DNA from: a virus
Taxonomy: Duplodnaviria; Heunggongvirae; Uroviricota; Caudoviricetes
Direction: 5' to 3' (one strand)
IMG/VR virus record: IMGVR_UViG_2537561946_000006
Length of the DNA stretch: 64,000 nt
In this document: one piece after another, positions 1 through 64,000 of the stretch
Numbering within the stretch: the stretch's first letter is position 1
How the letters are laid out: each line of letters opens with the position of its first letter
Notes under the pieces: generated by a model
The model's input: only the letters and a program-made list of their open reading frames with translations
Database searches by the model: none
What the model was told of the DNA's origin: nothing
Position numbers and translations under genes: made by a program

Positions 1-780
1 ATGCATCGTATAGACACGAAAACCGCGCAGAAGGATAAGTTCGGCGCGGGTAAGAACGGTTTTACCCGTGGTAACCCCCAGACCGGCACGCCTGCCACCG
101 ATCTGGATGATGACTACTTTGACATGTTGCAGGAGGAACTTTGCAGCGTGGTGGAGGCATCCGGTGCCAGCCTGGAGAAGGCGCGGCACGACCAGTTGCT
201 TACCGCGCTTCGTGCGCTGCTGTTAAGCCGCAAAAATCCGTTTGGCGATATCAAATCGGATGGCACGGTGAAAACGGCTCTCGAAAACCTTGGTTTGGGA
301 GAAGGCTCTGCATTACCTGTTGGTGTCCCTGTTCCGTGGCCTTCCGCCACTCCGCCAACAGGCTGGCTGAAATGCAACGGTGCGGTTTTTTCTGCTGAAG
401 AATACCCGGAACTGGCAAAGGCTTATCCGACAAATAAATTGCCTGATTTACGTGGTGAGTTTATTCGTGGTTGGGATGACGGGCGCGGTATTGACGCGGG
501 GCGCGAAATTCTGTCTGCTCAGGGGGATGCTATTCGTAATATAACCGGCACATTTGGTAATGGACAAACCGAAGCTAATGCGGCTATTAGCTTTAATACA
601 GCGAGTGGTGTTTTTGTAAGTCAATCAGCACTTCGTAATACGATAGGTAACACCACAATCATTCCAAATACCCCAAACAATCCTCATTTAGTCAATTTTG
701 ATGCTTCAAGAGTAGTGCCAACTGCCTCAGAGAACAGACCAAGAAACATTGCATTTAACTATATCGTGAGAGCAGCATAA
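1..780 (+). CDS. stf: side tail fibre protein, C-terminal part (5' end outside window); arm currently in expressed orientation
   Basis: ORF reaches window edge; C-terminus ...[14 protein letters not shown] matches the lambda Stf / e14 StfE-type C-terminal domain; invertase crossover site lies inside the gene. Confidence 0.85.
278..303. other. pixL-type invertase crossover site (hix/gix/cix family)
   Basis: CTCTCGAAAACC-TT-GGTTTGGGAGAA, imperfect 26-bp palindrome; inner half is the exact reverse complement of the inner half at 2036-2047. Confidence 0.55.
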
Positions 781-1382
781 TGGATAAAGCAATATTAAAT
801 AGTGGACTTGTTGCTACAAAGGCAGGGGATATTACCGTTTATAACTATGATGGTGAAACGCGGGAATATATTTCCACATCAACTGAATATCTTGCGGTTG
901 GCGTCGGTATCCCGGCATGTTCTTGTTTAGATGCACCAGTTACACATAAAGCTGGTTATACAATTTGCCGTTCTGTGGATTTAAAATCATGGGAATATGT
1001 GTCAGACCATCGCGGTGAAATCGTCTATAACACCGAAACGGGAGACGCCAAAGAAATCACAGCTCCGGGTGATTACCCTGAAAATACAACCACTATCGCC
1101 CCGTTAACGCCATATGATAAATGGGATGGTGAGAAATGGGTGACGGATACTGAGGCACAGCATAGCGCCGCAGTAGAAGCGGCAGAAGCACAGCGCCAGT
1201 CACTGATTGATGCAGCAATGGTTTCCATTAGTCTGATTCAGCTGAAATTACAGGCCGGACGGAAGTTGACGCAGGCAGAAACAACCCGACTTAACGCCGT
1301 GCTGGATTACATTGACGCGGTGACGGCAACAGATACCAGCACCGCGCCGGATGTCATCTGGCCTGAACTGCCGGAGGCGTAG
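780..1382 (+). CDS. tfa: tail fibre assembly protein
   Basis: 200 aa, starts at stf stop, convergent and overlapping with second tfa; typical Tfa size and position. Confidence 0.85.
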   Translation: MDKAILNSGLVATKAGDITVYNYDGETREYISTSTEYLAVGVGIPACSCLDAPVTHKAGYTICRSVDLKSWEYVSDHRGEIVYNTETGDAKEITAPGDYPENTTTIAPLTPYDKWDGEKWVTDTEAQHSAAVEAAEAQRQSLIDAAMVSISLIQLKLQAGRKLTQAETTRLNAVLDYIDAVTATDTSTAPDVIWPELPEA

Positions 1383-1806
1383 GCCATTCAATATCTGGAG
1401 CACTGGAGGTATCAACCAGTTCCAGTGCGTCCAGATAATCCAGCCACAAATTATATTGCGCCAGTTCATCATCTTTCAGACGACCAATAGCGGCTTTACC
1501 GGGCCATTGCTTACTGTTCATGTATTCGTTGGCCTGGTTAATTAGTAGCTGTCTTTCTGATTCTGTAATTTCAATAAGTTCTTCATGCGTGGGTGGAGGA
1601 ATATCTGCCCACGCAGGCAGCCCATCATCTCCGGCAATACGAATTTTTCCTTGTGGCGGTTCAGCCATAAACTCACTGATAATATTTTGATTTACTTCCT
1701 TAGCGTCTGATAAATCCCATCCCTCTGATTTATATTTATCAATCATATCCACAGGGAAAAAAGCATTATGCCTTGCGCTATAAACATATTCGTTCATATA
1801 AATCAC
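1354..1806 (-). CDS. tfa: alternative tail fibre assembly protein (silent orientation)
   Basis: 147-150 aa (ATG at 1797 or 1806); C-terminal ...SSAPDIEWPTPP mirrors ...STAPDVIWPELPEA of the plus-strand Tfa; Mu U/U'-like arrangement. Confidence 0.75.
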   Translation of the reverse strand: MIYMNEYVYSARHNAFFPVDMIDKYKSEGWDLSDAKEVNQNIISEFMAEPPQGKIRIAGDDGLPAWADIPPPTHEELIEITESERQLLINQANEYMNSKQWPGKAAIGRLKDDELAQYNLWLDYLDALELVDTSSAPDIEWPTPPAVQAR

Positions 1807-2035
1807 CCTGAATAAAATTACTCACCAACAGCCCACCAACTGTAATTCATCGATACCGTGTCGCTGGTTGATGACGTTCTGTAAGCAGAATTAAAGCCGG
1901 TTAACGTTGGGCCTTCTGCAGTCATCACGAACCCTCGCCCAGCGCCTAAAGGCGCACCGCCATCACCAGAATGAGTAAGCATGGCTCGTATAACTTCGTA
2001 TAATGTATGCTATACGAAGTTATACGTTTTGCCGC
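1807..2035 (-). pseudogene. remnant of alternative tail-fibre C-terminal arm, interrupted by loxP
   Basis: minus-strand frame from pixR reads GLGEAAKR + loxP peptide ITSYSIHYTKLY then stops; a separate 56-codon frame (MLTHSGDGG...SMNYSWWAVGE) ends at 1807 next to tfa start; arm is far shorter than the 157-codon plus-strand arm. Confidence 0.45.
1990..2023. other. loxP site, 34/34 match to wild type
   Basis: ATAACTTCGTATA-ATGTATGC-TATACGAAGTTAT read directly. Confidence 0.9.
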
Positions 2036-2061
2036 TTCTCCCAAACCAACGTTTATGAAAA
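2036..2061. other. pixR-type invertase crossover site
   Basis: TTCTCCCAAACC-AA-CGTTTATGAAAA immediately upstream of pin. Confidence 0.55.
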
Positions 2062-2115
2062 TGCAGAAATAACGAGCAAATGGCATCATTCCTGCTTTTG
2101 TCAGGGAGATCTACC

Positions 2116-2670
2116 ATGCTTATTGGCTATGTACGTGTGTCAACAAATGACCAGAACACAGATCTACAACGTAATGCGCTGAACTGTGCAGGATGTGAGC
2201 TGATTTTTGAAGACAAGATAAGCGGTACAAAGTCCGACAGACCAGGACTGAAAAAGCTGCTCAGGACATTATCGGCAGGTGACACGCTGGTGGTCTGGAA
2301 ACTGGACCGACTGGGGCGCAGTATGCGGCATCTTGTCGTGCTGGTGGAGGAGTTGCGCGAACGAGGCATCAACTTTCGTAGTCTGACGGATTCAATTGAT
2401 ACCAGTACCCCAATGGGGCGCTTTTTCTTTCATGTGATGGGTGCCCTGGCTGAAATGGAGCGTGAACTGATTGTTGAACGAACAAAAGCTGGACTGGAAG
2501 CAGCTCGCGCACAGGGACGAATTGGTGGACGTCGCCCCAAACTTACACCAGAACAATGGGAGCAGGCCGGACGATTAATTGCATCAGGCGTTCCTCGCCA
2601 GAAGGTGGCGATCATCTATGATGTTGGTATATCGACACTGTATAAGAAGTTTCCGGTCGGAGATAAATGA
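2116..2670 (+). CDS. pin: DNA invertase, serine recombinase of the Hin/Gin/Cin/Pin family
   Basis: MLIGYVRVSTNDQNTDLQ... catalytic Ser near N-terminus, 184 aa, C-terminal HTH; ATG at 2116 preceded by GGGAG. Confidence 0.95.
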   Translation: MLIGYVRVSTNDQNTDLQRNALNCAGCELIFEDKISGTKSDRPGLKKLLRTLSAGDTLVVWKLDRLGRSMRHLVVLVEELRERGINFRSLTDSIDTSTPMGRFFFHVMGALAEMERELIVERTKAGLEAARAQGRIGGRRPKLTPEQWEQAGRLIASGVPRQKVAIIYDVGISTLYKKFPVGDK

Positions 2671-2730
2671 AACCGTAGCACGTCGTATGCAAGAAGATCG
2701 TGCTGCGGTTTATGCTTATCACTTAAAGAC

Positions 2731-3600
<870 letters not shown>

Positions 3601-3683
3601 CTAACCCTTTGAATTTACATAGCGCAAAAAGATACCTTTCCTCATAATGTGAGCTAATTTTATGTTTCGTTTGATGATCGGGT

Positions 3684-3745
3684 CGGTCTCGAAAACCGGA
3701 GTGGGGGCAACTCCACCGGGGGTTCAAATCCCCCTCTCTCCGCCA
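3684..3745 (+). repeat. att core: 3' 62 nt of tRNA-Ser (serU-type), no 5' half
   Basis: CGGTCTCGAAAACCGGAGTGGGGGCAACTCCACCGGGGGTTCAAATCCCCCTCTCTCCGCCA; differs from copy at 53848 by a compensatory pair in the variable arm. Confidence 0.8.
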
Positions 3746-3797
3746 AAATTCAATCACTTACACATCATTAAGTCAGTGACAAAAATCACACTTGGAA

Positions 3798-4823
3798 TTA
3801 CTTGGAATATTTTCTTGGAATATTTTCAGGTAACGGGACATCAAGTGTTGGTGAAACTTTAACCTTCCTGTCATAGATTAGCACTTGCCCTTCGGTTTTG
3901 TGACCAGAGAAAAGTTGCTTATCCCGGCTGCTTCCTTCATAGTCTGAAATTCCTTTCGCCTTCAGATCATGAAAGGTGAAGTCGGTTAAAATACCTGAAA
4001 TTTTGCCTGCGTGATTTCTTGCTTCTACCCACATTTCGTTAAAGCCTTTGTACATATATCGGTTGCCGTATTGATTGCTGATTACATAGGCGGATGTTGG
4101 TAACTGTTTTGCTTTTTCGATCGCCGCCTGTAATCGTGGACTCCATGCTTTTATCTGTTTTTTCCCTGTTTTCCCTTGCTGGATAAAGATCCCGTCGTTT
4201 CCAATCTGCTCCCATTTCAGCGATAACACATCGGAAACCCTCGCTGCACACAGATAGGCAATTTCCATTGCGATAAAAACAGGAAGAGGTGCAACGCTTA
4301 ATACTGCCTGGTATTCTTTGTCGGTTACATATCGTTCGCGGTTTTTGGCCTTGAATTTACTTACACCTGCACATGGGTTAGCCTTCACGTATCCTCGCTC
4401 ATACCCCCAACTATAAACGCGCGACATACTGCTTTTTTCATGGTTTGCCTGCGTTTTACTCTGCTCGCCTCTTTTGTCCATGTATCGTCTGATGTGCTCT
4501 GGTTTTACAGAATCGGCCAGCACCTTACCGAATACGGCCAGCAGCTTTTTTTGATGTTGCAGATAATCTTTTTGAGTTCTAGGACTAAGCTCGCTGTAAT
4601 AGGCGCTGGCGAGAAATTTTTCCCACAAACGCCCAAATGTCATTGCGCGATCGCGATGGTTAACCGTTTCTTCATACTTTTTCCATAATGCGGCTAAACC
4701 ATCCTCGATTGCAGTTAAGGTTACAGATTCTCTGGATGTCGGTTTCCATACATAACTATATTTATTGGGGTATACCTTTGGCGGTAATTTTTCGTGTTCG
4801 GGATTTTTCCTTCGTCTTCCCAT
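3798..4823 (-). CDS. int: tyrosine integrase
   Basis: 341 aa, C-terminal ...FHDLKAKG...LIYDRKV motifs; 3' end faces att core. Confidence 0.95.
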   Translation of the reverse strand: MGRRRKNPEHEKLPPKVYPNKYSYVWKPTSRESVTLTAIEDGLAALWKKYEETVNHRDRAMTFGRLWEKFLASAYYSELSPRTQKDYLQHQKKLLAVFGKVLADSVKPEHIRRYMDKRGEQSKTQANHEKSSMSRVYSWGYERGYVKANPCAGVSKFKAKNRERYVTDKEYQAVLSVAPLPVFIAMEIAYLCAARVSDVLSLKWEQIGNDGIFIQQGKTGKKQIKAWSPRLQAAIEKAKQLPTSAYVISNQYGNRYMYKGFNEMWVEARNHAGKISGILTDFTFHDLKAKGISDYEGSSRDKQLFSGHKTEGQVLIYDRKVKVSPTLDVPLPENIPRKYSK

Positions 4824-5026
4824 TAGATCGCACCGAAATCAGGTTCAGCCTCACGTGGTGGTAAAGTTTTTATACAGGTAAACAGTTCCCGACTGACGAT
4901 CGGTTTTCCACTACGATTGGTATAGAACGGAAGCCCATTTTTTATTAACCAGTTGCGCTGGTGGCTTGCATATTTGCAGCCCGTTAACGTTTGCAATTCA
5001 TTTTCGGTTAAAAATATGCTGCTCAT
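4823..5026 (-). CDS. xis: excisionase-like small protein
   Basis: 67 aa, start codon overlaps int; position-based. Confidence 0.6.
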   Translation of the reverse strand: MSSIFLTENELQTLTGCKYASHQRNWLIKNGLPFYTNRSGKPIVSRELFTCIKTLPPREAEPDFGAI

Positions 5027-5084
5027 AGCTATATCTCACAACCGCCGCTAACTATATGCCGTTAGCGGCGATCCGGGTTGAACA

Positions 5085-7556
5085 TTAAAAATCAGCCTGA
5101 CTCGGGAGCAGTTTTTGCCAGATGGCTGAAACGTATTTTGCCTGGTAACGCGCATCGTGCAGGGCGTTATGGCGTTCACCTTCGAATGGAATAGTCGTTC
5201 TTGCGTCGAAATCCATCACCAGTCCCAGAGCAACCATCGTTCTTACATCGCGATCATTGGTGTAACGCCACGGGCAGGGGATCCCCTGCCGTTCATATGA
5301 ACGGCGTAAAATCACGTTGTCGAAAGTTGCACCGTTACCCCAGACCTGAACAAAAAATTCACCGGAGTTTTCGTCGATAAATTCCCGGAATTGCAGCAGT
5401 GCATCATCCAACGTGATTTCATCGGTCAGAATGGAGGATTGTGCTTCGCGTGACTGTTTCAGCCACCACTTAATGGTGTCCCGATCGATGACCCCACCTG
5501 CGGTTTCCAGATCGATAGTTTTGCTGAATTCTGGCCCCATCTCTCCGGTTGCCGGATCAAAAAACTTACCGGCTATAGCGTTTATTGGCGCATCAGGATT
5601 TTTTCCCATTGTTTCAAGGTCAATCATCAGATGGTGCCACAACCTGCTGGTGGATGAGATTTCATGATGACCGTTCACTTTAATTAAGGGATTTGCTGTT
5701 TCGCCAGTTTTATTATCGCTGGCGTGATACTGATCGCTGCCAGTGTTCTCCTTGTGCAGATGTTCAGTGCCTTCCATTTCCTCCGGATCATTTTTCTGAG
5801 CTTCAGCCTGATTCTCTTCATCGAATGTTTCCAGGTAGGTTGCGTTCCCCATCACCGCACCACAGTCAGGACAGTTGCCGCCACCGGTCTGACCGCATGC
5901 GGTGCAAACTTTTTCCAGTTCCTGTTGCACTGCTGGTTCTGGTTGTTGTTCTTCTGGCCCGTTTTGTTGCGTATCCGGGCTGTTTTGTTCCGCTTCTGGC
6001 TCATTTTGTTTCACGTTGGGCTGATTCTGGTCCTCAGCGTCGCGACTCTGGATCCCTTTCACCCATTTCGGATCATTCGGGTCGCTAATCCCTTCAACAA
6101 ATTCACCACGTGATGCAGCAAGCAATTTATCGGCGTCAGGCTGGCTGATATTGGCTGCCTGCATAATTTTGTTTACTTCGTCAGCGGTAACTTTTACCGG
6201 CTCTGATTGTTCGGAATCTTCAGCGGTATCCACATTTTGCGGTAAGCCCGTGTATGTGCCATTTTTTCGGGCAAAATATTCTTCTTTTGAGATTTCGGTA
6301 CCGCCGGCAGCCAGCGCCTTGTCCAGACCAGAAAGTTTGTTTGCCCTGCCGTATTTTTCCCCGCCCTTATCGGTAAAGACGAAATAAAATGGTCCTTCAC
6401 GCTCTACAGATGGTTCAGCTTCCACCAGGATTTCATTTTTTTGAGTATCGGATTCTGCCGTCTCCACTGGAGCAGTTTGTGCTGCTGACGGCTGGAGAGC
6501 ATCAGTAGAGCTCTGGTCTGTTTCTTCATGTTCAAACACGCCCTTTGTCGTCAGGTATTCACTGATATATTTGTTCAGTGCAACGGGATCTTTGTGAATA
6601 TCGATCGGACGTTCGCGAACAAGGCCAAAAATAGTCTGACGGTCATAGCCAAGTGCTTCGGGCTGTTTGCGCATTGATGCTGAGATACGCTTCCAGTCTT
6701 CGCGATCCTTGTCGATAACCTCATTTGTCGCCCAGCGATGGATGGTACCGTCAATGTTTCCTGCATCCACATCACCGGGCCAGAGGGCGCAGGCCAGTTC
6801 ATTGTCGAGTGTTTTCCATGTCTGTTTGTATTCGCGGCGAATGGCAACAGTGACAGCCCCGGTTTTTTCAGCAGCGTTTTCAGTGTTCTGTTGGTTGACT
6901 CTGGCGCGGGTGAGATCAACAACAGACGTGTATTTTCCGGTTTCCTTGCGTTCACCTTCGCGACGTTTTTTCCAGATGCGCATCTCTGCCTGAATTTCAG
7001 GCCATTTAGCGCCAGGCTCACATTTATGCTTAACCCACCCGATGGCATGCAGTTTAAGTTCAGGATACATGGCGTTAACTTCTGGCATTTTCATCAACGC
7101 TTCAACGATATGTCCGCCGAATGTTGCCATGTCTTCCTGTAGTAATTCCTGTGCGCTAATCACCATATCAACGGTGATGTTTTCGCATGTGTCGAATTTA
7201 ACTAGGACTGCGTTCTGTACTTCAGGGGACAGCTTGTCAAAATTGACGTTCATCGGATCGGATTCTGGTTCGACCGGTACAAAGGAAGCTGACTCCTCAT
7301 CCCAGCGGTTTTCCTGCATATATTCGGTATCCCAGGAATCGAGGGCAGGGCGGGGTATGCCGGGTTTATCCTCGCAGACAATAAATTTATAAGCGCAGTC
7401 CTGAGCTGCCGGGAATTGCTCCAGAAATTGCCAGTGAAATTTTGCGCGTGCGCGACGCTCATCACCGGCTTCAATGGCAGTGGCCACCGCAACAGCGCTA
7501 TCTTCTTTTATGGCCTGTTCGTCAGGAATAGCAGCGCAAATAAAGATTTTACTCAT
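5085..7556 (-). CDS. phage exonuclease, 823 aa, C-terminal DnaQ-like 3'-5' exonuclease domain
   Basis: IDLETMG, WGNGATFD and HNALHDARYQAKY motifs at C-terminus; CTACGQTGGGNCPDCG zinc ribbon; acidic Q/E/P-rich linker. Confidence 0.8.
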   Translation of the reverse strand: MSKIFICAAIPDEQAIKEDSAVAVATAIEAGDERRARAKFHWQFLEQFPAAQDCAYKFIVCEDKPGIPRPALDSWDTEYMQENRWDEESASFVPVEPESDPMNVNFDKLSPEVQNAVLVKFDTCENITVDMVISAQELLQEDMATFGGHIVEALMKMPEVNAMYPELKLHAIGWVKHKCEPGAKWPEIQAEMRIWKKRREGERKETGKYTSVVDLTRARVNQQNTENAAEKTGAVTVAIRREYKQTWKTLDNELACALWPGDVDAGNIDGTIHRWATNEVIDKDREDWKRISASMRKQPEALGYDRQTIFGLVRERPIDIHKDPVALNKYISEYLTTKGVFEHEETDQSSTDALQPSAAQTAPVETAESDTQKNEILVEAEPSVEREGPFYFVFTDKGGEKYGRANKLSGLDKALAAGGTEISKEEYFARKNGTYTGLPQNVDTAEDSEQSEPVKVTADEVNKIMQAANISQPDADKLLAASRGEFVEGISDPNDPKWVKGIQSRDAEDQNQPNVKQNEPEAEQNSPDTQQNGPEEQQPEPAVQQELEKVCTACGQTGGGNCPDCGAVMGNATYLETFDEENQAEAQKNDPEEMEGTEHLHKENTGSDQYHASDNKTGETANPLIKVNGHHEISSTSRLWHHLMIDLETMGKNPDAPINAIAGKFFDPATGEMGPEFSKTIDLETAGGVIDRDTIKWWLKQSREAQSSILTDEITLDDALLQFREFIDENSGEFFVQVWGNGATFDNVILRRSYERQGIPCPWRYTNDRDVRTMVALGLVMDFDARTTIPFEGERHNALHDARYQAKYVSAIWQKLLPSQADF

Positions 7557-7651
7557 TGTGTTTTAACCTCATTACAGATTTCAGGGTGAACGAATCCCTG
7601 CCATTGCTGGCATTTTTAATCCGTTGGTATGGCGTTAATATAGCTGGCGGG

Positions 7652-7840
7652 TTATCCAGCCGGTGTTTCGTTATTCAGGTACAGCGATACTTTTTTTACC
7701 GGTAGGCATTCACCAGAAATTTTTTGCTCGTCTCTTGCCTGGAGGCTGGATTCTTTACTGGCATAAATTCCGGTAATCACATTTTGTGGCTCACCCGTTA
7801 TAAGAAAAACGGTCATCACCAGTGCAAACGCTGAAGTCAC
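7652..7840 (-). CDS. small hydrophobic protein downstream of dicB (YdfD position)
   Basis: 62 aa, overlaps dicB stop; position only. Confidence 0.35.
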   Translation of the reverse strand: MTSAFALVMTVFLITGEPQNVITGIYASKESSLQARDEQKISGECLPVKKVSLYLNNETPAG

Positions 7841-8025
7841 TGCTGTTCTCCGATAATACCAAGTTCAAGAAGGGCAATTCTGGAAAGTATGGAATTATCA
7901 TTGAGAAGATAAGGTTCATATTTTCTCATCTTAATGGCATCTTCAGTAAACTCCCGGTTACTGAGCAGAACACCAATATCAAAACAACCTTCAGACGTAT
8001 TAACGTTTGGTAATAACGTTTCCAT
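7837..8025 (-). CDS. dicB: DicB-like cell division inhibitor
   Basis: METLLPNVNTSEGCFDIGV... aligns with Qin DicB MKTLLPNVNTSEGCFEIGV... (recalled), 62 aa. Confidence 0.85.
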   Translation of the reverse strand: METLLPNVNTSEGCFDIGVLLSNREFTEDAIKMRKYEPYLLNDNSILSRIALLELGIIGEQQ

Positions 8026-8199
8026 TATCGCGTCCTCAACAATGAATTTTGTGATGCAGTGCCTGGTGCCTCCAGGTGACGTTAACCAGTTAACAATTAA
8101 CGCCGGATACAGAGAATCCACCCATAACACTGTTTTTGGTTTTAACTGTTCCGCGTGCGCATAGCCGCATTCACCGCATCACAAAATTCACTTTAAAAA

Positions 8200-8252
8200 G
8201 GGCGGCAGAGCAGCCACGGAGTAAAACTGATACCGCCAAACGTCACCAGAAA
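8200..8252 (-). ncRNA. dicF: DicF small RNA
   Basis: reverse complement TTTCTGGTGACGTTTGGCGGTATCAGTTTTACTCCGTGGCTGCTCTGCCGCCC, 52/53 to recalled DicF, followed by T-tract. Confidence 0.85.
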
Positions 8253-8514
8253 ATTGATAGCAGAGGGCGTTGTAGCGAAGTTGTCACTTAAGCGTATGGT
8301 CAACCTGACAACCCGGTGTCCTCAATGGGGGAAGGAATAACCCCGCCATACTTACCGCCGCGCCATTTCGCGGATTGCCACAACCAGAAGCGCACGGTCG
8401 AAGAAATTTAACGACAAGACTTATATGCAAAGGGATCTCGCCGTGCGCTTTCGTGTTATGCCCTGACTTTTCAGGGTAAATTAACCTGTGGAAACCTGTT
8501 TTTACTGGCGCTAA

Positions 8515-8667
8515 TCAGTTAGCGTTTCTGGCTAACCAGCGATGCGCGGCAGCTTCGGTTTTAAACGTTTTACTTTTGGTATACGTCATCGCGGTAAACG
8601 TGCCGTCCTGATTGGGAAACACGCCACATACCAGAGATTCGTTGTTGCCAAGCTCGATAGTATCCAT
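8515..8667 (-). CDS. ydfA: YdfA-like small protein (DUF1391)
   Basis: MDTIELGNNESLVCGVFPNQDGTFTAMTYTKSKTFKTE... matches recalled YdfA; listed ORF has an upstream start. Confidence 0.6.
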   Translation of the reverse strand: MDTIELGNNESLVCGVFPNQDGTFTAMTYTKSKTFKTEAAAHRWLARNAN

Positions 8668-8859
8668 GCTGACCTCATTTCCCCTTAACGCTGGGGTAGC
8701 GGAACTAAAAACCTGCTGCGCTGTTATACAAAGTGTTCCCGCCGTCATGTTCATACGCCTCGGGCTGGCTACTTAATCCCTGACCACTGCCGGGTAACTC
8801 TAGGTATTGCCCTGTATTGTGTGGGACGGGATGGGTTGGTATGGGAAAACTATAGGAAA

Positions 8860-8910
8860 TGCCTAATTGCCTGTCAATAGGCTGCGCCTAATGATTTGGG
8901 TGCGACCTAA
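8860..8910. promoter_or_regulatory. operator-like repeats (TTAGGC / GCCTAA half-sites) at the dicB-operon promoter
   Basis: AATGCCTAATTGCC, CAATAGGCTGCGCCTAATG, GACCTAATAGG. Confidence 0.4.
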
Positions 8911-8985
8911 TAGGTGATGGTTTGTGGGAGAGGTAGTAGGAGTTAACTAACGGGAACTAGGAATTTCCCGTCGGACCATATAAGT

Positions 8986-9462
8986 TTAAGTTCCTGTCTT
9001 GGTGATGTTCTGGCTTTTCCGTTTTGATTCTTGATTTTTCAGATAGTTAGCTACCTTCATTTCCATTGCGGCAATGTAGGCGCGAACGTCATGATCAACC
9101 CAACTAGGCTCCGTAGCATTTCCAGATAAGAGGAAAGCCACAATTGCTCTTTTTTCATCAGAGGCGGCTTGATAAAGGCTGTTTATGTCTAAAAGTTCAC
9201 TTTTTGTATCTGAAGTGGATGGGGTTGGTATGGGGTATTCGTTAAGCCCCCAATGCTCTGGACCAACCACATCAGAAAAGAAACGCCATAGTTCTGGAAG
9301 TTTGTCTTTACTTATCGAACCTTTCTTAATCCAGTCATGGATTGATGGTGGTTGGACTTTGAAATGACGTGCGATTTCCGCCTTTGATTTGACGGCTCCT
9401 GATGCAATTTTTTTGTTAATGGCCTGCTCTATCGCTCGGCCTAAGTCTTTACCACTAAGCAT
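8986..9462 (-). CDS. racR: RacR/DicA-type prophage repressor (HTH XRE)
   Basis: 158 aa, MLSGKDLGRAIEQAINKK..., HTH ...ARHFKVQPPSIHDWIKKG; divergent from cro-like gene. Confidence 0.85.
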   Translation of the reverse strand: MLSGKDLGRAIEQAINKKIASGAVKSKAEIARHFKVQPPSIHDWIKKGSISKDKLPELWRFFSDVVGPEHWGLNEYPIPTPSTSDTKSELLDINSLYQAASDEKRAIVAFLLSGNATEPSWVDHDVRAYIAAMEMKVANYLKNQESKRKSQNITKTGT

Positions 9463-9469
9463 TGCTTAA

Positions 9470-9560
9470 TAGTCTCCTATGCGCATCGCGTTAGGCAATC
9501 CCTACTCTCGAATCGTTAGGCATAGCCTATTGACAATCACATTAGGCTAAGCCTAATATT
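9470..9560. promoter_or_regulatory. divergent promoter/operator region between repressor and cro-like gene
   Basis: repeats GTTAGGCAATCCC, GTTAGGCATAGCCTATTGAC and the perfect palindrome TTAGGCTAAGCCTAA. Confidence 0.45.
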
Positions 9561-9586
9561 ATTGTGTGTTTTTTGGAGTTCATTCG

Positions 9587-9910
9587 ATGAAAAAAGATAA
9601 CTATTCATTCAAACGAGCTTGTGCTGTTGTCGGTGGGCAATCAGCAATGGCTAGGCTTTTAGGTGTATCTCCTCCAAGCGTAAATCAATGGATCAAAGGT
9701 GTACGTCAGTTGCCTGCTGAGAGATGTCCTGCGATTGAACGAGCAACAAAAGGTGGTGTCCTGTGTGAAGAACTTCGTCCTGATGTTGATTGGACATACT
9801 TACGACGCTCGTCATGTTATTCGCAGAATATGTCGATGAAGCAACCAAATGACGAAAACGATCATACCCGAAGCATCAAGAGGCAAATGATTCATGAAAA
9901 TCAAACATGA
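9587..9910 (+). CDS. ydaS: YdaS-like Cro-type regulator
   Basis: MKKDNYSFKRACAVVGGQSAMARLLGVSPPSVNQWIKG... near-identical N-terminus to recalled Rac YdaS; GGAG 9 nt upstream. Confidence 0.85.
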   Translation: MKKDNYSFKRACAVVGGQSAMARLLGVSPPSVNQWIKGVRQLPAERCPAIERATKGGVLCEELRPDVDWTYLRRSSCYSQNMSMKQPNDENDHTRSIKRQMIHENQT

Positions 9911-10319
9911 GCACATCCGCATGGCGATGAATGCCTGGGCATATCCTGATGGTGAGAAAGTTCCTGCAGCTGAAATAGCCCGGACTTATTTCGAACTGGG
10001 GATGACGTTCCCGGAACTGTACGACGACAGCCATCCGGAAGCCCTGGCTCGTAATACCCAGAAAATTTTCCGTTGGCTGGATAAAGACACCCCTGATGCT
10101 GTTGAAAAAATGCAGGCTCTGTTACCGGCGATCGAAAAGGCAATGCCGCCTCTGCTGGTGGCCCGTATGCGCAGCCACAGTTCTGAATATTACCGTGAGA
10201 TTGTCGAACGGAGGGATCGGCTGGTGAAGGATGTCGATGATTTTGTTGCGTCAGCGGTTGTTTTGTATGACCAGATGAATCGCGGCGGCCCGGCAGGGAA
10301 TGCTGTGGTGATGCACTAA
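9894..10319 (+). CDS. ydaT: YdaT-like protein
   Basis: MKIKHEHI... N-terminus and 141 aa size match recalled Rac YdaT. Confidence 0.75.
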   Translation: MKIKHEHIRMAMNAWAYPDGEKVPAAEIARTYFELGMTFPELYDDSHPEALARNTQKIFRWLDKDTPDAVEKMQALLPAIEKAMPPLLVARMRSHSSEYYREIVERRDRLVKDVDDFVASAVVLYDQMNRGGPAGNAVVMH

Positions 10320-10326
10320 AAGCACG

Positions 10327-11310
10327 GTGTTCGGGGGTTTTATGAGCAGCAAGCTTCATGGTCTTGTCTGGGAAGGGTGCGCCTTCACCGGCATGATCTT
10401 ATCCAGGGTGGCGGTTATGGCCCGTCTTGCAGACTACAGCAATGACGAGGGCGTGTCATGGCCTGCCATTGAAACTATCCGGCGTCAGATCGGTGCAAGA
10501 AGTGAATCCACCGTTAAATCTGCTATTGCAGAACTGGCGAAAGAGGGCTGGCTGACGAAGGAAGAGCGTAAGGTCGGTGGGCGTAACGTAAGCAATATCT
10601 ATCGGCTTAATGTGGAAAAACTCGAAGCAGCTGCAACTGCGGCGCGTGAGGCATATAAACCGAAAAGAAAAATTAGCCCGGCAAAAAATGACCCGTTAAC
10701 AGTTGACCCGTCAAATATTGACCCCTCAACGGTTGACCCGTCAAATTTTGATGGATCAACGGTTGATAAAAAACTGCCGATTAGGGGGGCGATGATTGAC
10801 CCCGATCCGTCAGTATCAAAACCTGATCCGTCAGATAAAAGATCTTCTTGTCCGGACGTTTCACTGCCGGACGAAAAACAATCATCACCAGTTGAGCGAT
10901 TTCTGGAGAAACACCCGGATGCGCATACCTGGAATGTACCGAAGCGACAGTGGGGTACCCGTGAGGATGTCGCCTGTGCGCAGTGGATTTGGGGACGGGT
11001 TGTGGCGTTGTATGAACAGGCCGCCAGTGATGATGGTGAGGTGTCACGCCCCAGAGAACCTAACTGGACGACCTGGGCGAATGATGTGCGCATGATGCGT
11101 ATGCTGGATGGACGTAGTCACCGGCAGATTTGTGAAATGTTTGGGCGTGTCCAGCGGGATTCGTTCTGGGTAAAAAACATCATGAGTCCGGCAAAACTCC
11201 GGGAAAAATGGGATGAACTGGTTATCCGCCTGGGGCGTTCGCCCGCGCAGCGTTGCGTAAATCACATTTCTGAACCGGACACTGAAATACCGCCTGGATT
11301 CAGGGGGTGA
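10327..11310 (+). CDS. replication initiator (YdaU / lambda O-like, N-terminal HTH), origin inside
   Basis: 327 aa; internal iteron array; followed by DnaC-like loader. Confidence 0.8.
   Translation: MFGGFMSSKLHGLVWEGCAFTGMILSRVAVMARLADYSNDEGVSWPAIETIRRQIGARSESTVKSAIAELAKEGWLTKEERKVGGRNVSNIYRLNVEKLEAAATAAREAYKPKRKISPAKNDPLTVDPSNIDPSTVDPSNFDGSTVDKKLPIRGAMIDPDPSVSKPDPSDKRSSCPDVSLPDEKQSSPVERFLEKHPDAHTWNVPKRQWGTREDVACAQWIWGRVVALYEQAASDDGEVSRPREPNWTTWANDVRMMRMLDGRSHRQICEMFGRVQRDSFWVKNIMSPAKLREKWDELVIRLGRSPAQRCVNHISEPDTEIPPGFRG
10685..10790. repeat. origin iterons (TTGACCCGTCAA-type repeats)
   Basis: GACCCGTTAACAGTTGACCCGTCAAATATTGACCCCTCAACGGTTGACCCGTCAAATTTTGATGGATCAACGGTTGAT within the initiator gene. 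Confidence 0.5.
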
Positions 11311-11316
11311 CGTGGC

Positions 11317-12063
11317 ATGAAAAACATTGCGGCAGCCGGGGTTCTTGAACGTATTCGCAGACTTGCACCACAGGGGGCGGTTCCACCGTACCGGACGGTG
11401 GAGGAGTGGCGGGAATGGCAGCTTGCTGAAGGACGAAAACGCAGCGAGGAGATTAACCGCCAGAATCGCCAGTTGCGGGTGGAAAAAATCCTGAATCGTT
11501 CGGGCATCCAGCCTCTGCACAGCAAATGCTCGTTTGCGAATTATCAGGTGCAGAACGACGGGCAAAAACACGCGCTGAGCCAGGCAAAATCCATCGCTGA
11601 CGAACTGATGACCGGGTGCACGAATTTTGTGTTCAGCGGTAAAACCGGCACCGGGAAAAATCACCTTGCAGCGGCGATGGGCAACCGGCTGATGGCGAAG
11701 GGGAGCAGCGTGATTATCGTCACCGTGTCTGACGTCATGAGTGTGTTGCATGACAGCTACGACAACGGCCAGTCCGGGGAAAAATTTTTACAGGAGCTTT
11801 GCGGGGTTGATTTGCTGGTCCTGGATGAAATAGGCGTTCAGCGTGAGACGAAAAACGAGCAGGTGGTATTACACCAGATAATTGATCGCCGGACAGCATC
11901 ACTGTGCAGTGTCGGGATGTTAACAAACCTGAATCATGCCGCAATGAGTACACTTCTTGGTGAGAGGATTATGGACCGCATGACCATGAACGGTGGTCGA
12001 TGGGTGACGTTTAACTGGGATAGCTGGCGTCCAAATGTCAGCAATATGAGGGTTGTGAAGTAA
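11317..12063 (+). CDS. DnaC-like helicase loader (AAA+ ATPase)
   Basis: Walker A FSGKTGTGKNHLAAAMG, Walker B LLVLDEIG; 248 aa. Confidence 0.9.
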   Translation: MKNIAAAGVLERIRRLAPQGAVPPYRTVEEWREWQLAEGRKRSEEINRQNRQLRVEKILNRSGIQPLHSKCSFANYQVQNDGQKHALSQAKSIADELMTGCTNFVFSGKTGTGKNHLAAAMGNRLMAKGSSVIIVTVSDVMSVLHDSYDNGQSGEKFLQELCGVDLLVLDEIGVQRETKNEQVVLHQIIDRRTASLCSVGMLTNLNHAAMSTLLGERIMDRMTMNGGRWVTFNWDSWRPNVSNMRVVK

Positions 12064-12084
12064 TTTTGTCCGGAGGAAATTTTA

Positions 12085-12855
12085 ATGGAAACCGTATCTG
12101 ACGCACTGAAAGCACTGAAAAAAGCCTCTTCACATGTGGTGGCAGCTCGCCTTGGAATCAGTCGTGAAGAGGCTGTCAACGAGCTGTGGGAACTCAAAAG
12201 AAATGGCGTCGTTGATAAAACTGGTCACACCTGGTTTCTGGCTGGCGAAGGTGAATCCCGGGTAACCGAAGAGCGGCCAGTAAAATCTGAAGCACAGGAT
12301 ATGCTGACCGGGGAGGTCGAACAAAAAGTTACCGCAGACATGATGATTGAGTTTATCGGTCAGGATGGGGCTAAAACGTGTGAGGAACTGGCGGGTAAGT
12401 TCGGTGTCAGTACTCGCAAGGTTGCTTCCACGCTGGCGGTGGTAACCGCAACGGGGCGGCTGGCACGCGTTAATCAGAACGGTAAATTTCGTTACTGCAT
12501 GCCGGGCGATAATTTACCAGCAGAGCCGAAAGCCGCGCTGGTAACGGAAAGTGATGGTAAGGCCTTTCCTCAGCCAGCAGGTGCTGCGTTACCAGTCCGG
12601 GAAGCCGCAACACAGGAAGAAATTAAAACAGAAACTGTGGCGGACATTGTGCAGCCGTTGCCATCGTTTACCGAAACGCAAGCAGATGAGCTGATTTTTC
12701 CGTCCCTTCGCAGGGCAAACCTGGCGCTGCGCAGGGCGAAAAGTGATGTTCAGAAGTGGGAGCGAGTCTGCGCCGCGCTGCGGGAGCTGAACAAGCACCG
12801 GGATATTGTTCGACAGATTACTGATTCTTCCCGCCGTGTTGTATCGGAAAAGTGA
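12085..12855 (+). CDS. hypothetical phage protein
   Basis: 256 aa, coding-like frame with phage-typical GC, good spacing after loader gene. Confidence 0.6.
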   Translation: METVSDALKALKKASSHVVAARLGISREEAVNELWELKRNGVVDKTGHTWFLAGEGESRVTEERPVKSEAQDMLTGEVEQKVTADMMIEFIGQDGAKTCEELAGKFGVSTRKVASTLAVVTATGRLARVNQNGKFRYCMPGDNLPAEPKAALVTESDGKAFPQPAGAALPVREAATQEEIKTETVADIVQPLPSFTETQADELIFPSLRRANLALRRAKSDVQKWERVCAALRELNKHRDIVRQITDSSRRVVSEK

Positions 12856-13284
12856 TTGCCGGAGGCGCTTATGGCAAAAGTATTTACACAGGAAGAGCGG
12901 GAAAAAATTAAAGGGCAGGTTGTTGAGCTAGTACGCCGGAGTGGGCGCGAGACGTTACGGCAACTGGAAGCCAAGACAGGTGCGACAAGATATCTGATGA
13001 GCGTTCTTGCCAGAGAGCTGGTTGCCAGTGGCGATGTATACAACTCTGGTTACGGGTTATTCCCATCTGAACAGGCTCGTAAGGACTGGCAAAACGCCCG
13101 CAAAAAACTATCGAGGGCAAAACTGAAGAAACCGGTTGTGGTTGATCCTGACCTTATCTGGTCATTACCAGACGGAGAAATACGCCGCTATGACAGGCAA
13201 TTGAACATAATTTGTAGTGAGTGCCGTAACAGTGAAGTGATGCAGCGAGTTTTGATATTTTACACAGGAGTAATGATGGAATAG
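12856..13284 (+). CDS. hypothetical phage protein
   Basis: 142 aa, start abuts previous stop. Confidence 0.5.
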   Translation: MPEALMAKVFTQEEREKIKGQVVELVRRSGRETLRQLEAKTGATRYLMSVLARELVASGDVYNSGYGLFPSEQARKDWQNARKKLSRAKLKKPVVVDPDLIWSLPDGEIRRYDRQLNIICSECRNSEVMQRVLIFYTGVMME

Positions 13285-13635
13285 TGAAAATAACATGAAA
13301 CCTTTGGATTCTGGTGTTTCAGTGGATGGGAAAAGAGCAGATACATAGAAAATGAATAGCAATAATTCACAGTCTGGATGTTGTTTGTATGCTTATAAAA
13401 TGATCCTAGTATGCATTGCCGGAGTTGAATCAGCTCCAATGAAGAAACTGAGAGGAGTATTTAGAAGATAGCTAAATGGATGTAATTATTAGTATCTAAA
13501 AAATAGTATTTTTGAAATGGGTCTAAGAACACAACAATGTACAAATGAGAAGTTATCTTTTAATATGTTCAAAGACCCATTAGGATTGATATCAGTTATG
13601 TTAGCTAGATTGATAAAGTGATTACATATTTTCTG

Positions 13636-14409
13636 TTATATGCTGAAATGAATAATGCTATTCCAGAGTGCAGCAGAGAAAGTCTCCTGATGATTGAGCT
13701 CTGGAAATTGTACAATAGAAAAATTACTGTATTTTTCTGTCAAAATATTTCTCAAAACAGATTCCGCTTTGATGGCTTCAGGATATAAAGATGCGGAGTA
13801 ATCAAGGCTAAGATTTCCGTTAAGCAAGCATATACTTTTAGTGTGCTTTGATTCTGATATATCATCTTTAATTATCTTGATGATTCTTTCATTCTGCCAT
13901 AGAAGTGATGGTGCAGATATATAATAATAGTTAAAGCATGAATTATTTTTTAAGCAATCAAGCACAAAAATAGCACCTAGCGAGTGCCCCCATATACCGA
14001 TTCTGGAACTGTTCGGAGCAATAGTACTAACCCATGGCATGATCTGAGTTAGTAATAATTCTCGGAAAGACTGGCTTCCTCCACCAGTAAAGTAGATCCA
14101 TGCTGGTTTAGAGTTATCAACAATAGCATTTTCACCATCAGGAGTATAATCGTAAGCACGGCGATGAATGCTAAGGTTATTCCAAGATTCATAACCAAGT
14201 GTAACTAACACTGGTGGATTGGGTAGTGCATCAATAACAGGCAGAATATCAGAAATGTAATTGTTGGCACTATTCCCATCAAGTATATAAAGAGTTGCAT
14301 TATTTTTTTTAATGTTTTTTGGAGTAAAAATACATATTTTATATTTGGTGTCATGGTTAATTGAGTTAAATATGCGTGTTTGACAATGAATGTCCATATG
14401 TTTAGTCAT
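13636..14409 (-). CDS. alpha/beta-hydrolase fold protein (esterase-like), AT-rich moron
   Basis: GHSLG nucleophile elbow (GxSxG); 257 aa; strongly AT-rich relative to flanking phage genes; opposite strand. Confidence 0.7.
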   Translation of the reverse strand: MTKHMDIHCQTRIFNSINHDTKYKICIFTPKNIKKNNATLYILDGNSANNYISDILPVIDALPNPPVLVTLGYESWNNLSIHRRAYDYTPDGENAIVDNSKPAWIYFTGGGSQSFRELLLTQIMPWVSTIAPNSSRIGIWGHSLGAIFVLDCLKNNSCFNYYYISAPSLLWQNERIIKIIKDDISESKHTKSICLLNGNLSLDYSASLYPEAIKAESVLRNILTEKYSNFSIVQFPELNHQETFSAALWNSIIHFSI

Positions 14410-14969
14410 GCGTTCTCCCCATGAGCATTAAAGGATGCTTAAGATATGCTATGTCACTGATAAAAAATTTGTTGTGTGTGTTTAGTTATTTTATCTACCT
14501 CCATTATGATTTAAGACTGATATATGTTATCAGCAAAGGTACATCGTTATTATTTTACCTGTCAATACATTTGATATTGATTAGCGTTTACATCGCTTGC
14601 TTAGGAAATTGAAGGCAGGTAACTATCATGTCAATGAACTAACCCACAGTCTAACGTACTTCTTTCCCCAATCACCAACAACCAAATTCCTGTTATCACC
14701 ACTGGGATTTTGGCGCAACTTCATGGTGCAGAGGTAAATAGCATCAAGCAAAATCTCTTTTTCCGTTGTTGTCCTTATGGGACGTCTGTCTTTCTGACCG
14801 ATTTCATATTGGCGAGGTAATGGGAAGTTAAGTAGAATAGCTGCGGGTGCTTGAGGCTATCTGCCTCGGGCATGAACACCAACGGCAGATAGAGAAAAGC
14901 CCCAGTTAACATTACGCGTCCTGCAAGACGCTTAACATTAATCTGAGGCTCAATCTATGAACGGCAAAT

Positions 14970-16043
14970 CTAGGTTAGCCTCTTACGTGCCGAAAGGCAA
15001 GGAGATGTATGGGTCCACCACATATTGCAATTTTTATTCTCTTTTAAAATATATTCCACGGGCGTCATTAGTGCGAGCGCCTTGTGGGGTCTTTTGCTGT
15101 TATACAGCACCAGATATTCCGCCAGCTTCTGGTTAAATAGCGCCAGATCTTCAAAGAGTAAAATCTCATTAAATTCAATAAACTGCTCTCTTAACGTCCG
15201 GTTAAAACGTTCACAGATAGCGTTCATTTTTGGCGTGTAGGGATAGGTCCAGAGGTGTTTGATAGCGGCTTCCTGCAGCGTTTTGTCGAAGTTTCCCAGG
15301 AACTCTTTTCCGTTATCTGTGATTATCTGGCTGATACCGACCGGGAACAACCGGGCTGCGCGGCTGAAGAAGTGATTGACGATATCACTGTTGAGTGACG
15401 GCACAGCCAGCGCCAGCGCGTAATTGCTGCATTCGTCGATCATGGTGATGACATAGCGACGCAGTTCGCCCATTCTGAGCTCAATGGCGTCCATCCCAAT
15501 GAGCTCACCTGTCTTTACCGGGCGGTAGTGCTTTGGCCTGCGGGGTTTGGCAGACCGCTTTTTGACAAGCAGTGCCTTCCCCCGCGATCCCAGACGCACA
15601 GGTATCATCCGCATTTTATCATGTGCGGCAGCGATCATTCTGCCGATGGTGGAAACACTCGGACAGGCCAGATAGCGCTGTTCGCACCAGGGCTTCAGGC
15701 GAACAAAAATCTGCTCTTTACCGAGGTTCGGCAGCTCTGTCCTGAGGCGTCGAATCTCTTTCAGCACATCGGGATGCCAGTGTTTTTTTCGTCGCACCAG
15801 AGGTGCCTTACTGTGCGGGATTAGCCCCTCAGGTCCTTCCTTGTTCAGTAACTGACGCCACCAGTAAAGCGTGCGGCAGGACACGCCAAAGGCTTCAGAA
15901 GCTGCAGAAATACCGTGTTTATCCCAGAAGTGCAGAGCCTTCATTCTCATTGTTGCTATATCAGCCATCACTGAAAGCCTCAACGCATAATCGGCCGTTT
16001 GGTAGTACTTAGGATAGCCAACCATCAGATGCTGCATTTGCAT
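14970..16043 (-). mobile_element. IS transposase gene (DDE integrase-core type, IS481-like); element ends not resolved
   Basis: 357 aa with N-terminal HTH and DDE core ...DNGKEF...; interrupts the nin-region. Confidence 0.75.
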
Positions 16044-16114
16044 AGTGCAATCTCCCCTTACTTATCCGGAGGCAATTGCAATATCTCTGTGAACTTACAC
16101 AGGAGAAGCAGGCT

Positions 16115-16270
16115 ATGAAGCAGCAAAAGGCGATGTTAATCGCCCTGATCGTCATCTGTTTAACCGTCATAGTGACGGCACTGGTAACGAGGAAAGACCT
16201 CTGCGAGGTACGAATCCGAACCGGCCAGACGGAGGTCGCTGTCTTCACAGCTTACGAACCTGAGGAGTAA
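16115..16270 (+). CDS. hok: Hok/Gef-family membrane toxin (HokD/RelF-like)
   Basis: MKQQKAMLIALIVICLTVIVTALVTRKDLCEVRIRTGQTEVAVFTAYEPEE, 51 aa. Confidence 0.85.
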   Translation: MKQQKAMLIALIVICLTVIVTALVTRKDLCEVRIRTGQTEVAVFTAYEPEE

Positions 16271-16437
16271 GAGACCAGGCGGGGGAGAAATCCCTCGCCA
16301 CCGCTGATGTGTCAGGCATCCTCAACGCACCCGCACTTAACCCGCTTCGGCGGGTTTTGTTTTTTCTGGTCGTTCTGGTTTACAATCCATCCGTCAGCCT
16401 GAACAACTGGCACCTGCTGCGCCAGCAGAGAAAACAG

Positions 16438-16716
16438 ATGGCGCACGATACCAAATTTTACAATTCGGATAACTCTGCCGCCCCTGCCAGCAGGCACGGG
16501 CGGCGTTCTCATGCATTCAAATCTGACTGGTATCAGCACGACCCCTGCACCGAAGAACAGGCTGAATGGCTGATTCAGTGTTACCGCAGGCGCGGATACG
16601 AGATTAAGAAAGCCCTCAGCCTCGACTACCGTCACTGGATAATCTCCGTCAGGCTTCCTTACTCCGAACGCCCACCGCGTCCGTCCCGCACATTCCAGCA
16701 ACGGATCTGGAGGTAA
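16438..16716 (+). CDS. hypothetical phage protein
   Basis: 92 aa from ATG at 16438; precedes DUF968-like gene. Confidence 0.4.
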   Translation: MAHDTKFYNSDNSAAPASRHGRRSHAFKSDWYQHDPCTEEQAEWLIQCYRRRGYEIKKALSLDYRHWIISVRLPYSERPPRPSRTFQQRIWR

Positions 16717-16717
16717 C

Positions 16718-17764
16718 GTGCGGGTATTACTTCGACCTGTTCTGGTACCGGAACTCGGGCTGGTGGCCCTTAAGCCAGGTCGTGAATCCATGCAGGTATT
16801 TCACAATACCCGGGTACTGGTGGAGCCGGAACCGAAAAGCATGCGTAATCTGCCGTCCGGGGTCGTTCCTGCCGTTCGCCATCCGCTGGTGGAAGACAAA
16901 ACATTGCTGCCATTTTTCAGCGACGAACGAGTGATTCGTGCTGCTGGTGGTGCTGGTGCATTGTCTGACTGGCTGTTGCGCCATATTAAATCCTGCCAGT
17001 GGCCACACGGCGATTATCACCACAGCGAAACTGTCATTCACCGTTATGGTACCGGCGCAATGGTGTTGTGCTGGCACTGCGACAACCAGTTGCGTGACCA
17101 GACCTCCGAATCACTCGGGCAACTTGCTCACCAAAATTTGTCAGCATGGATGATTGACGTCATACGCCATGCAATGAATGGCACGCAGGAGCGGGAATTA
17201 TCTCTGGGTGAATTATCCTGGTGGGCGGTCTGCAATCAGGTGGCGGATGCGCTACCAGAGGCAGCATTACGTCGTTCTCTGGGGTTACGTGCGGAAAAAA
17301 TCCGCTCGGTGTACCGCGAAAGCGACATCATACCGGGAGAACAGACAGCCACCAGCATCCTGAAACAGCGCACAAAAAATCTTGCGCCGCTGCCTCACGC
17401 CCACCAGCAAAACCCGCCACAGGAAAAGACGGTGGTAAGCATTGCCGTTGATCCGGAGTCTCCGGAATCCTTCATGAAACGACCTAAACGTCGCCGCTGG
17501 GTAAATGAGAAATACACACGCTGGGTAAAGACACAGCCGTGTGCGTGTTGTGGTAAGCCAGCGGACGATCCTCATCATCTGATTGGTCATGGTCAGGGCG
17601 GAATGGGAACAAAATCCCACGATATTTTCACGCTACCGCTGTGTCGGGAGCATCACAACGAGCTTCATGCGGATCCGCTGGCGTTCGAAGAAAAGCATGG
17701 TTCCCAGGTTGATTTAATTTTTCGTTTTCTTGATCACGCCTTTGCAACCGGCGTGCTCGGGTAA
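16718..17764 (+). CDS. DUF968-like nin-region protein with C-terminal HNH-like zinc motif
   Basis: 348 aa, GTG start after GGAGG; CACCGKPADDPHHLIGHGQGG...LCREHHNELH. Confidence 0.65.
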   Translation: MRVLLRPVLVPELGLVALKPGRESMQVFHNTRVLVEPEPKSMRNLPSGVVPAVRHPLVEDKTLLPFFSDERVIRAAGGAGALSDWLLRHIKSCQWPHGDYHHSETVIHRYGTGAMVLCWHCDNQLRDQTSESLGQLAHQNLSAWMIDVIRHAMNGTQERELSLGELSWWAVCNQVADALPEAALRRSLGLRAEKIRSVYRESDIIPGEQTATSILKQRTKNLAPLPHAHQQNPPQEKTVVSIAVDPESPESFMKRPKRRRWVNEKYTRWVKTQPCACCGKPADDPHHLIGHGQGGMGTKSHDIFTLPLCREHHNELHADPLAFEEKHGSQVDLIFRFLDHAFATGVLG

Positions 17765-17776
17765 AAGAGGTTACTG

Positions 17777-18136
17777 ATGCGTATAGAGTTTGTTTTGCCT
17801 TACCCGCCGACGGTGAACACCTACTGGCGACGTCGTGGCAGCACATATTTTGTATCAAAAGCCGGTGAGCGTTATCGCCGGGATGTGGCACTTATTGTTC
17901 GCCAGCAGCGGCTGAAATTAAACCTGTCCGGAAGGCTGGCGATAAAGATTATTGCCGAGCCACCGGATAAGCGCCGCCGTGACCTGGACAATATTCTGAA
18001 AGCGCCGCTGGATGCGCTGACGCATGCGGGGGTGCTAATGGACGATGAGCAGTTTGATGAAATCAATATTGTACGTGGTCAGCCAGTATCTGGTGGACGG
18101 CTGGGTGTGAAGATTTACAAAATTGAGAGTGAGTGA
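17777..18136 (+). CDS. rusA: RusA Holliday junction resolvase
   Basis: 119 aa, MRIEFVLPYPPTVNTYW...RRRDLDNILKAPLDAL. Confidence 0.9.
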   Translation: MRIEFVLPYPPTVNTYWRRRGSTYFVSKAGERYRRDVALIVRQQRLKLNLSGRLAIKIIAEPPDKRRRDLDNILKAPLDALTHAGVLMDDEQFDEINIVRGQPVSGGRLGVKIYKIESE

Positions 18137-18675
18137 GCGTAAATATGATATATCCGGAAATTACAGGCAAAAGCGGCGAACATTTACGCCTGAACACGCT
18201 GGAAGCAGTCTGGATCCAGGGGAAATTACGGATGTGGGGGCGGTGGTCGTATATCGGTGGGGGTAAATCCGGAAATATGTTTAACCGGTTACTGGTTTCG
18301 AAAAAGCTGACGAAAACAGCAGTTAATGAGGTTTTACGCAGCATGAAGAAATCCGGGCTGGAAAAACCGGAACTTGAGGCATTTTTTCGGGATATGACCA
18401 GAGGGAAGCAGAAGAGCTGGTTGTCACATTGTACAGACACAGAGGCGTTGATTATTGATCGCGTTATCAGTGAGGTGCTTGGGGAATATCCCGGGCTAAT
18501 CAATATTCTCCGGCAAAGGTACGAAGGACGGGGAATGAGTAAGAGAAAAATGGCAGAATGTTTAAATCGTACTCACCCGGAATGGTGTTTCAGCACATGT
18601 GAGAAACGTATTGCAGGTTGGTTAGCCGTGGCTGAACACATGCTTTATGTACCTATGCACGATTCATTTCGATAA
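18133..18675 (+). CDS. late-gene antiterminator Q-like protein
   Basis: 180 aa directly after rusA and before terminator plus late genes; positional. Confidence 0.6.
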   Translation: MSVNMIYPEITGKSGEHLRLNTLEAVWIQGKLRMWGRWSYIGGGKSGNMFNRLLVSKKLTKTAVNEVLRSMKKSGLEKPELEAFFRDMTRGKQKSWLSHCTDTEALIIDRVISEVLGEYPGLINILRQRYEGRGMSKRKMAECLNRTHPEWCFSTCEKRIAGWLAVAEHMLYVPMHDSFR

Positions 18676-18770
18676 AAAAAGCTTGCTTTTTTACGCAGAA
18701 ACAGCTTGAATTCCTGTAAGCTTCGCAAAGCTGTATCGCGAGGCGAAATGCAAGTTTTTTCGCACAAGGA

Positions 18771-18793
18771 AGCCACCGGAAGGTGGTTTTTTT
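18771..18793 (+). terminator. intrinsic terminator downstream of Q (tR'-like)
   Basis: CCACCGGAAGGTGG stem followed by TTTTTTT. Confidence 0.5.
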
Positions 18794-19264
18794 GTGTCCG
18801 TAATATACAGCAGCGCAATAAATTCGCTGGTGGTTATTAATACCGTTCTTTCAGGTTGCTGGCTTTTTCGACAAGAGTTATTGGTGTGTCACGTTAACCG
18901 GAAAAGGGAAAAAGACATGCTGAAACAGCAGGATATGACAGAAACCGCCAGAGTGGTGTTTAATGAATTAAGCGTTACCGACCCGGCGACAGTCGGGGAG
19001 ATTGCGCAGAATACTTACCTTTCACGCGAACGCTGCCAGTTAATACTGACCCAGCTGGTTATGGCGGGTCTGGCAGACTATCAGTTTGGTTGTTACAGAC
19101 GCCTTCAGTCCTGAAGGCTTTTTTATTTGTGGTAAATGGGCGGCTGGTGGGTGTAAGGGGCACCCACCAGCCATCTGCTCATGCGTTGGGTTCACAAGCA
19201 AACCTCAGGCCCACTGCTTTGCGCAAAAGCAGAATGAGCCTATCAGAGACAGGCTTAATGATCC

Positions 19265-20314
19265 ATGCTTAATACTGTAAAAATATCCAGTTGTGAGTTA
19301 ATCAACGCCGACTGCCTGGAATTTATGCGGTCGTTACCCGAAAATTCTGTTGACCTGATAGTCACGGACCCGCCGTACTTCAAAGTGAAACCCGAGGGCT
19401 GGGATAACCAGTGGGCGGGTGATGAAGATTACCTGAAGTGGCTGGACCAGTGTCTTGCGCAGTTCTGGCGGGTGCTGAAACCTGCCGGAAGTCTTTACCT
19501 GTTCTGTGGCCATCGTCTGGCATCTGACACCGAAATCATGATGCGTGAGCGGTTTAACGTGCTGAACCATATCATCTGGGCAAAGCCGTCCGGACGCTGG
19601 AACGGGTGCAACAAGGAAAGCCTGCGGGCGTATTTCCCCGCCACAGAGCGCATTCTGTTCGCAGAGCATTATCAGGGGCCGTATCGTCCGAAAGATGCCG
19701 GGTATGAGGCGAAGGGTAGGGCACTGAAACAGCATGTGATGGCCCCGCTGATTGCTTACTTTCGTGATGCGCGCGCTGTCCTGGGGATAACGGCAAAACA
19801 GATTGCAGATGCCACAGGAAAGAAAAACATGGTGTCGCACTGGTTCAGTGCCGGTCAGTGGCAGCTGCCGAACGAAAGCGATTATCTGAAATTACAGGCA
19901 CTGTTTGCCCGGGTGGCAGAAGAGAAGCATCAGCGGGGTGAACTGGAAAAGCCCCACCACCAGCTGGTGGATACGTATGCCTCTCTGAACCGACAGTATG
20001 CGGAGCTGCAGAGTGAATATAAGCATCTGCGGCGGTATTTTGGTGTGACGGCGCAGGTGCCGTACACGGATGTGTGGACACATAAACCGGTGCAGTTCTA
20101 TCCCGGGAAACATCCGTGCGAAAAACCGGCAGAAATGCTGCAGCAGATAATCAGCGCAAGCAGTCGTCCGGGTGACCTGGTTGCAGATTTTTTTATGGGC
20201 TCAGGTTCAACGGTAAAAGCGGCACTGGCGCTCGGGCGTCGTGCAATTGGCGTTGAGCTGGAGACTGAACGTTTTGAGCAGACAGTCAGGGAAGTTCAGG
20301 ATTTAATCGTTTGA
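19265..20314 (+). CDS. N6-adenine/N4-cytosine DNA methyltransferase (orphan, phage)
   Basis: IVTDPPYF motif; 349 aa; sits between Q and phage tRNAs. Confidence 0.85.
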   Translation: MLNTVKISSCELINADCLEFMRSLPENSVDLIVTDPPYFKVKPEGWDNQWAGDEDYLKWLDQCLAQFWRVLKPAGSLYLFCGHRLASDTEIMMRERFNVLNHIIWAKPSGRWNGCNKESLRAYFPATERILFAEHYQGPYRPKDAGYEAKGRALKQHVMAPLIAYFRDARAVLGITAKQIADATGKKNMVSHWFSAGQWQLPNESDYLKLQALFARVAEEKHQRGELEKPHHQLVDTYASLNRQYAELQSEYKHLRRYFGVTAQVPYTDVWTHKPVQFYPGKHPCEKPAEMLQQIISASSRPGDLVADFFMGSGSTVKAALALGRRAIGVELETERFEQTVREVQDLIV

Positions 20315-20363
20315 AACGGATGAGATTGCAGAATTAATTTCGCACCATTATTATTCTGGTCCC

Positions 20364-20439
20364 GGCCCTTTAGCTCAGTGGTGAGAGCGAGCGACTCATA
20401 ATCGCCAGGTCGCTGGTTCAAATCCAGCAAGGGCCACCA
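20364..20439 (+). tRNA. tRNA anticodon CAU (Ile2/Met-type, ileZ-like)
   Basis: GGCCCTTTAGCTCAGTGG...ACTCATAATCG...GGTTCAAATCC...AAGGGCCACCA, 76 nt. Confidence 0.9.
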
Positions 20440-20539
20440 TCACATACCGCCATTAGCTTATCAGGAAGAGCAGACGACACCATAACAGGGTTGTTGGTGC
20501 GGGGGCGGGTCCCCGATGGCGGTCCATTATCGGTATTCT

Positions 20540-20616
20540 GCGTTGTTAGCTCAGCCGGACAGAGCAATTGCCTTCTAAGCAATCGGTCAGTGGTTCGACT
20601 CCACTACAACGCGCCA
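20540..20616 (+). tRNA. tRNA-Arg anticodon UCU (argN/argO-like)
   Basis: GCGTTGTTAGCTCAGCC...CCTTCTAAGC...GGTTCGACTCC...ACAACGCGCCA, 77 nt. Confidence 0.9.
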
Positions 20617-20785
20617 CACTTATTTTCCAGGCTCGCTTCGGCGGGCCTTTTTTGTATCTGCGCCACGCCCGGTGCATATCAACCACAGAGCCTTTCGGGG
20701 GTGAGCTTACGGAGTGGTCAGTGTGACTTTCTCTGTGGGCAGATCGCTCCCGGGCGTTGGCTCACCCACCCAAAGGAACGTCACG

Positions 20786-21218
20786 ATGTTTGGTATTTTT
20801 GGTAAAAAAAGCCCGCAGAGCGGCAACGGAAATTAAAAAGTTTGAAAAACGCGATCTGGCACAGGTGGTGATTAACGCCGCATACCTGGTGGCCTGTGCA
20901 GATGGTGAATGTGAGGCTTCCTAGAAAGCGAAGATCGAACAGGTACTGCGTAATCAGCCTGCGCTGTCCGCGTTTACGTCAGAAATTAATGCGATTAGCG
21001 CAACCATTATCGGTCAGCTGGATACGAACTTTAAAATTGGTCGTCGTGCGGCGTTACGTGAGATCGAGGATGTGAAACACGATACGCGTGAAGCGGAAGA
21101 TGTGCTGGATGTGGCGGTGGCCATTGCGGAGGCAGACGGCGAAATTGAGCCGGAAGAGCGCAAGGTGCTGGAAGAGATTGCCGGTGTTCTGGGTCTTCGT
21201 CTGGAGAATCACCTGTGA
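20786..21218 (+). pseudogene. TerB-like domain gene disrupted by frameshift in an A7 run and an in-frame TAG
   Basis: ATG at 20786 stops at 20834; shifting one base in AAAAAAA at 20804-20810 gives MFGIFGKKARRAATEIKKFEKRDLAQVVINAAYLVACADGECEAS-TAG-KAKIEQ...AVAIAEADGEIEPEERKVLEEIAGVLGL. Confidence 0.5.
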
Positions 21219-21382
21219 CGGTAAAACTGCGCCTGACTGTGGCTGCACTCCTGCTGTTTCTGGTGGTGATGGTGGATTTCACCAGCAGAATCATGTCGGT
21301 GCTGGCGGATGGGGTGCTGGTCTGCGGCATTGTGGTATTGCTGTGGCCGGTGATAAAAAGAAACAGCCTGCATAATGCTTGA
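21215..21382 (+). CDS. small hydrophobic protein (GTG start), possible
   Basis: VTVKLRLTVAALLLFLVVMVDFTSRIMSVLADGVLVCGIVVLLWPVIKRNSLHNA, 55 aa. Confidence 0.3.
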   Translation: MTVKLRLTVAALLLFLVVMVDFTSRIMSVLADGVLVCGIVVLLWPVIKRNSLHNA

Positions 21383-21696
21383 TTTTTTTGTTTGCTGTTT
21401 ATTAAAAACACTTCTGCATGGTGAATCCCCCTGTGCGGAGGGGCAATCAGCGAGTAGGTATATGGGATAATCGCGGATTCAGGTGCTGGTACTGAATTCA
21501 CCGGGAGGCACCCGGCACCATGCTTTGCCACAAAAGTGTTATTTCTGTTTTTCTCAAACTATCATCGTTATCCCTTTATTTCCGGCTGCGCATGGCGCGG
21601 CCTTTTTTTTACGACCAGCCACTGGCAGATGGTCATCCTGTGATTTGATTCCGGTTCCGGCTTTTTAACTCTGTTCCTGTACACGGGAGAAATTCG

Positions 21697-23547
21697 ATGT
21701 CGATTAAACATTATGATGTTGTCAGGGCGGCGTCGCCGTCAGACCTTGCGGAAAAGCTGACACACAAACTGAAAGAGGGCTGGCAGCCGTTTGGTAGTCC
21801 GGTGGCCATAACCCCTTATACCCTGATGCAGGCGATTGCAGCAGAAGGTGATGTGGTGGTCAGTGGTGCAACTGAGCCGGATTGGTACTACGTCATCGTA
21901 CTGGCCGGGCAGTCCAATGCAATGGCTTACGGGGAAGGGCTTCCGCTTCCGGATTCATACGATGCTCCGGATCCGCGCATTAAACAGCTGGCGCGCCGCA
22001 GTACAGTTACGCCGGGTGGGGCTGCCTGCAGATATAACGATATTATTCCGGCCGACCACTGCCTGCATGATGTGCAGGATATGAGTACGCTGAATCATCC
22101 GAAGGCAGACCTGAGCAAAGGGCAGTACGGCTGTGTCGGCCAGGGCTTACATATTGCCAAAAAACTGCTTCCGTATATCCCGAATAACGCGGGGATCCTG
22201 CTGGTACCATGCTGTCGTGGTGGTTCTGCATTCACCCAGGGCGCTGAGGGGACATTCAGTGCGGACACGGGGGCCAGCCAGGATTCGGCACGCTGGGGTG
22301 TGGGTAAACCGTTATATCAGGACCTGATTGCGCGCACTAAAGCTGCATTACAGAAGAACCCGAAAAATGTGTTGCTGGCGGTGTGCTGGATGCAGGGAGA
22401 GTTTGACATGAGCGCCGCCACCCACGCACAGCAACCTGCGCTGTTTACAGCCATGCTGACACAGTTTCGTGCTGACCTCTCCGTGTTTAACGCGCAGTGC
22501 CATGGTGGCAGTGCTGCAGATGTGCCGTGGATTTGTGGTGACACGACGTATTACTGGAAAAATACATACGCTACCCAGTACGACACCGTGTACGGCGGGT
22601 ATAAAAACAGGGAGAGTGAGGGCGTTTATTTTGTGCCCTTCATGACAGACGGTAACGGCGTCAATACCGCCACTAACGCGCCGGCAGAAGATCCGGATAT
22701 TCCGGCATCAGGATATTACGGTGCGGCATCGAGAACGAATGGAAACCAGGTATCATCAAACCGCCCGACACATTTCAGTTCATGGGCGCGCAGGAGCATT
22801 ATTCCGGATCGTCTGGCAACCGCTATTCTGAACGCAGCCGGGCGCACCTCAGCCTTCATCAGTGGTAAGGCACCGGAAATCAAACCCTCGCCCGGCGGCA
22901 ACACGCCATCGGGTCCGTCTGCAGATACGTCCGTTCGCACAATCTCCCTGCTGCCGGCAGCCGGAGAGGCTGCTGCGCAGGGCTGGAGCATTAAGGATGG
23001 CGGAATTCAGTTGTCAGATGGTGTATTTAAGATCACCAAGCAGAGCAATAAAACCTGGTCCCTGACGCATCCGGTGGATGACGCAATTACCCTGCTGACA
23101 CAGGGCGGCAGACTGACCTGTAAGTTCCGCCTGTCAGGCGCACTGACCAACAATCAGTTCGGGCTGGGGATTTATCTGTATACGGATGCTCCCGTTCCTG
23201 ATGGTGTGGCGATGACGGGTACCGGTAATCCGTTCCTGATGTCGTACTTCACTCAGACCACTGACGGCAGAGTGAATCTGATGCATCACAGGAAAGCCGG
23301 AAACACGAAGCTGGGGGAGTTCGGCGATTACGGTAACGACTGGCAGACGCTGGAGCTGGTGTTCACCGCCGGCAGTGCCACGGTTACTCCGAAACTGAAT
23401 GGAGTGGCTGGCCCGGCATTCCAGGTTATAAAAGACAGTCTGACACTGGGACTGAATGCGCTGACGCTGACGGATGTTACAAAAAATGCAGCGTATGGCG
23501 TTGAGATAGAAAGTCTGGTGCTGGAGATAAATGCACCGGCAGCATAA
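21697..23547 (+). CDS. nanS-p: prophage sialate O-acetylesterase (NanS-p type, SGNH hydrolase)
   Basis: 616 aa; VLAGQSNAMAYGEG block; position between stx-slot and lysis genes. Confidence 0.8.
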   Translation: MSIKHYDVVRAASPSDLAEKLTHKLKEGWQPFGSPVAITPYTLMQAIAAEGDVVVSGATEPDWYYVIVLAGQSNAMAYGEGLPLPDSYDAPDPRIKQLARRSTVTPGGAACRYNDIIPADHCLHDVQDMSTLNHPKADLSKGQYGCVGQGLHIAKKLLPYIPNNAGILLVPCCRGGSAFTQGAEGTFSADTGASQDSARWGVGKPLYQDLIARTKAALQKNPKNVLLAVCWMQGEFDMSAATHAQQPALFTAMLTQFRADLSVFNAQCHGGSAADVPWICGDTTYYWKNTYATQYDTVYGGYKNRESEGVYFVPFMTDGNGVNTATNAPAEDPDIPASGYYGAASRTNGNQVSSNRPTHFSSWARRSIIPDRLATAILNAAGRTSAFISGKAPEIKPSPGGNTPSGPSADTSVRTISLLPAAGEAAAQGWSIKDGGIQLSDGVFKITKQSNKTWSLTHPVDDAITLLTQGGRLTCKFRLSGALTNNQFGLGIYLYTDAPVPDGVAMTGTGNPFLMSYFTQTTDGRVNLMHHRKAGNTKLGEFGDYGNDWQTLELVFTAGSATVTPKLNGVAGPAFQVIKDSLTLGLNALTLTDVTKNAAYGVEIESLVLEINAPAA

Positions 23548-23994
23548 TAAAAAAAGAGCCAGCGACTGACCTGAAAGAAGACGCTGGCTAAAAGGCCTTA
23601 TATGTTTGTAGAGACTTATTTTTCACAGACAGCAATGATGCCTGTCAATATATTATCAATATGCGGATTGTTTCAGTTACAGATGCTTTATTAAGGAAAA
23701 AAACAGCCAGCACTGACTTTCGGTGGAGAGGTGCTGGCTCAGAAGGATAGTTGGATTTCACATGATACTTATGCCTGGCGGTATATTTTCTGACAGACAG
23801 TGACGGGTGTTGTCAAGATATTGTGTCATTTATAACCTGAATCAGGGGAGGCCGGAATGTTATCTGGCATTTTTAGCAGAGCCTGAATGCCATAATCACG
23901 GCTCCCGGAGTTGGCCGTCAGTGGGTGACACTGGCGGTTTTTTTGTTTTTCTTTACTTTCATTTTCTGTCGGCGGTGACGGAGACATACATCAG

Positions 23995-24201
23995 ATGGAA
24001 AAAATCACAACGGGTGTGTCATACACCACGTCAGCGGTGGGGACGGGATACTGGTTACTGCAGCTGCTGGACAAAGTCTCTCCGTCCCAGTGGGTGGCAA
24101 TCGGTGTGCTGGGGAGTCTGCTGTTTGGCCTGCTGACGTATCTGACTAACCTTTATTTCAAGATTAAAGAAGATAAGCGTAAGGTGGCGCGGGGAGAGTA
24201 G
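23995..24201 (+). CDS. S: pinholin (phage 21 S-type)
   Basis: 68 aa, ...[36 protein letters not shown] closely matches recalled S21. Confidence 0.85.
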
Positions 24202-24456
24202 TCGATGAATAAACAATACGAACTGGTTGTAAAATGAATATTTCTAACTGAAAAAACGTTCCATGAGGTAAGAAAAGGTCACAGGCAATCAATAACAGGA
24301 CGTGATGAAAGACCCTTGCATTTGTGCGCTTTCTCTTTAGATAGCAGCAGATACTGAAAATCTGAGTTGTCGGGGAGTCAGGGATACAGCTGTGCAAGAG
24401 TTGGTCATTGTGATTCCATTGAAATCCTGTATGCCATGAAGGGCAGGATTTTATGG

Positions 24457-24771
24457 CTACCTGAGCTTTGGTGATAGTAAGTTGAAAATTCGCATTTTTT
24501 GCTGACATGCGTAACGAGAATCCCATAAGCAGGGAGGACTTAATTCTTCATTAACCCATGCGTTGATATTATGTTTCAGCCGTTGAAGCATCAGCGGTGT
24601 TAATGTTGTGGTAATAATATCCAGCGTTTTATGTGAGATCTTACCGTAAGGGTCTGCAAGAATGCTGCTTGTTGCTTCGTTATTATCTGCCATCAGAAGA
24701 AGTAACTCTGATTTAACGTTTTCTGTCATTAGTTGTAAAAATCTTCTGCGCAAACTTTCTTTACTGTTCAT
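24457..24771 (-). CDS. hypothetical protein in AT-rich insert between holin and endolysin
   Basis: 104 aa minus-strand ORF; region 24202-24888 is AT-rich and absent from the canonical S-R junction. Confidence 0.35.
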   Translation of the reverse strand: MNSKESLRRRFLQLMTENVKSELLLLMADNNEATSSILADPYGKISHKTLDIITTTLTPLMLQRLKHNINAWVNEELSPPCLWDSRYACQQKMRIFNLLSPKLR

Positions 24772-24888
24772 TTATATGGCTTCATTTGTTGTAATCTGCT
24801 GCGTCTCAAGGGATATGTTTATGAGAGCGACCATGAGTGTTGGATTATATACCTAACATATCAAGGGATTAGAAATCGATAAATCCCC

Positions 24889-25422
24889 ATGAACGAAAAA
24901 ATAAAATACGGCCTGTCGGCTGCCGTTCTGGCGCTGATTGGTGCAGGTGCTTCTGCGCCTGAAATCCTCGACCAGTTTCTGGATGAAAAGGAAGGTAACC
25001 ACACCACGGCATACCGTGATGGTGCGGGGATCTGGACCATCTGCCGTGGTGCCATTCTGGTGGATGGTAAGCCTGTTATTCCTGGCATGAAGCTGTCAAA
25101 GGAAAAATGCGACCGGGTTAATGCCATCGAACGTGACAAGGCTCTGGCATGGGTGGAGAAAAACATCCGGGTGCCGCTGACCGAACCCCAGAAAGCGGGG
25201 ATCGCGTCATTCTGTCCGTACAACATTGGCCCCGGTAAGTGCTTCCCGTCGACGTTTTATAAACGAATTAATGCAGGCGATCGAAAAGGTGCCTGTGAGG
25301 CGATTCGCTGGTGGATTAAGGACGGTGGCAGAGACTGCCGTATCCGTTCAAATAATTGCTACGGTCAGGTCTCACGGCGTGACCAGGAGAGCGCGCTGGC
25401 GTGCTGGGACATCGACAGATAG
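24889..25422 (+). CDS. R: signal-anchor-release endolysin (T4-type lysozyme fold)
   Basis: 177 aa, N-terminal hydrophobic SAR segment YGLSAAVLALIGAGASA, lysozyme block EGNHTTAYRDGAGIWTICRG. Confidence 0.9.
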   Translation: MNEKIKYGLSAAVLALIGAGASAPEILDQFLDEKEGNHTTAYRDGAGIWTICRGAILVDGKPVIPGMKLSKEKCDRVNAIERDKALAWVEKNIRVPLTEPQKAGIASFCPYNIGPGKCFPSTFYKRINAGDRKGACEAIRWWIKDGGRDCRIRSNNCYGQVSRRDQESALACWDIDR

Positions 25423-25757
25423 CAGAATATTTTCCTGAAAAATGACGTTGGCCAACGCGGGTGGATAACACGAAATCCTGAAAACTGGTAAAACCTAAGT
25501 GAATAAAAGTAAAAACCCCGTTTGTTGGCAGCAAGCGGGGTTTTGTGTTTTCTGACCTTGAGTAAGGCAAGGGAGAAATTATGGGTAGGGAGGTACTTTC
25601 CCTGTGAGGAAGTATAAAAGATTCTTTCTGAGGTTGTCCATTATGAAAGGCATTGAAGTGGAGACGCCAGCCAGTCTGGATTTAACAAGAGCGGCAGCTT
25701 TTGCCATTCGTATTGTGGCCATTGCTGTTCTGGTCTGGGCAATCCGTTGGTGGTGAT

Positions 25758-26225
25758 ATGAACCGTGTTCTGTGCGTGGTTATCATTGTCCTGCTGGTGG
25801 CCTGTGGTGCGCTTAGTCTGGGGCTGAATCATTACCGTGATCACGCCATCATCTACAAAGAGCAGCGCGATAAAAAAGCCAGTGAGCTGGAGCTGGCGAA
25901 CGCGACAATTACTGATATGCAGATACGCCAGCGTGATGTCGCTGCACTTGATGCCAGATACTCGAGGGAATTAGCCGATGCGAGAGCTGAAAATGAAACT
26001 CTGCGTGCTGATGTTGCCGCTGGTCGTAAGCGCCTGCGGATCAACGCCACCTGCTCCGGTACCGTGCGTGAAGCCACCGGCACCTCCGGCGTGGATAATG
26101 CAACCGGCCCCCGACTGGCAGACACCGCTGAACGGGATTATTTCATCCTCAGAGAACGGCTGATGGCAATGCAGAAGCAACTGGAAGGAGCACAGGAATA
26201 TATCCGTACCCAGTGTATACCGTGA
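25758..26225 (+). CDS. Rz: Rz i-spanin
   Basis: ATG at 25758, N-terminal TM, coiled-coil; Rz1 embedded in +1 frame. Confidence 0.8.
   Translation: MNRVLCVVIIVLLVACGALSLGLNHYRDHAIIYKEQRDKKASELELANATITDMQIRQRDVAALDARYSRELADARAENETLRADVAAGRKRLRINATCSGTVREATGTSGVDNATGPRLADTAERDYFILRERLMAMQKQLEGAQEYIRTQCIP
25993..26163 (+). CDS. Rz1: Rz1 o-spanin lipoprotein (embedded)
   Basis: MKLCVLMLPLVVSACGSTPPAP... lipobox VVSAC, Pro-rich. Confidence 0.7.
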   Translation: MKLCVLMLPLVVSACGSTPPAPVPCVKPPAPPAWIMQPAPDWQTPLNGIISSSENG

Positions 26226-26690
26226 TGTTTTGTTATGAAGGTGTTACTGGTAACGTTAAGGTAATTTAACAAAGAGTCAGTTCCGGACTTTATAGTGTGC
26301 TCAGTTCATGGCCAAAAACGATTTCTGTGATAAATATTTTGAATATTATTTACAGGTAAATGGAGTGGGGCACATGGATAGAAATATTACAATAGAGAAT
26401 GAAGTATATGCCCGTATTGTATGGGCAGAGAAGGCAAAAACACGGTAATTCCGTGTGTTGCCATGATACCTGATTGGCAGAATAGTTGTTTGGTTTTGAG
26501 TATATAGTCAGCGTTTTTTGTTCAGTAATTGCTCCCTCAAAAAATAATAAAATAAGGTGATTATTTTTGTTTATTATTTAGTTTTTTTTGTGTGTTGTTT
26601 TATTGTTTTTGCGTGGCTTGTTTTTTATTGTTATTTCATTAAGGGAAGGTAAATTCAGGATGGCAGTCTGTAGATAATCGGAGGTCACTT

Positions 26691-27005
26691 ATGCTACATG
26701 ATCACGTGGCAGAATGTCTGGAGAAAAAAGGACTGTACCGGAGAGCAGCTGAACGATGGGCAAAAGTGATGGTACAGCTAAGTGATGACCAGAAAAGAAA
26801 AGTGGCGGCACAGAAACGAGCAGAGTGTTTGCGTAAGGCGCGCCGGACTCCGGTTTCACCGGTGAACCTGACCGAAATAAAACAAGCGGTCAACAGACTA
26901 CATTCTGAGTTGGGAATGGGATTTGAAGAGCGGCGGGTATTCCGACGATATAAAGGGACAGGAGAACAGAATACGTCCGGAAACGCGCGGTCAAAAAAAT
27001 GCTAA
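26691..27005 (+). CDS. pch: PerC-family transcriptional activator (Pch-like)
   Basis: MLHDHVAECLEKKGLYRRAAERWAKVMVQLSDDQKR... matches recalled PerC/Pch; long AT-rich upstream region. Confidence 0.8.
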   Translation: MLHDHVAECLEKKGLYRRAAERWAKVMVQLSDDQKRKVAAQKRAECLRKARRTPVSPVNLTEIKQAVNRLHSELGMGFEERRVFRRYKGTGEQNTSGNARSKKC

Positions 27006-27086
27006 AAAATATCTGAGAGAGTTATTGCCTGTTACCATAAGAAAAAGCGACTTTAGTGGTCGCTTTTTGTGTCATATATAAGTCGT

Positions 27087-27311
27087 TTAAGTAAACCTGT
27101 CTGAACAGGTGCTCTGGTCGTGTTTGTCTTTGTTGGGTACAAATTGAGAATATTTTTCATTAATTAATCTTCTTCTGCAGGCTTCAATAACCCACGCTGA
27201 AAAATTACCTGAACCTTTCAGGTCAAGAGCGATGTTAATTTGTTCAATTATCTGGTTTGGAAATCGGATGTTGCGGGTTGTTGTTCTGCGGGTTCTGTTC
27301 TTTGATGACAT
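27087..27311 (-). CDS. hypothetical small DNA-binding-like protein
   Basis: 74 aa, basic N-terminus; unassigned. Confidence 0.3.
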   Translation of the reverse strand: MSSKNRTRRTTTRNIRFPNQIIEQINIALDLKGSGNFSAWVIEACRRRLINEKYSQFVPNKDKHDQSTCSDRFT

Positions 27312-27518
27312 AATGTTGCCCCGTATTCAGTGTTGCTGATTTGTATTATCTGAAGTTGCTTTTACGCTAATTTGATGCAGATCAATTAATACGATACCTG
27401 CGTAATAATTGATTATTTCTCGTGGTTTGATGGCGTACACACATGTCGTGATAAACCTCATGTAGATGATAATTATTATCATTTTCGTGGGTCCTTTCCG
27501 GCGATCCGACAGGTTACG

Positions 27519-27530
27519 GGGCGGCGACCT
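27519..27530. other. cosN cohesive-end site with cosB to the right
   Basis: GGGCGGCGACCTCGCGGGTTTTCGCTATTTATGAAAATTTTCCGG identical to the lambda left-end sequence. Confidence 0.85.
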
Positions 27531-27713
27531 CGCGGGTTTTCGCTATTTATGAAAATTTTCCGGGATCCATGTCCGGTTTCTCTTCAAGTTAACTATATGA
27601 AAAATATAAAAACAGGTCTTCTGTGAACCGGACATGAACAAAAAACAGACATGTAAACCGGACATGACCGGTTTTGTTGTGATTGTGAGGTGAGAGTTTT
27701 TGCGAGGTGAGGA

Positions 27714-28223
27714 GTGGCTACGCAGACTGAAGTTGCCAGGCATTTAAGTCTGACCGATCGCCAGCTTCGTAGATTGCAGAAATTGCCGGGTGCCCCGATA
27801 TCGAATAAGCGAGGGCAACTGGATCTGGATGCCTGGCGCGATTTTTACATATCGTATCTGAGGAGAAGTAAAAACGATGTGCCTGATGGCGATAGCGAAG
27901 ACGACTATGAGGAGAAATTGCTTATTGCCAGATGGGAACTGACAGCAGAACAGGCTGTTACACAGCAGTTAAAAAATGAGGTGTCAAAAGGAAAACTTAT
28001 TGACACCGGGTTCTGTATTTTTGCCCTCAGTAAGCTGGCAATGGCGTTATCCAGTACGCTTGATTCCATCCCTTTATCCATGCAGCGACAGTTTCCTGAT
28101 TTAACACCGCGCCATCTTGACCATCTGAAAACCCTTATTGCTAAGGGGGCAAATCAGTGTGCGCGGGCAGGGGATAAATTACCGGATTTACTCGATGAAT
28201 ATATCAGAGCTACAACTGAATAA
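27714..28223 (+). CDS. nu1: terminase small subunit
   Basis: GTG start after GAGGTGAGGA; C-terminal half aligns with lambda Nu1. Confidence 0.85.
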   Translation: MATQTEVARHLSLTDRQLRRLQKLPGAPISNKRGQLDLDAWRDFYISYLRRSKNDVPDGDSEDDYEEKLLIARWELTAEQAVTQQLKNEVSKGKLIDTGFCIFALSKLAMALSSTLDSIPLSMQRQFPDLTPRHLDHLKTLIAKGANQCARAGDKLPDLLDEYIRATTE

Positions 28224-30123
28224 TATGATGGCTGCCGTTTCGGTTGCGCTGCAGCCTCTGGTCAGGGTTGTACCAATGACGGCAGTTGAATGGGCTGATC
28301 AAAATTATTATCTGCCGAAAGAATCTTCATATGGTGAGGGAGAATGGAAAACGCTGCCATTCCAGATCGCCATTATGAACTGTATGGGTAACGACCAGGT
28401 TCGCACGGTTAACCTGATTAAATCTGCCCGTGTTGGCTATACAAAGATGTTGCTGGGGGTGGTCGGGTATTTTATTGAGCATAAATCCCGAAACAGTCTG
28501 CTTTTTCAGCCCACGGATTCTGCCGCTGAAGATTTTATGAAGTCTCACGTGGAGGCGACGATTCGGAACGTGCCATGCCTGAAAGACCTTTCCCCATGGC
28601 TGGGTCGTAAACATCGTGACAATACTCTCACGCTGAAACGCTTTTCATCGGGCGTCGGTTTCTGGTGCCTGGGCGGTGCAGCCGCCAAAAACTACCGTGA
28701 AAAATCCGTGGACGTGGTCTGCTATGACGAGCTTTCCTCGTTCGAGCCGGATGTCGAAAAAGAGGGCTCGCCAACCCTGCTGGGGGATAAGCGTATTGAG
28801 GGCTCTGTATGGCCAAAATCCATTCGCGGCTCGACGCCTAAAATCAAAGGTACCTGCCAGATCGAAAAAGCGGCCAACGAGTCGGCGCATTTCATGCGTT
28901 TCTATGTGCCCTGCCCGCACTGTGGGGAGGCGCAGTATCTGAAATTTGGCGATGAATCCACGCCTTTTGGCCTTAAATGGGAGAAGGACAGCCCCGAAAG
29001 CGTTTTCTACCTCTGTGAACATCATGGCTGCGTGATCCATCAGTCTGAGCTTGACCAGAGTAACGGGCGCTGGATCTGTGAAAACACGGGTATGTGGACC
29101 CGTGACGGCCTGATGTTTTTCAGCGCCCGGGGGGATGAAATTCCGCCGCCGCGCTCCATCACGTTCCATATCTGGACGGCGTACAGTCCGTTCACCACCT
29201 GGATACAGATAGTCTATGACTGGCTGGATGCACTGAAAGATCCCAACGGCCTGAAAACCTTTGTGAACACCACGCTGGGCGAGACCTGGGAAGAGGCCGT
29301 GGGCGAAAAACTCGATCACCAGGTACTGATGGATAAGGTGGTGCGTTACACGGCGGCGGTGCCTGCCCGGGTGGTTTATCTGACGGCGGGCATTGACTCG
29401 CAGCGAAACCGTTTTGAGATGTATGTCTGGGGATGGGCACCGGGAGAGGAAGCCTTTCTGGTGGATAAAATCATCATTATGGGCCGTCCCGATGAGGAAG
29501 AGACGCTGTTACGTGTGGATGCGGCGATCAACAAAAAATACTGCCATGCAGACGGAACCGAAATGACCATTTCCCGTGTCTGCTGGGACACCGGGGGGAT
29601 CGATGGTGAAATTGTCTATCAGAGGTCAAAAAAACACGGTGTTTTCCGGGTGCTGCCGGTAAAAGGCGCATCTGTCTATGGCAAGCCGGTGATCACCATG
29701 CCGAAAACCCGCAATCAGCGGGGCGTGTATCTGTGTGAAGTGGGGACGGACACCGCAAAAGAAATTCTCTATGCCCGTATGAAAGCCGATCCCACTCCTG
29801 CGGATGAAGCCACGTCGTATGCCATCCGTTTTCCTGATGATCCGGAGATTTTTTCGCAGACAGAGGCGCAGCAACTGGTCGCGGAAGAGCTTGTGGAGAA
29901 GTGGGAAAAAGGAAAGATGCGTCTGCTGTGGGATAACAAAAAGCGGCGTAACGAAGCGCTGGACTGCCTGGTGTATGCCTACGCGGCATTACGTGTGTCC
30001 GTGCAACGCTGGCAGCTTGATCTGGCTGTACTGGCAAAATCCCGGGAAGAAGAGACGACCCGGCCAACCCTGAAAGAACTGGCAGCGAAGCTGTCCGGAG
30101 GAGTGAATGGTTACAGTCGCTGA
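28195..30123 (+). CDS. A: terminase large subunit
   Basis: MNISELQ...TAVEWADQNYYLPKES... collinear with lambda gpA. Confidence 0.95.
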   Translation: MNISELQLNNMMAAVSVALQPLVRVVPMTAVEWADQNYYLPKESSYGEGEWKTLPFQIAIMNCMGNDQVRTVNLIKSARVGYTKMLLGVVGYFIEHKSRNSLLFQPTDSAAEDFMKSHVEATIRNVPCLKDLSPWLGRKHRDNTLTLKRFSSGVGFWCLGGAAAKNYREKSVDVVCYDELSSFEPDVEKEGSPTLLGDKRIEGSVWPKSIRGSTPKIKGTCQIEKAANESAHFMRFYVPCPHCGEAQYLKFGDESTPFGLKWEKDSPESVFYLCEHHGCVIHQSELDQSNGRWICENTGMWTRDGLMFFSARGDEIPPPRSITFHIWTAYSPFTTWIQIVYDWLDALKDPNGLKTFVNTTLGETWEEAVGEKLDHQVLMDKVVRYTAAVPARVVYLTAGIDSQRNRFEMYVWGWAPGEEAFLVDKIIIMGRPDEEETLLRVDAAINKKYCHADGTEMTISRVCWDTGGIDGEIVYQRSKKHGVFRVLPVKGASVYGKPVITMPKTRNQRGVYLCEVGTDTAKEILYARMKADPTPADEATSYAIRFPDDPEIFSQTEAQQLVAEELVEKWEKGKMRLLWDNKKRRNEALDCLVYAYAALRVSVQRWQLDLAVLAKSREEETTRPTLKELAAKLSGGVNGYSR

Positions 30124-30313
30124 ACTACAGGCGCTACGTCAGGCGCGCCTTGATTTATTAACCGGTAAACGGGTGGTGTCTGTCCAGAAAGATGGTCGCA
30201 GAATTGAATATACGGCGGCTTCTCTGGATGAGCTTAACCGGGCGATCAATGATGCGGAGTCGGTACTGGGGACAACCCGACGTCGCCGTCGTCCGCTGGG
30301 AGTGAGGTTATGA
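30107..30313 (+). CDS. W: head-tail joining protein
   Basis: 68 aa, ...LLTGKRVVSVQKDGRRIEYTA matches lambda gpW. Confidence 0.9.
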   Translation: MVTVAELQALRQARLDLLTGKRVVSVQKDGRRIEYTAASLDELNRAINDAESVLGTTRRRRRPLGVRL

Positions 30314-31902
30314 AACGAACGCCTGTCCTGATTGATGTGAACGGCGTTCCGCTTCGTGAGAGTCTCAGCTACAACGGGGGCGGCGCAGGATTTGGCGGGC
30401 AAATGGCGGAGTGGTTGCCACCGGCGCAGAGTGCCGATGCAGCCCTGCTGCCTGCGTTGCGTCTGGGGAATGCCCGGGCAGATGATCTGGTGCGCAATAA
30501 CGGGATAGCGGCCAATGCGGTGGCCCTGCATAAGGATCATATTGTCGGGCATATGTTTCTGATCAGCTACCGTCCGAACTGGCGCTGGCTGGGGATGCGG
30601 GAGACTGCGGCAAAAAGTTTTGTCGATGAGGTGGAGGCGGCCTGGTCGGAATACGCCGAAGGGATGTCTGGCGAGATCGACGTGGAAGAGAAACGCACGT
30701 TTACGGAATTTATTCGTGAAGGTGTGGGCGTTCATGCGTTTAACGGCGAAATCTTTGTGCAGCCGGTCTGGGATACGGAGAGCACGCAACTGTTTCGTAC
30801 GCGTTTTAAAGCCGTGAGTCCGAAACGGGTGGACACGCCAGGACACGGTATGGGGAACCGTTTTCTGCGGGCCGGTGTGGAGGTCGATCGATATGGTCGT
30901 GCCGTTGCGTACCATATCTGTGAGGATGATTTTCCGTTCTCCGGGAGTGGACGATGGGAACGGATCCCGCGTGAACTTCCCACCGGGCGTCCGGCCATGC
31001 TGCATATTTTCGAGCCGGTGGAGGACGGGCAGACCCGTGGGGCCAATCAGTTTTACAGCGTAATGGAACGGCTGAAGATGCTCGATTCCCTGCAGGCAAC
31101 ACAGCTTCAGTCGGCCATAGTGAAGGCGATGTATGCAGCGACGATTGAAAGTGACCTTGATACCGAAAAGGCCTTTGAATATATCGCCGGTGCGCCGCAG
31201 GGGCAGAAGGATAATCCGCTTATTAATATTCTGGATAAGTTCTCCACCTGGTATGACACGAATAGCGTGACGCTGGGCGGTGTCAAAATTCCGCACCTTT
31301 TCCCCGGTGATGATCTGAAACTTCAGACCGCGCAGGATTCAGACAATGGATTTTCGGCGCTTGAACAGGCGCTGCTGCGGTATATCGCCGCCGGTCTTGG
31401 CGTTTCCTACGAACAGTTGTCCCGTGATTACTCGAAGGTCAGTTATTCAAGTGCCCGCGCATCCGCCAATGAGTCGTGGCGCTATTTTATGGGGCGGCGA
31501 AAATTTATTGCGTCCCGGCTGGCCACGCAGATGTTTTCCTGCTGGCTGGAAGAGGCACTTCTTCGGGGGATTATTCGTCCGCCACGGGCACGTTTTGATT
31601 TTTATCAGGCGCGATCAGCCTGGTCACGGGCTGAGTGGATTGGAGCCGGAAGAATGGCCATTGACGGGCTCAAGGAGGTTCAGGAATCAGTGATGCGCAT
31701 TGAGGCCGGACTGAGCACGTATGAGAAAGAGCTGGCGCTGATGGGCGAGGATTATCAGGACATTTTCCGCCAGCAGGTCAGGGAATCTGCAGAGCGGGAA
31801 AAAGCCGGACTCTCACGTCCGGTGTGGATAGCGCAGGCGTATCAGCAGCAGATAGCGGAGAGTCGCAGGCCGGAAGAGGAGACAACACCACGTGAGACGT
31901 AA
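30310..31902 (+). CDS. B: portal protein
   Basis: 530 aa, lambda gpB homologue. Confidence 0.95.
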   Translation: MKRTPVLIDVNGVPLRESLSYNGGGAGFGGQMAEWLPPAQSADAALLPALRLGNARADDLVRNNGIAANAVALHKDHIVGHMFLISYRPNWRWLGMRETAAKSFVDEVEAAWSEYAEGMSGEIDVEEKRTFTEFIREGVGVHAFNGEIFVQPVWDTESTQLFRTRFKAVSPKRVDTPGHGMGNRFLRAGVEVDRYGRAVAYHICEDDFPFSGSGRWERIPRELPTGRPAMLHIFEPVEDGQTRGANQFYSVMERLKMLDSLQATQLQSAIVKAMYAATIESDLDTEKAFEYIAGAPQGQKDNPLINILDKFSTWYDTNSVTLGGVKIPHLFPGDDLKLQTAQDSDNGFSALEQALLRYIAAGLGVSYEQLSRDYSKVSYSSARASANESWRYFMGRRKFIASRLATQMFSCWLEEALLRGIIRPPRARFDFYQARSAWSRAEWIGAGRMAIDGLKEVQESVMRIEAGLSTYEKELALMGEDYQDIFRQQVRESAEREKAGLSRPVWIAQAYQQQIAESRRPEEETTPRET

Positions 31903-33397
31903 TCTTTCACACATTATTGCCGCAGCATTCAATGAACCGCTGCTTCTGGAGCCCGCCTATGCGCGGGTTTTCTTTTGCGCGCTCGGGCGCGAGATGGGGG
32001 CAGCAAGTCTTTCGGTACCACAACAGCAGGTACAGCTTGATGCTCCCGGAATGCTGGCTGAAACGGACGAGTACATGGCCGGAGGTAAACGACCGGCCCG
32101 TGTTTACCGGGTGGTGAACGGTATTGCGGTACTGCCGGTGACCGGCACGCTGGTGCACCGGCTGGGGGGGATGCGGCCATTTTCCGGAATGACTGGCTAT
32201 GACGGCATTGTCGCCTGTCTTCAGCAGGCAATGGCAGATAGCCAGGTGCGGGGCATACTGCTGGACATTGACAGTCCGGGCGGGCAGGCCGCCGGCGCGT
32301 TTGACTGCGCTGACATGATTTACCGCCTCCGTCAGCAGAAGCCGGTCTGGGCACTGTGCAATGACACGGCCTGTTCTGCAGCCATGCTGCTGGCGTCGGC
32401 CTGCTCCCGACGGCTGGTTACCCAGACATCCCGTATCGGCTCCATTGGCGTGATGATGAGCCATGTCAGCTATGCCGGTCATCTGGCGCAGGCCGGTGTG
32501 GATATCACGCTGATTTACTCAGGGGCGCACAAGGTGGATGGCAATCAGTTTGAAGCCTTACCGGCAGAGGTTCGCCAGGACATGCAGCAGCGCATTGATG
32601 CGGCGCGCCGGATGTTTGCCGAAAAAGTGGCGATGTTTACCGGTCTGTCTGTTGATGCCGTCACGGGAACAGAGGCCGCCGTTTTTGAAGGTCAGTCCGG
32701 CATTGAGGCCGGGCTGGCGGATGAATTAGTCAATGCGTCGGATGCCATCAGTGTGATGGCCACGGCGCTGAACAGTAATGTCAGAGGAGGCACTATGCCG
32801 CAATTAACTGCAACGGAAGCCGCCGCGCAGGAGAACCAGCGAGTGATGGGGATCCTGACATGCCAGGAAGCGAAAGGACGTGAACAGCTTGCCACGATGC
32901 TGGCAGGACAACAGGGCATGAGCGTTGCACAGGCCCGGGCGATTCTGGCCGCGGCGGCACCGCAGCAGCCGGTGGCATCCACGCAGAGTGAAGCCGATCG
33001 CATTATGGCGTGTGAAGAAGCGAACGGTCGTGAACAACTGGCGGCAACGCTGGCGGCGATGCCGGAGATGACGGTGGAAAAAGCCCGCCCGATCCTGGCT
33101 GCTTCACCGCAGGCGGATGCCGGACCCTCACTCCGTGATCAGATCATGGCACTGGATGAGGCAAAAGGGGCTGAGGCGCAGGCTGAACAACTGGCTGCCT
33201 GCCCGGGAATGACTGTGGAGAGCGCCCGGGCTGTGCTGGCTGCGGGATCAGGTAAGGCAGAACCGGTCTCTGCATCCACAACCGCCCTGTTTGAACGCAT
33301 CATGGCGAACCATTCACCGGCAGCGGTACAGGGTGGCGTGCCACAGACGTCAGCAGACGGTGATGCGGACGTGAAAATGCTCATGGCCATGCCATGA
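31892..33397 (+). CDS. C: head maturation protease / scaffold (S49 peptidase, C-Nu3 type)
   Basis: 501 aa; C-terminal tandem ~25-aa repeats (ILTCQEAKGREQLA..., IMACEEANGREQLA..., IMALDEAKGAEAQA...). Confidence 0.9.
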   Translation: MRRNLSHIIAAAFNEPLLLEPAYARVFFCALGREMGAASLSVPQQQVQLDAPGMLAETDEYMAGGKRPARVYRVVNGIAVLPVTGTLVHRLGGMRPFSGMTGYDGIVACLQQAMADSQVRGILLDIDSPGGQAAGAFDCADMIYRLRQQKPVWALCNDTACSAAMLLASACSRRLVTQTSRIGSIGVMMSHVSYAGHLAQAGVDITLIYSGAHKVDGNQFEALPAEVRQDMQQRIDAARRMFAEKVAMFTGLSVDAVTGTEAAVFEGQSGIEAGLADELVNASDAISVMATALNSNVRGGTMPQLTATEAAAQENQRVMGILTCQEAKGREQLATMLAGQQGMSVAQARAILAAAAPQQPVASTQSEADRIMACEEANGREQLAATLAAMPEMTVEKARPILAASPQADAGPSLRDQIMALDEAKGAEAQAEQLAACPGMTVESARAVLAAGSGKAEPVSASTTALFERIMANHSPAAVQGGVPQTSADGDADVKMLMAMP

Positions 33398-33433
33398 AGT
33401 CAGTGCTGATCATCAACAGGAGGTTTTTACAAT

Positions 33434-33781
33434 ATGGTAACGAAAACCATCACTGAACAGCGTGCGGAAGTACGTATTTTTGCCGGTAATGATCCGGCTC
33501 ATACCGCCACAGGCAGCAGCGGGATTTCCTCGGCAACACCGGCACTGACGCCCCTGATGCTGGATGAAGCCAGCGGGAAACTGGTGGTCTGGGACGGACA
33601 GAAAGCCGGTAGTGCAGTTGGCATACTGGTACTGCCGCTTGAAGGCACAGAGACGGTACTGACCTATTACAAGTCGGGGACCTTTGCGACGGAGGCAATC
33701 CGCTGGCCTGAAAGTGTGGATGAACACAAAAAGGCAAATGCCTTTGCCGGCAGTGCCCTGAGTCACGCGGCGCTGCCGTAA
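33434..33781 (+). CDS. D: head decoration protein
   Basis: ...NDPAHTATGSSG...TPLMLDEASGKLVVWDG... matches lambda gpD. Confidence 0.9.
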   Translation: MVTKTITEQRAEVRIFAGNDPAHTATGSSGISSATPALTPLMLDEASGKLVVWDGQKAGSAVGILVLPLEGTETVLTYYKSGTFATEAIRWPESVDEHKKANAFAGSALSHAALP

Positions 33782-33838
33782 CACGTTATCAGGCCACCGC
33801 GGTGGCCTGACTGATTTCTGAATGAAAGGAACTGATTT

Positions 33839-34867
33839 ATGGGATTGTTTACGACCCGCCAGTTACTCGGTTATACCGAACAAAAAGTGAAATTTCGTGC
33901 GCTGTTTCTGGAGCTGTTTTTCCGCCGTACGGTGAATTTCCATACCGAAGAGGTGATGCTGGACAAAATTACCGGAAAAACGCCGGTGGCGGCCTATGTC
34001 TCCCCGGTTGTTGAAGGAAAAGTGCTGCGTCATCGTGGTGGTGAAACCCGCGTGTTACGTCCGGGCTACGTCAAGCCGAAACACGAATTTAATTACCAGC
34101 AGGCGGTTGAGCGCCTTCCTGGTGAAGATCCGGCTCAACTGAACGATCCGGCTTACCGCCGTCTGCGTATCATTACCGATAACCTCAAACAGGAAGAGCA
34201 CGCGATTGTCCAGGTGGAAGAAATACAGGCGGTAAATGCTGTGTTGTATGGCAAATATACGATGGAAGGAGACCAGTTCGAGAAAATTGAGGTCGATTTT
34301 GGCAGGTCGACGAAGAATAACATCACTCAGGGTAGTGGTAAGGAGTGGTCAAAACAGGATCGTGACACGTTCGATCCTACACATGATCTTGACCTCTACT
34401 GCGACCAGGCCAGCGGTCTTGTGAATATTGCCATTATGGACGGTACCGTCTGGCGTCTTCTGAATGGTTTTAAGCTGTTCCGCGAAAAACTGGATACCCG
34501 TCGCGGTTCAAATTCTCAACTCGAAACGGCAGTGAAAGATCTGGGCGCAGTGGTGTCCTTCAAGGGGTATTACGGCGATCTGGCCATTGTTGTGGCGAAA
34601 ACGTCTTATATAGCAGAAGACGGTATCGAAAAACGTTATCTGCCGGAGGGCATGCTGGTTCTGGGGAATACTGCTGCAGATGGGATCCGTTGTTACGGTG
34701 CCATTCAGGATGCGCAGGCGTTGTCCGAAGGTGTGGTGGCCTCTTCCCGTTATCCGAAACACTGGCTGACGGTGGGGGATCCCGCCCGTGAATTTACCAT
34801 GACGCAGTCCGCGCCGCTGATGGTGTTGCCGGACCCGGATGAGTTTGTGGTGGTACAGGTGAAATAA
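33839..34867 (+). CDS. E: major capsid protein
   Basis: 342 aa, collinear with lambda gpE. Confidence 0.95.
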   Translation: MGLFTTRQLLGYTEQKVKFRALFLELFFRRTVNFHTEEVMLDKITGKTPVAAYVSPVVEGKVLRHRGGETRVLRPGYVKPKHEFNYQQAVERLPGEDPAQLNDPAYRRLRIITDNLKQEEHAIVQVEEIQAVNAVLYGKYTMEGDQFEKIEVDFGRSTKNNITQGSGKEWSKQDRDTFDPTHDLDLYCDQASGLVNIAIMDGTVWRLLNGFKLFREKLDTRRGSNSQLETAVKDLGAVVSFKGYYGDLAIVVAKTSYIAEDGIEKRYLPEGMLVLGNTAADGIRCYGAIQDAQALSEGVVASSRYPKHWLTVGDPAREFTMTQSAPLMVLPDPDEFVVVQVK

Positions 34868-34875
34868 TCCGTGAG

Positions 34876-34904
34876 CGGGGGCGAAATGCCCCCGTGTCTT
34901 TTTT
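34876..34904 (+). terminator. stem-loop plus T-tract after major capsid gene
   Basis: CGGGGGC-GAAAT-GCCCCCG then TGTCTTTTTT. Confidence 0.45.
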
Positions 34905-34918
34905 CACAGGGGGCTGAT

Positions 34919-35293
34919 ATGGCAACGAAAGAGCAAAATCTGAAACGGCTTGATGAACTGGCCCTGATTCTGGGGCGTGAGCCGGATATATCCGGGAGTG
35001 CCGCAGAGATAGCGCAGCGGGTGGCGGAATGGGAAGAGGAAATACAGTCATCCGGCGAGGATGTTCAGGTTGGGGATACGGTGATCCGGGAGCGGGAAAC
35101 CGCGGCTCATGATGTTCGTGAGGATACATCCGGTGCGTTAACGCGCATCAGAGTTCTGACCTGCCTCCATCTCTGTGGCATTGATGGTGAAACAGGGGAA
35201 TCCGTTGAGATTGCGGATGTTGGTCGGGTGATTCTGATTATGTCCTCAGATGCAAAAACACACGTTGATGGCGGAATGGCTGTTTATGCGTGA
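34919..35293 (+). CDS. FI: DNA packaging protein FI
   Basis: position and size between E and FII; ATG at 34919. Confidence 0.7.
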   Translation: MATKEQNLKRLDELALILGREPDISGSAAEIAQRVAEWEEEIQSSGEDVQVGDTVIRERETAAHDVREDTSGALTRIRVLTCLHLCGIDGETGESVEIADVGRVILIMSSDAKTHVDGGMAVYA

Positions 35294-35639
35294 TTTTCAG
35301 AATGCCTTTGATGCTGCCCTTGCCGGGGTGGACAGTACGATTGTTGAAGTGATGGGGCTCTGTGCACAGTTCACCTCGGGGGCACAGTGTGGCGGAGAAG
35401 TTCAGGGGGTTTTTGACGATCCGGAGTCGCTGGGATTTGCCGGTAGCGGGGTCCGTATTGAAGGAAGCAGCCCGTCATTATTTGTGCGGACGGATACGGT
35501 TCGTGCTGTGCGGCGTGGTGACACGCTGACCATTAATGGTGAGACGTTCTGGGTGGATCGTGTTTCTCCGGATGACGGGGGCAGCTGTTATCTCTGGCTC
35601 AACCGTGGGCAACCACCCGCCGTTAACCGGCGACGATAA
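35286..35639 (+). CDS. FII: head-tail connector FII
   Basis: ...GVFDDPESLGFAGSGVRIEGSSPSLFVRTD...VDRVSPDDGGSCYLWL matches lambda FII. Confidence 0.8.
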   Translation: MRDFQNAFDAALAGVDSTIVEVMGLCAQFTSGAQCGGEVQGVFDDPESLGFAGSGVRIEGSSPSLFVRTDTVRAVRRGDTLTINGETFWVDRVSPDDGGSCYLWLNRGQPPAVNRRR

Positions 35640-35654
35640 ACGCAGGGTGAAATT

Positions 35655-36188
35655 ATGGCGATAAAAGGGCTTGAGCAGGCGATTGATAATCTGAGCCGGG
35701 TTCGTAAAAACGCCATTCCGGCGGCTTCTGCAATGACCATTAACCGCGTGGCCACAACGGCGATTAATCAGTCTTCATCACAGGTTGCCCGGGAAACCAG
35801 GGTGAGACGGAAACTGGTTAAGGAACGGTCCAGACTGAAACGGGCCACGGTCAGAAATCCGAATGCCAGAATTATCGTTAACCGCGGTGATCTCCCGGTG
35901 ATTAAGCTGGGGATCAGGATGCCGGGGCGTCGTCCGGACAGCATACTCAAAGCCGGTCAGCATCGTTATCAGCGGGCATTTATTCAGCGATTAAAAAATG
36001 GTCGCTGGCATGTCATGCAGCGTGTGGTCGGGAAAAACCGTTACCCCATTGATGTGGTGAAAATCCCGATGGCGGCCCCACTGAAACAGGCGTTTGATGA
36101 GAATGTTGACCGTATCCGGCGTGAACGTCTGCCCGGAGAACTGGCATACGCGCTGAAACAACAACTGAGGATTGCGATAAAACGATGA
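35655..36188 (+). CDS. Z: minor tail protein Z
   Basis: MAIKGLEQAIDNLSR... matches lambda gpZ. Confidence 0.9.
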   Translation: MAIKGLEQAIDNLSRVRKNAIPAASAMTINRVATTAINQSSSQVARETRVRRKLVKERSRLKRATVRNPNARIIVNRGDLPVIKLGIRMPGRRPDSILKAGQHRYQRAFIQRLKNGRWHVMQRVVGKNRYPIDVVKIPMAAPLKQAFDENVDRIRRERLPGELAYALKQQLRIAIKR

Positions 36189-36580
36189 AACATACTGATA
36201 TCCGTGCGGCAGTGCTGGATGCACTGGAGCTGCATGAACACGGGGCGACGCTGTTTGATGGTCGCCCCGTTGTTTTTGACGAAGAGGATTTTCCCGCGGT
36301 CGCGGTTTATCTGACGGATGCAGAGTATACCGGTGAAGAGCTGGATGCAGATACCTGGCGGGCCACACTGCATATTGAGGTGTTTTTACCAGCACAGGTA
36401 CCGGATTCGGAGCTGGATTCGTGGATGGAAAGCCGGATTTATCCGGCGATGACTGCGATCCCGGCACTGGCAGACCTGATTACCACGATGGTTACGCAGG
36501 GCTATGAGTATCGTCGTGATGACGATATGGCGTTATGGAGTTCTGCGGATCTGACTTATTCCATTACATACGAGATGTGA
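36185..36580 (+). CDS. U: tail terminator protein U
   Basis: 131 aa lambda gpU homologue. Confidence 0.9.
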
Positions 36581-36587
36581 GGACGAT

Positions 36588-37340
36588 ATGTCAACACCAA
36601 ATCCCCTTGAGCCGGTAAAAGGTGCCGGTACCACCCTGTGGGTTTATAACGGTCAGGGTGACGCCTATGCAAACCCGTTGTCAGACGATGACTGGCAGCG
36701 ACTGGCTAAGGTGAAGGATCTGACGCCGGGCGAGATGACGGCAGAACCCTACGATGATAACTACCTGGATGATGAAGACGCGGACTGGACCGCGACCGGG
36801 CAGGGGCAGAAGTCTGCAGGAGATACCAGTTTTACGCTGGCCTGGAAACCGGGAGAAGAAGGTCAGAAAGGGCTTATAGGCTGGTTTGAAAGCGGGGATG
36901 TGCGGGCCTATAAAATCCGTTTTCCGAACGGCACGGTGGATGTGTTTCGTGGCTGGGTCAGCAGTATCGGTAAGGCCGTGACGGCGAAAGAAGTGATCAC
37001 CCGCACGGTGAAAGTGACCAACGTGGGCAAACCTTCTGTAGCGGAAGAACGCAGCAAAATTACGCCGGTCACTGCGATTAAGGTGACGCCGACATCCGGT
37101 ACGGTGGCAAAAGGGAAAACAACCACCCTGACGGTTTCTTTTGAGCCGGAAAGTGCAACCGACAAGACGTTCAGAGCGGTTTCCGCCGATCCGTCGAAAG
37201 CCACCATTAGTGTGAAAGATATGACAATTACGGTAAACGGCGTGGCGACAGGTAAGGTGCAGATCCCTGTGGTGAGCGGAAATGGTCAGTTCGCCGCAGT
37301 GGCTGAAGTCACCGTTACTGAAGCGGGCGCTGCAGGGTAA
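36588..37340 (+). CDS. V: major tail tube protein V with C-terminal Ig-like domain
   Basis: 250 aa, lambda gpV-like. Confidence 0.9.
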
Positions 37341-37353
37341 ACGGAGGTAATAC

Positions 37354-37785
37354 ATGTTTCTGAAAACAGAACAATTTGAATATAACGGTGTGTCCGTCAC
37401 GCTTTCCGAATTGTCTGCGCTGCAGCGTATTGAGCATCTTGCCCTCCTGAAACGGCGTGCAGAACAGGCAGAATCCAGCGGCAACCTGCAGGTAAGCGTG
37501 GAAGATCTCGTCAGAACCGGCGCGTTTCTGGTGGCGATGTCCCTGTGGCATAACCATCCGCAGAAAACGGCATCACCGTCAATGAATGAGGCTGTGATGC
37601 AGATCGAACAGGAGGTGCTCACCACCTGGCCTGCGGATGCCATTGCCCGGGCGGAAGATGTGGTGTTGCGTCTGTCCGGGATGAGCGGGGCTGTTCATGC
37701 GGATACTGACAGCACCGAAGTGGCGAAAAATAACGCGCTGACTGATGATGATTTTTCTGCGGGAAAGTCTTCGACGGCGAGCTGA
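37354..37785 (+). CDS. G: tail assembly chaperone G
   Basis: 143 aa; slippery GGGAAAG near 3' end. Confidence 0.85.
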   Translation: MFLKTEQFEYNGVSVTLSELSALQRIEHLALLKRRAEQAESSGNLQVSVEDLVRTGAFLVAMSLWHNHPQKTASPSMNEAVMQIEQEVLTTWPADAIARAEDVVLRLSGMSGAVHADTDSTEVAKNNALTDDDFSAGKSSTAS

Positions 37786-38225
37786 ATTTTGCCCTCAGAC
37801 TGGCGCGTGAGATGGGGAGGCCTGACTGGCGCGCCATGCTTGCCGGGATGACATCCACCGAATATGCCGACTGGCGACATTTTTACCGTACGCATTATTT
37901 TCTCGATACCCAACTGGATATGCATTTTTCCGGGCTGACGTACGCCGTACTCAGCCTGTTTTTTTGCGATCCGGATATGCATCCCTCTGATTTCAGTCTG
38001 CTTGCCCCCCGGCGTGAGGAAGCGCAGACGGAGATGCCGGATGAGGAAAAAATGCTGATGCAGAAAGCGGCAGGACTTGCCGGAGGCGTCCGGTTTGGTG
38101 GGGACGGAGGGCGTGAGATTTTATCGTCTGCGGATGTGGCGGATGTCAGCGAGGATGATGTCGCATTAATGATGGCTTCAGCGGGGATTTCCGGAGGTGT
38201 GAGATATGTCCCAGCCGGTTGGTGA
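37761..38225 (+). CDS. T: T portion of G-T tail assembly chaperone (programmed -1 frameshift at 37761-37767)
   Basis: heptamer G GGA AAG at 37761-37767; -1 frame continues to 38225. Confidence 0.7.
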   Translation, partial: GKVFDGELNFALRLAREMGRPDWRAMLAGMTSTEYADWRHFYRTHYFLDTQLDMHFSGLTYAVLSLFFCDPDMHPSDFSLLAPRREEAQTEMPDEEKMLMQKAAGLAGGVRFGGDGGREILSSADVADVSEDDVALMMASAGISGGVRYVPAGW

Positions 38226-40785
38226 TCTTGTTATTGACCTGAGTCTGGATGCGGTCCGTTTCGATGAGCAGATGAGCCGGGTAAGGCGTCATTTTTCCGG
38301 ACTGGAGACTGACGCCAGAAAAACCGCCGGTGTTGTTGAGCAGAACCTGAGTCGTCAGGCGCTGGCTGCACAAAAAGCCGGGATTTCCGTCGGGCAGTAT
38401 AAAGCGGCCATGCGAACCCTGCCCGCACAGTTTACGGATATCGCCACGCAGCTTGCCGGTGGTCAGAATCCCTGGCTGATCCTGCTGCAACAGGGCGGTC
38501 AGGTGAAGGACTCCTTCGGCGGGATGATCCCCATGTTCAGGGGACTTGCCGGTGCGATCACCCTGCCGATGGTCGGGGTCACCTCGCTGGCGGTGGCGAC
38601 AGGTGCGCTGGCGTACGCCTGGTACCAGGGGGATTCCACGCTTTCAGCGTTTAATAAAACCCTGGTTCTTTCCGGTAATCAGTCCGGACTGACTGCCGAT
38701 CGCATGCTGACGCTCTCCAGAGCCGGACAGGCCGCAGGGCTGACGTTTAACCAGGCGAGTGAGTCACTGGCAGCCCTGGTGAATGCCGGTGTGCGTGGTG
38801 GTGAACAGTTTGATGCCATCAACCAGAGTGTCGCGCGTTTTGCTTCTGCATCCGGTGTGGAGGTGGACAAGGTTGCAGAGACTTTCGGAAAACTGACCAC
38901 CGACCCGACGTCGGGACTGATGGCGATGGCGCGCCAGTTCCGTAACGTGACGGCAGAGCAGATTGCGTATGTTGCACAGCTGCAGCGTTCCGGAGACGAG
39001 GCCGGGGCATTGCAGGCGGCGAACGATATCGCCACGAAAGGCTTTGATGAGCAGACCCGTCGCCTGAAAGAAAACATGGGAACACTGGAGACCTGGGCGG
39101 ATAAAACAGGGAAGGCATTCAAATCGATGTGGGATGCCATTCTGGATATCGGTCGTCCTGAGTCCTCAGCGGATATGCTCGCCAGTGCACAGAAGGCATT
39201 TGATGAGGCGGATAAAAAATGGCAGTGGTACCAGAGCCGGAGCCAGCGCCGGGGAAAAACCGCCTCTTTCCGGGCCAACCTTCAGGGCGCATGGAATGAC
39301 CGGGAAAATGCCCGTCTGGGGCTGGCAGCGGCCACGCTGCAGTCGGATATGGAAAAAGCCGGTGAACTGGCCGCCAGGGACCGGGCCGAACGGGACGCAT
39401 CACAGCTGAAGTATACCGGAGAGGCGCAGAAGGCGTATGAGCGTCTGCTGACGCCGCTGGAGAAATATACCGCCCGTCAGGAAGAACTGAATAAGGCCCT
39501 GAAAGACGGGAAAATCCTGCAGGCGGATTACAACACGCTGATGGCGGCGGCGAAAAAGGATTATGAATCGACGCTGAAAAAGCCGAAGTCGTCAGGAGTC
39601 AAAGTGTCAGCCGGTGAGCGTCAGGAAGACCTGACGCATGCAGCCCTGCTGGCGCTTGAAACCGAGCTCCGGACGCTGGAAAAACACAGCGGTGCGAATG
39701 AGAAAATCAGCCAGCAGCGTCGCGATTTATGGAAAGCGGAAAATCAGTATGCGGTCCTGAAAGAGGCAGCCACGAAACGGCAGTTATCTGAGCAGGAAAA
39801 ATCCCTGCTGACCCATGAGAAAGAGACGCTGGAGTACAAACGCCAGCTGGCTGAGCTGGGAGACAAAGTTGAACACCAGAAACGGCTGAATGAGCTGGCA
39901 CAGCAGGCTGCGCGGTTTGAACAGCAGCAGAGTGCGAAGCAGGCGGCAATCAGCGCAAAAGCCCGCGGACTCACCGACCGTCAGGCGCAGCGGGAGTCGG
40001 AAGAGCAGCGCCTTCGTGACGTGTACGGTGATAATCCGGATGCGCTGGCGAAGGCCACATCTGCACTGAAGAACACCTGGTCTGCGGAGGAGCAGCTTCG
40101 TGGAAGCTGGATGGCCGGTCTGAAGTCCGGCTGGGGCGAGTGGGCAGAAAGTGCGACGGACAGTTTTTCGCAGGTTAAAAGCGTGGCCACGCAGACCTTT
40201 GACGGTATTGCACAGAATATGGCAGCGATGCTGACCGGCAGCGAACAGAGCTGGCGTGGTTTCACCCGTTCTGTGCTCTCCATGCTGACAGAGATTTTTC
40301 TGAAGCAGGCCATGGTGGGGATTGTCGGGAGTATTGGCAGCGCCATGGGTGGTGCTTTCGGTGGTGGGGCGTCTGCCTCCACGGGGACGGCCATTCAGGC
40401 TGCGGCGGCGAACTTCCATTTCGCGACCGGAGGATTTACGGGAACCGGTGGCAAATACGAACCTGCCGGTATTGTCCACCGCGGGGAGTTTGTCTTCACG
40501 AAGGAGGCAACCAGCCGGATTGGCGTCGGCAACCTGTATCGTCTGATGCGCGGGTATGCGGAAGGTGGTTATGTGGGCGGTGCCGGAAGTCCGGCGCAGA
40601 TGCGGCGGGCGGAAGGCATTAGTTTTAATCAGAACAATCACGTGGTGATTCAGAACGACGGCACCAACGGACAGGCGGGGCCGCAGCTGATGAAGGCGGT
40701 GTATGACATGGCCCGCAAGGGGGCGCAGGATGAGATTCAGGCGCAGATGCGTGATGGCGGCGTCTTTTCCGGAGGCAGGCGATGA
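38206..40785 (+). CDS. H: tail tape measure protein
   Basis: 859 aa, coiled-coil rich, lambda gpH position. Confidence 0.95.
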   Translation: MSQPVGDLVIDLSLDAVRFDEQMSRVRRHFSGLETDARKTAGVVEQNLSRQALAAQKAGISVGQYKAAMRTLPAQFTDIATQLAGGQNPWLILLQQGGQVKDSFGGMIPMFRGLAGAITLPMVGVTSLAVATGALAYAWYQGDSTLSAFNKTLVLSGNQSGLTADRMLTLSRAGQAAGLTFNQASESLAALVNAGVRGGEQFDAINQSVARFASASGVEVDKVAETFGKLTTDPTSGLMAMARQFRNVTAEQIAYVAQLQRSGDEAGALQAANDIATKGFDEQTRRLKENMGTLETWADKTGKAFKSMWDAILDIGRPESSADMLASAQKAFDEADKKWQWYQSRSQRRGKTASFRANLQGAWNDRENARLGLAAATLQSDMEKAGELAARDRAERDASQLKYTGEAQKAYERLLTPLEKYTARQEELNKALKDGKILQADYNTLMAAAKKDYESTLKKPKSSGVKVSAGERQEDLTHAALLALETELRTLEKHSGANEKISQQRRDLWKAENQYAVLKEAATKRQLSEQEKSLLTHEKETLEYKRQLAELGDKVEHQKRLNELAQQAARFEQQQSAKQAAISAKARGLTDRQAQRESEEQRLRDVYGDNPDALAKATSALKNTWSAEEQLRGSWMAGLKSGWGEWAESATDSFSQVKSVATQTFDGIAQNMAAMLTGSEQSWRGFTRSVLSMLTEIFLKQAMVGIVGSIGSAMGGAFGGGASASTGTAIQAAAANFHFATGGFTGTGGKYEPAGIVHRGEFVFTKEATSRIGVGNLYRLMRGYAEGGYVGGAGSPAQMRRAEGISFNQNNHVVIQNDGTNGQAGPQLMKAVYDMARKGAQDEIQAQMRDGGVFSGGRR

Positions 40786-41111
40786 AAACATTTCGCTGGA
40801 AAGTGAAGCCGGATATGGAGGTGAACTCGCAGCCATCGGTGCGTGAAGTGCGTTTTGGTGACGGGTATTCGCAGCGTATGGCGGCGGGGCTGAATGCTGA
40901 CCTGAAAACATACCGTGTGACGCTTTCCGTGACCCGGGAGGAGGCCCGACATCTGGAGGCATTCCTGGCAGAGCACGGTGGCTGGAAGGCGTTTCTGTGG
41001 ACACCGCCTTATGCCTGGCGGCAGATAAAGGTGACCTGTGCCGCCTGGTCATCACGGGTTCGCATGCTGCGGGTTGAATTCAGCGCGGAGTTTAAGCAGG
41101 TGGTGAACTGA
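40782..41111 (+). CDS. M: minor tail protein M
   Basis: 109 aa lambda gpM homologue. Confidence 0.9.
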   Translation: MKTFRWKVKPDMEVNSQPSVREVRFGDGYSQRMAAGLNADLKTYRVTLSVTREEARHLEAFLAEHGGWKAFLWTPPYAWRQIKVTCAAWSSRVRMLRVEFSAEFKQVVN

Positions 41112-41809
41112 TGCAGGATATTCACGAAGAAAGTCTGAACGAGTCGGTTAAATCAGAGCAGTCACCGCGGGTGGTACTCTGGGAAATCGACCTGACGGTA
41201 CAGGGTGGTGAGCGGTATTTTTTCTGTAATGAGCTGAATGAAAAAGGGGAGCCGGTCACCTGGCAGGGGCGGAAGTACCAGGCATACCCGATTGACGGCA
41301 GCGGCTTTGAGATGAACGGGAAGGGCAGCAGTGCCAGACCGTCGATGACGGTGTCCAATCTGTTCGGTCTGGTCACCGGGATGGCGGAAGACCTGCAGAG
41401 TCTGGTGGGGGCCACGGTGGTCCGCCGCCGGGTGTATGCGCGTTTTCTGGATGCGGTGAATTTTGTGGCGGGCAATCCGGAAGCGGACCCGGAGCAGGAG
41501 CTGAGCGACCGCTGGGTGGTGGAGCAGTTATCAGAGCTGACGGCCATGACGGCCTCGTTTGTGCTGGCCACACCGACCGAGACGGACGGGGCGCTGTTTC
41601 CCGGTCGCATCATGCTGGCGAACACCTGTATGTGGACCTACCGCTCTGATGAGTGTGGTTACACGGGCGGGGCGGTGGCGGATGAGTTCGATAAACCCAC
41701 CACGGATATCCGGAGGGACAGATGCAGCAAGTGCATGCGCGGGTGTGAGATGCGCGGCATGGTGGCTAATTTTGGCGGTTTCCTTTCCATTAATAAACTT
41801 TCGCAGTAA
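41111..41809 (+). CDS. L: minor tail protein L
   Basis: 232 aa lambda gpL homologue. Confidence 0.9.
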   Translation: MQDIHEESLNESVKSEQSPRVVLWEIDLTVQGGERYFFCNELNEKGEPVTWQGRKYQAYPIDGSGFEMNGKGSSARPSMTVSNLFGLVTGMAEDLQSLVGATVVRRRVYARFLDAVNFVAGNPEADPEQELSDRWVVEQLSELTAMTASFVLATPTETDGALFPGRIMLANTCMWTYRSDECGYTGGAVADEFDKPTTDIRRDRCSKCMRGCEMRGMVANFGGFLSINKLSQ

Positions 41810-41819
41810 ATCCCGGTTT

Positions 41820-42563
41820 ATGACACAGACTGAATCAGCGATTCTGGCGCATGCCCGGCGGTGTGCGCCTGCGGAGTCGTGCGGCTTCGTGGTGAGAACG
41901 CCGGAGGGGGAGCGGTATATCCCTTGTGTGAATATCTCTGCAGAGCCGGAGGCGTATTTTCGTATTGCACCGGAAGACTGGCTGTGGGCAGAGATGCAGG
42001 GGGAGATTGTGGCACTGGTCCACAGTCATCCCGGTGGTCTGCCCTGGCTGAGCGAGGCCGACCGGCGGCTGCAGATAAAAAGTGCACTGTCCTGGTGGCT
42101 GGTCTGCCGGGGGGAAATTCATAAATTCCGCTGTGTACCACATCTGACAGGACGGCGCTTTGAGCACGGGGTGACGGACTGTTACACGCTGTTCCGGGAT
42201 GCCTGCCATCTGGCGGGAATTGATATGCCGGATTTTGAGCGTGAGGATGACTGGTGGCGCAACGGTCAGAACCTTTACCTGGACAATATGGCGGTCACCG
42301 GCTTTTACCGGGTGCCCCTGTCCTCTGCACAGGCGGGCGATATCCTGCTGTGCTGCTTTGGCGCATCGGTGGCCAATCATGCCGCCATTTACTGCGGCAA
42401 CGGTGAACTGCTTCACCATCTGCCTGAACAACTGAGTAAACGGGAGAGGTATTCTGAAAAATGGCAACGACGAACGCATTCTGTCTGGCGTCACCGCCAC
42501 TGGTCCGCATCTGCCTTCACGGGGATTTACAACGATTTGGCCGCCGCCTCAGCCTGTATGTGA
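41820..42563 (+). CDS. K: tail assembly protein K (JAB/MPN plus NlpC/P60)
   Basis: ATG at 41820; HSHP and C..H motifs; listed ORF has spurious upstream extension. Confidence 0.85.
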   Translation: MTQTESAILAHARRCAPAESCGFVVRTPEGERYIPCVNISAEPEAYFRIAPEDWLWAEMQGEIVALVHSHPGGLPWLSEADRRLQIKSALSWWLVCRGEIHKFRCVPHLTGRRFEHGVTDCYTLFRDACHLAGIDMPDFEREDDWWRNGQNLYLDNMAVTGFYRVPLSSAQAGDILLCCFGASVANHAAIYCGNGELLHHLPEQLSKRERYSEKWQRRTHSVWRHRHWSASAFTGIYNDLAAASACM

Positions 42564-43141
42564 ACACGGCAGCGGAAGCCATCCGTGCCCTGTCGATGCA
42601 GATGCCGGGATTCCGCCGTCAGATGAACGAAGGCTGGTACCAGATACGTATTCGCGGTGAGGACACGGCACCGGAGGCGGTGTACGCCCGTCTTCACGAA
42701 CAGCTGGGTGAGGGAACGGTCATCCACATTGTGCCGCGACTGGCCGGGGCCGGAAAGGGTGGACTGCAGATTGTGCTGGGGGCGGCAGCCATCGTGGGCT
42801 CTTTCTTCACTGCCGGGGCATCAATGGCGTTATGGGGTTCAGCCCTGGCAGCCGGTGGTTTTTCTGCCACCACGATGCTGTTTTCACTGGGGGCCAGCAT
42901 GATTCTGGGCGGTGTGGCCCAGATGCTGGCCCCGAAGGCAAAAACACCGGATTACCGCGCAACGGATAACGGCAGACAGAACACGTACTTTTCCTCGCTG
43001 GATAACATGATTGCCCAGGGGAACCCGATGCCGGTGCCTTACGGTGAAATGCTGGTTGGCTCCCGCCGTATATCCCAGGACATCAGTACCCGTGATGAAG
43101 GCGGTGACGGGAAGGTGGTGGTTATCGGGCGGCAGGCATAA
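42461..43141 (+). CDS. I: tail assembly protein I
   Basis: 226 aa lambda gpI homologue. Confidence 0.85.
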   Translation: MATTNAFCLASPPLVRICLHGDLQRFGRRLSLYVNTAAEAIRALSMQMPGFRRQMNEGWYQIRIRGEDTAPEAVYARLHEQLGEGTVIHIVPRLAGAGKGGLQIVLGAAAIVGSFFTAGASMALWGSALAAGGFSATTMLFSLGASMILGGVAQMLAPKAKTPDYRATDNGRQNTYFSSLDNMIAQGNPMPVPYGEMLVGSRRISQDISTRDEGGDGKVVVIGRQA

Positions 43142-43331
43142 AAGCGAAAAAATCCCGCAGTGCTCACGGACAGGAACTGCGGGAGAGTTACGAAGATTGA
43201 GTGTAAGGAATTATTCTTATGTCACGACAAAAACATTAACTCAGAGAGGGAGGATGCGCCGTTCTTTTCAGGGAGAAAGGATTTATCGTCCTGAGGAATA
43301 AAGGTAAGGGGCCCGCCCCTTACCTGACTGA

Positions 43332-43859
43332 TTATTGAATGATGCCGCAGGCCATTCTCGCACCACCACCGCCCAGGGGCTCCGGATGGTCATGATGGTT
43401 ATCACCGCCAGCATGAAGCATGAGAGAACGCCCTTTAATCTCTTTTAATGAGTTCAGTCTCGGGGCCAGGACCGGGTAGTTCGCTTTTCCGTCATGCGTC
43501 ACGAACAGCGCAGGGAGGTCGCCCAGGTGTCCATCCGGAGACCAGGGGCCAAGATGTTTGCCGGTGTTTTTCGGGTCAAAGTGACCGCCAGCCGATAATG
43601 CTGCGACCGGTTTTCCGTCTTTCAGTGCCGGGGCGCAATTTCCTTTTTCGTGCACATGAAAACCATGAATGCCTTCAGACAGAGAGTGAAGGGCTGGTGT
43701 GAACAGCAGACCGTAGGGGGTCTCCTGAATGGTTATTTTTCCAATGCTGACTTCTTTTCCGTCAGCACTGACAAGGTTCATTGGGACTTCCTGTTCTGCT
43801 GCGTATCCGCATGATGCTGCTGTCAGCATGGCAATGGCAGCAATGATTTTACATTTCAT
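43332..43859 (-). CDS. sodC: periplasmic Cu,Zn superoxide dismutase (prophage moron)
   Basis: 175 aa from ATG at 43857-43859; signal peptide [36 protein letters not shown] and [10 protein letters not shown] blocks. Confidence 0.9.
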
Positions 43860-43992
43860 AAAACCCTCATTAATTCCGTTAACAGACTGAGCTTGCTGGT
43901 TACAGGGTAACAAACAGCGTTCTGATGATATCGCGCAATAGCTGTGCAATATCCTATCACTGCGATTAATAATACCAATTGAGAGGAACATT

Positions 43993-46900
43993 ATGGGTAA
44001 AGGTGGCGGCAGGGCGCACACGCCGGTTGAGGTAAAGGACAATCTTAAGTCCACGCAGATGATGAGCGTGATTGATGCCATTGGTGAAGGGCCGATTGAA
44101 GGTCCGGTGAAGGGGCTGCAGAGTATCCTGGTGAACAAAACCCCGCTGACGGACACGGACGGCAATCCTGTGATACATGGTGTGACAGCGGTCTGGCGCG
44201 CCGGGGAGCAGGAGCAGACACCACCTGAAGGCTTTGAGTCCTCCGGGGCGGAAACCGCACTGGGCGTGGAAGTGACGAAGGTAAAGCCGGTGACGCGCAC
44301 CATTACGTCCGCGAACATTGACCGCCTGCGGGTCACCTTCGGGGTGCAGTCACTGTTGGAGACCACCTCAAAGGGCGACCGTAATCCCTCTTCTGTCCGA
44401 CTGCTGATTCAGTTGCAGCGTAACGGTAACTGGGTGACGGAAAAGGATGTCACCATTAACGGCAAGACCACCTCACAGTACCTGGCGTCGGTGATTCTGG
44501 AGAATCTGCCTGAGCGGCCCTTTAACATCCGGATGGTCCGGGAGACAGCGGACAACACCTCGGACCAGCTGCAGAATAAGACGCTCTGGTCGTCATACAC
44601 CGAAATCATCGATGTGAAACAGTGCTACCCGAACACGGCGATTGTGGGGTTGCAGGTGGATGCGGAGCAGTTTGGCGGTCAGCAGATGACGGTGAACTAC
44701 CATATCCGCGGTCGCATCATCCAGGTACCGTCAAACTATGACCCGGAAAAACGCACGTACAGCGGCATCTGGGACGGCAGCCTGAAACCGGCATACAGCA
44801 ACAACCCGGCCTGGTGCCTGTGGGACATGCTGACTCACCCGCGCTACGGCATGGGAAAACGTCTGGGGGCGGCAGACGTGGACAAATGGGCGCTGTATGC
44901 CATTGCGCAGTACTGCGACCAGACGGTCCCGGATGGTTTCGGGGGCACAGAGCCGCGGATGACCTTTAATGCGTACCTGTCACAACAGCGTAAGGCGTGG
45001 GACGTTCTCAGTGATTTCTGCTCGGCGATGCGCTGTATGCCGGTATGGAACGGCCAGACGCTGACGTTCGTTCAGGACCGCCCGTCGGATGTGGTGTGGC
45101 CGTACACCAACTGCGATGTGGTGGTGGATGATAACGGCGTGGGGTTTCGCTACAGCTTCAGCGCCCTGAAGGACCGCCACACGGCGGTGGAGGTGAATTA
45201 CACCGACCCGCAGAACGGCTGGCAGACCTCCACGGAACTGGTGGAAGACCCGGAAGCCATACTGCGCTACGGGCGCAACCTGCTGAAGATGGATGCGTTC
45301 GGCTGCACCAGTCGCGGTCAGGCCCACCGTGCCGGGCTGTGGGTGATAAAGACCGGACTGCTGGAAACGCAGACGGTGGATTTCACGCTCGGGTCACAGG
45401 GGCTGCGTCACACACCCGGTGACATTATTGAAATCTGTGATAACGACTATGCCGGGACCATGACCGGCGGACGTATCCTGTCCATCGATGCCGCCCGCCG
45501 CACCCTGACACTGGACCGTGAGGTGACCCTGCCGGAGACAGGTGCCGCCACGGTGAACCTGATTAACGGCAGCGGTAGGCCGGTGAGCGTGGCCATCACT
45601 GCACACCCCGCGCCGGACCGGATACAGGTCAGCACCCTGCCTGATGGTGTGGAGACATACGGTGTATGGGGGCTCTCCCTGCCGTCACTGCGTCGTCGCC
45701 TGTTCCGCTGTGTCTCCATCCGGGAAAACACGGACGGCACCTTTGCCATCACGGCGGTGCAGCACGTACCGGAAAAAGAAGCCATCGTGGATAACGGGGC
45801 CAGCTTTGAGCCGCAGTCAGGCACCCTGAACAGCGTTATTCCACCGGCAGTGCAGCACCTGACGGTGGAGGTGAGCGCGGCTGACGGTCAGTATCTGGCA
45901 CAGGCGAAATGGGACACGCCGCGGGTGGTGAAGGGTGTGCGCTTCAGTCTGCGCCTGACCAGTGGAAGCGGTGAAAACAGCCGCCTGGTGACCACCGCCA
46001 TCACCGCAGACACGGCGCACCGTTTCAGTGGCCTGCCGCTCGGGGAATACACCCTGACAGTCAGGGCAATTAACAGTTATGGCCAGCAGGGCGAACCGGC
46101 CACCACCACCTTCCGGATTAACGCGCCAGCAAAACCCGCCACCATTGAACTGACGCCGGGGTATTTTCAGATAACGGCGGTACCGGTGCTGGCGGTGTAT
46201 GACCCGACGGTACAGTTTGAATTCTGGTTCTCCGAAAAACGCATCACGAACACGGCACAGGTGGAAAAATCTGCCCGTTATCTGGGGACCGGCAGTCAGT
46301 GGACTGTCCAGGGGAGCCGGATTAAGCCGGGGACGGATTTCTGGTTTTATGTGCGCAGCGTCAATCTGGTGGGCAAGTCTGCGTTTGTGGAAGCCAGCGG
46401 GCAGGCCAGTAATGATGGTGAAGGGTATCTGGAAATTTTCCGGGAAAAAATAGGAAAACTGCATCTGGCTCAGAGGTTGTGGGAACTGATAGATAACAGC
46501 CAGCTTGCAGATGAGATGGCGGAGATGAAGACCAGCATCACGGAAACCCGCAATGAAATCACACAGACGGTCAACAAAACACTGGAGAACCAGAGCGCCA
46601 CCATACAGCAGATACAGCGCGTGCAGAAGGACACAAATGATGACCTGGCTGCACTCTACATGCTGAAAGTACAAAAAACCAAAAACGGCATTCCTTATGT
46701 GGCCGGGATTGGTGCAGGGATTGAGGATACTGATGGCCAGCCACTGAGCAACATACTGCTGCTGGCTGACCGTATCGCGATGATAAATCCGGAGAGCGGC
46801 AACAGCACTCCGTTATTTGTGGCGCAGGGGAATCAGCTGTTCATGAACGACGTGTTCCTGAAACGACTGTTTGCGGTGAGCATCACCTCGTCCGGCAATC

Positions 46901-47469
46901 CCCCAGCATTTTCCCTGACGCCGGAAGGAAAGCTGACGGCAAGGAACGCGGATATCAGCGGAGCAATTACCGCGAATACCGGCACGCTCAATAATGTCAC
47001 CATTAACGAGAACTGTGTCATCAGAGGGAAACTGTCTGCAAACCAGATTGAAGGCGACCTGGTGAAGACGGTGGGGAAAGCCTTTCCCCGGAATAACAGT
47101 TATGCCAGCGGTACGGTAACCGTCACAGTTTACGATGACCAGGGCTTCGACCGGCAGATTATCATTCCCCCGGTGCTGTTTCGCGGGACGAAACACCAGA
47201 ATTTCAACAGCCCGAATCAGCAGTCGTACTGGTATTCCACCTGTAAGCTGCAGGTGCTGAAGAACGGGGTTGAGATTTTCCATGAACCGGCAACGGATGT
47301 CAGCCGGGTGTTCTCATCGGTGATAGATATGCCGGCAGGGCGGGGTCATGTCACCCTGACGTTTAATGTGTCGTCGGCCGGTGCGAACAACTGGACGCCG
47401 ACAACGTACATCAGTGATTTACTGGTTGTGGTCATGAAAAAATCCACGGCAGGGATCAGTATCAGCTGA
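43993..47469 (+). CDS. J: tail tip / host specificity protein J
   Basis: 1158 aa, [38 protein letters not shown]... collinear with lambda gpJ. Confidence 0.95.
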
Positions 47470-47537
47470 CGGTTTATTAACCCGGACGGGCACCTCAGGA
47501 GGTGCCTTTTTTATTGACTGAAAACAAAGAGGTAATC

Positions 47538-48161
47538 ATGCGGCATTTATACGCAACGATATTATTGTTTACTACCCTGCTGGCAGGAATTGCCTTTCCT
47601 GCACAGGCTGAAAGCGGACACGGTGCATTTTCTGTGGGGTACACACAGGTGCACCCGGACGGTACGCCAGGGCTTTCCGGTACCGGCATCAGGGCCGGCG
47701 ATCTGAAAGGGATTAATGTGAAATACCGTTATGAGTTCACGGATCACCTGGGCGGCATTGTCGCGCTGAGTTATGCATCGGTGAAGAAAAGTGACACGAT
47801 GAAGACGGGTGAAAATACCTTCCATTATGAAAGCCTGCGCGGTCGTTATGTCAGTCTGATGGCCGGCCCTGTCTGGCAGCTCAGTGAGCGGGTCAGTCTC
47901 TATGGCATGGCCGGGATGGCGTACACCCGCTGGTCTGACAGTGTTCAGGATTACCGGCGTGATGAAGTGAAACCGGGGTATGTGAAGGAGACCACCACCG
48001 CCAGTGATGGTCATACTGCGCGTCATCTGTCGCCGGCCTGGAATGCCGGGATTCAGTTCAGTCCCGTAGAGACGGTGGTTATTGACCTTGCTTATGAAGG
48101 TTCCGGCAGTGGCGACTGGCGCACTGACGGTTTCATCGTGGGTGTCGGCTATAAATTCTGA
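47538..48161 (+). CDS. lom: Lom outer-membrane protein (Ail/Lom family)
   Basis: ATG at 47538; ...YEGSGSGDWRTDGFIVGVGYKF C-terminus identical to lambda Lom. Confidence 0.9.
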   Translation: MRHLYATILLFTTLLAGIAFPAQAESGHGAFSVGYTQVHPDGTPGLSGTGIRAGDLKGINVKYRYEFTDHLGGIVALSYASVKKSDTMKTGENTFHYESLRGRYVSLMAGPVWQLSERVSLYGMAGMAYTRWSDSVQDYRRDEVKPGYVKETTTASDGHTARHLSPAWNAGIQFSPVETVVIDLAYEGSGSGDWRTDGFIVGVGYKF

Positions 48162-48225
48162 TTAGCCAGGTAACACAGTGTTATGACAGCCCGCCGGTTC
48201 AGGCGGGCTTTTTTGTGGGGTGAAT

Positions 48226-49539
48226 ATGGCAGTAAAGATTTCAGGTGTGCTGAAAGACGGCACAGGAAAACCAATACAGAACTGCACCATTCAACTGAAA
48301 GCCAGACGTAACAGCACCACGGTGGTGGTGAACACGGTGGCCTCTGAAAATCCGGATGAGGCAGGGCGTTACAGCATGGACGTCGAGTATGGTCAGTACA
48401 GCGTCACTCTGTTGGTGGAGGGATTCCCTCCATCACATGCCGGGACCATCACCGTGTATGAAGATTCTCAACCGGGGACGCTGAATGATTTTCTCGGTGC
48501 CATGTCGGAGGATGACGTCCGGCCGGAGGCAATGCGTCGTTTTGAACTGATGGTGGAAGAAGCGGCGCGTCACGCAGAGGAGGCGAAGAAGAATGCCGGA
48601 GAGGCGGAGACATCAGCGAGGAATGCCGGCATATCAGCCAGTCAGGCAGAAGAGAGCGCTGCAAATGCTGACACTTCAGCAGGGGATGCATCGGAGTCAG
48701 CCCGGCAGGCGGCAGAAAGTGCAGCCGCTGCAAAGCAGTCAGAGGAGGCGTCCTCGTCCTCGGCCTCTGCGGCCGCTCAAAAAGCCAGTGAGTCATCACA
48801 AAGTGCAGCAGATGCTGAATTGTCAAGAAAGACGGCAGAAAGTGCAGCCGGTAATGCAGCCAGGGATGCAACGACCGCAACAGAAAAAGCCCGGGAGTCA
48901 GCAGAAAGCGCACAGTCAGCGGAACAAAGCAGGATAGCGGCGGAAGAGGCCGTAAACCGAATCCCCACCGTGGTGGGACCTCCCGGGCCAAAGGGGGAAC
49001 AGGGGCCCGCGGGTCCTCAGGGGCCGAAGGGTGATAAGGGAGAGCGCGGTGACACCGGCCCTGTCGGGGCAACCGGCGAACGGGGACCGGCAGGTGATGC
49101 TGGTCCGGCAGGCCCGCAGGGGCCGAAAGGTGACAGGGGAGAGCGGGGAGAGACCGGTCTGACGGGAAATGCAGGTCCACAGGGTCCAAAGGGAGATACC
49201 GGTGCGGCAGGCCCGGCAGGCCCACAGGGACCGAAAGGAGAAACAGGTGCGGCTGGCCCGGTGGGGGCAACCGGACCTCAGGGACCGAAGGGCGACCCGG
49301 GGGAGACACAAATCCGTTTTCGTCTGGGGCCGGCGAGCATTATTGAGACAAACAGCAATGGCTGGTTCCCGGGTACAGATGGTGCGCTCATCACCGGACT
49401 GACCTTTCTTGACCCCAAAGATGCCACACAGGTTCAGGGGCTGTTTCAGCATTTGCAGGTCAGGTTTGGTGACGGGCCGTGGCAGGATGTTAAGGGGCTG
49501 GATGAAGTGGGCAGTGATACAGGCAGAACAGGAGAATGA
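48226..49539 (+). CDS. stf: side tail fibre protein, truncated form with collagen-like Gly-X-Y repeats
   Basis: MAVKISGVLKDGTGKP... lambda Stf N-terminus; GPPGPKGEQGPAGPQGPKGDKGERGDTGP... repeats; lacks the usual C-terminal receptor-binding domain. Confidence 0.8.
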   Translation: MAVKISGVLKDGTGKPIQNCTIQLKARRNSTTVVVNTVASENPDEAGRYSMDVEYGQYSVTLLVEGFPPSHAGTITVYEDSQPGTLNDFLGAMSEDDVRPEAMRRFELMVEEAARHAEEAKKNAGEAETSARNAGISASQAEESAANADTSAGDASESARQAAESAAAAKQSEEASSSSASAAAQKASESSQSAADAELSRKTAESAAGNAARDATTATEKARESAESAQSAEQSRIAAEEAVNRIPTVVGPPGPKGEQGPAGPQGPKGDKGERGDTGPVGATGERGPAGDAGPAGPQGPKGDRGERGETGLTGNAGPQGPKGDTGAAGPAGPQGPKGETGAAGPVGATGPQGPKGDPGETQIRFRLGPASIIETNSNGWFPGTDGALITGLTFLDPKDATQVQGLFQHLQVRFGDGPWQDVKGLDEVGSDTGRTGE

Positions 49540-49540
49540 C

Positions 49541-49810
49541 ATGAACGTACTAAAAAAACTTATGCAGCGTCTGTGCGGGTACGGAAAGCATGATGACCGT
49601 GAACACGGGGAGTTACTTACAGCACAACTGCGTCTGGGGCCGGCAGACATCCTGGAGTCAGATGAGAATGGTATTATTCCGGAGCAGGCCAGGGTAATCA
49701 CGCAGGTGGTGATACTGGATGCGGATAAAAAGCAGATACAGTGTGTGGTAAGACCGCTGCAAATCCTGCGTGCTGACGGGACGTGGGAAAATATTGGCGG
49801 GATGAAGTAA
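49541..49810 (+). CDS. small protein resembling the stf C-terminal module
   Basis: 89 aa; LTAQLRLGPADILESDENGIIPE echoes QIRFRLGPASIIETNSNGWFPG at the stf C-terminus. Confidence 0.4.
   Translation: MNVLKKLMQRLCGYGKHDDREHGELLTAQLRLGPADILESDENGIIPEQARVITQVVILDADKKQIQCVVRPLQILRADGTWENIGGMK

Positions 49811-64000: not shown

Follow-up and report, generated by a model that had tools for sequence, protein, structure and literature searches.

The window, by which we mean the whole 64-kb stretch of DNA that was analysed, opens with a tail-fibre gene, followed by two tail-fibre assembly genes, part of a second fibre arm and a gene for a small DNA invertase. Two inverted crossover sites bound the segment in which most of these elements lie. 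The features of the region are as follows:

1-780, plus strand: stf, the expressed tail-fibre gene (259 aa; open reading frame with a Pfam Collar match, 1.9e-15)
278-303: left 26-bp crossover site, pixL-like, CTCTCGAAAACC-TT-GGTTTGGGAGAA (identical at 26/26 positions to the K-12 e14 site at L016:2779)
780-1382, plus strand: tfa, the TfaE-like tail-fibre assembly chaperone gene of the expressed arm (200 aa; Pfam Caudo_TAP, 4.6e-32)
1354-1806, minus strand: tfa', the TfaP-like chaperone gene of the silent arm (147-150 aa; Pfam Caudo_TAP, 8.2e-32)
1818-1982/1985, minus strand: 3' portion of the silent fibre arm, an open reading frame comprising the last ~54-55 codons (Gp53-like C-terminal domain, StfP-like)
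1986-2026: insert read as non-biological, matching the 454 Titanium / Cre-lox mate-pair linker at 41/42 nt, with loxP at 1990-2023
2027-2035, minus strand: opening codons of the silent arm, next to the right crossover site on the segment side (..EAAKR)
2036-2061: right 26-bp crossover site, pixR-like, TTCTCCCAAACC-AA-CGTTTATGAAAA (26/26 identical to K-12 e14 at L016:4606)
2116-2670, plus strand: pin, encoding a small serine DNA invertase (184 aa, Ser9 present; Pfam Resolvase 1.3e-51 and HTH_7 3.9e-13)
2138-2200: candidate recombinational enhancer inside pin, near its 5' end, at a distance of ~97 bp from the right site (pair of Fis-like 15-mers, centred at 2145 and 2193, with a weak consensus match)

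The longest inverted repeat within the first 4 kb pairs positions 285-304 with 2035-2054 (20 nt, 95%). Together with a comparison of the half-sites, this repeat search bore out the claim of an earlier sequence-only reading that two inverted 26-bp sites with identical inner halves lie here: the inner half-sites of 278-303 and 2036-2061 are exact reverse complements, and their central dinucleotides are equivalent when orientation is considered (TT/AA). Two 26-bp sites in inverted orientation with a common central 2-bp core are what is expected of the Din family of invertases. The 14-mer TTCTCCCAAACCAA occurs in two exact copies in the 64-kb window, one per strand, and the inversion repeat of e14, TTGGTTTGGGAGAAGG, is present at 290-305, where it overlaps the left site. 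The invertible segment between the two sites measures ~1.76 kb.

The stf gene consists of a constant N-terminal part, which extends to about base 290, and a variable C-terminal arm that carries the tail-collar domain and lies inside the segment. A protein identical to the Stf of the window was found in 47 blocks of public assemblies. Open reading frames and Pfam matches agree that the expressed arm, i.e. the 259-aa Stf and its 200-aa Tfa, is intact, as had been proposed. The tfa gene shares 90% DNA identity with K-12 tfaE, the K-12 copy being oppositely oriented. On the other strand, tfa' is convergent with tfa and overlaps its 3' end; its counterpart is annotated as a gene of 146-147 aa in relatives. 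Both genes gave full-length Caudo_TAP matches, and the description of two convergent tfa genes between the sites can be upheld. The remnant of the silent fibre arm at 1818-1985 is collinear with a 136-aa Gp53-like_C gene of relatives. As in Din-family systems, where the promoter too lies outside the segment, alternative fibre 3' ends with their cognate tfa genes reside inside the segment and the constant 5' end lies outside.

The pin gene adjoins the segment and encodes a catalytic domain followed by a C-terminal helix-turn-helix, the layout of a Din-family invertase. Pin is identical to K-12 PinE at 177/184 positions (96%), its N-terminus, MLIGYVRVS, carries Ser9, and the protein matches the Gin structures 3uj3 and 4m6f with E ~1e-95. 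In the Hin and Gin systems, Fis sites of a known consensus lie 48 bp apart. Two degenerate 15-mers resembling this consensus are found at 2145 and 2193, likewise 48 bp apart, although the match is weak and a similar pair arose in 46 of 2000 shuffles (2.3%). The region is conserved with K-12 pinE, though it is also coding sequence. The position of the pair fits that known for the enhancer of this invertase family and tentatively suggests that an enhancer could lie here.

The intact invertible segment of e14 had been named as a suitable comparison, and the match proved close. In addition to the crossover sites (26/26 each) and Pin (177/184), the window shares the gene order and both arm types of the e14 P segment/PinE system of K-12 (stfP-tfaP-tfaE-stfE-pinE), and the end of ymfQ upstream is identical over the 25 bases available. 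The orientation is opposite to that of the MG1655 reference e14: the window expresses the TfaE-type arm, which is silent and inverted (tfaE, stfE) in MG1655. Two further differences concern the surroundings. Whereas mcrA follows pin in e14 of K-12, the window has a LEM-3-like GIY-YIG gene there, and whereas e14 of K-12 sits at icd, the location of the window resembles that of the CP-933H/pao-region element of O157:H7. The more distant G/Gin system of Mu and C/Cin system of P1 use small serine invertases of one family with Pin (match to Gin structures at E=1e-95) and follow the same logic, with the constant 5' part of the fibre gene outside and alternative 3' ends plus chaperones inside the segment. 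Their phage backbones and fibre arms differ from those of the window, and the segments are ~3 kb for Mu G and ~4.2 kb for P1 C, against ~1.76 kb here.

Both orientations of the segment, as expected for the Din family, occur in relatives. Among complete E. coli genomes with this segment type, 69 had the orientation of the window and 60 the flipped one. When the segment of an intact relative (L005; 99.5% identical over the segment) was flipped in silico at the site centres, a complete 209-aa StfP-like fibre resulted, such that the fibre of this relative would have 259 aa in one state and 209 aa in the other. The flipped segment occurs as a single piece, at 99.9% identity, in E. coli XH988. We also considered O157:H7 PA20 as a flipped state, since the product name 'tail fiber protein' stands on its silent arm; this strain has the same orientation as the window, and only the name differs. 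Two pairs of strains from the same series carry the segment in opposite orientations, namely CH425 (4,740,899 bp) and CH458 (4,740,891 bp), and O155 NWU_3 and NWU_1. Such pairs of near-equal genome size but opposite orientation suggest that switching takes place on very short time scales. For the P segment of e14, inversion by PinE, PinQ and PinR at TTGGTTTGGGAGAAGG was demonstrated experimentally, and 33% of 562 deposited genomes were found to be inverted (PMC12529663).

Loci that encode an identical Pin protein were found in both states and with varied arm cassettes. In one such set (L136-L145, identical 184-aa Pin), the pairs of fibre arms differ (Collar, Gp53-like or no Pfam match) and the tfa products range from 128 to 201 aa; judging from these sequences, cassettes appear to have been shuffled and the invertase and its sites conserved. 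The homologous fibre gene in CP-933H of O157:H7 EDL933 (L004, 4836-5890) runs straight into a truncated phage replication gene, all of the morphogenesis region having been lost, yet the invertible segment and pinE are intact. Collectively, the e14-identical sites, the 96% identity to PinE and the presence of both orientations in relatives corroborate the proposal that this is a Pin invertase switch which exchanges the fibre C-terminus together with Tfa. By analogy with these systems, we infer that the switch is active in the source strain, E. coli TW07793.

The silent arm of the window is interrupted by an exact wild-type 34-bp loxP at 1990-2023, for which the chance expectation is none. The sequence-only reading had described this arm as having an intact tfa but a truncated, loxP-bearing fibre end; tfa' is indeed intact and the letters are as described, but disablement by loxP is not supported, as the insert matches a sequencing linker. 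Positions 1986-2026 match the linker TCGTATAACTTCGTATAATGTATGCTATACGAAGTTATTACG at 41/42 positions, the sole difference being one T too few in a TT homopolymer run. TCGTATAACTTCGTATAATGTATGCTATACGAAGTTATTACG is documented as a mate-pair adapter, and in one paper as a '454 double-stranded linker' for circularisation (PMC5199103, PMC7038657). The match covers the full 42 nt, including the ends TCGT and TACG that are not part of loxP, with the one-base homopolymer gap as the only exception. The TCGT and ACG ends lie outside loxP, and one would not expect to find them at a generic loxP scar.

Alignment to relatives showed that the insert, composed of TCGT, loxP and ACG (39-41 bases), stands in place of 181-183 native bases, at a cost to the silent arm of 61 codons of the Gp53-like domain. 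The native 181-183 bp are present at this spot in every relative examined. The flanks of the insert occur in 171 of 5426 complete E. coli genomes and, among the matches listed, are 100% identical, spanning 353 bp in those genomes versus 211 bp in the window; loxP was found in this context in none of the 5426. The exact loxP junction was likewise absent from the species-representative genomes and viral contigs searched, and there is no gene call on record with the 47-aa open reading frame that loxP encodes.

The linker itself recurs widely. A scan for TCGT followed by loxP, which covered one genome per bacterial species (loci L017-L135), yielded 147 copies in 119 stretches, all from draft assemblies of unrelated wild bacteria, and in 121 copies TACG follows and completes the linker. 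The taxa include Gemmata, Ca. Paracaedibacter, Legionella, Leptospira, Paenibacillus and Kitasatospora. Ca. Paracaedibacter symbiosus PRA9 accounts for dozens of copies, and Gemmata sp. IIL30, Legionella tunisiensis LegM and Leptospira assemblies whose contigs are named in the style 'ctg11347...' have several apiece; in Litoribacter populi scaffolds, tandem copies lie ~129 bp apart. Presence in a draft shotgun assembly and recurrence in unrelated assemblies are what would be expected of a contaminating linker. The window resembles known cases of 454 Titanium / Cre-lox linker contamination in that it, too, comes from draft whole-genome shotgun data and is identical at 41/42 nt, non-loxP ends included. 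It differs in geometry: where a contaminating linker might sit at a contig end or join distant loci, that of the window joins collinear points 181-183 bp apart.

The window corresponds to contig AFAG02000008.1 (GCA_000194685.2) from base 26 onwards, with 10780/10780 compared bases identical, loxP included. AFAG02 is the assembly of E. coli TW07793, a water isolate of serotype O157:H39, ST1041, phylogroup B2 and eae-kappa, attributed to 'Sanka et al., unpublished' (PMC5039186). The sequence is thus a draft assembly of a wild isolate, and engineering of the strain is not on record. The contig starts 25 bp upstream of the stf start codon, and over this short stretch it is the same as the ymfQ end in e14 and relatives. 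This sequence match indicates that the tail module upstream of stf is probably present in TW07793 on a different contig, the assembly having been broken at this point.

How the linker may have entered the consensus is constrained by geometry. Its flanks are collinear and ~181 bp apart, an arrangement that one proper mate-pair read, which runs from the end of a fragment through the linker to its start, cannot yield. A proper mate-pair read from a flipped molecule was also considered and ruled out, as the order is the same in both orientations and on both strands. As proper mate-pair geometry fails, the join would need either a chimeric read or a pair of reads that were overlapped at their linkers across a small gap in coverage, and we favour such a route into the consensus. 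The gap lies ~10 bp inside the right crossover site, where reads from molecules in mixed orientation diverge, and this divergence may have contributed to it.

Taken together, readings in which the lesion is real, whether engineered or natural, are unlikely. One of these accepts the linker as an artefact but holds that it marks a true difference, i.e. a silent arm that is naturally deleted, rearranged or heterogeneous and thereby caused the assembly gap that was bridged. The closeness of the gap to the right site is in keeping with this, as mixed-orientation reads could break an assembly there, and a further break of the assembly lies 25 bp ahead of stf. We nevertheless regard it as improbable, given that both sides of the linker are 100% identical to O157:H7 genomes with an intact arm, that every inspected relative is intact and that the window shows no sign of a natural lesion.

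It is very improbable that loxP is physically in the chromosome as a Cre/loxP disruption scar, left when a lox-flanked marker was inserted in the silent arm and excised so that one arm was dead. The 34-bp loxP is exact, the replacement of a short internal piece of one gene has the geometry of a targeted knock-out, and a simple mate-pair read does not readily account for the collinear flanks. An engineered deletion scar would be recognised by cassette or primer flanks in a strain with an engineering history; here, the 4 nt that precede loxP and the 3 nt that follow it belong to the sequencing linker, and the source is a wild water isolate for which engineering is not recorded. Moreover, FRT, I-SceI and further lox half-sites are absent from the 64-kb window, and the identical string turns up as a contaminant in many assemblies from unrelated wild organisms. 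The prospect that loxP was picked up in nature from phage P1 or a P1-like plasmid, through Cre-mediated or illegitimate recombination, is negligible: E. coli commonly harbours P1-like elements, whose tail-fibre inversion regions are related to that of the window, but the flanks are a synthetic linker, P1 sequence does not adjoin the site, and the junction was not found in the natural genomes or viral contigs searched.

These considerations bear on the prediction that inversion would produce a truncated fibre. For the letters as given, the prediction is correct: in silico, inversion fuses the constant Stf N-terminus to a product ending ...GLGEAAKR-ITSYSIHYTKLYEPCLLILVMAVRL-stop, which reads through loxP and comprises ~129 aa. 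For the strain it probably fails: the linker replaces bases that are present in all relatives examined, and the predicted truncated fibre is in all likelihood a property of the assembly and not of the strain. Were loxP or another lesion truly present in TW07793, which we consider quite doubtful, the result would be a one-armed ON/OFF switch between a functional fibre and a truncated product of ~129 aa. Such a switch could matter, as the Gp53-like fusion product (StfE2 in K-12) reportedly blocks adsorption of phage T2.

Beyond pin, the window carries elements that are separate from the switch. The LEM-3-like GIY-YIG nuclease-domain gene after pin occupies 2731-3555 on the minus strand, as an open reading frame of 274 aa (257 aa in relatives). 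As e14 of K-12 has the McrA restriction enzyme after pin, a different nuclease-type gene fills the same slot by the invertase in the window. A lambdoid prophage of ~50 kb (~3761-53856) follows, lying between two copies of a 79-bp tRNA-Ser 3' fragment (3683-3760 and 53857-53935, 91% identical), which points to insertion into a tRNA-Ser-like pseudo-att at the end of the pin element; in strain Z1323HEC0423, by contrast, the insertion is in serU itself. The prophage has its integrase at 3798-4823, tRNA-Met (CAT) and tRNA-Arg (TCT) genes at 20364-20616 on the plus strand, and, within 40000-54197, genes that are labelled in relatives as type III effectors, nleB2 and nleH. To its right, the window continues into the CP-933H flank of O157:H7 (AraC-type regulator) at 99.7% identity.

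For the curation of such records, the linker has practical consequences. It removes 61 codons of a gene, and annotators would be misled into recording a pseudogene or regarding the strain as engineered. Copies of this contaminant lie in more than 100 places in species-representative genomes, and any loxP in a 'wild' genome is best compared first with the 42-nt 454/Cre-lox linker.

We consider it very probable that the locus at 278-2670 is a standard switch of the e14 P-segment type and that the disruption of its silent arm is an assembly artefact. In the mechanism that we propose, the constant 5' part of stf lies outside a ~1.76-kb segment bearing two alternative fibre 3' ends, with a separate tail-fibre assembly gene behind each. 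Pin would exchange strands at the central dinucleotide of the two inverted 26-bp sites, probably with the aid of Fis at an enhancer near the 5' end of pin, and the segment would flip. Either fibre tip, Collar-type or Gp53-like, would thereby continue the reading frame of the constant part. The apparent disablement of the silent arm is, with little doubt, best explained as such an artefact: a linker from 454 Cre-lox paired-end circularisation would have been left in the TW07793 draft consensus, where it stands for 181-183 native bp. The switch is another copy of an already known system, the e14 P segment, which is common in E. coli and experimentally characterised. Judged from its sequenced relatives, the second arm of TW07793 itself is most likely intact and its switch fully two-state.

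Follow-up and report, generated by a model that had tools for sequence, protein, structure and literature searches.

Prophage B, an E. coli prophage with T3SS effector genes, is very probably nested within a second prophage, A, which resides at thrW. Its own integrase would have inserted it into a phage-borne 3' fragment of the tRNA gene serU (serU') with 278 bp of downstream flank, and a third prophage, C, stands in tandem with A. That B is nested in A, via a phage-borne attB of chromosomal origin, is concluded because A starts at thrW in related genomes and because the cassette carrying serU' occurs in phage records. The DNA analyzed here (the window) is a viral stretch of 64,000 nucleotides that is 100% identical to AFAG02000008.1, a 1.16-Mb contig of the draft assembly GCA_000194685.2, from position 26. 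This contig starts 25 nt before the window, inside prophage A, and the left end of A was read in relatives only. Features and their coordinates are collected in Table 1.

Table 1. Annotated features of the window, with coordinates counted from its first nucleotide.
Feature	Position	Strand	Remarks
Right end of host prophage A	1–3683	.	Tail, invertase and GIY-YIG genes and 179-nt arm abutting the serU fragment
Tail-fibre gene (A)	1–780	+	
Tail-fibre assembly gene (A)	780–1382	+	
Tail-fibre assembly gene (A), opposite orientation	1354–1806	-	
Pin-type invertase (A)	2080–2670	+	Pfam Resolvase/HTH_7
LEM-3-like GIY-YIG gene (A)	2731–3504	-	Pfam LEM-3_GIY-YIG
Left junction of B: 62-nt serU 3' fragment, variant type (G-C)	3684–3745	+	Phage-supplied from nt 20 on; no functional tRNA
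Prophage B, lambdoid, 50.1 kb	3746–53857	.	~99% identical to the native-serU prophage of 14EC007
Int_B, 341-aa tyrosine recombinase, ST64B Sb28 / CP-933U type	3798–4823	-	Pfam Phage_integrase, E = 5e-11
DUF4224 protein, 67 aa, probable excisionase / directionality factor	4823–5026	-	Pfam DUF4224, E = 4e-15
nleB2	49987–50967		Pfam SseK_NleB
Truncated nleC, 96-aa N-terminal ORF	51001–51291		
Disrupted nleH region, 191-aa ORF	51685–52260		No Pfam match
nleF	52575–53144		Pfam NleF
Right junction of B: 62-nt serU 3' fragment, canonical (resident) type	53858–53919	+	K-12 serU nt 29–90
serU downstream flank (serU-yodB intergenic), 278 bp, captured host DNA	53920–54197	+	
Rest of the right arm of A	54198–55999	.	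99.3% identical to TW10722 and EC93
AraC-family regulator	54493–55245	+	Pfam
IS remnant with rve integrase core	55287–55652	-	Pfam
thrW' fragment, 46-nt 3' end of tRNA-Thr(CGU)	56000–56045	+	Right boundary of A, left junction of C
Int_C, 386-aa thrW-type integrase, start of prophage C	56060–57220	-	Pfam Phage_integrase, E = 3e-34

The serU fragments and the insertion of prophage B

A degenerate pattern of the 62-nt serU 3' end, allowing up to 3 mismatches, matched the window exactly twice, both times on the + strand, and was not matched in any of 100 dinucleotide-preserving shuffles. The original prediction had described two such copies as the limits of prophage B. Both are real and the left one was placed exactly, but the coordinates given for the right one (53848–53909) were 10 nt too low. 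The identity between the copies stops at CCA on the 3' side and extends just one nucleotide (T) past the block on the 5' side. Prophage boundaries with a duplicated tRNA 3' end are textbook knowledge. Neither ARAGORN nor Rfam detected a tRNA-Ser in the window, which agrees with the observation made beforehand that both copies are devoid of the tRNA 5' half. The only tRNAs identified by these programs were a tRNA-Met and a tRNA-Arg inside prophage B.

When compared with serU of K-12, the right copy was identical to nt 29–90 at 62/62 positions, so that its earlier assignment as canonical holds, and the left copy matched at 60/62. The two copies thus differ at 2 positions, with GTGGGGGCAACTCCAC in the left and GTAGGGGCAACTCTAC in the right copy. 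Both differences lie in the third pair of the 6-bp stem of the variable arm, where A-U is replaced by G-C, and the change is compensatory, as had been proposed from the sequence of the left copy. The full-length tRNAs of both types fold as cloverleaves (-40.6 and -42.6 kcal/mol), and of the single-change intermediates one retains a G-U wobble pair and the other breaks the stem. The variant gene, present as the native gene in EDL933 and 14EC007, was identified as tRNA-Ser(CGA) by ARAGORN.

The unoccupied site was found in DANMNX010000060.1, which aligned with window positions 2056–3760 at 99.6% and with 53857–63242 at 99.99% identity (1 mismatch in 9,386 nt), and in which both flanks are joined via one canonical copy. 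TW10722 and EC93 contain an equally unoccupied junction with one canonical copy, and the last 70 nt left of the repeat are identical in these two genomes (70/70 nt) and in CD45. Within the right end of A, those parts that could be aligned to TW10722 are 91–98% identical. Compared with the empty site, the insertion of B is exact to the nucleotide and only the 62-nt block is duplicated. Because the matching unoccupied site contains one canonical copy together with both flanks, B is regarded as a clean site-specific insertion by a tyrosine integrase of the ST64B/CP-933U type. The two copies are the attachment junctions of B, and their proposed role as its boundaries is supported.

The left copy had been suggested to be supplied by the phage, and this was borne out by the comparison with other genomes. 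In EDL933 and 14EC007 the 5' half of the native serU is fused to the variant 3' part, giving an intact gene that is followed by the same integrase-side arm as in the window, whereas the empty sites of TW10722, EC93 and DANMNX010000060.1 are canonical. The distal copy is canonical in both 14EC007 and CD45. Since the same variant and integrase arm are present at the native serU of EDL933 and 14EC007, and the distal copy of 14EC007 is canonical, the variant is concluded to originate in the attP of the phage. The attP of B would then consist of the 62-nt serU 3' end, from the anticodon stem to CCA, with the G-C variant in the variable arm. No attP of B from a free phage was recovered; two 'phage' records with 97% identity are prophage predictions that include mtfA.

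The mismatches are segregated between the copies: the one next to the integrase has the phage-type base at both positions, and the distal one has the resident-type base at both. Because the two types segregate to opposite copies, the crossover is placed in CGGTCTCGAAAACCGGAGT, on the 5' side of the first mismatch. These first 19 nt of the block correspond to the anticodon stem-loop. Integrases that target tRNA genes commonly cut at the anticodon loop (anticodon-loop class). In the proposed mechanism, B would enter via site-specific recombination by its tyrosine recombinase between attP and the resident serU' in prophage A, and strand exchange in the first 19 nt would leave the phage-type bases proximal to the integrase and the resident-type bases distal to it.

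The integrase gene of B lies 52 nt inside the left copy. Int_B matches structures of lambda Int and aligns end-to-end with ST64B Sb28 at 57% identity, including the conserved Tyr317 (LIYDRK); in the ST64B record, the integrase of that phage is itself noted as similar to the CP-933U integrase. At residue 288, Int_B has HDLK versus HELR in lambda Int, so that a Lys replaces the second catalytic Arg. As this Lys is kept in ST64B Sb28 and in the integrase of a Stenotrophomonas phage, it is considered to be a family trait, and Int_B is predicted to be active. PGAP labels the orthologues of Int_B in EDL933, 14EC007 and CD45 as 'frameshifted'. The possibility that Int_B may be a frameshifted pseudogene was not favored, because the 341-aa ORF spans the full alignment with the ST64B integrase. 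The adjacent DUF4224 protein is probably an excisionase or directionality factor, a role assigned from gene position only: the corresponding gene of ST64B carries the annotation excisionase, and that of Stenotrophomonas phage BUCT708 the annotation DUF4224. The complete ST64B genome also contains a 62-nt tRNA-Ser 3' segment, which starts at the same CGGTCTCG and lies ~115 nt downstream of the integrase. Because ST64B has this same architecture, an attP with a tRNA-Ser 3' segment appears to be a property of the family.

Probable location of the insertion site in prophage A

Four complete genomes with the same junction between the arm of A and serU' were examined, two of which are occupied (CD45 and Z1323HEC0067) and two empty (EC93 and TW10722). 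A begins at proA-thrW-int in all three genomes in which the left end was read (CD45, EC93 and Z1323HEC0067), and the right boundary of the cluster is thrW'-yagP'-paoD in all three that were followed to that side (CD45, EC93 and TW10722). In CD45 the full right side could be followed as serU'-AraC-IS'-LysR'-paoD, and the right junction of Z1323HEC0067 was seen through AraC only. ARAGORN scans of the loci of CD45 (minus the middle of prophage B), EC93 and TW10722 (only 4 kb left of the junction) found tRNA-Thr and no tRNA-Ser. For Z1323HEC0067 the annotation was used, and it has a tRNA-Thr beside the A integrase.

In the window, A would likewise be integrated at thrW of the source genome, as extrapolated from these relatives. 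Its right boundary is formed by the 46-nt thrW' fragment, which is identical to intact thrW and begins in the anticodon loop, and which is followed by an arm identical to that of the thrW-int junction of Z1323PEC0014. No thrW' is present between the GIY-YIG gene of A and the serU fragment. Because of this, the segment composed of serU', 278 bp, AraC and IS' is assigned to A. The cluster would thus be arranged as proA-thrW-[A ... GIY-YIG-serU'(phage type)-[B]-serU'(resident)-278 bp-AraC-IS']-thrW'-[C ...]. The target of B would be a 5'-truncated copy of serU with 278 bp of chromosomal flank, carried as cargo in the right arm of A, and the serU gene itself would not be used.

The combination of the GIY-YIG arm and the serU fragment is present in 810 of the 5,426 complete genomes, and the segment serU'-AraC-IS'-thrW' in 324 of these 5,426. 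The occupied ectopic left junction was found in only two (CD45 and Z1323HEC0067) of the same set. Two scans of the genome-contig collection gave no match to the A-arm/serU' junction, and in the viral-contig collection it was identified in 9 IMG/VR loci.

The sequence to the right of B was compared with that of the native locus. The 340-bp block of serU' and flank (53857–54196) is 97.1% identical to K-12, and the homology to the native site ends there. The 278-bp flank adjoins yodB in 5,405 of the 5,426 complete genomes. The interpretation of the window as the native serU locus was rejected, because the right flank matches thrW-locus sequence and the native homology stops at 278 bp. A large inversion between prophages at serU and thrW was also rejected: in EC93, TW10722 and CD45 the cassette is flanked on both sides by genes of the thrW locus (proA ... 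paoD), and only 340 bp are derived from serU.

The original prediction placed an intact tRNA-Ser to the left of the window, followed by A and then B in tandem. This is probably wrong, since A of the relatives starts at thrW, no tRNA-Ser is present in the scanned loci, and the right flank is ectopic. Upstream of A in particular, the scans of CD45 and EC93 contained no tRNA-Ser gene, and the annotation of Z1323HEC0067 has tRNA-Thr at this place. In its fullest form, such a tandem at the native serU would read mtfA-serU(intact)-A-serU'-B-serU'-yodB, with the left copy being a scar from A integrating after B. It would account for the attR form of the A-arm/serU' junction, and GIY-YIG-ended prophages with this arm do adjoin yodB, apparently at the native serU, in a few genomes (MB15 and RMDEC332). 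In addition, the source contig starts 25 nt left of the window. However, to the right of 53919 only the 278-bp flank is found, followed by AraC, the IS remnant, thrW' and int_C instead of yodB, and in CD45, Z1323HEC0067, EC93 and TW10722 these junctions belong to the thrW-paoD locus, with A beginning at thrW in every case where its left end could be read. A tandem at the native serU is therefore considered improbable.

Even less probable is that B was moved without its integrase, a copy resident at serU having been transferred by transduction or homologous recombination via the homology of serU' and 278 bp. Such an exchange could use the 340 bp at 97% identity on the right side, and recombination between prophages is frequent in these strains (PMC7067040), which was counted in its favor. 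On the left side, however, a B at its native site and the ectopic site share only the 62-nt block. As both phage-type bases are retained in the left copy, the left exchange would be confined to the first 19–20 nt, which is far too short for RecA-dependent exchange, and the exactness of the insertion to the nucleotide compared with the empty site also argues against it.

An assembly artefact, in which the 62-nt repeat led to a false join of the end of A with B and B truly resides at the native serU, could be imagined for a draft (GCA_000194685.2) with a contig break inside A, but it is the least probable explanation and misassembly is unlikely because each junction recurs in two independent complete genomes (98.6 and 97.3% identity for the left, 99.7 and 99.3% for the right junction), and a mis-join would require errors at both repeats, the right copy having its ectopic continuation on the same contig.

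The nested insertion of B in A at thrW is thus the preferred explanation. Within the right end of A, the identity to TW10722 and CD45 falls to ~90% between 780 and 2670, with unaligned gaps. With its two oppositely oriented tail-fibre assembly genes beside a Pin-type invertase, this region has the appearance of an invertible segment for host range at the prophage end. The GIY-YIG ORF encodes 274 aa when read from a TTG start and 257 aa from an ATG start. On the other side of thrW', the region of Int_C, an intact integrase gene, is 99.6% identical to a prophage that adjoins the intact thrW in Z1323PEC0014. Prophage C extends to position 64000 and beyond the window end, and includes an IS3 element, a PACE transporter, a LysR regulator, ea22 and an exo-side early region. 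TW10722 and CD45 have the same thrW', but there only a remnant of an integrase arm of this kind, diverged in sequence, comes after it.

Content and relatives of prophage B

B encodes an exonuclease, dicB/DicF, hok/sok, tRNA-Met, tRNA-Arg, lysis functions, head and tail genes, and an effector locus at its end. It is ~99% identical, over ~47 of its 50 kb, to the prophage located between mtfA-serU and yodB in 14EC007, with the exception of 18123–21684. This is the sole large segment of B without a match in 14EC007 and it contains the tRNA-Met (20364–20439) and the tRNA-Arg (20540–20616); the equivalent segment of 14EC007 contains one tRNA-Ile and two tRNA-Arg. The difference suggests an exchange of modules in the late-regulatory region. 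A match to the STnc100 sRNA (21387–21559) comes after the tRNA genes. Rfam searches further detected in B the DicF antisense RNA (8200–8251, - strand, 75 bits), which adjoins dicB, and, for the hok/sok module, the sok antitoxin RNA (14845–15011, 102 bits).

More than 100 complete genomes, including many O145:H28 strains, have the right end of B adjoining the native serU flank, and the same int-attL module is present at the native serU of EDL933. The serU prophage of STEC O145:H28 has been described to carry nleB, nleF and nleH (PMC7067040), and the effector locus of B (nleB2, nleC', nleH' and nleF) agrees with that description. Part of this locus (51001–52260) has decayed, and in CD45 and 14EC007 the annotation gives the nleH orthologue as frameshifted.

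Just after nleF, a 99-bp segment (53559–53656) is 92.9% identical to the 5' end of the chromosomal ykgJ, and in related genomes it is labelled by PGAP as a pseudogene of partial YkgJ. This segment may be the ykgJ/ecpE-derived attB-in-PP_2 (96 bp in PMC8112680), and would then be an unoccupied landing site borne by B. If it serves as a further landing pad, such sites could chain prophages into clusters.

Origin of the serU cassette and comparison with known systems

The serU' fragment with its 278-bp flank has the form of an attR, in which a phage arm, a tRNA 3' end and a host flank follow each other. In MB15 and RMDEC332, the GIY-YIG arm, serU', the native flank and yodB are contiguous, and the coordinates in MB15 are consistent with the native serU locus. 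Judging from these sequences, this arrangement is likely to be the ancestral state of the cassette. The whole cassette, consisting of arm, serU', 278 bp, AraC and IS', was also identified in the genome records of the phages ev099, mEp332 and PhiR70_1. The ev099 copy (6001–7990) is situated in the b region of that phage, with the tail-fibre genes on one side and int on the other. Its left arm is similar to the right arm of B and not to that of A, and the phage has an attP of the lambda type. This suggests that the ev099 cassette descends by recombination from a nested cluster of the A/B type.

From these findings, the cassette is concluded to have been taken up from the chromosome and exchanged among lambdoid phages with different integrases. 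It most likely would have begun as the attR of a GIY-YIG-ended prophage at the native serU, been captured with the adjacent host DNA, and then spread among lambdoid phages by recombination. Imprecise excision or recombination between prophages would be possible routes for the capture. A more far-reaching proposal, which we regard as rather doubtful, is that the cassette of serU' and 278 bp is maintained among lambdoid phages (with a thrW-type integrase in A and a lambda-type one in ev099) as a phage-borne landing pad that recruits effector phages of the ST64B/CP-933U type. If this were true, a second copy of a serU phage could be acquired when the native serU is occupied, and the nested pair could recombine or move together.

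The corrected map of the locus, with a nested and tandem arrangement at thrW rather than a tandem at serU, changes the primers for excision PCR and the view of which tRNA gene is rebuilt or not. By annotation pipelines that rely only on the flanking tRNA fragment, B would be mislabelled as 'serU-integrated'. For attaching-and-effacing E. coli, the site adds a second docking place for the effector phage carrying nleB/nleH/nleF.

Several known elements can be compared with B and its junctions. In the record of Escherichia phage SerU-LTIIb (KU052038), a 62-nt tRNA-Ser pseudogene is annotated as the prophage end by yodB. It represents the same attR fragment in its native setting; the phage is a different lambdoid phage with the LT-IIb toxin and occupies the native site. 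The integrase module resembles that of Salmonella phage ST64B and of CP-933U from E. coli O157 in the integrase family (57% identity, HDLK and LIYDRK motifs) and in the small gene at the excisionase position, and ST64B likewise has a 62-nt 3' segment of tRNA-Ser(CGA) that starts at the same motif, in its case in the attP. ST64B differs in that its tRNA segment is of the Salmonella type and its phage backbone is another one. The prophage of 14EC007, which belongs with the nleB/nleH/nleF prophages of O145:H28, is essentially the same phage and has the same phage-side junction sequences. However, the copies in 14EC007 and O145:H28 are located between mtfA-serU and yodB, where they restore an intact tRNA gene, whereas the copy in the window lies inside a thrW prophage and, because its target is an ectopic fragment, no tRNA is rebuilt there.

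The closest known counterpart is the integration of prophages into prophages via host-derived attB sites (attB-in-PP_1/2/3, derived from yecE, ykgJ/ecpE and ompW) that was described by Nakamura, Ogura, Gotoh and Hayashi (2021, PLoS Pathog, PMC8112680). That paper mentions neither serU nor thrW in its main text, and no other paper with its terminology was found. The features of such sites are present here: the attB lies inside another prophage, it is homologous to the chromosome, and the same type of phage also occupies the native serU. As in PMC8112680, an attB of chromosomal origin is located with its flank near the end of a lambdoid prophage and is used by a lambdoid phage that also targets the chromosomal site, and the resulting nested and tandem cluster adds T3SS effector genes. 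Unlike the sites derived from yecE, ykgJ/ecpE and ompW, the attB described here is a tRNA 3' fragment. Its similarity to the chromosome is also higher, serU' being identical to K-12 and serU' with its flank 97% identical, compared to 81–87% for the published sites. Its neighbors are an AraC gene and an IS remnant instead of an effector locus, and, in contrast to those sites, the cassette is also present in phage genome records. The serU' cassette would thus be an additional attB-in-prophage site beyond attB-in-PP_1, _2 and _3, a tRNA-derived one for which the chromosomal origin is unusually clear, as its presumed ancestral junction persists in some strains.

Follow-up and report, generated by a model that had tools for sequence, protein, structure and literature searches.

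An AT-rich cassette situated between the replication genes and the nin-type genes of a lambdoid, Rac-like Escherichia coli prophage is an acquired, reverse-oriented lysogenic-conversion moron of lambdoid EHEC-type prophages, and its single gene encodes a protein that sequence and modelled structure place, as a divergent member, in the siderophore-esterase family of IroE, PfeE and BesA. On balance, it is probable that the moron furnishes the lysogen with a cytoplasmic IroE-type siderophore esterase, which would add to or modify the processing of iron chelators by the host. All positions refer to the window, that is, the whole stretch of 64,000 nucleotides of viral DNA that was analysed (IMG/VR record IMGVR_UViG_2537561946_000006), and the features are collected in Table 1.

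Table 1. Features of the cassette and its neighbours (window coordinates).
Feature	Position	Strand	Remarks
DUF977 gene	12856..13284	+	constant left neighbour, outside the cassette
AT-rich cassette (moron)	13285..14789	.	between the DUF977 gene and the hok/sok locus
Candidate terminator	13495..13578	-	long hairpin GGGTCTTTGAACA...TGTTCTTAGACCC, then a T-run; about 60 nt past the stop codon
Esterase gene, 257 aa	13636..14409	-	ORF; predicted leaderless serine esterase of the IroE family
His240 codon	13690..13692	-	motif FPELNHQ; corresponds to IroE His287 by alignment
Nucleophile-elbow codons G141-H-S143-L-G145	13975..13989	-	Ser143 corresponds to IroE Ser189
Conserved 5' region with candidate promoter elements	14410..14660	-	consensus scan; putative promoter function
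Shine-Dalgarno-like GGGGAGAA	14413..14420	-	ends 3 nt (spacer CGC) before the ATG at 14409
CATAAT hexamer (candidate)	14503-14508	-	consensus scan
Invariant palindrome TGATAACATATATCA	14518-14532	-	resembles a single 7-1-7 unit of a Fur box only
TTGACA, perfect hexamers (candidate)	14560-14565 and 14629-14634	-	consensus scan
hok/sok leader	14790..15005	+	constant right neighbour; outside the cassette, within the interval of the earlier note
IS481-family element (transposase 14970-16043)	15006..16100	-	independent insertion in the hokD Shine-Dalgarno region

The Prophage and the Limits of the Cassette

To the left of the cassette, on the plus strand, lie an O-like replication gene and the genes for a DnaC-like ATPase, a DUF1627 protein and a DUF977 protein, and to its right lie hokD, DUF968, rusA and Q, so the location between replication and nin-type genes, which had been proposed in an earlier note made from the sequence alone, is right. 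The replication-nin interval of such phages is a frequent site of accessory genes. Further along the prophage there are sodC, lom, a PerC-family regulator and the effector genes nleB2, nleC, nleH and nleF, whose annotation was transferred from a record 99.4% identical over window positions 23922-54197. Some of the prophages that carry the cassette are defective, such as that of 14EC007, in which the integrase is frameshifted.

The G + C content of 13285-14789 is 0.344 against 0.499 for the whole window, among the lowest 0.3% of all 1505-bp windows, and in 400-bp windows it runs at 0.31-0.37 from about 13200 to 14800 with flanks of 0.49-0.56; these values agree with the earlier description of a markedly AT-rich insert amid phage genes of normal composition. 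Elsewhere in the window, only the type III effector locus (near 49400-55800) is similarly AT-rich. The sole long ORF of the trough is the minus-strand esterase gene. Three further ORFs, 14421-14612 on the plus strand and 13260-13439 and 13165-13362 on the minus strand, were rejected as genes because 1-nt indels break them in other alleles. In addition, PGAP places a pseudo-fragment of 28 codons at 14671-14754 within the cassette.

A query made of the concatenated flanks revealed prophages with an empty site, in which hok/sok comes directly after the DUF977 gene, among them that of BL21(DE3). In the alignment to the BL21(DE3) site homology breaks off at window position 13167 and resumes at 14790, and because it restarts there, the cassette ends at 14789 and measures about 1.5 kb. 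The interval proposed earlier (13285-14969) therefore holds as far as about 14789, but its last ~180 bp belong to hok/sok, as indicated by a match of 102 bits to Rfam RF01794 (sok) at 14845-15011 and by homology to BL21(DE3), the segment 14790-15005 being 92.6% identical to the BL21 hokD leader. The order DUF977-esterase-hokD recurs in all 21 loci for which flanks were available, and the position is kept although the backbones are only 69-71% identical in DUF977 and only 64-67% in DUF1627. In these 21 loci, no siderophore uptake or biosynthesis gene adjoins the esterase gene. Because the gene lies on the opposite strand, has a conserved 5' region of its own with a hairpin on the 3' side, and is present or absent between related prophages, the cassette has the anatomy of a moron. 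The earlier proposal of an acquired moron encoding a serine α/β-hydrolase is thus upheld by composition, by orientation and by the empty site in BL21(DE3).

The IS481 Element

In the earlier note, an adjacent insertion sequence was taken as a further sign of acquired cargo. The adjacency is true of this window, but the IS481-family element is present in only one of 19 IMG/VR loci, it is also absent from the locus L002, and many genomes have an identical esterase gene without it. On both sides of the element (15000-15005 and 16101-16106) stands the hexamer AGGAGA, a 6-bp target duplication of the hokD Shine-Dalgarno sequence. IS481 was accordingly rejected as the vehicle of the cassette, since it made a separate target duplication, within the hokD leader, and most carriers lack the element. 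Its insertion is a later, independent event and is therefore uninformative on how the esterase gene was acquired, so the argument from the insertion sequence falls away.

The Esterase Gene and Its Expression Signals

The product of the gene is identical to WP_000160654.1, which is called "alpha/beta hydrolase" in the PGAP annotation of a 100% DNA match, and by length and synteny the same gene is ECs1077 of prophage Sp4 in O157:H7 Sakai, where it is listed as a "hypothetical protein". A literature search for ECs1076-1078, WP_000160654, NP_309104 and phrog_8493 returned no paper. In EDL933 the Z number of the gene is only bracketed, at about Z1338-Z1342. Within this range, Z1341, an "unknown protein of CP-933M" that is not mapped to the esterase gene, is, like exbB and chuU, induced by contact with epithelial cells, in its case 2.5-fold (PMC2654852). 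As the earlier note had stated, the cassette has one minus-strand gene with a GHSLG motif (13636-14409, residues 141-145).

The gene is transcribed against the early-right operon of the phage, and the esterase unit appears, from its sequence signals, to have its own promoter and terminator. The Shine-Dalgarno-like octamer is invariant across all aligned alleles, and the ~250 bp 5' of the ATG have far fewer variable columns than would match the 9-10% divergence of the coding sequence in the alleles of 90-92% identity, as judged by inspection of the allele alignment rather than by a computed statistic. On the 3' side, the RNA of 13490-13640 (minus strand) folds with -26.7 kcal/mol (z = -3.2), and the arms of the hairpin stem are kept in all alleles while the loop has an indel. 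When the 19-bp Fur-box consensus was run along the cassette, including the 5' region of the gene, the best score was 14/19 at 14573-14591, which 21 of 500 shuffles also reach; the match was rejected as a sign of iron regulation because its score is not beyond that of shuffled sequences.

Family, Fold and Catalytic Residues

The earlier note could name no family for the hydrolase, yet the profile and structure searches that it had suggested as a check lead clearly to the IroE-like siderophore esterases. When the protein was compared with the PDB sequences by phmmer, IroE (2GZR) was matched over query residues 8-253 (E=5e-26), followed by BES (9e-13) and PfeE (1.5e-11), and fungal siderophore esterases were also matched; the identity to any characterised esterase is at most 27-29%. 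An AlphaFold (AF2) model, which was built on 90 sequences, has a pLDDT of 92.5 and a pTM of 0.92 and presents a single-domain α/β-hydrolase fold. With this model, Foldseek returned only siderophore esterases from the PDB at ranks 1 to 30 (TM 0.72-0.81), namely IroE, PfeE, EstA/EstB, BES and a Shewanella IroE-like protein, and Fes, esterase D and generic hydrolases appeared only below rank 30. Among the family models, Pfam PF00756 scored below its gathering threshold (17 vs 22 bits, E=0.005), NCBIfam gave no match for the esterase and has no model even for authentic IroE, PADLOC defence models gave no match at E<=1, and PHROGs gave only the unnamed family phrog_8493.

The residues D90, R130, S189 and H287 of IroE align with D44, R84, S143 and H240 of the prophage protein. 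Asp90 and Arg130 were reportedly found to be important for IroE activity by Larsen et al. in 2006. Among 136 relatives, D44 and R84 are invariant (136/136, in the motifs LDGN and RxYDYTP) and a histidine stands at the H240 column in 131, so that the four key positions are conserved in 131-136 of the 136. D87 and the YTP motif, which are invariant in the siderophore-esterase family, are retained as well. IroE uses a catalytic dyad of Ser189 and His287 (PMC10515146); the family alignment shows no other conserved acidic residue, in keeping with a Ser-His dyad. Moreover, one relative of 31% identity (P0020) is encoded in an entE/entB/entA cluster together with two TonB-dependent receptors and a FecCD/ABC importer, a catecholate cluster that fits the known role of the IroE-like family.

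Cellular Location

No hydrophobic N-terminal segment, signal peptide or membrane anchor was found in the 257-aa protein when it was checked for a leader, as the earlier note had advised, and the first β-strand of the model already occupies residues 8-15. A longer ORF with a signal peptide is ruled out, since 5 codons ahead of the ATG the reading frame is closed by a stop. Among the 136 relatives, 98 have a hydrophobic N-terminal extension (median 41.5 aa), and about 16 are leaderless, some of these being truncated gene calls. Of the known enzymes, IroE, PfeE and Cee are periplasmic and Fes is cytoplasmic (PMC7403778; PMC8001512). From its sequence, the prophage esterase is expected to stay in the cytoplasm of the lysogen.

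Distribution, Alleles and Selection

Of 5426 complete E. coli genomes, 471 (~9%) carry the gene, almost all of them as a single copy; wherever flanks were available it lies between DUF977 and hok/sok, and the carriers are chiefly EHEC (O157:H7, O145 and O103). In 458 of the 471 carriers the identity is at least 99%, and in the other 13 it is 90-95%. At least 80% of the gene is matched in 467 of the 471 genomes, and every row among the matches listed has an intact CDS annotation. Ten distinct alleles were distinguished, all with a G + C content of 0.344-0.360. Of 22 copies, 21 are intact and one (L029) is frameshifted in an A-run; D44, R84, S143 and H240 are retained in every intact copy. As far as the allele sequences go, dN/dS values of 0.16-0.28, with dS up to 0.32, show the esterase gene to be under purifying selection. 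The gene was found only in prophages, and a housekeeping esterase with a chromosomal home, which the earlier note had named as the finding that would speak against its proposal, was not encountered.

Outside this setting the lineage is isolated. An exhaustive phmmer search of 1.84 billion representative proteins gave 998 matches, of which only fragments of the protein's own cluster fell below 1e-30. At 31-33% identity, the next relatives come from Pantoea and Duffyella (Erwiniaceae) and bear a leader, and no relative of more than 33% identity outside E. coli prophages was found among the 1.84 billion representatives. No donor of matching low G + C content was found among the relatives from this search. 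Furthermore, the gene occurs in none of the isolated phage genomes among 50,697 phage records, where the only matches are four iroE-like genes of ~29% identity, of which two, in Acinetobacter records, bear the name iroE and two are unannotated or listed as hypothetical proteins, and a viral structure library has no IroE-like entry.

Proposed Function and Alternative Explanations

If the protein is the cytoplasmic siderophore esterase that it seems to be, Ser143, activated by His240, is predicted to attack the ester bonds of a catecholate trilactone siderophore. Its substrate would be enterobactin, whether synthesised or taken up by the host, or else a related siderophore of foreign origin, and the products would be linear dihydroxybenzoylserine oligomers. 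The enzyme would thereby add to, or modify, the work of the host Fes, and the lysogen might benefit by release of iron, by a changed pool of secreted catechols or by protection from stress. Several observations were counted against this explanation: the orphan context, the lack of a significant Fur box, the low identity and the sub-threshold Pfam score, the last two of which mean that substrate specificity may have shifted, and also the presence of a cytoplasmic Fes in E. coli already.

Much of this can also be read as the mark of an IroE-like fold that was recruited to a substrate outside iron metabolism, for instance a cytoplasmic ester or depsipeptide or a metabolite derived from the phage or the host, or to a role in phage exclusion. 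Such a recruitment, the chief alternative although we consider it rather unlikely, would suit an orphan prophage gene that has no iron-related neighbours and no significant Fur box, that belongs to an isolated lineage with nearest relatives at most 33% identical among the 1.84 billion representatives, that scores below the Pfam threshold and that occupies a common site of accessory genes. However, the family-invariant residues beyond the Ser/His dyad (D44, R84, D87 and YTP) have all been kept and nothing but siderophore esterases is found among the best 30 structural matches; as for phage exclusion or defence, the PADLOC models found nothing. It is very improbable, furthermore, that the protein leaves the bacterial cytoplasm, as a type III effector or in some other way that needs no leader, and has its site of action elsewhere. 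The same prophage does carry the T3SS effector genes nleB2, nleC, nleH and nleF, and their locus is the only other block of similarly low G + C content in the window, but the esterase gene belongs to the early region, away from the effector locus past the tail fibre genes, the N-terminus is taken up, in the model, into the globular fold from residue 8 on, the homologues are all bacterial siderophore esterases, and no literature on the protein was found. The suggestion of an unrecognised effector in the earlier note thus gains no support from the sequence or the model, both of which point to retained IroE-family residues and to a fold that begins at the N-terminus. Least credible of all is the idea that the gene has lost its function, is in decay and persists as a passive passenger of a cryptic prophage: the frameshift in one of the 22 copies and the defects of some carriers, such as the integrase of 14EC007, could be cited for it, but they are set against dN/dS of 0.16-0.28 at dS up to 0.32, 21 intact copies with all key residues kept, the intact CDS in every listed row with 467 of 471 genomes matching at least 80% of the gene, and the highly conserved 5' region.

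Returning to the siderophore esterase, a bolder form of this explanation may be put forward tentatively. A temperate phage might, by this gene, bring to EHEC a lysogenic-conversion trait for siderophore processing, by which enterobactin would be reshaped into linear oligomers or foreign trilactones would be opened, with effects on iron acquisition in the gut or on tolerance of peroxide; this is possible, though doubtful. Salmonella gains protection from peroxide through the linear enterobactin trimer that its IroE and Fes produce (PMC7403778). If the explanation is true, the gene would be the first phage-borne siderophore esterase, as far as the searched phage genomes and viral structures show, and the processing of siderophores could be counted, beside sodC, lom, Stx and the T3SS effectors, among the traits that EHEC owes to lambdoid prophages. 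The published view that an IroE homologue is missing from E. coli that lacks the iro locus (PMC7403778) would then need qualification. In any case, a widespread EHEC gene annotated as "hypothetical" or "alpha/beta hydrolase" gains a family name and a testable function.

Comparison with Known Morons and Siderophore Esterases

The morons of lambdoid phages, such as sodC, lom and bor, are likewise independently transcribed, deviate in composition, lie between conserved modules and are variably present, whereas the cargo of the present cassette differs from theirs in being a homologue of siderophore esterases.

Among these esterases, IroE of the iroBCDEN cluster (2GZR/2GZS) is homologous over its full length, with 27-29% identity, a TM of 0.76-0.82, the same dyad and equivalents of Asp90 and Arg130. 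IroE, however, has its own hydrophobic N-terminal leader of ~40 residues and is encoded in the iro cluster beside iroD and iroN, whereas the prophage protein is leaderless and its gene is an orphan with a G + C content of 0.34. The prophage protein thus lacks the features that define IroE proper, that is, the leader and the iro context. IroE is periplasmic, prefers iron-free siderophores and yields the linear trimer, while Fes degrades iron-loaded siderophores stepwise (PMC7403778).

PfeE of Pseudomonas aeruginosa and Cee of Campylobacter share the family and the fold (for PfeE, E=1.5e-11 and TM 0.76-0.81), but they are periplasmic ferric-enterobactin esterases, and a context of the PfeE/Cee type is absent at the prophage locus; PfeE is linked to a TonB-dependent receptor and is induced by enterobactin via PfeS/PfeR (PMC8001512). 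Fes and IroD would have in common with the prophage protein the predicted compartment and the proposed class of substrate, and Fes (3C87) superposes with a TM of 0.66-0.68, but phmmer detects no sequence similarity between Fes and the prophage protein, and Fes is distinguished by an additional lid domain at its N-terminus and by a Ser-His-Glu triad (PMC10515146).

BesA (BES), the bacillibactin esterase of Bacillus (2QM0), has the same fold (TM 0.78-0.79, E=9e-13) at ~20% identity. It is a leaderless, cytoplasmic enzyme, encoded by a chromosomal gene of Gram-positive bacteria that belongs to an iron-starvation regulon. By analogy, the BesA type would be the closest counterpart for the proposed mode of action, although by sequence the prophage protein is nearest not to BesA-like proteins but to the leader-bearing, periplasmic IroE-like proteins of enterobacteria. 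What is new relative to the known IroE-like family is a leaderless, phage-borne and divergent member, while the enzyme class itself is well known.

Modular variation and further cargo

The Q/late-regulatory region (18123-21684) diverges from the prophage of strain 14EC007, which is 99% identical to the window elsewhere, and this local divergence indicates module exchange there. Other cargo is also carried by the prophage (Table), and the positions of sodC, the effector locus and the PerC-family gene were transferred from NZ_CP024131.1 at 99.4% identity. According to the same reference, in which nleH is frameshifted, the effector locus contains nleB2, a partial nleC, nleH and nleF.

The best match to the Fur-box consensus in the window (17/19, 27468-27486, GAAAATGATAATAATTATC) is intergenic, located in the cos region ahead of the gene for the small terminase subunit (27714); this match could be no more than a palindrome rich in AT.

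Surroundings of the esterase gene

The segment at about 13600-16700 corresponds to part of the EDL933 prophage CP-933M described in the literature, and the EDL933 number of the IroE-like esterase gene is bracketed to Z1338-Z1342, Z1341 being one candidate within this range. The junction between the 5' region of this gene and the hok/sok leader differs by large indels among the aligned esterase alleles, and a 28-codon fragment (ITNNQIPVITTGILAQLHGAEVNSIKQN) is situated in this variable junction.

Features of the prophage in the window
Feature	Position	Strand	Basis or remark
sodC moron, reverse-oriented, among tail genes	~43330-43857	-	identity to NZ_CP024131.1
AT-rich effector locus beyond tail fibres	~49985-53140	+	identity to NZ_CP024131.1
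PerC-family regulator	near 26691-27005		identity to NZ_CP024131.1
28-codon "incomplete hypothetical protein" fragment	14671-14754	+	PGAP annotation
sok	14845-15011		
IS481-family element	15006-16100		inserted exactly in hokD Shine-Dalgarno sequence
hokD	16115-16270		

The IS481-family element is flanked on either side by an AGGAGA target duplication and sets the hokD coding region 1.1 kb apart from its own promoter and the sok/mok leader, so the type I toxin-antitoxin locus hok/sok is probably inactivated in the strain carrying this prophage. Inactivation through IS disruption is known for the hok loci of K-12.

What the first reader, a model, noticed from the sequence alone, without database searches (positions are those of the whole stretch)
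14970..16270. Orphan hok toxin gene directly abutting an IS element
A HokD/RelF-like toxin ORF starts ~70 bp from the transposase start, so its usual upstream mok/sok or relBE context is replaced by IS sequence. An outward IS promoter could drive the toxin, or the locus may be silenced.
Basis: partly seen in the sequence, partly recalled or inferred. Interest (0 to 1): 0.45.

Follow-up and report, generated by a model that had tools for sequence, protein, structure and literature searches.

The report
IS-split hok/sok toxin–antitoxin locus
The hok toxin gene is not an orphan: a 1,096-bp insertion sequence has landed in the ribosome-binding site of a complete prophage hok/sok toxin–antitoxin locus, at a spot where the same insertion-sequence lineage has repeatedly hit other hok/sok loci, so this is an ordinary, probably silenced, module.

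Summary
A 51-aa Hok toxin ORF (16115-16270, +; nucleotide-identical to K-12 hokD) starts 13 nt from the end of an IS481-family element (15006-16101) and 71 nt from its divergent transposase start.

The "orphan" interpretation is wrong. The full hok leader lies intact on the other side of the IS at 14809-15005: hok promoter, tac, ucb, mok start, Sok target, and the antisense sok gene with its promoter (Rfam sok model 102 bits, gathering score 59). The IS is flanked by a 5-bp duplication (GGAGA). Removing the IS and one repeat gives a sequence found uninterrupted in over 1,800 complete E. coli genomes.

The insertion cuts hok's Shine-Dalgarno region, 5 bp from the sok -35. It ends mok inside the IS, breaking mok-hok coupling. 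No convincing outward promoter was found. The toxin is most likely silent and sok is left as an orphan antitoxin (inferred).

The same allele is in 54-55 of 5,426 E. coli genomes. The same or ISKpn28-like IS sits at the homologous nucleotide and orientation in at least four divergent hok families and at least 1,188 plasmids. IS-inactivated hok loci and hok/sok insertion hotspots are already published, so interest is low to moderate.

The parts
14809..14838 (+). hok promoter-like site (TTGGCG-18-TAGAAT), ending 7 nt before the leader's 5' end
   Evidence: The only sigma-70-like site found on the + strand in 14700-16450 (9/12). Its position matches the upstream region of K-12 hokC/hokB in the alignment. 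Function inferred.
14845..15005 (+). hok mRNA 5' leader: tac (14845-14856), tac/ucb hairpin (14846-14865 with 14884-14903), Sok-target hairpin, mok start region; ends at the IS
   Evidence: Rfam RF01794 at 102 bits, gathering score 59, E=2.5e-23, model positions 1-157. Conserved blocks with K-12 hokC and hokB leaders. Inverted repeat I2.
14957..15136 (+). mok reading frame: native start at 14957, now running into the IS and stopping at 15134-15136 (59 aa, 16 native codons plus 43 IS-encoded)
   Evidence: ORF list. The ATG aligns with the annotated mokC start. In the IS-free reconstruction it is in frame with hok, giving a 70-aa Mok as in K-12 MokC.
14889..14965 (-). sok antisense RNA gene (antitoxin), about 77 nt: long hairpin plus U-rich tail
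   Evidence: The annotated K-12 sokC and sokB both map to these columns. The fold is -33.3 kcal/mol, z = -5.6, hairpin followed by CUUUUCUCU.
14972..15000 (-). sok promoter core: -35 TTGCCT (15000-14995), 17-nt spacer, -10 TAACCT (14977-14972); the -35 is 5 bp from the IS end
   Evidence: Located, 7 nt upstream of the transferred Sok 5' end. It scores only 7/12 to consensus, so the assignment rests on its position relative to the transferred Sok 5' end. My recollection of the R1 sok promoter (TTGCGC/TATCCT) agrees but was not checked with a tool.
15001..15005 (.). left copy of the 5-bp target-site duplication GGAGA
15006..16101 (-). IS481-family insertion sequence (ISKpn28-like, 1,096 bp), transposase on the - strand; tnp-distal inverted repeat 15006-15033, tnp-proximal inverted repeat 16074-16101
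   Evidence: 100% identical full-length copies on unrelated plasmids and chromosomes. Inverted-repeat alignment. PMC6985150 describes 'a novel IS with ... 85% sequence identity to ISKpn28' in E. coli.
14970..16043 (-). transposase ORF (357 aa); it has no stop codon inside the IS, so the last 11 codons and the stop (15005-14970) are read from the flanking hok leader
   Evidence: The annotated ORF length varies with insertion site (348-372 aa).
16102..16106 (.). right copy of the duplication GGAGA; together with A16101 it regenerates the hok Shine-Dalgarno AGGAGA
16115..16270 (+). hok (HokD-type) toxin CDS, 51 aa, intact
   Evidence: Pfam HOK_GEF E=1.2e-23. Identical to the K-12 hokD CDS. RefSeq annotates the same allele as hokD.
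16076..16114 (+). IS-end TTG (16076) preceded by GGAGG (16068-16072); it opens a frame continuous with hok (a 64-aa N-extended Hok); use unproven
   Evidence: The same frame is open in R1-type (L009) and Klebsiella (L012) hok junctions and is closed by a stop in L008.
16320..16332 (+). fbi (fold-back inhibition) element complementary to tac
   Evidence: It pairs with 14845-14856 in the MFE fold of the IS-free mRNA (z = -6.0) and of the 1,521-nt read-through RNA.
16339..16365 (+). hok intrinsic terminator
   Evidence: 7-bp GC-rich stem, then TTGTTTTTT.

Best explanation
This is a complete HokD-type hok/mok/sok type I toxin-antitoxin locus in the nin region of a lambdoid prophage, split in two by a simple transposition. 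The element is a 1,096-bp IS481-family (ISKpn28-like) insertion sequence, and it entered hok's ribosome-binding site and duplicated GGAGA.

Left of the IS are the hok promoter, the tac and ucb elements, the mok start, the Sok target, and the antisense sok gene with its core promoter. Right of the IS are the regenerated SD, the intact hok CDS, the fbi element and the terminator.

Consequences (inferred):
- mok translation now ends inside the IS, about 980 nt before hok, so the mok-to-hok translational coupling that hok needs is lost.
- Any hok-containing RNA must come from read-through across 1.1 kb of IS, or from weak internal starts.
- The toxin is therefore most likely silent and the module has lost any killing function.
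- Sok is probably still made, as an orphan antitoxin that could act on paralogous hokD-type mRNAs in other prophages.

The site is not random. This IS lineage inserts next to [G/T]CAA followed by a 5-bp duplication, in one orientation. The conserved GCAAGGAG of hok loci (sok -35 plus hok SD) is one of its two favoured targets.
For: Structure (shown):
- Rfam sok/hok-leader hit at 14845-15011 on the hok strand, 102 bits against a gathering score of 59.
- The leader aligns with the K-12 hokC and hokB leaders. The annotated sokC and sokB map to 14965-14889, and the mok ATG is at the mokC position.
- The Sok fold has z = -5.6.
- TGT...ACA ends and a GGAGA duplication.
- The IS-free reconstruction matches 620/620 nt in one ungapped piece at up to 98.9% identity, and at least 80% of it is covered in 1,828 E. 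coli genomes.
- The reconstruction folds with the tac-fbi closure, z = -6.0, and has mok in frame with hok.

Silencing (inferred):
- mok stops at 15134-15136.
- No promoter-like site in the IS end facing hok.
- The hok AUG is sequestered in all predicted folds, and in the read-through RNA the SD and AUG pair with IS-end sequence.
- The allele is tolerated: it is in 54-55 of 5,426 complete E. coli genomes.
- K-12 and 1,173 genomes carry hokD with the same leaderless 5' end behind relBE.

Recurrent targeting:
- The identical IS is at the homologous nucleotide and orientation in R1-type hok (L009, GGAGA) and in a third plasmid hok (L008, GGAGG).
- An ISKpn28-type IS is at the same site in a Klebsiella hok (L012).
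- The leader+IS junction is in 1,188 plasmid records.
- In a scan not selected for hok, 17 of 43 IS copies abut hok-type leaders, none in the opposite orientation, and 22 of 26 distinct flanks obey CAA+5 bp.
- There are 16 distinct leader alleles among 19 junctions, with hok always 13 nt from the IS end and full-length wherever its stop lies within the fetched flank.

Literature:
- K-12 hok loci are inactivated by IS elements, point mutations or rearrangement (PMC7232551 citing Pedersen & Gerdes 1999).
- hok/sok homologs lie near MGE-insertion hotspots in E. coli and K. pneumoniae (bioRxiv 10.1101/527788).
- ISKpn28 lies upstream of hokG in IncHI5 plasmids (PMC6339943).
Against: - No expression data were available, so silence of hok and activity of sok are inferred from architecture and folding only.
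- The hok SD is regenerated by the duplication, and the hok ORF is intact in every IS-bearing locus that could be read. This fits recent insertions but also fits retained function.
- An IS-end TTG with an upstream GGAGG opens a frame continuous with hok. It could in principle substitute for mok if the region is transcribed.
- No terminator was found in the IS on the hok strand, so read-through from the hok promoter is possible.
- The sok promoter matches consensus weakly (7/12), and its upstream flank is now IS DNA.
- The plasmid count (1,188) is inflated by clonal plasmid lineages.
- Target preference and selection for hok inactivation cannot be separated with these data.
Confidence: 0.85

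Rival explanations
1. The IS activates or rewires hok. An outward promoter in the IS end, or read-through from the hok promoter, together with the IS-borne GGAGG-TTG start in frame with hok, drives toxin expression free of Sok control, because the Sok target now lies upstream of the IS.
For: The SD AGGAGA is regenerated and hok is intact. A TTG at 16076, preceded by GGAGG, opens a frame continuous with hok in three of four hok families. There is no terminator in the IS on the hok strand. An RNA that starts inside the IS would lack the Sok target.
Against: No promoter-like site in the last ~100 nt of the IS facing hok; the best candidate is 8/12 with -35 CAGCCA, 125 nt upstream. The GGAGG-to-TTG spacing is only 3-4 nt. 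The predicted folds sequester the hok SD and AUG. Unregulated Hok is lethal when Sok is removed from an intact locus (PMC9841398), yet this allele persists in 54-55 genomes and the equivalent plasmid junction in over 1,000 plasmids.
Confidence: 0.1
2. hok is a true orphan, like K-12 hokD behind relBE: its regulatory half was lost and replaced, and the upstream leader-like sequence is a chance or decayed remnant.
For: RefSeq annotation of the identical allele lists only hokD and the transposase, with no mok or sok. K-12 hokD really does lack a leader.
Against: The leader scores 102 bits over the whole Rfam model. It is 100% identical over 120 nt to leaders of uninterrupted loci, and together with the hok side it reconstitutes, to the nucleotide, a locus present in over 1,800 genomes. 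The target-site duplication shows a simple insertion, not a replacement.
Confidence: 0.02
3. The recurrent IS-hok association reflects common descent or hitch-hiking of one ancient insertion (plus recombination), or post-insertion selection alone. It does not reflect target-site preference of the transposase.
For: Prophages and plasmids spread horizontally and clonally. Many of the 1,188 plasmids are near-identical Klebsiella plasmids. IS loss-of-function hits in toxins are expected to be selectively favoured (a view also voiced in bioRxiv 10.1101/527788).
Against: The 100%-identical IS sits in three hok families whose flanks are too divergent for shared descent, one with a different duplication (GGAGG against GGAGA). 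Further diverged hok-like leaders (class C, L013) are hit at the equivalent region with other duplications. Orientation is 17:0 among pattern-scan loci, and non-hok sites share the [G/T]CAA+5 bp rule. A second unrelated recurrent target (STnc100-proximal, two alleles, duplications TACTC and TGCTC) shows the element is site-selective in general.
Confidence: 0.15

Closest known systems
IS-inactivated chromosomal hok loci of E. coli K-12 and B (hokA, hokC, hokE, hokX; Pedersen & Gerdes 1999, as summarised in PMC7232551)
   Same: A chromosomal or prophage hok/sok module disabled by an insertion sequence while the toxin ORF stays intact. In K-12, IS186A ends 19 nt beyond the hokC stop, that is, in its 3' region.
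   Different: The IS family differs (IS481/ISKpn28-like, not IS186 or IS150). The position also differs: inside the hok SD, between the sok -35 and the hok ATG, which separates the leader, mok and sok from hok rather than cutting the 3' fbi region.
K-12 relBE-hokD (relF) arrangement in the Qin prophage
   Same: The hok CDS, 3' UTR, fbi and terminator are identical. hok lacks its leader from exactly the same nucleotide (...ACA|GGAGAAGCAGGCTATG in both). The prophage neighbourhood downstream is the same (DUF968/ydfU, Q).
   Different: In K-12 the upstream DNA is a discrete ~712-bp relBE module, and no leader survives nearby. In the window there is no relBE, and the leader and sok are retained 1.1 kb upstream.
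ISKpn28 'upstream of hokG' in IncHI5 plasmids (PMC6339943), and hok/sok as MGE-insertion hotspots (Durrant et al., bioRxiv 10.1101/527788)
   Same: The same IS lineage next to hok genes, sometimes with adjacent deletions (compare L011 and L045 here). Recurrent MGE insertion near hok/sok in E. coli and Klebsiella.
   Different: In the passages I retrieved, neither paper gives the nucleotide-level site, the orientation rule or the retained leader and sok. The window's case is a prophage hokD-type locus with an E. coli variant of the IS (about 85-87% identical to ISKpn28-type copies).
Plasmid R1 hok/mok/sok
   Same: All RNA elements are recognisable (tac, ucb, Sok target, fbi, terminator). There is an antisense Sok with a terminator hairpin.
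   Different: Here mok is in frame with hok, as in K-12 mokC. The Sok hairpin carries an 18-nt insertion relative to sokC and sokB. The locus is interrupted.

Membership tests
hok/mok/sok type I toxin-antitoxin locus | Small Hok/Gef-family membrane toxin ORF | tested here: met
   Pfam PF01848 at 82.9 bits (cutoff 22), E=1.2e-23. CDS identical to K-12 hokD.
hok/mok/sok type I toxin-antitoxin locus | Conserved hok mRNA 5' leader (tac, ucb, Sok-target region) on the hok strand | tested here: met
   Rfam RF01794 at 102 bits against a gathering score of 59, full model. However, it is separated from hok by 1,096 bp of IS.
hok/mok/sok type I toxin-antitoxin locus | mok reading frame that starts in the leader and overlaps hok (translational coupling) | tested here: inconclusive
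   The start at 14957 aligns with mokC, and in the IS-free reconstruction it runs in frame through hok. In the actual sequence it ends in the IS at 15134-15136, so the feature is present ancestrally and broken now.
hok/mok/sok type I toxin-antitoxin locus | Antisense Sok RNA gene with its own promoter and terminator hairpin, overlapping the mok start region | tested here: met
   Annotated sokC and sokB map to 14965-14889. Hairpin plus U-tail, z = -5.6. -35/-10 at 15000-14972. Sequence-level evidence only; expression was not tested.
hok/mok/sok type I toxin-antitoxin locus | Long-range 5' tac / 3' fbi pairing that closes the full-length mRNA | tested here: met
   Predicted in the MFE of the reconstructed mRNA and of the 1,521-nt read-through RNA (14845-14856 with 16320-16332). 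In silico only.
hok/mok/sok type I toxin-antitoxin locus | Post-segregational killing or Sok-dependent repression of toxicity | not testable with these tools
   Needs genetics or expression assays.
IS481 family insertion sequence (ISKpn28 group) | Single DDE transposase matching the IS481 family model | tested here: inconclusive
   NCBIfam NF033577 transpos_IS481 E=1.6e-65, 221.5 bits, just under the curated cutoff of 224. It is by far the best family (IS3 scores 98 bits). Pfam rve, rve_3 and HTH_32/28 match, and LZ_Tnp_IS481 matches weakly. RefSeq names the identical protein 'IS481 family transposase'.
IS481 family insertion sequence (ISKpn28 group) | Terminal inverted repeats and short target-site duplication | tested here: met
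   TGT...ACA ends and ~28-bp imperfect inverted repeats. 5-bp duplications at each of the six distinct insertion sites where both junctions were read and matched.
IS481 family insertion sequence (ISKpn28 group) | Identity to the ISfinder ISKpn28 reference | not testable with these tools
   ISfinder is not available. Copies annotated 'ISKpn28 family' match junction or IS-end queries at about 87%. PMC6985150 reports an E. coli IS 85% identical to ISKpn28.
relBE-hokD (Qin) arrangement | relB and relE immediately upstream of hokD | tested here: not met
   No relBE in the window. Upstream of hok there is the IS and then the hok leader.

The most novel reading that the evidence does not exclude
The ISKpn28 group of IS481-family elements may be site- and orientation-specific 'hok/sok hunters'. 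On this reading their transposase recognises the conserved GCAAGGAG (sok -35 plus hok SD), or more generally [G/T]CAA+5 bp next to strongly transcribed small-RNA genes, including STnc100. It thereby repeatedly uncouples Hok toxins from their leaders on plasmids and prophages, acting as a natural neutraliser of addiction modules. The same nucleotide is also the breakpoint of the classical K-12 relBE-hokD fusion, so the hok SD would be a general recombination or insertion hotspot that created that textbook arrangement. A bolder add-on is that the IS end supplies an in-frame GGAGG-TTG start that replaces mok and puts hok under IS-dependent control.
Probability: 0.45. Interest if true: 0.55.

Novelty: new member of a known kind. 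Interest (0 to 1): 0.32.

Why it matters
For annotation: a hok gene next to a transposase is easily called an orphan, and RefSeq annotates only hokD and the transposase here. The cognate antitoxin RNA and leader are in fact present 1.1 kb away. Type I TA censuses that look only at the toxin ORF will misjudge such loci.

For biology: the case adds a prophage HokD-type example to the known pattern of hok loci being disabled by IS elements. The cross-locus comparison shows that one IS lineage does this at a single nucleotide and in one orientation, in at least four hok families and over a thousand plasmids. If that reflects transposase targeting, it would give a simple natural route for plasmids and prophages to lose addiction. 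It would also supply a defined target sequence for studying IS481-family site choice.

The shared breakpoint with K-12 relBE-hokD hints at how that classical arrangement arose.

None of this changes the verdict that the locus itself is an ordinary, probably inactive, mobile-element scar.

Tried and rejected
1. Outward IS promoter driving hok. The tool scan and my lenient scan found nothing convincing, so this is kept only as a low-probability rival.
2. IS remnant in the K-12 relE-hokD spacer. By eye, only ACA at the junction and an ACAGAGAT 8-mer at a different distance are shared. A local BLAST attempt failed because the locus file was not on the scratch disk. No hok leader is present in 6 kb of Qin. 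The remnant idea is not supported.
3. relBE module as a transposon. I searched for an inverted copy of its ...GCGTTGACA end and for terminal inverted repeats in K-12 and plasmid pBL12EC-2. None was found, so the coincidence of breakpoints stays unexplained.
4. The species-representative genome scan for the IS end gave only 2 loci. One was a 566-bp contig labelled Streptomyces that carries a hok-like leader, likely contamination. It was too few for statistics, so the viral-contig scan (41 loci) was used instead.
5. The class B (STnc100-proximal) target motif was not found in the window. The window's STnc100 allele differs in that region.
6. The weak Rfam hits at the hok 3' end (isrK 27 bits, rsmX 21 bits) are below their gathering scores and simply overlap the hok 3' stem-loops and terminator, so they were rejected.
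7. The Fozo 2008 review was not held. Pedersen & Gerdes 1999 is a subscription-journal paper that I did not try to fetch, so its content is cited second-hand via PMC7232551.
8. The position-wise IS identities of about 0.75 are artefacts of 1-nt indels and were not used.
Full report
WHAT IS THERE. The window region 14400-17000 holds a 51-aa ORF on the + strand at 16115-16270. It is a clear Hok/Gef toxin (Pfam PF01848, E=1.2e-23), and its nucleotide sequence is identical to K-12 hokD from the Shine-Dalgarno through the stop codon. Divergent from it, on the - strand, is a 357-aa DDE transposase at 14970-16043. It matches Pfam rve, rve_3 and HTH domains. Its best NCBIfam family is transpos_IS481, at 221.5 bits, just under the curated cutoff of 224. 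The neighbourhood is a lambdoid prophage nin region. Upstream lie DUF1627, DUF977 and an alpha/beta hydrolase; downstream lie a small ORF, DUF968 (ydfU-like), RusA and the Q antiterminator.

THE IS AND ITS LIMITS. The element runs from 15006 to 16101 (1,096 bp). It has TGT...ACA ends and imperfect ~28-bp inverted repeats, and it is flanked by a direct GGAGA repeat at 15001-15005 and 16102-16106. Full-length copies that are 100% identical occur on unrelated plasmids and chromosomes. At other insertion sites the same ends are flanked by other 5-bp duplications: CTCAG, GAGTG, GGAGG, TACTC and TGCTC. The IS end is only 13 nt from the hok ATG. The transposase ORF has no stop codon inside the IS, so its last 11 codons and its stop are read from the flanking DNA. 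Accordingly, the annotated length changes with the insertion site.

THE KEY POINT: THE REGULATORY HALF IS ON THE OTHER SIDE OF THE IS. Rfam's 'sok' model (RF01794) in practice covers the hok mRNA leader up to the hok AUG. It matches 14845-15011 on the hok strand at 102 bits (gathering score 59, E=2.5e-23), and the alignment breaks off exactly where the IS begins. It is the only such hit in the 64-kb window.

I aligned the flanks, with the IS removed, to the annotated K-12 hokC/mokC/sokC and hokB/mokB/sokB loci. The conserved tac block (GCGGGTGCTTGAGGCT), the ucb block (GGCAGATAGAGAAAAGCCCC), TTAGCCTCTTAC and GGCAAGGAGAAG all appear. The ATG at 14957 aligns with the mokC start. Both annotated Sok RNAs map to 14965-14889 on the - strand. 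That RNA folds into a long hairpin followed by a U-rich tail (-33.3 kcal/mol, z = -5.6). A -35/-10 pair (TTGCCT-17-TAACCT, 15000-14972) sits 7 nt upstream of it, and its -35 is 5 bp from the IS end. A hok promoter-like site (14809-14838) lies 7 nt upstream of the leader's 5' end, and an intrinsic terminator (16339-16365) follows hok.

Deleting the IS and one GGAGA copy gives a 620-nt sequence. It is found as a single ungapped piece, at up to 98.9% identity, in other E. coli genomes such as O26 RM10386. At least 80% of it is covered in 1,828 of 5,426 complete genomes. In that reconstruction mok is in frame with hok, giving a 70-aa Mok of the same type as K-12 MokC. The minimum-energy fold closes the mRNA by pairing the 5' tac with a 3' fbi element (16320-16332; z = -6.0). 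So this is a complete hok/mok/sok locus that has been split. It is not an orphan toxin whose context was replaced.

CONSEQUENCES (INFERRED). The insertion lies inside hok's SD, and the duplication regenerates AGGAGA on the hok side. The mok frame now reads into the IS and stops at 15134-15136, so the mok-dependent translation of hok is uncoupled. That dependence is established for the hok family. Mutations in the mok start codon are among the suppressors of Sok-less R1 hok toxicity (PMC9841398).

I found no convincing outward promoter in the IS end facing hok. The tool scan found none, and the best lenient match is 8/12 with a poor -35, 125 nt upstream. No terminator-like site lies in the IS on the hok strand, so read-through from the hok promoter is possible. 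In the predicted fold of that 1,521-nt RNA the tac-fbi closure persists, and the hok SD and AUG pair with IS-end sequence. In folds of the hok-proximal RNA the AUG is again sequestered by the downstream complement.

The allele is clearly tolerated. The same left and right junctions are present in 54 and 55 of the 5,426 complete E. coli genomes. In addition, 1,173 genomes, including K-12, carry hokD stripped of its leader at the same nucleotide behind relBE. I therefore consider hok most likely silent. The sok gene and its core promoter are intact, so Sok is probably still made as an orphan antitoxin. All of this is inference; no expression data were available.

One caveat: a TTG at 16076 in the IS end, preceded by GGAGG at a short 3-4-nt spacing, opens a frame continuous with hok. 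If the region were transcribed, this could mimic mok. I keep it as a low-probability rival.

THE SITE IS A RECURRENT TARGET OF THIS IS LINEAGE. I fetched the top-ranked full-length plasmid matches and read six of them at the junctions. The 100%-identical IS sits at the homologous nucleotide and in the same orientation in two other, divergent hok/sok loci:
- an R1-type locus, ...GCGCAAGGAGA|IS|GGAGAAGAAGGCCATG (L009);
- a third type, ...TTGCAAGGAGG|IS|GGAGGAGTAAACCATG (L008), which has a different duplication.

In a further plasmid (L011) an R1-type leader ends at the same nucleotide, but the IS's other flank lies inside a DUF1778 antitoxin gene. That is an IS-mediated rearrangement which has separated the leader from hok.

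A diverged ISKpn28-type element (1,094 bp) occupies the same site in Klebsiella plasmid p628-KPC. Rfam finds the sok/hok leader abutting the IS in all four plasmid loci (86-102 bits). The R1-type leader+IS junction query is covered by at least 80% in 1,188 plasmid records. This count is among the 5,000 best-scoring records, and many of those are clonal Klebsiella plasmids. In all, 2,385 plasmid records carry the IS lineage.

To avoid selection bias I scanned the viral-contig and species-genome collections for the conserved 26-nt IS end. Of 43 copies:
- 13 abut Rfam-type hok leaders;
- 3 abut a diverged hok-like leader (class C);
- 1 abuts another hok-like leader (L013);
- 17 abut the small-RNA locus STnc100, at about 11 nt, in two target alleles with duplications TACTC and TGCTC;
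- 9 lie elsewhere.

None is in the opposite orientation, and 22 of 26 distinct flanks have CAA (21 of them [G/T]CAA) immediately before the 5-bp duplication. Among 19 IS-abutting hok leaders there are 16 distinct alleles. hok is always 13 nt from the IS end and is full-length wherever its stop lies within the fetched flank. An identical IS in flanks this divergent, with different duplications, means independent insertions. I cannot say how much of the enrichment is due to transposase target choice and how much to selection for disarming the toxin.

WHAT IS ALREADY KNOWN. K-12's five hok loci are described as non-functional through insertion elements, point mutations or rearrangement, and hokX in E. 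coli B as IS-inactivated (PMC7232551 citing Pedersen & Gerdes 1999). In K-12, IS186A ends 19 nt past the hokC stop. A survey of mobile-element insertions reported hok/sok homologs near insertion hotspots in E. coli and K. pneumoniae and suggested adaptive disruption (bioRxiv 10.1101/527788). ISKpn28 'upstream of hokG', sometimes with adjacent deletions, was noted in IncHI5 plasmids (PMC6339943). ISKpn28 was also said to have a relatively specific site upstream of holin in Klebsiella prophages (PMC6908951). An unnamed E. coli IS 85% identical to ISKpn28 has been reported in multiple copies (PMC6985150). hok enrichment in prophages is documented (bioRxiv 10.1101/2025.08.07.668861). I did not find a statement of the nucleotide-level site, the orientation rule or the retained leader and sok, but my literature access is partial.

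THE K-12 COINCIDENCE. Homology between K-12 hokD and intact hokD-type loci begins at AGGAGAAGCAGGCTATG, the nucleotide where the IS sits here. K-12 reads ...GCGTTGACA|GGAGAAGC and the window reads ...CTTACACA|GGAGAAGC. The relBE DNA is a discrete ~712-bp module that ends at the same ...TTGACA on plasmid pBL12EC-2, where it is followed by unrelated sequence. I found no terminal inverted repeat, no similarity to the IS beyond the junction ACA and a displaced 8-mer (by eye), and no hok leader in Qin. Whether this is a shared hotspot, a lost-IS rearrangement or chance remains open.

VERDICT. The 'orphan, context replaced' interpretation is refuted, the 'silenced' alternative is favoured, and the 'outward promoter' idea is unsupported. 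The locus is a new example of a known kind, an IS-disabled hok/sok module, and the same allele is already present in dozens of sequenced genomes. The cross-locus site specificity of the ISKpn28-like lineage is the only part with some wider interest.

Noticed in passing
window 14970-15005 (and L006-L009): The IS transposase ORF has no stop codon inside the element. It reads through the tnp-distal inverted repeat, and its last codons and stop come from the flanking target (11 codons from the hok leader here). The protein's C-terminal tail and annotated length (348-372 aa) therefore depend on the insertion site.
   Followed up: partly
window 21387-21559 (+); L015 5296-5498, L025, L035: The window carries an intact STnc100 sRNA locus (Rfam 101.5 bits). 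In 17 of 43 scanned IS copies the same IS lineage is inserted about 11 nt from the start of STnc100 in other prophages (duplications TACTC and TGCTC), with the sRNA transcribed away from the same IS end as sok is. This is a second recurrent target. The target motif is absent from this window's allele.
   Followed up: partly
K-12 L003 2789-3500 (- strand); L056 1350-2062: relBE is a discrete ~712-bp module (GCTCCTGGCACAAAGC...GCTTTGCGTTGACA) found both upstream of hokD in Qin and on plasmid pBL12EC-2 next to unrelated DNA. Its right end joins hokD at exactly the nucleotide used by the IS in the window. No terminal inverted repeats were detected.
   Followed up: partly
L011 (E. albertii p3RM10507) 235-1530; L045; L030: These are IS-mediated rearrangements at the hotspot. 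A hok leader and sok are retained on one side of the IS, while the other side is a different locus (in L011 a DUF1778/GNAT type II TA gene), without a matching duplication. Orphan sok/leader halves therefore also exist.
   Followed up: partly
L032 4430-4647, L041, L045 (left flanks); L013: These are diverged hok-like leaders (GCGGGTGCC..., AAAGGCCCCG, GGTTAGCG.CTCT, AAGGAGCAAG) that fall below Rfam's sok gathering score, yet they are hit by the same IS at the ribosome-binding region. They may represent hok/sok subfamilies missed by the current model. L013 is a 566-bp contig labelled Streptomyces malaysiensis, which is probably contamination.
   Followed up: no
window 16253-16256: hok codon 47 is TAC followed by G (UACG), the TadA A-to-I editing context reported for the Tyr-to-Cys recoding of hokB and, according to bioRxiv 10.1101/2025.08.07.668861, also of hokC, hokD and hokE. 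It is retained in this IS-split copy.
   Followed up: no
window 8200-8251 (-), 20364-20436 (+), 20540-20613 (+): A DicF antisense RNA (75 bits) and two tRNA genes lie in the same prophage. This fits a Qin/Stx-like lambdoid prophage layout.
   Followed up: no
leader alleles in L018, L020, L038 versus window 14846-14903: The tac/ucb hairpin shows compensatory changes between alleles (GGCTATCTGCC...GGCAGATAG against GGCTGTCTGCC...GGCAGACAG). This supports the hairpin being under structural selection even in IS-bearing loci.
   Followed up: no

Follow-up and report, generated by a model that had tools for sequence, protein, structure and literature searches.

The window analysed here, a 64,000-nucleotide stretch of viral DNA, contains what we read, with a probability of roughly 0.88, as the late region of a non-Stx lambda-like prophage in which a gene pair, tciA and tciB, is carried as cargo in the slot that holds stx in Shiga toxin phages, with tciA persisting as an inherited pseudogene. 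The closest match among complete E. coli genomes is Z1323HEC0423 (99.8% over 13 kb), and the host would be an E. coli of the attaching/effacing type. The gene pair, its stx-slot position in non-Stx lambdoid prophages and the status of this tciA allele as a pseudogene are all already known from public annotation (Sakai, RefSeq, JLK-2012 and PPyecE_EH1910), and beyond housekeeping there is little significance in what is an ordinary, already annotated feature.

The late region and the edges of its cargo slot

Along the + strand, on which all of the features described below lie, a Q-like antiterminator is followed by a DNA methylase, tRNA(CAU), tRNA-Arg(UCU), a TerB-family gene, an overlapping 55-codon ORF, nanS-p and the lysis genes. 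Each of the elements named in the first-pass annotation was found where it had been placed, and its description of the order as Stx-phage-like was borne out by alignment, which gave collinear, homologous flanks in Stx1 and Stx2 phages. Three details were absent from that annotation, namely the tciA and tciB names of the cargo, a decayed middle tRNA-Arg(UCG), and an STnc100-family sRNA gene directly after tciB.

On the left, the Q-like late antiterminator (18133..18675; Pfam DUF1133, 1.1e-110; Phage_antitermQ, 1.4e-8; phrog_753 "anti-termination protein Q-like", 3.8e-74) precedes a conserved 65-aa ORF (18917..19114; phrog_331, 1.9e-37) that is called a hypothetical protein in related genomes and is followed by a terminator-like hairpin found by hairpin scan (19101-19118). 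An N6/N4 DNA methyltransferase gene comes next (19265..20314; PF01555, 3.6e-44; PADLOC MTase_II, 2.5e-162), and no endonuclease gene was seen next to it; the DNA of this region has a 93% identical counterpart upstream of stx2 in phage Stx2_EH2246. The tRNA cluster opens with a tRNA of anticodon CAU (20364..20439; ileZ type, tRNA-Ile in RefSeq; ARAGORN; Rfam tRNA, 72.5 bits) and closes with a tRNA-Arg(UCU) of argO type (20540..20616; ARAGORN; Rfam, 67.3 bits). Between them, at 20447..20526, alignment to the intact tRNA-Arg(UCG) of Stx2_EH2246 and LSU61 revealed a decayed remnant of the middle gene, argN, with conserved ends and a scrambled centre, at which ARAGORN called no tRNA. Strain 14EC007 has an IS421 insertion at the site of this remnant. 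A terminator-like hairpin with a T run, again from the hairpin scan, lies at 20629..20656; it is taken as the left edge of the slot because it is the last element in common with Stx2 phages, the homology to Stx2_EH2246 stopping at 20675.

On the right, the cargo is followed by an sRNA gene of the STnc100 family, related to PasD (21387..21559; Rfam RF02076, E=1e-21), whose covariance-model score of 101.5 bits stands above the gathering threshold of 47. At 173 nt, this copy is shorter than those of Stx phages, which are about 215 nt long and score 154-191 bits. An sRNA gene of this family lies directly 3′ of stx1B, stx2B and tciB alike, and a 45-bp element at its 5′ end (21398-21444) is common to Stx1 and Stx2 phages. 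Beyond a further terminator-like hairpin with a T run, found in the same scan (21584..21610), lies a nanS-p type sialate O-acetylesterase gene (21697..23547; DUF1737, SASA and DUF6645), whose nanS-p counterparts in Stx1 phages are 97-98% identical. The lysis genes comprise a class II holin (23995..24201; PF04971, 1.9e-32), a lysozyme serving as endolysin (24889..25422; PF00959, 7.6e-24), and an Rz spanin ORF (25701..26225; PF03245, 1.2e-48) with an embedded Rz1 lipoprotein ORF (25978-26163), for which Z1323HEC0423 has an annotated Rz1 at the corresponding position. For Rz, the ATG from which MNRVL... is read lies some 19 codons into the ORF listed with a TTG start.

When the window is aligned base by base to Stx1 and Stx2 phages, the cargo falls exactly in the stx slot, at about 20676-21397, which holds 722 bp of tciAB, with the ileZ/argN/argO-type tRNA cluster and its hairpin as the left border and the STnc100-family sRNA gene, then nanS-p and the lysis genes, as the right. 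In the Stx2a phage Stx2_EH2246, 93% identity over 18819-20675 ends 32 nt before stx2A, and homology restarts at the 45-bp element and at nanS-p; the Stx1 phage YYZ-2008 shares 21402-21444 and 21684-24240, the latter at 98%. The slot is sharply bounded, with tciAB, stx1AB and stx2AB alternating inside it, and its edges (the tRNA-Arg(UCU) hairpin and the sRNA gene) provide a convenient landmark for typing late regions. Such a slot would be exchangeable, housing stx1AB or stx2AB in Stx phages and the tciA/tciB pair here.

The first-pass annotation had reported no stx A or B subunit, and a tblastn search of the whole window with Stx2A and Stx2B agrees, finding only chance-level matches (best E 2.6). 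Of the makings of an Stx-converting-phage late region, the collinear modules and homologous flanks are present and stxA and stxB are missing; because its slot holds tciAB and no stx, the element is not an Stx phage. It is highly improbable that it was once such a phage and has since lost stx, with tciAB left over or inserted secondarily at the deletion. The flanks, whose identity to Stx1 and Stx2 phages reaches 93-98%, speak for that history, as does a 2026 preprint arguing that sRNA/esterase modules of this kind derive from Stx phages, but no stx remnant occurs in any frame, and the clean junctions fall at module boundaries common to many tci-type prophages that differ in their Q genes, tRNA sets and upstream genes. 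TciA homologues are moreover spread widely among unrelated phages such as P1, Erwinia jumbo phages and phages of Pseudomonas and Vibrio. The pattern fits alternative cargos swapped by recombination between conserved flanks, a pattern from which the direction of exchange cannot be inferred.

The tciA pseudogene and its lesions

The tciA gene (20786..21218) bears a run of seven A residues (A7) at 20804-20810 and a TAG at 20922-20924, where alignment shows A6 and GAG in intact alleles. When both are repaired, the translation matches the TerB family (PF05099, E=6.3e-14, 52.7 bits where the cut-off is 24.4; phrog_632, 2.1e-68; PDB 2JXU TerB, E=5.7e-8, residues 15-137), differs from intact alleles at few residues and has no further frame lesions. 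In the window the whole-domain frame is interrupted by A7 and TAG, and in RefSeq the gene is entered as a pseudogene, with the remark "internal stop"; tciA is for these reasons classed as a pseudogene of the TerB family and not as a functional member.

Judged by what each does to the reading frame, the two lesions are not equivalent, and the amber codon is the disabling change, the only one of the two that is clearly so. It replaces Glu46 (GAG), in the first of the TerB domain's two acidic "ADGE..E" stretches, and costs 98 of the 143 residues, leaving 45. The A7 shift, by comparison, falls at codons 8-9, after codon 7 and upstream of the TerB domain, and breaks the ATG frame only; where TAG is absent, the A7 frame still has a 142-codon, TTG-initiated ORF that appears as an intact gene in Sakai and RefSeq annotation. 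Since the A7 alleles without TAG in Sakai Sp12 and EDL933 keep a full open frame, A7 by itself may leave the gene active. Thus, of the earlier claim that a TerB-domain gene is broken by a frameshift in A7 and an in-frame TAG, the disruption by TAG holds, whereas A7 is not clearly disabling by itself.

That the lesions might be homopolymer or other sequencing errors, as the first-pass annotation had cautioned, is contradicted by their distribution. A 55-mer spanning TAG was found in 577 of 5426 complete E. coli genomes, at 1006 places and in up to 5 copies per genome, and the A7 sequence in 549 records, counted as exact matches to a 94-base query. Four prophages, 99.4-99.8% identical over 13 kb, share both lesions, which occur in 14EC007, LSU61 and Z1323HEC0423 with the annotation "internal stop". 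In O157:H7 Sakai, whose genome was Sanger-sequenced, TAG lies in Sp6 and A7 in a different prophage, Sp12; the lesions are also present in O157:H7 EDL933. A one-base change in homopolymer length is indeed a typical kind of error, yet GAG to TAG is a substitution and outside that type, and an intact gene hidden behind faulty assemblies is scarcely credible. Because identical A7 and TAG lesions recur in hundreds of independent complete genomes, they are biological and not assembly errors, and inspection of reads is unneeded.

Intact homologues, which it had been suggested to seek in other prophages, are common. The corresponding 55-mer with TCCGAG was found in 456 genomes, and strain 2013C-3342 has an intact 143-aa tciA in a matching Q/methylase/tRNA architecture. 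A 48-base query for the A6 allele matched 118 genomes, an undercount of intact alleles because many have another, non-homopolymer N-terminus (MFGIFKKKTRR, as in EDL933 and PPyecE). The amber/A7 allele circulates in lambdoid prophages of many E. coli lineages, with intact alleles about equally common. Together, the ATG-intact, A7-only, A7-plus-TAG and 5′-deleted forms make up a natural allele series that is ready material for testing TciA and TciB function.

With its ATG start cut off by A7 and its product truncated by TAG to 45 of 143 residues, the TciA of the window copy is most likely non-functional. Functional TciA could conceivably still be made, from the TTG start at 20790 or by polymerase slippage on A7, in combination with read-through or suppression of the amber codon, and in keeping with this, A7 alleles without TAG have their 142-codon frame annotated as genes, the frame 3′ of TAG has no lesions, and the allele is abundant, at up to 5 copies per genome. 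Such production is nonetheless improbable. The TTG start is poorly placed, 12 nt after AGGA, and the two prophage tRNAs decode AUA and AGA, not UAG. Wild E. coli are normally without amber suppressors, and basal read-through of UAG is well below a few percent. The TAG, furthermore, sits at a position that is Glu in five of five intact alleles translated, RefSeq calls the gene a pseudogene, and the TAG allele of Sakai Sp6 has decayed further, by a 5′ deletion. The TAG allele, for its part, owes its abundance to hitch-hiking, with the over-sampled O157:H7 clone as well as on mobile prophages.

A different reading of the same abundance is that the A7-plus-TAG allele is more than decay, reflecting selection that favours losing TciA or turning it down strongly, or a role for the 45-residue N-terminal fragment or a read-through product. 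More than 500 genomes do have the amber A7 allele, frequently in several of their prophages, with an otherwise undamaged frame and with tciB and the STnc100 sRNA intact, and a possible driver might be that intact TciA is costly to the lysogen or interferes with co-resident prophages. This we consider very unlikely. In the preferred reading, that of an inherited pseudogene, the inactivation would be recent or residual expression tolerated, because the frame is otherwise undamaged and the repaired protein lies close to intact alleles.

The intact partner tciB and proposed expression of the cargo

The first-pass annotation had also noted a hydrophobic ORF of 55 codons overlapping the end of the TerB-like gene, and this is tciB (21215..21382; DUF3927; PF13064, 3.3e-17; phrog_1470, 5.6e-30), which is intact, encodes 55 aa and appears as WP_000216653.1 in the annotation of related genomes. 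Hydropathy gives two hydrophobic segments, as in a small membrane protein. The GTG start of tciB overlaps the tciA stop codon (GTGA), and the gene has its own GGAG Shine-Dalgarno sequence 8 nt upstream. With phrog_632 and phrog_1470, DUF3927 and the GTGA overlap, the two genes have the makeup of the TciA/TciB accessory pair. No defence system in PADLOC matched TciA or TciB significantly, and the tci name, which refers to tellurite/colicin resistance and to inhibition of cell division, was assigned by homology and not by experiment.

A promoter scan found no sigma-70-like site upstream of tciA, between 20650 and 20786, and its overall site counts were not above those of shuffles. Lacking a recognisable promoter of its own, the cargo would be expressed mainly on the Q-antiterminated late transcript after prophage induction, a Q dependence suggested for tciAB by its synteny with stx. 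Like tciB, the STnc100-like sRNA gene, nanS-p and the lysis genes are intact.

Relation to Stx phages and to other tci and TerB systems

Stx phages YYZ-2008, H-19B and Stx2_EH2246 share with the window the succession of Q, (methylase), ileZ/argN/argO-type tRNAs, cargo, STnc100-family sRNA, nanS-p, holin, endolysin and Rz, with flanks 81-98% identical. The cargo differs, being stxAB with or without iraM in those phages and the 722 bp of tciAB here, and the window further departs from them in the DUF1133 type of its Q and in its decayed middle tRNA-Arg.

The nearest relatives are the tciA/tciB pairs of other lambdoid prophages, namely JLK-2012 of O55:H7, PPyecE_EH1910, Sakai Sp12 (ECs_2265) and the TerB-family genes of EDL933, which have the same pair with the same 4-base overlap, likewise set between late-region tRNAs and the STnc100 sRNA/nanS-p. 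At the protein level, repaired TciA is 96-97% identical to TciA as annotated in JLK-2012 and PPyecE_EH1910. Whereas the window copy has both A7 and the amber codon, JLK-2012, PPyecE, EDL933 (L006) and 2013C-3342 each have a tciA that reads intact from its ATG, and that of Sakai Sp12 has A7 only.

Phage P1 encodes tciA-tciB-tciC, with a TerB-family TciA 40-51% identical to that of the window, and its tci genes also lie beside phage tRNA genes and a DNA methyltransferase. P1 differs from the window in carrying tciC as a third gene and in having annotated promoters of its own, and it is another type of phage with the genes at another locus. The sole experimental statement on tci that was found is that P1 tciABC is dispensable for lytic growth (PMC10695390); one STEC paper lists TciA as a strain-specific gene. 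Finally, the TerB of the terZABCDE tellurite-resistance cluster (Klebsiella, PDB 2JXU) has its domain family, PF05099, in common with the window TciA, but the window tciA is a stand-alone gene of a phage, partnered by DUF3927 and without terC, terD or terZ neighbours.

The late region and the edges of its cargo slot

On the plus strand, a list of ORFs, a search for tRNAs and inspection of the sequence itself bore out the gene order proposed in the first-pass annotation: a Q-like antiterminator at 18133–18675 (DUF1133, 1e-110; Phage_antitermQ, 1.4e-8; phrog_753), a conserved 65-aa ORF at 18917–19114 (phrog_331) with a terminator-like hairpin after it, an N6/N4 DNA methyltransferase at 19265–20314, tRNA(CAU) at 20364–20439, tRNA-Arg(UCU) at 20540–20616, a TerB-type reading frame (tciA) at 20786–21218, an overlapping 55-codon ORF (tciB) at 21215–21382, and a nanS-p type esterase at 21697–23547 (DUF1737, SASA and DUF6645), downstream of which lie genes for a class II holin, lysozyme and Rz/Rz1. 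The statement that neither an stx A nor an stx B subunit is present also held: the best E that tblastn gave for Stx2A or Stx2B anywhere in the 64 kb was 2.6.

The two tRNAs are 100 nt apart, and the gap holds, at 20447–20526 (+), a degenerate tRNA-Arg(UCG), the middle gene (argN) of the ileZ-argN-argO cluster of Stx phages, with its ends kept and its centre scrambled. In the EDL933 locus the two tRNAs are likewise separated by 100 nt, and in strain 14EC007 an IS421 lies inside the remnant, with window bases 20502–20513 on each side of the insertion.

Judged by alignment to Stx1 and Stx2 phage late regions, the tciAB site is the stx slot at base resolution, as the first-pass annotation had claimed more broadly. 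The left flank matches the Stx2a phage Stx2_EH2246 at 93% identity over 18819–20675, a stretch that includes the 65-aa ORF and the methylase as well as the tRNAs and the hairpin past tRNA-Arg(UCU), and the homology stops in that phage 32 nt upstream of the stx2A start codon. On the right, homology to this phage returns at a 45-bp element (21398–21444), found there about 87 nt past stx2B, and once more at nanS-p, while in the Stx1 phage YYZ-2008 the same element lies just past stx1B, after which 21684–24240 matches at 98%. Together these edges delimit an exchangeable cargo of approximately 20676–21397, with only tciA and tciB inside.

An STnc100-family sRNA gene (Rfam RF02076) at 21387–21559 (+) has the 45-bp element as its 5′ end; it scores 101.5 bits against a gathering score of 47, starts 5 nt past the tciB stop and had been missed by the first reading. 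Members of the same family lie directly past stx1B in YYZ-2008 (190.7 bits) and stx2B in Stx2_EH2246 (153.8 bits), which marks this sRNA gene as the right edge of the slot, and directly past tciB in JLK-2012, EDL933 and Sakai prophage Sp12 (102–107 bits). The window copy is 173 nt long, whereas those of the Stx phages are about 215 nt. A 2026 preprint on Pas sRNAs reported that STnc100 matches are common near PasA, PasC and PasD loci, that the conserved genes around PasA/PasC loci include TerB genes, and that PasA/PasC sRNAs are located between esterase and holin genes (10.64898/2026.05.13.724894). The corresponding nanS-p/holin spacer here (23548–23994, +) has terminator-like hairpins at 23851–23868 and 23913–23939 and no Rfam family match.

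The same arrangement could be left by a former Stx phage that lost its toxin genes, but there is no stx remnant in the window, and tci-type cargos occur on backbones that differ in their Q genes, their sets of tRNAs and the genes upstream, which fits alternative cargos swapped between conserved flanks.

Lesions of tciA

In the aligned intact alleles of JLK-2012, O145 RM9872, EDL933 and 2013C-3342, the A7 run of the window (20804–20810) is A6 or a non-homopolymer variant, and its TAG (20922–20924) is GAG, encoding Glu46 within 'ADGECEASE', the first of two similar stretches, the other being 'ADGEIEPEE' near the C-terminus. The first-pass annotation had cautioned that homopolymer sequencing errors produce such lesions. 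Alleles were counted in 5426 complete E. coli genomes, with queries built so that the alternative allele could not seed a match. The TAG 55-mer was found in 577 genomes (1006 places, at most 5 per genome) and the exact A7 94-mer in 549 records, while the sense-codon TCCGAG 55-mer was present in 456 genomes (928 places). Homologues are intact in other prophages, including those of JLK-2012, EDL933 and 2013C-3342. Over 13 kb, prophages of Z1323HEC0423, 14EC017, 14EC047 and 14EC007 share 99.4–99.8% identity with the window. In 14EC007, Z1323HEC0423 and O157:H7 LSU61, RefSeq lists tciA as a pseudogene and notes an 'internal stop'. In O157:H7 Sakai, Sp12 has the A7 sequence and Sp6 the TAG, the latter with the 5′ part of tciA also deleted. 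Recurrence of identical lesions across so many complete genomes and near-identical prophages excludes sequencing or assembly error.

The Sp6 deletion (L008, the Sp6 locus, 3400–3680; cf. window 18830–20840) fuses a site downstream of Q and just 5′ of the 65-aa ORF to tciA at about codon 18; the methylase, the tRNA region and the start of tciA are thereby lost. Since the TAG persists in what remains of tciA, the amber allele is seen in two structural contexts.

The two lesions do not carry equal weight. The frameshift claimed earlier does break the ATG frame, which stops after 16 codons, but A7 combined with GAG occurs in Sp12 (ECs_2265) and a second EDL933 copy, where the gene is annotated as intact, with 142 aa from a TTG equivalent to window 20790. 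A7 alters only the first 7–8 residues (the Pfam TerB match begins at residue 31) and shifts the start from an ATG 8 nt past AGGA to a TTG 12 nt past it; weaker expression is the probable consequence, and loss is not required. The disabling change is instead the TAG, since the TTG frame survives A7 yet ends at the amber after 44 codons, and the next in-frame start, a GTG at 21072, would yield no more than the final 48 residues. Phage annotation calling this fragment a gene accounts for the phrog_3920 match and for Sakai ECs_5711. Residual function through the TTG start and amber read-through is unlikely, as the phage tRNAs decode AUA and AGA, not UAG, and the Sp6 copy shows continuing decay. 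TAG aside, only a few N-terminal residues and one other position separate the window frame from the intact EDL933 protein, which points to recent inactivation.

Expression of the cargo and other elements in the window

Downstream of the lesions, tciB, the STnc100-like sRNA, nanS-p and the lysis genes are intact. The cargo is flanked by terminator-like hairpins at 20629–20656 and 21584–21610, and a promoter scan found no promoter-like site 5′ of tciA. Much like stx, tciAB would probably owe most of its expression to Q-mediated read-through of the late transcript once the prophage is induced. With its own GGAG 8 nt before a GTG start, tciB may still be translated even though upstream translation now halts 290 nt sooner.

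Elsewhere, a gene for a type III effector of the SseK/NleB family (49987–50967, +; Pfam 3.3e-181) is present at full length just past the tail-fibre genes, a typical trait of EPEC and EHEC lambdoid prophages that carry effectors. For an ORF just past the lysis genes (26691–27005, +), the annotation of the Z1323HEC0423 equivalent is a transcriptional regulator of the PerC family (Pch-like). An IS481-family transposase gene (14970–16043, −), inserted on the nin-region side, adjoins a hokD-type type I toxin ORF (16076–16270, +), and an isrK-like Rfam match at 16279–16360 is weak (27 bits, below the gathering score). The window opens inside a different phage-like region (1–3555), which encodes a resolvase/invertase (2080–2670) as well as a protein with a tail collar domain and a GIY-YIG protein; this separate start, together with the main prophage integrase (3798–4823, −) and a second integrase gene (56060–57220, −), indicates more than one mobile element.

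The tci pair and its relatives

From the ter system, TerB domains are considered to be stress proteins that bind metal and associate with membranes. For domain searches tciA was repaired by removing one A and reading TAG as Glu, and the 143-aa product matched Pfam TerB (52.7 bits, E=6.3e-14), phrog_632 'tellurite resistance' over its whole length (2.1e-68) and the solved structure of Klebsiella TerB, 2JXU (5.7e-8). The 55-aa product is a DUF3927 protein (3.3e-17) of phrog_1470 ('TciB-like'), and its two hydrophobic segments by hydropathy (residues ~5–22 and ~26–48) would fit a membrane-associated complex with TciA. No PADLOC defence model matched TciA or TciB.

All of this is already in public records, whether as tciA/tciB, 'TerB family, internal stop' or the ileZ/argN/argO tRNA cluster, and the feature is an ordinary one. 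In JLK-2012 (O55:H7) and PPyecE_EH1910 the pair is annotated tciA/tciB, at 96–97% protein identity. Further TerB-type genes are found in jumbo phages of Erwinia (~70% identity) and in phages of Pseudomonas, Vibrio, Klebsiella and Salmonella. The tci name derives from phage P1, which has a TciA 40–51% identical and whose lytic growth did not need tciA, tciB or tciC in a CRISPRi screen (PMC10695390). In P1, too, tciABC has a gene for a DNA methyltransferase (dmt) and phage-borne tRNA genes (trnT, trnI) close by, a neighbourhood that echoes the methylase, tRNA, tciAB order of the window, although the likeness may be coincidental.

Follow-up and report, generated by a model that had tools for sequence, protein, structure and literature searches.

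Phage 21 itself carries its holin gene S and its endolysin gene R side by side. In an E. coli prophage with what appears to be a lysis cassette of the same type, these two genes are separated by several hundred base pairs of AT-rich DNA, and an ORF lies there on the opposite strand. What this DNA is, and what its antisense ORF does, was the question addressed here. The analysis covered a 64,000-nt stretch of the prophage record IMGVR_UViG_2537561946_000006, referred to as the window. The ORF, 104 aa long and on the minus strand, was designated X.

The lysis region of the window

The late region of the window was lambdoid, with every late gene on the plus strand. The gene for a Q-like antiterminator (18133–18675) was followed by a DNA methylase gene and two tRNA genes, and then by the gene for a 616-aa esterase of the SASA/NanS-p type (21697–23547). 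No stx was present after the tRNA genes and before the esterase gene, the site of stxAB in Stx phages. This interval contained a 166-aa ORF on the minus strand (21031–21531), a putative gene, for which no Pfam match was found.

S (23995–24201) encoded 68 aa and matched the phage-21-type class II holins, or pinholins (PF04971, E = 1.9e-32). R (24889–25422) encoded a phage lysozyme of 177 aa (PF00959, E = 7.6e-24), and Rz (25701–26225) matched PF03245. A hydrophobic, SAR-like segment was visible at the N-terminus of R (KYGLSAAVLALIGAGASA). With an S21-family class II holin, a lysozyme of this kind and an Rz spanin, the cassette may be assigned from its sequence to the phage 21 type.

The S gene of phage 21 has a dual-start arrangement for antiholin and holin. 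In the window, positions 23986–23997 read ATA CAT CAG ATG, and in relatives ATG TAC CAG ATG. The upstream in-frame codon (23986–23988), an ATG in relatives that gives a 71-aa form in the alignment, was thus ATA, and only the 68-aa start was left. The dual-start arrangement seems to be missing in this S allele.

On the 3' side of Rz, the plus strand carried a PerC-family gene, Nu1 and the terminase gene. The PerC-family gene (26691–27005, 104 aa; PF06069, E = 3.8e-44) lay between Rz and the gene for the terminase small subunit. It encoded a transcriptional activator that resembled the Pch/PerC-type regulators of EHEC prophages, and was preceded by very AT-rich DNA (26200–26700, GC 0.30–0.37).

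The gap between S and R was 687 bp long with a GC content of 0.35–0.42, against 0.52–0.57 in S, R and the upstream esterase gene. An earlier note on this DNA had described such an AT-rich insert with a 104-aa ORF on the opposite strand; its coordinates were correct, and the contrast in GC content was confirmed. Direct or inverted repeats flanking the insert were absent, which left an origin from a transposon or IS element unsupported.

The interval between S and R in related phages

The earlier note had regarded the site between S and R as an unusual place for an accessory gene. This was not borne out, for the slot is commonly filled in Stx and lambdoid relatives. Among the top phage records, all annotated matches spanning an S21-type S through R had holin and endolysin separated by a third gene, in most cases labelled 'YdfR family protein' and otherwise hypothetical. 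Relatives without X had S, a short ydfR and R, or the forward gene only. In Stx2 phage 86 and Stx2_12E129, a homologue of X lay antisense in the same slot.

The forward gene of the slot was modular. An N-terminal YdfR/DUF1327 domain (MNKQYELVVKGINNYPDK...), a coiled-coil linker and a conserved C-module were found in varied combinations, which gave proteins of 114 to 385 aa. The C-module corresponded to phrog_1085 (...GRCMGYLQxAAEIEALAxGADKDAVVREALLRDFDNPPFKKxPxxWxxPGLTYLKGRI). Some intact forward partners of X carried DUF1327 (PF07041), and no other Pfam domain was detected in X or the partners. DNA of the C-module was present in 786 of 5426 complete E. coli genomes, and in Stx2_95 the C-module occurred without X.

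[quoted passage not shown] This may be taken as a hint that the forward proteins bear on RNA metabolism in late infection; it says nothing direct about X.

The same slot of PhiR12_2 (L090) contained a different antisense gene (1943–2203, minus strand; XSB41701), annotated as DUF1823. This 86-aa gene shared the layout of X, in that it and a forward DUF1327 gene converged within the S–R interval. It was rejected as a relative of X (hhalign probability, 0.2%). It seems that small antisense genes have entered the S–R slot more than once.

Evidence that X is a gene

X (24457–24771, minus strand) was intact. It matched the HMM of phrog_1853 (E = 3.5e-47), with residues 1–102 aligned to positions 57–158 of the 159 in the profile. 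Full-length homologues of 104–106 aa were obtained at 40–79% identity. These ranged from 64–79% in E. coli, through 52–53% in Stx2_12E129 and Stx2 phage 86 (orf6, BAF34038, at 53%), to 40–45% in Salmonella enterica. In pairwise comparisons of 12 alleles by the Nei–Gojobori method, dN/dS was about 0.14–0.3 where dS was unsaturated; between the window and L002, for example, dS was 0.67, dN 0.12 and omega 0.17. Residues E17, K20, P41, G43, W72, E76, Q91 and K92 of X were invariant. These comparisons indicated that X is a genuine gene under purifying selection and not a chance ORF.

A spurious ORF in a non-coding spacer might have been suspected from the AT-rich DNA, the lack of a Pfam family and the weak Shine–Dalgarno element of the window allele. 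Such a reading has to contend with a dN/dS well under 1, full-length homologues that reach down to 22–45% identity and include those of Salmonella, a confident AF2 fold obtained from 6 sequences only, and the slower evolution of X compared with the DNA adjoining it (see below). We give it virtually no chance, and regard it as refuted by the comparative data. The earlier note had counted, as evidence against a gene, the finding of the insert in many phages as a spacer with no conserved ORF; what was found was an ORF both conserved and constrained.

PGAP calls a start for X that gives a 90-aa product. Residues 1–14 of the 104-aa form were conserved among homologues. The alleles of the Stx2 phage 86 type have Ile at position 15, which makes the internal start impossible there. 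In addition, alignment of the upstream regions of 13 alleles revealed a Shine–Dalgarno-like GAGG or GAGGA 7–9 nt 5' of the 104-aa start in most of them. The corresponding element in the window was GAAG (24780–24783, minus strand), 8 nt 5' of the start codon. For these three reasons the 104-aa start is supported over that called by PGAP. A conserved upstream ORF, five codons long and reaching into the start of X, was also considered and rejected, since the alignment fitted a Shine–Dalgarno element, (A)TGAGG, better.

Family and distribution of X

In EDL933, a protein identical to X over its 104 aa bears the annotation 'unknown protein encoded within prophage CP-933O'; this protein was found on about 1000 contigs. 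The statement in the earlier note that the protein has no recognisable family was right for Pfam, NCBIfam and PADLOC, where no match was obtained; it failed to hold in that X belongs to PHROG 1853 and is already annotated in CP-933O. The EDL933 protein and orf6 of phage 86 share with X the family, the length, the slot and the antisense orientation. In phage 86 the forward partner is intact; in the window it is dead, as described below. To this extent X is an ordinary case: the site is known to vary among lysis cassettes, and the gene had been annotated before as hypothetical.

The 687-bp insert was present in 631 of 5426 complete E. coli genomes, at 754 places (at most 3 per genome), nearly all at 99% identity or more. 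Its DNA had no match among 50,697 deposited phage genomes, even at blastn sensitivity, and the phage alleles of 52–53% identity were recovered by protein-level search only. HMMER searching of 1.8 billion representatives of 50%-identity clusters gave 20 hits, all from the same small family except one HEAT-repeat false positive. A profile search of a set of 5.8 billion proteins extended the family only to Salmonella, with every match hypothetical, and GTDB species representatives (one genome per species) yielded no locus. By these searches the family is very small and confined to prophages of E. coli and Salmonella. X was antisense within the lysis region in all 75 IMG/VR loci and in the GenBank phages.

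In some alleles (L061, L069, L070 and L071) the C-terminus of X was frameshifted or extended, to 115–128 aa. Damage to X was occasional, and much rarer than damage to the partner in the sampled loci. In L001 (O157:H7 PV15-279), the lysozyme gene was cut by an IS3-family element and the terminase and portal genes were frameshifted (6688–8349). This prophage is defective, yet its X was 100% identical.

A decayed partner beside X

In all divergent alleles with enough context, X lay tail-to-tail with a forward gene carrying the C-module. The forward partner was 185–385 aa long (phage 86 orf5 is intact, with 268 aa), and the 3' ends of the two genes lay up to 20 bp apart in some alleles and overlapped by up to 33 bp in others. 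The pair was found in four contexts: in the gap between an S21-type S and R, and upstream of S21-type (Salmonella), HP1-type and lambda-S-type holins. The upstream location applied to the Salmonella prophages and L073, where the holin was of the S21 or HP1 type and a HicAB pair lay beside, and to L096 and L097, where it was of the lambda-S type. In Salmonella-type contexts, the HicA/HicB toxin–antitoxin genes directly adjoined the forward gene/X pair, likewise upstream of the holin, as in L073 (4827–5737), L091 (5260–5894) and L093 (5587–6224).

In the window, the DNA between S and X (24202–24456, plus strand) was compared with the partner genes of the relatives by blastn and tblastx, and was recognized as a decayed, internally deleted remnant of such a gene. 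It began with ten ydfR-like codons (MNKQYELVVK), which ran into a TGA stop where the deletion had joined the sequence (24205–24237). This start was 87% identical over 38 bp to ydfR of YYZ-2008 and to orf5 of Stx2 phage 86, and the ten residues were identical to the N-terminus of the DUF1327 protein of PhiR12_2. Downstream of it was a fragment of the C-module (24287–24409), from the region GRCMGYLQxAAEIEALAxGADKDAVVRE and interrupted by an in-frame stop, which matched the partner gene of LC567842 at 39% over 41 aa (tblastx, E = 4e-5). In another frame, the ORF at 24367–24474 contained LYAMKGRI, which by eye resembled the partner's C-terminal LTYLKGRI.

The remnant itself was non-coding, its longest forward ORF being 12 aa. 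With ten codons and then a stop, it is a pseudogene fragment and not a member of DUF1327 (PF07041). We interpreted these matches to mean that 255 of the 687 bp of the insert, overlooked by the earlier note, are what is left of a dead forward gene. At the other end, 33 bp immediately before R (24854–24886, plus strand) were 100% identical to the ydfR–R junction of another E. coli genome. This R leader is common to phages with only ydfR in the slot, and marks the right-hand limit of the DNA specific to X.

All 48 window-type loci in IMG/VR shared the same remnant of 256–257 bp, which pointed to one ancestral deletion. A second, independent form with X only retained 48–94 bp (L067, L068 and L071). 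Elsewhere the partner had a nonsense codon (L002–L005) or a frameshift (L006, L009, L069, L087 and L088), and X was usually intact in these loci. A poly-G tract in the partner gene (about L007:4640–4660) had 7 G in L007, where the gene was intact (222 aa), and 9 G in the frameshifted L006 and L009. The tract could be prone to slippage, or the difference could be an assembly artefact. In the window-type locus L020 (IMG/VR), the gap between S and X was 2882 bp instead of 256 bp; the extra DNA of about 2.6 kb is presumably a mobile element inserted into the remnant.

From these comparisons, the insert would be the leftover of a two-gene module that resides in or beside the lysis cassette of lambdoid prophages of E. 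coli and Salmonella. One part of the module would be a forward gene of the late operon, with an N-terminus of the YdfR/DUF1327 or coiled-coil type and the C-module. The other would be X, small and converging tail-to-tail on it. In the lineage of the window, one ancestral deletion and later decay would have killed the forward gene, with X kept intact under purifying selection.

Fate of X after loss of the partner

Three other members of the X-only lineage (L057, L058 and L060) were compared with the window as the reference. Identity was 92–94% in the remnant, 96.5–97.8% in X, 89–92% in the spacer between X and R, 73–88% in S and 83–86.5% in R. Within this lineage, divergence was thus 6–8% in the remnant and 2–3.5% in X. 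Between the window and L060, X had 7 synonymous and 4 nonsynonymous differences (omega 0.14). The remnant appeared to drift at about the rate of synonymous sites, and X to stay constrained. Constraint that outlasts the partner suggested that X has a use independent of it.

The same X-only cassette lay between S alleles that were 73–100% identical and R alleles that were 83–100% identical. This suggested that the cassette has been recombined into differing S and R backgrounds. As a counterpoint, X-only cassettes could owe their abundance to hitch-hiking on successful prophages, and not to a benefit of their own.

The pairing of X with the forward gene raised the possibility that X serves to neutralize its partner or to give immunity against it. 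The C-module protein would be an effector expressed late, which X, produced in the lysogen, would bind and block. An orphan X would serve in anti-addiction or in exclusion of related superinfecting phages that carry the effector. A convergent pair with touching or overlapping 3' ends, kept from E. coli to Salmonella in four lysis-cassette contexts, is what such a role would favour, as are the repeated decay of the partner with X retained and the constraint on X after the loss. The alleles of X also differed from one another much more than the adjoining genes did, a pattern common among specificity determinants. The two components did not co-diverge, however: L007 and L077 had C-modules that were 93% identical and X proteins that were only 50% identical. 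Moreover, the C-module stands without X in Stx2_95, the genes are convergent instead of forming an operon as in classical toxin–antitoxin pairs, and no toxin or antitoxin signature was found with PADLOC or Pfam. The AF2 monomer model of the partner protein was poor (pLDDT 49), too poor to interpret. We consider the immunity role unlikely, and favour an accessory role for X of its own, of which the expression and the product were considered next.

Expression of X

X is antisense to the Q-dependent late transcript of the plus strand, and hence late transcription cannot express it. Its transcription would start from a site of its own, in the 117-bp spacer between X and R or inside R. On the minus strand of this region, TTGATA (24864–24859) and a perfect TATAAT (24849–24844) were seen, at a spacing that is not canonical for sigma-70. 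They are candidate promoter elements for X (24844–24864), and TATAAT or TACAAT occurred in 8 of 13 alleles. A consensus scan at 9 of 12 matches did not find a minus-strand promoter for X.

No intrinsic terminator was found after X, including the 256 bp from its stop codon to S. A transcript from the X promoter might therefore run antisense through the remnant into S, where it could damp leaky expression of S and R in the lysogen or tune the timing of lysis, the protein being secondary. Purifying selection on the amino acid sequence (dN/dS 0.14–0.3) fits poorly with an effect at the RNA level. So does the location of the gene in Salmonella and L073, upstream of the holin and pointing away from it. 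The folding energy downstream of X was no better than that of shuffled sequence (z = −0.01), and the region had no match in Rfam; a structured RNA or known RNA family was unsupported on both counts. An RNA-level element is very improbable, and we return to X as a protein. As with bor of lambda, it is likely to be expressed in the lysogenic state.

The product of X

AF2 modelled X, from six sequences only, as a five-helix bundle (mean pLDDT 84.7, pTM 0.74). The predicted product is a soluble, all-helical protein of about 12 kDa. Its sequence had no signal peptide, lipobox or transmembrane segment. Pfam and NCBIfam scans gave no hit, and no enzymatic, membrane or nucleic-acid-binding domain was found. 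A PDB profile search returned a designed protein as the best match (E = 0.04), and a search of BFVD returned nothing at E < 1. X, its homologue P0009 and the partner proteins had no hit in PADLOC-DB v2 at E up to 1. The other two ORFs of the insert (120 aa, minus strand; 64 aa, plus strand) and the partner proteins were compared with Pfam, NCBIfam and PADLOC as well, with no informative result. The searchable literature contained nothing on the expression or experimental role of X; the single relevant paper concerned YdfR itself.

The earlier note had proposed X as a candidate for an accessory or defence-related gene. The accessory part stood. A stand-alone function in anti-phage defence or superinfection exclusion would suit a gene that is AT-rich, antisense, prophage-borne and very common in STEC and EHEC prophages, with alleles deeply diverged inside otherwise similar flanks. 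Defence was otherwise unsupported. X is a single helical protein of 12 kDa in which no enzymatic, membrane or nucleic-acid-binding domain was found, no PADLOC model matched, and the searchable literature yielded no experiment on it. A role in defence appears rather improbable. Since the five-helix bundle bears neither a catalytic nor a DNA-binding signature, X would most likely act by binding another protein, and this is the activity that we favour for it.

Discussion

The reading we prefer, with a probability of roughly 0.6, is that X encodes an accessory protein of a moron-like kind. Its expression would not depend on the late operon and would probably take place in the lysogen, and the product would act by protein binding. 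The resemblance to a moron claimed in the earlier note was upheld by the extra DNA between S and R, its GC content of 0.35–0.42 against 0.52–0.57, and the genuine gene on the opposite strand.

The bor gene of lambda is a moron that opposes late transcription and is expressed in the lysogen from its own promoter. X resembles bor (and lom) in being small and accessory, in its deviant base composition and in its position beside the lysis genes, and like bor it is directed against late transcription. On the other hand, Bor is a secreted lipoprotein encoded downstream of Rz, whereas X lies between S and R and has neither a signal peptide nor a lipobox; the two proteins share no similarity in sequence or fold. 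The ydfR (DUF1327) gene of K-12 Qin and the YdfR genes of Stx phages occupy the same S–R slot, and the remnant in the window starts with a YdfR-type N-terminus. These genes are forward and co-transcribed with the lysis genes, whereas X, on the opposite strand, has a sequence unrelated to theirs. Orphan antitoxins and anti-addiction modules of type II likewise consist of one small partner that survives the decay of the other. The X pair departs from type II toxin–antitoxin systems in its convergent genes and in the absence of toxin or antitoxin domains and of co-divergence.

A bolder proposal would make X and the forward C-module protein a new two-component module of the lysis cassettes of enterobacterial lambdoid phages. 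The forward protein, with a YdfR-type domain reported to bind RNase E, would act late, and X produced in the lysogen would block it. The orphan X, found in about 12% of complete E. coli genomes, would be an exclusion factor against related superinfecting phages, whose late effector it would disarm. We regard this as a long shot.

For annotation, X should be started at the codon that gives 104 aa, and the adjoining 255 bp treated as a pseudogene remnant and not as a spacer. The only lead beyond the ordinary is that the convergent pair is conserved, and yet has lost one of its members repeatedly. If the C-module gene and X form a functional unit, they would be a new accessory layer for lambdoid lysis cassettes, and this could explain the spread of orphan X through EHEC and STEC prophages.

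Follow-up and report, generated by a model that had tools for sequence, protein, structure and literature searches.

A pchA allele in a probable accessory cassette between Rz and cos of a lambdoid prophage

The gene that follows the lysis cassette in the analysed DNA (IMG/VR record IMGVR_UViG_2537561946_000006, a stretch of 64,000 nucleotides hereafter called the window) is, as judged from its sequence, pchA, which has already been known and characterised for two decades, and it very probably represents a group 1 pch gene of the pchA allele, embedded in a self-contained accessory cassette (a 'moron') that fills the Rz-cos slot of a lambdoid prophage, within its late region. The gene occupies 26691-27005 on the + strand and encodes a protein of 104 amino acids. 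The product matched the Pfam family PerC (PF06069) with an E value of 3.8e-44 and a score of 149.3 bits against a cut-off of 22.6, and its residues 1-89 aligned to positions 1-89 of the 90-position profile. The five pch genes of strain Sakai and the perC gene of EPEC E2348/69, taken from annotated records, were used as the comparison set, and the window gene was found to be identical to Sakai pchA (ECs_1091, E. coli O157:H7) in all 104 amino acids and all 315 nucleotides. An earlier note on this DNA had described the product as a PerC/Pch-like regulator, which the PF06069 match and the 100% identity to PchA bear out, and had named a weak match with PerC/Pch across the N-terminal ~80 residues as the result that would speak against it; the alignment proved to be good, with 41 of 87 residues identical to EPEC PerC (47%; 70% positives, E 1e-27). 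Sixteen columns were invariant in an alignment of eight sequences, including PerC, PchA-E and the copy of strain A25. In UniRef the exact Pch sequence bears the name 'PchABC family transcriptional regulator', and it occurs in at least 1000 contigs. A single-sequence AlphaFold model predicted four helices with a pLDDT of only 51, and a search for sequence relatives in the PDB returned none for Pch and none for the product of the neighbouring DUF3950 gene described below.

The allele was assigned from nt 16, 172 and 183 of the 315-bp gene, which tell pchA, pchB and pchC apart (PMC5931665). The window DNA carries the pchA allele at all three positions, of which nt 16 separates it from pchB and all three separate it from pchC, and the protein is 99% identical to PchB and 98% identical to PchC. 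The features of group 1 are likewise present, namely a length of 104 residues with a basic C-terminal tail, an identity of at least 98% among members, and a placement in a lambdoid prophage, with the lysis genes on one side and the terminase genes on the other. Sakai PchB (ECs_2182, in Sp11) and PchC (ECs_2737, in Sp14) have the same length as the window Pch and the same position between Rz and the terminase genes. In contrast, Sakai PchD and PchE (groups 2 and 3), which belong to the same family, are about 90 amino acids long, are only 29% and 40% identical to the window Pch, and are sited in SpLE1 and Sp7 and not beside cos; they were reported to give little or no ler activation (PMC5931665). 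EPEC PerC shares the Pfam family and 47% identity over 87 residues with the window Pch, and both PerC and Pch activate LEE1 (PMC4332760); however, PerC comprises 89 amino acids and lacks the 15-residue basic C-terminal tail, and perC comes last in the perABC operon of the EAF plasmid pMAR2, whereas the window gene resides in a phage cassette.

The placement of pch between the lysis cassette and cos, as the earlier note had it, was confirmed on both sides. To the left lie the genes of a P21-type holin (23995-24201) and a lysozyme (24889-25422), followed by the Rz spanin gene as the last of the lysis cassette (25758-26225, + strand; Pfam Phage_lysis, E 1.2e-48), in which Rz1 is embedded (25978-26163). 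The Rz region is 83% identical to lambda 46027-46408, and PGAP annotates a 'lysis protein' at the Rz position of an identical locus. To the right lies a lambda-like cos region on the + strand (27164-27563), consisting of the cosQ side, cosN and the first bases of cosB, whose 400 nt are 88% identical to the joined lambda ends (48156-48502 plus 1-45). It contains the exact 12-nt cohesive-end sequence of cosN, GGGCGGCGACCT, at 27519-27530, and the two hallmarks of a lambda-type cos, the cohesive-end sequence and the flanking cosQ/cosN homology, are thus both found. The lambda cosB sites R3, I1, R2 and R1 are absent from this locus, as the lambda homology ends at 27563 (lambda nt 45). Just past that end begin three exact copies of ACCGGACATG, one inverted and two direct, at 27568-27577 (- strand), 27627-27636 (+ strand) and 27657-27666 (+ strand), between cosN and nu1; these repeats are probably candidate cosB binding sites for a terminase small subunit of non-lambda specificity. 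The small-subunit gene itself, of the Nu1 family, occupies 27714-28223 on the + strand (Pfam Phage_Nu1, E 1e-18, the family match being confined to residues 49-150) and is annotated by PGAP in an identical locus; the large-subunit gene follows and ends at 30123. The resulting order of Rz, pch, the DUF3950 gene, cos and nu1 is the same as in Sp11 and Sp14.

The limits of the pch cassette, at about 26226-27163, are set by the lambda homology, which stops at 26203 inside the Rz region and restarts at 27164. About 0.95 kb here stands in for 1.75 kb of lambda carrying bor, p78 and p79. The slot is therefore the one occupied by bor in lambda, and bor and pch are both accessory genes that benefit the lysogen, although the two are unrelated in sequence, and bor encodes an outer-membrane lipoprotein from the strand opposite to the late operon. 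Deposited phage genomes matched only 27177-27311 of the region, save for two short fragment records without annotation, derived from an O157:H7 host, which jointly span 26230-27311. Among 5426 complete E. coli genomes, the 465 bp upstream of pch are present in 673, and at least 80% of the cassette is likewise present in 673; the carriers hold a median of three copies, and 600 of 688 records reach an identity of at least 99%. The pch cassette thus behaves as one mobile accessory unit.

Downstream of pch, an A run, an 11-bp stem and a T run form a two-way intrinsic terminator hairpin (27042-27068) between pch and the DUF3950 gene, with folds of -14.7 kcal/mol on the + strand and -11.9 kcal/mol on the - strand (z -3.9 and -3.7). 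The DUF3950 gene, of the YlcI/YnfO family, occupies 27087-27311 on the - strand and encodes a small basic protein of 74 amino acids (pI 10.3), which matched the Pfam model over residues 21-49 (E 1.3e-17; 63.8 bits against a cut-off of 25) and phrog_949 (E 6e-31). The divergent small basic ORF of the earlier note is thus real and basic, but its orientation needs correction, since it is convergent with pch, tail to tail across the hairpin, and divergent relative to nu1 (27714, + strand) only. Codons 1-49 lie in lambda-homologous DNA, with homologous DNA in the lambda right end and in many Stx phages, and the 3′ end extends into DNA of the cassette; on this sequence evidence the gene is therefore assigned to the lambdoid backbone beside cos, outside the pch cassette.

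The AT- and T-tract-rich DNA that had been noted upstream of pch was recovered in the spacer between Rz and pch (26226-26690), of which 66% of the 465 bp are A+T. Within 26500-26650 the A+T content rises to 74%, T makes up 52% of the coding strand, and five T runs of 5-8 occur; the minimum GC content in a 150-nt span there is 0.24, one of the lowest values in the window, which averages 0.50. Three parts of the spacer could be distinguished by comparison among cassette copies. The left block (26226-26535, + strand) is nearly invariant among the pchA, pchB and A25 copies, with scattered single substitutions only; the following 115 bp, a T-tract-rich variable tract (26536-26650, + strand), are strongly diverged and are the most divergent part among the pchA, pchB, pchC and A25 copies; and a conserved ribosome-binding block (26651-26690, + strand) is kept in all copies and contains the Shine-Dalgarno sequence GGAGG at 26680-26684, six nt 5′ of the ATG. 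The most divergent copy compared, that of strain A25, has a spacer 88.5% identical to the one in the window, and the T-rich tract of pchB differs clearly from 26536-26650. This tract is probably promoter-proximal or leader DNA, and it is a likely target of H-NS and other regulators; the 'leader' of the earlier note may thus be transcribed, or may be promoter and silencing DNA instead. A scan for sigma-70 consensus promoters returned 2 sites against 4.3 in shuffled sequences, that is, fewer than in the shuffles, and nothing usable on a mapped pchA transcription start was found in the literature. A match to the rimP leader, obtained with Rfam at a permissive threshold over 24000-29000 (E 0.79), was dismissed as chance.

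The function of the identical protein is documented. Plasmid-expressed PchA raised the activity of ler::lacZ from 1577 to 9087 Miller units, about six-fold (PMC5931665), and Pch binds in AT-rich regions coated by H-NS, activating LEE1 through a lowered occupancy by H-NS and StpA (PMC4764244). Full ler expression and adherence are reported to need group 1 Pch (Iyoda and Watanabe 2004, as cited in PMC6265319 and PMC4456613). Transcription of pchA receives inputs from LrhA and, through Lrp and LeuO, from butyrate (PMC4456613, PMC4332760), as well as from NtrC/sigma-S (PMC10714755, PMC13012123). At the level of translation, reviews describe a stretch of the pchA coding region that pairs with the Shine-Dalgarno sequence and, under low oxygen, the small RNA DicF, which pairs with this coding stretch and frees the ribosome-binding site (PMC7769764, PMC7873438). 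The link to virulence regulation made in the earlier note is thus well founded, as the exact protein has been published as an activator of ler (PMC5931665, PMC4764244), and it is reinforced by the nle genes that the same prophage carries, nleB2 and nleF together with remnants of nleC and nleH.

The published pairing sites are present in the window because the gene there is identical to pchA. The in-gene stretch able to pair with the Shine-Dalgarno/start region and with the DicF 5′ end lies at 26769-26795 on the + strand, the sequence pairing with the Shine-Dalgarno/start region being AAGUGAUGACC (26780-26790) and that pairing with the DicF 5′ end being ACCAGAAA (26788-26795). In the minimum free energy fold, 26680-26692 paired with about 26778-26790, and the predicted pairing probability of the Shine-Dalgarno bases was 0.83-0.96, with a z score for the mRNA fold (-1.25) indistinguishable from shuffles. 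RNAduplex placed nt 1-24 of DicF best on 26769-26795, with -24.2 kcal/mol and a z score of -2.2, only about two standard deviations beyond shuffles. The full DicF-pch duplex (-48.9 kcal/mol) was rejected as independent evidence, as the shuffled mean was -42 (z -2.0) and -58 was reached elsewhere in the window. The predicted energies thus agree with the published DicF mechanism rather than prove it independently. A DicF gene was also found in the early region of the same prophage (8200-8251, - strand; Rfam RF00039, 75 bits against a gathering score of 48), so that the sRNA activator and its pch mRNA target are carried by one element.

From these elements a working model of the locus can be drawn. 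In the lysogen, pch would use its own promoter within the AT-rich upstream DNA, and its translation would be restrained by pairing of the ribosome-binding site to the coding-region stretch until DicF releases it under low oxygen. Pch would then bind AT-rich DNA pre-coated by H-NS/StpA and lift the silencing of the LEE1 promoter, and the Ler produced as a result would turn on the genes for type III secretion and those for phage-borne effectors. On induction, pch would also be transcribed within the late operon. A Q-type late antiterminator is encoded upstream of pch at 18133-18675 on the + strand (Pfam DUF1133, E 1e-110; Phage_antitermQ, E 1.4e-8), and Q, a sialate esterase, the holin, the lysozyme, Rz and pch all lie on this same strand; a search for + strand terminator-like sites in 26000-27270 returned none. 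Late transcripts have to cross pch to reach the head genes, and pch should therefore rise on induction. Under SOS induction of strain PA20, pchB rose ~3-fold and pchC ~8-fold, but pchA did not (PMC5931665). Late read-through of pch is accordingly suggested here by the gene order together with one RNA-seq study in another strain.

The arrangement of pchA in Sakai bears on this difference among the copies. In Sakai Sp4 (22131-29827 in Sp4 coordinates), the segment from pchA through Rz and the lysozyme to the holin has an inverted orientation and is flanked by IS629 and ISEc8, at a distance from Q. The 465 bp upstream of pchA and the terminator are nearly identical between Sp4 and the window, with 3 differences in the 1 kb that runs from the end of Rz past the terminator, but the Sp4 segment is cut off from Q, whereas the window keeps the native order of Q, S, R, Rz, pch and cos. 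The Sp4 inversion may explain why pchA is the sole group 1 copy that lacks SOS induction.

The window ends (1-3675 and 54198-64000) fall outside the region common to the closest prophages, and an integrase gene lies at 3798-4823 on the - strand, so that the prophage spans roughly 3.7-54.2 kb of the window; none of the genomes in the complete-genome collection matched the whole window. A match to the sok antisense RNA (14845-15011, + strand; Rfam, 102 bits) shows that the prophage includes a toxin-antitoxin locus of the hok/sok type, and in a related genome hokD is annotated beside an IS481-family transposase. The Q region (18123-21684) is non-collinear with the prophage of strain 14EC007, which is 99% identical elsewhere, and represents a mosaic replacement of the late-control module; it holds a DNA methylase gene (19265-20314), two tRNA genes (20364-20436 and 20540-20613) and a match to STnc100 (21387-21559). 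Behind the tail-fibre genes, at 49987-53144, the prophage carries type III effector genes: nleB2 (49987-50967) and nleF (52575-53144) look intact, nleC is truncated at 96 codons (51001-51291), and a 191-codon ORF (51685-52260) is left of a broken nleH.

Other readings of the locus were weighed against that of a group 1 pch gene in an accessory cassette. The DNA between Rz and pch could comprise a separate small gene, made up of a 46-codon ORF (26308-26448, + strand) and a hairpin, followed by an ordinary promoter and a short pch leader, a reading that we consider unlikely. The ORF does have a full-length match to phrog_2157, a family of unknown function, and is called as a 'hypothetical protein' in some GenBank records; a stable imperfect hairpin stands at its end (26433-26462; -16.7 kcal/mol, z -4.3 on the + strand), which on the - strand is followed by a T run and forms a terminator-like site; and conservation is much higher in the block at 26226-26535 than in the T-rich tract after it. 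However, the ORF is left without PGAP annotation in RefSeq genomes, a Pfam search with it returned no match, and of the three substitutions seen in it two are non-synonymous and one is synonymous, and for these reasons it is taken as probably non-coding. Moreover, conservation runs evenly across the borders of the ORF, which fits young, recently spread DNA and not purifying selection, and the phrog_2157 family may merely gather identical cassette copies. A related and decidedly unlikely idea is that the nearly invariant 310-bp block, with its ORF and hairpin, would contribute to the control of pch in a way not yet described, either by encoding a small protein or as an element of RNA processing or stability in transcripts that reach pch from the late promoter; if this were true, LEE activation would be directly coupled to induction of the prophage through a pchA in native orientation behind Q, in contrast to Sakai with its inverted pchA.

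It is also conceivable, though very unlikely in our estimate, that the intact pch contributes little, either as a redundant copy or in a host devoid of the LEE, being silenced by H-NS on its AT-rich DNA. Carriers have a median of three cassette copies, pchA reads are low and pchC is dominant in PA20 (PMC5931665), the effector genes nleC and nleH are broken, and no LEE is visible in the window, the regulator's target in the host being assumed. Nevertheless, the coding sequence, the ribosome-binding block and the terminator are intact and identical to those of the functional Sakai pchA, and the intact nleB2 and nleF in the same prophage point to an attaching-and-effacing host. Most improbable of all, Pch might mainly activate phage genes, LEE activation being a side effect. 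Its N-terminal 50 residues weakly matched the 'transcriptional activator' families phrog_1324, 2608 and 868 (E 6e-8 to 3e-4), and pch lies inside the late operon; yet the cassette is missing from most deposited lambdoid phage genomes and is thus not needed for phage growth, pch occupies the same accessory slot as lambda bor, and the sites reported to be bound by Pch are virulence loci of the host (PMC4764244, PMC4456613). The evidence argues for the reading given at the outset, a group 1 pch gene of the pchA allele in an accessory cassette of the Rz-cos slot.

The role of the identical gene has been settled since 2004, and the present finding serves annotation rather than new biology; the remaining interest lies in the promoter and leader structure and in the late-operon read-through that would link phage induction to LEE expression. 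Roughly one complete E. coli genome in eight carries a pchA-type gene. Where such a gene is found, the host is probably an attaching-and-effacing pathogen, and the prophage is both a regulatory element and an effector carrier; pch genes are the means by which prophages that lie outside the LEE island govern the master virulence switch in EHEC and its E. coli relatives.
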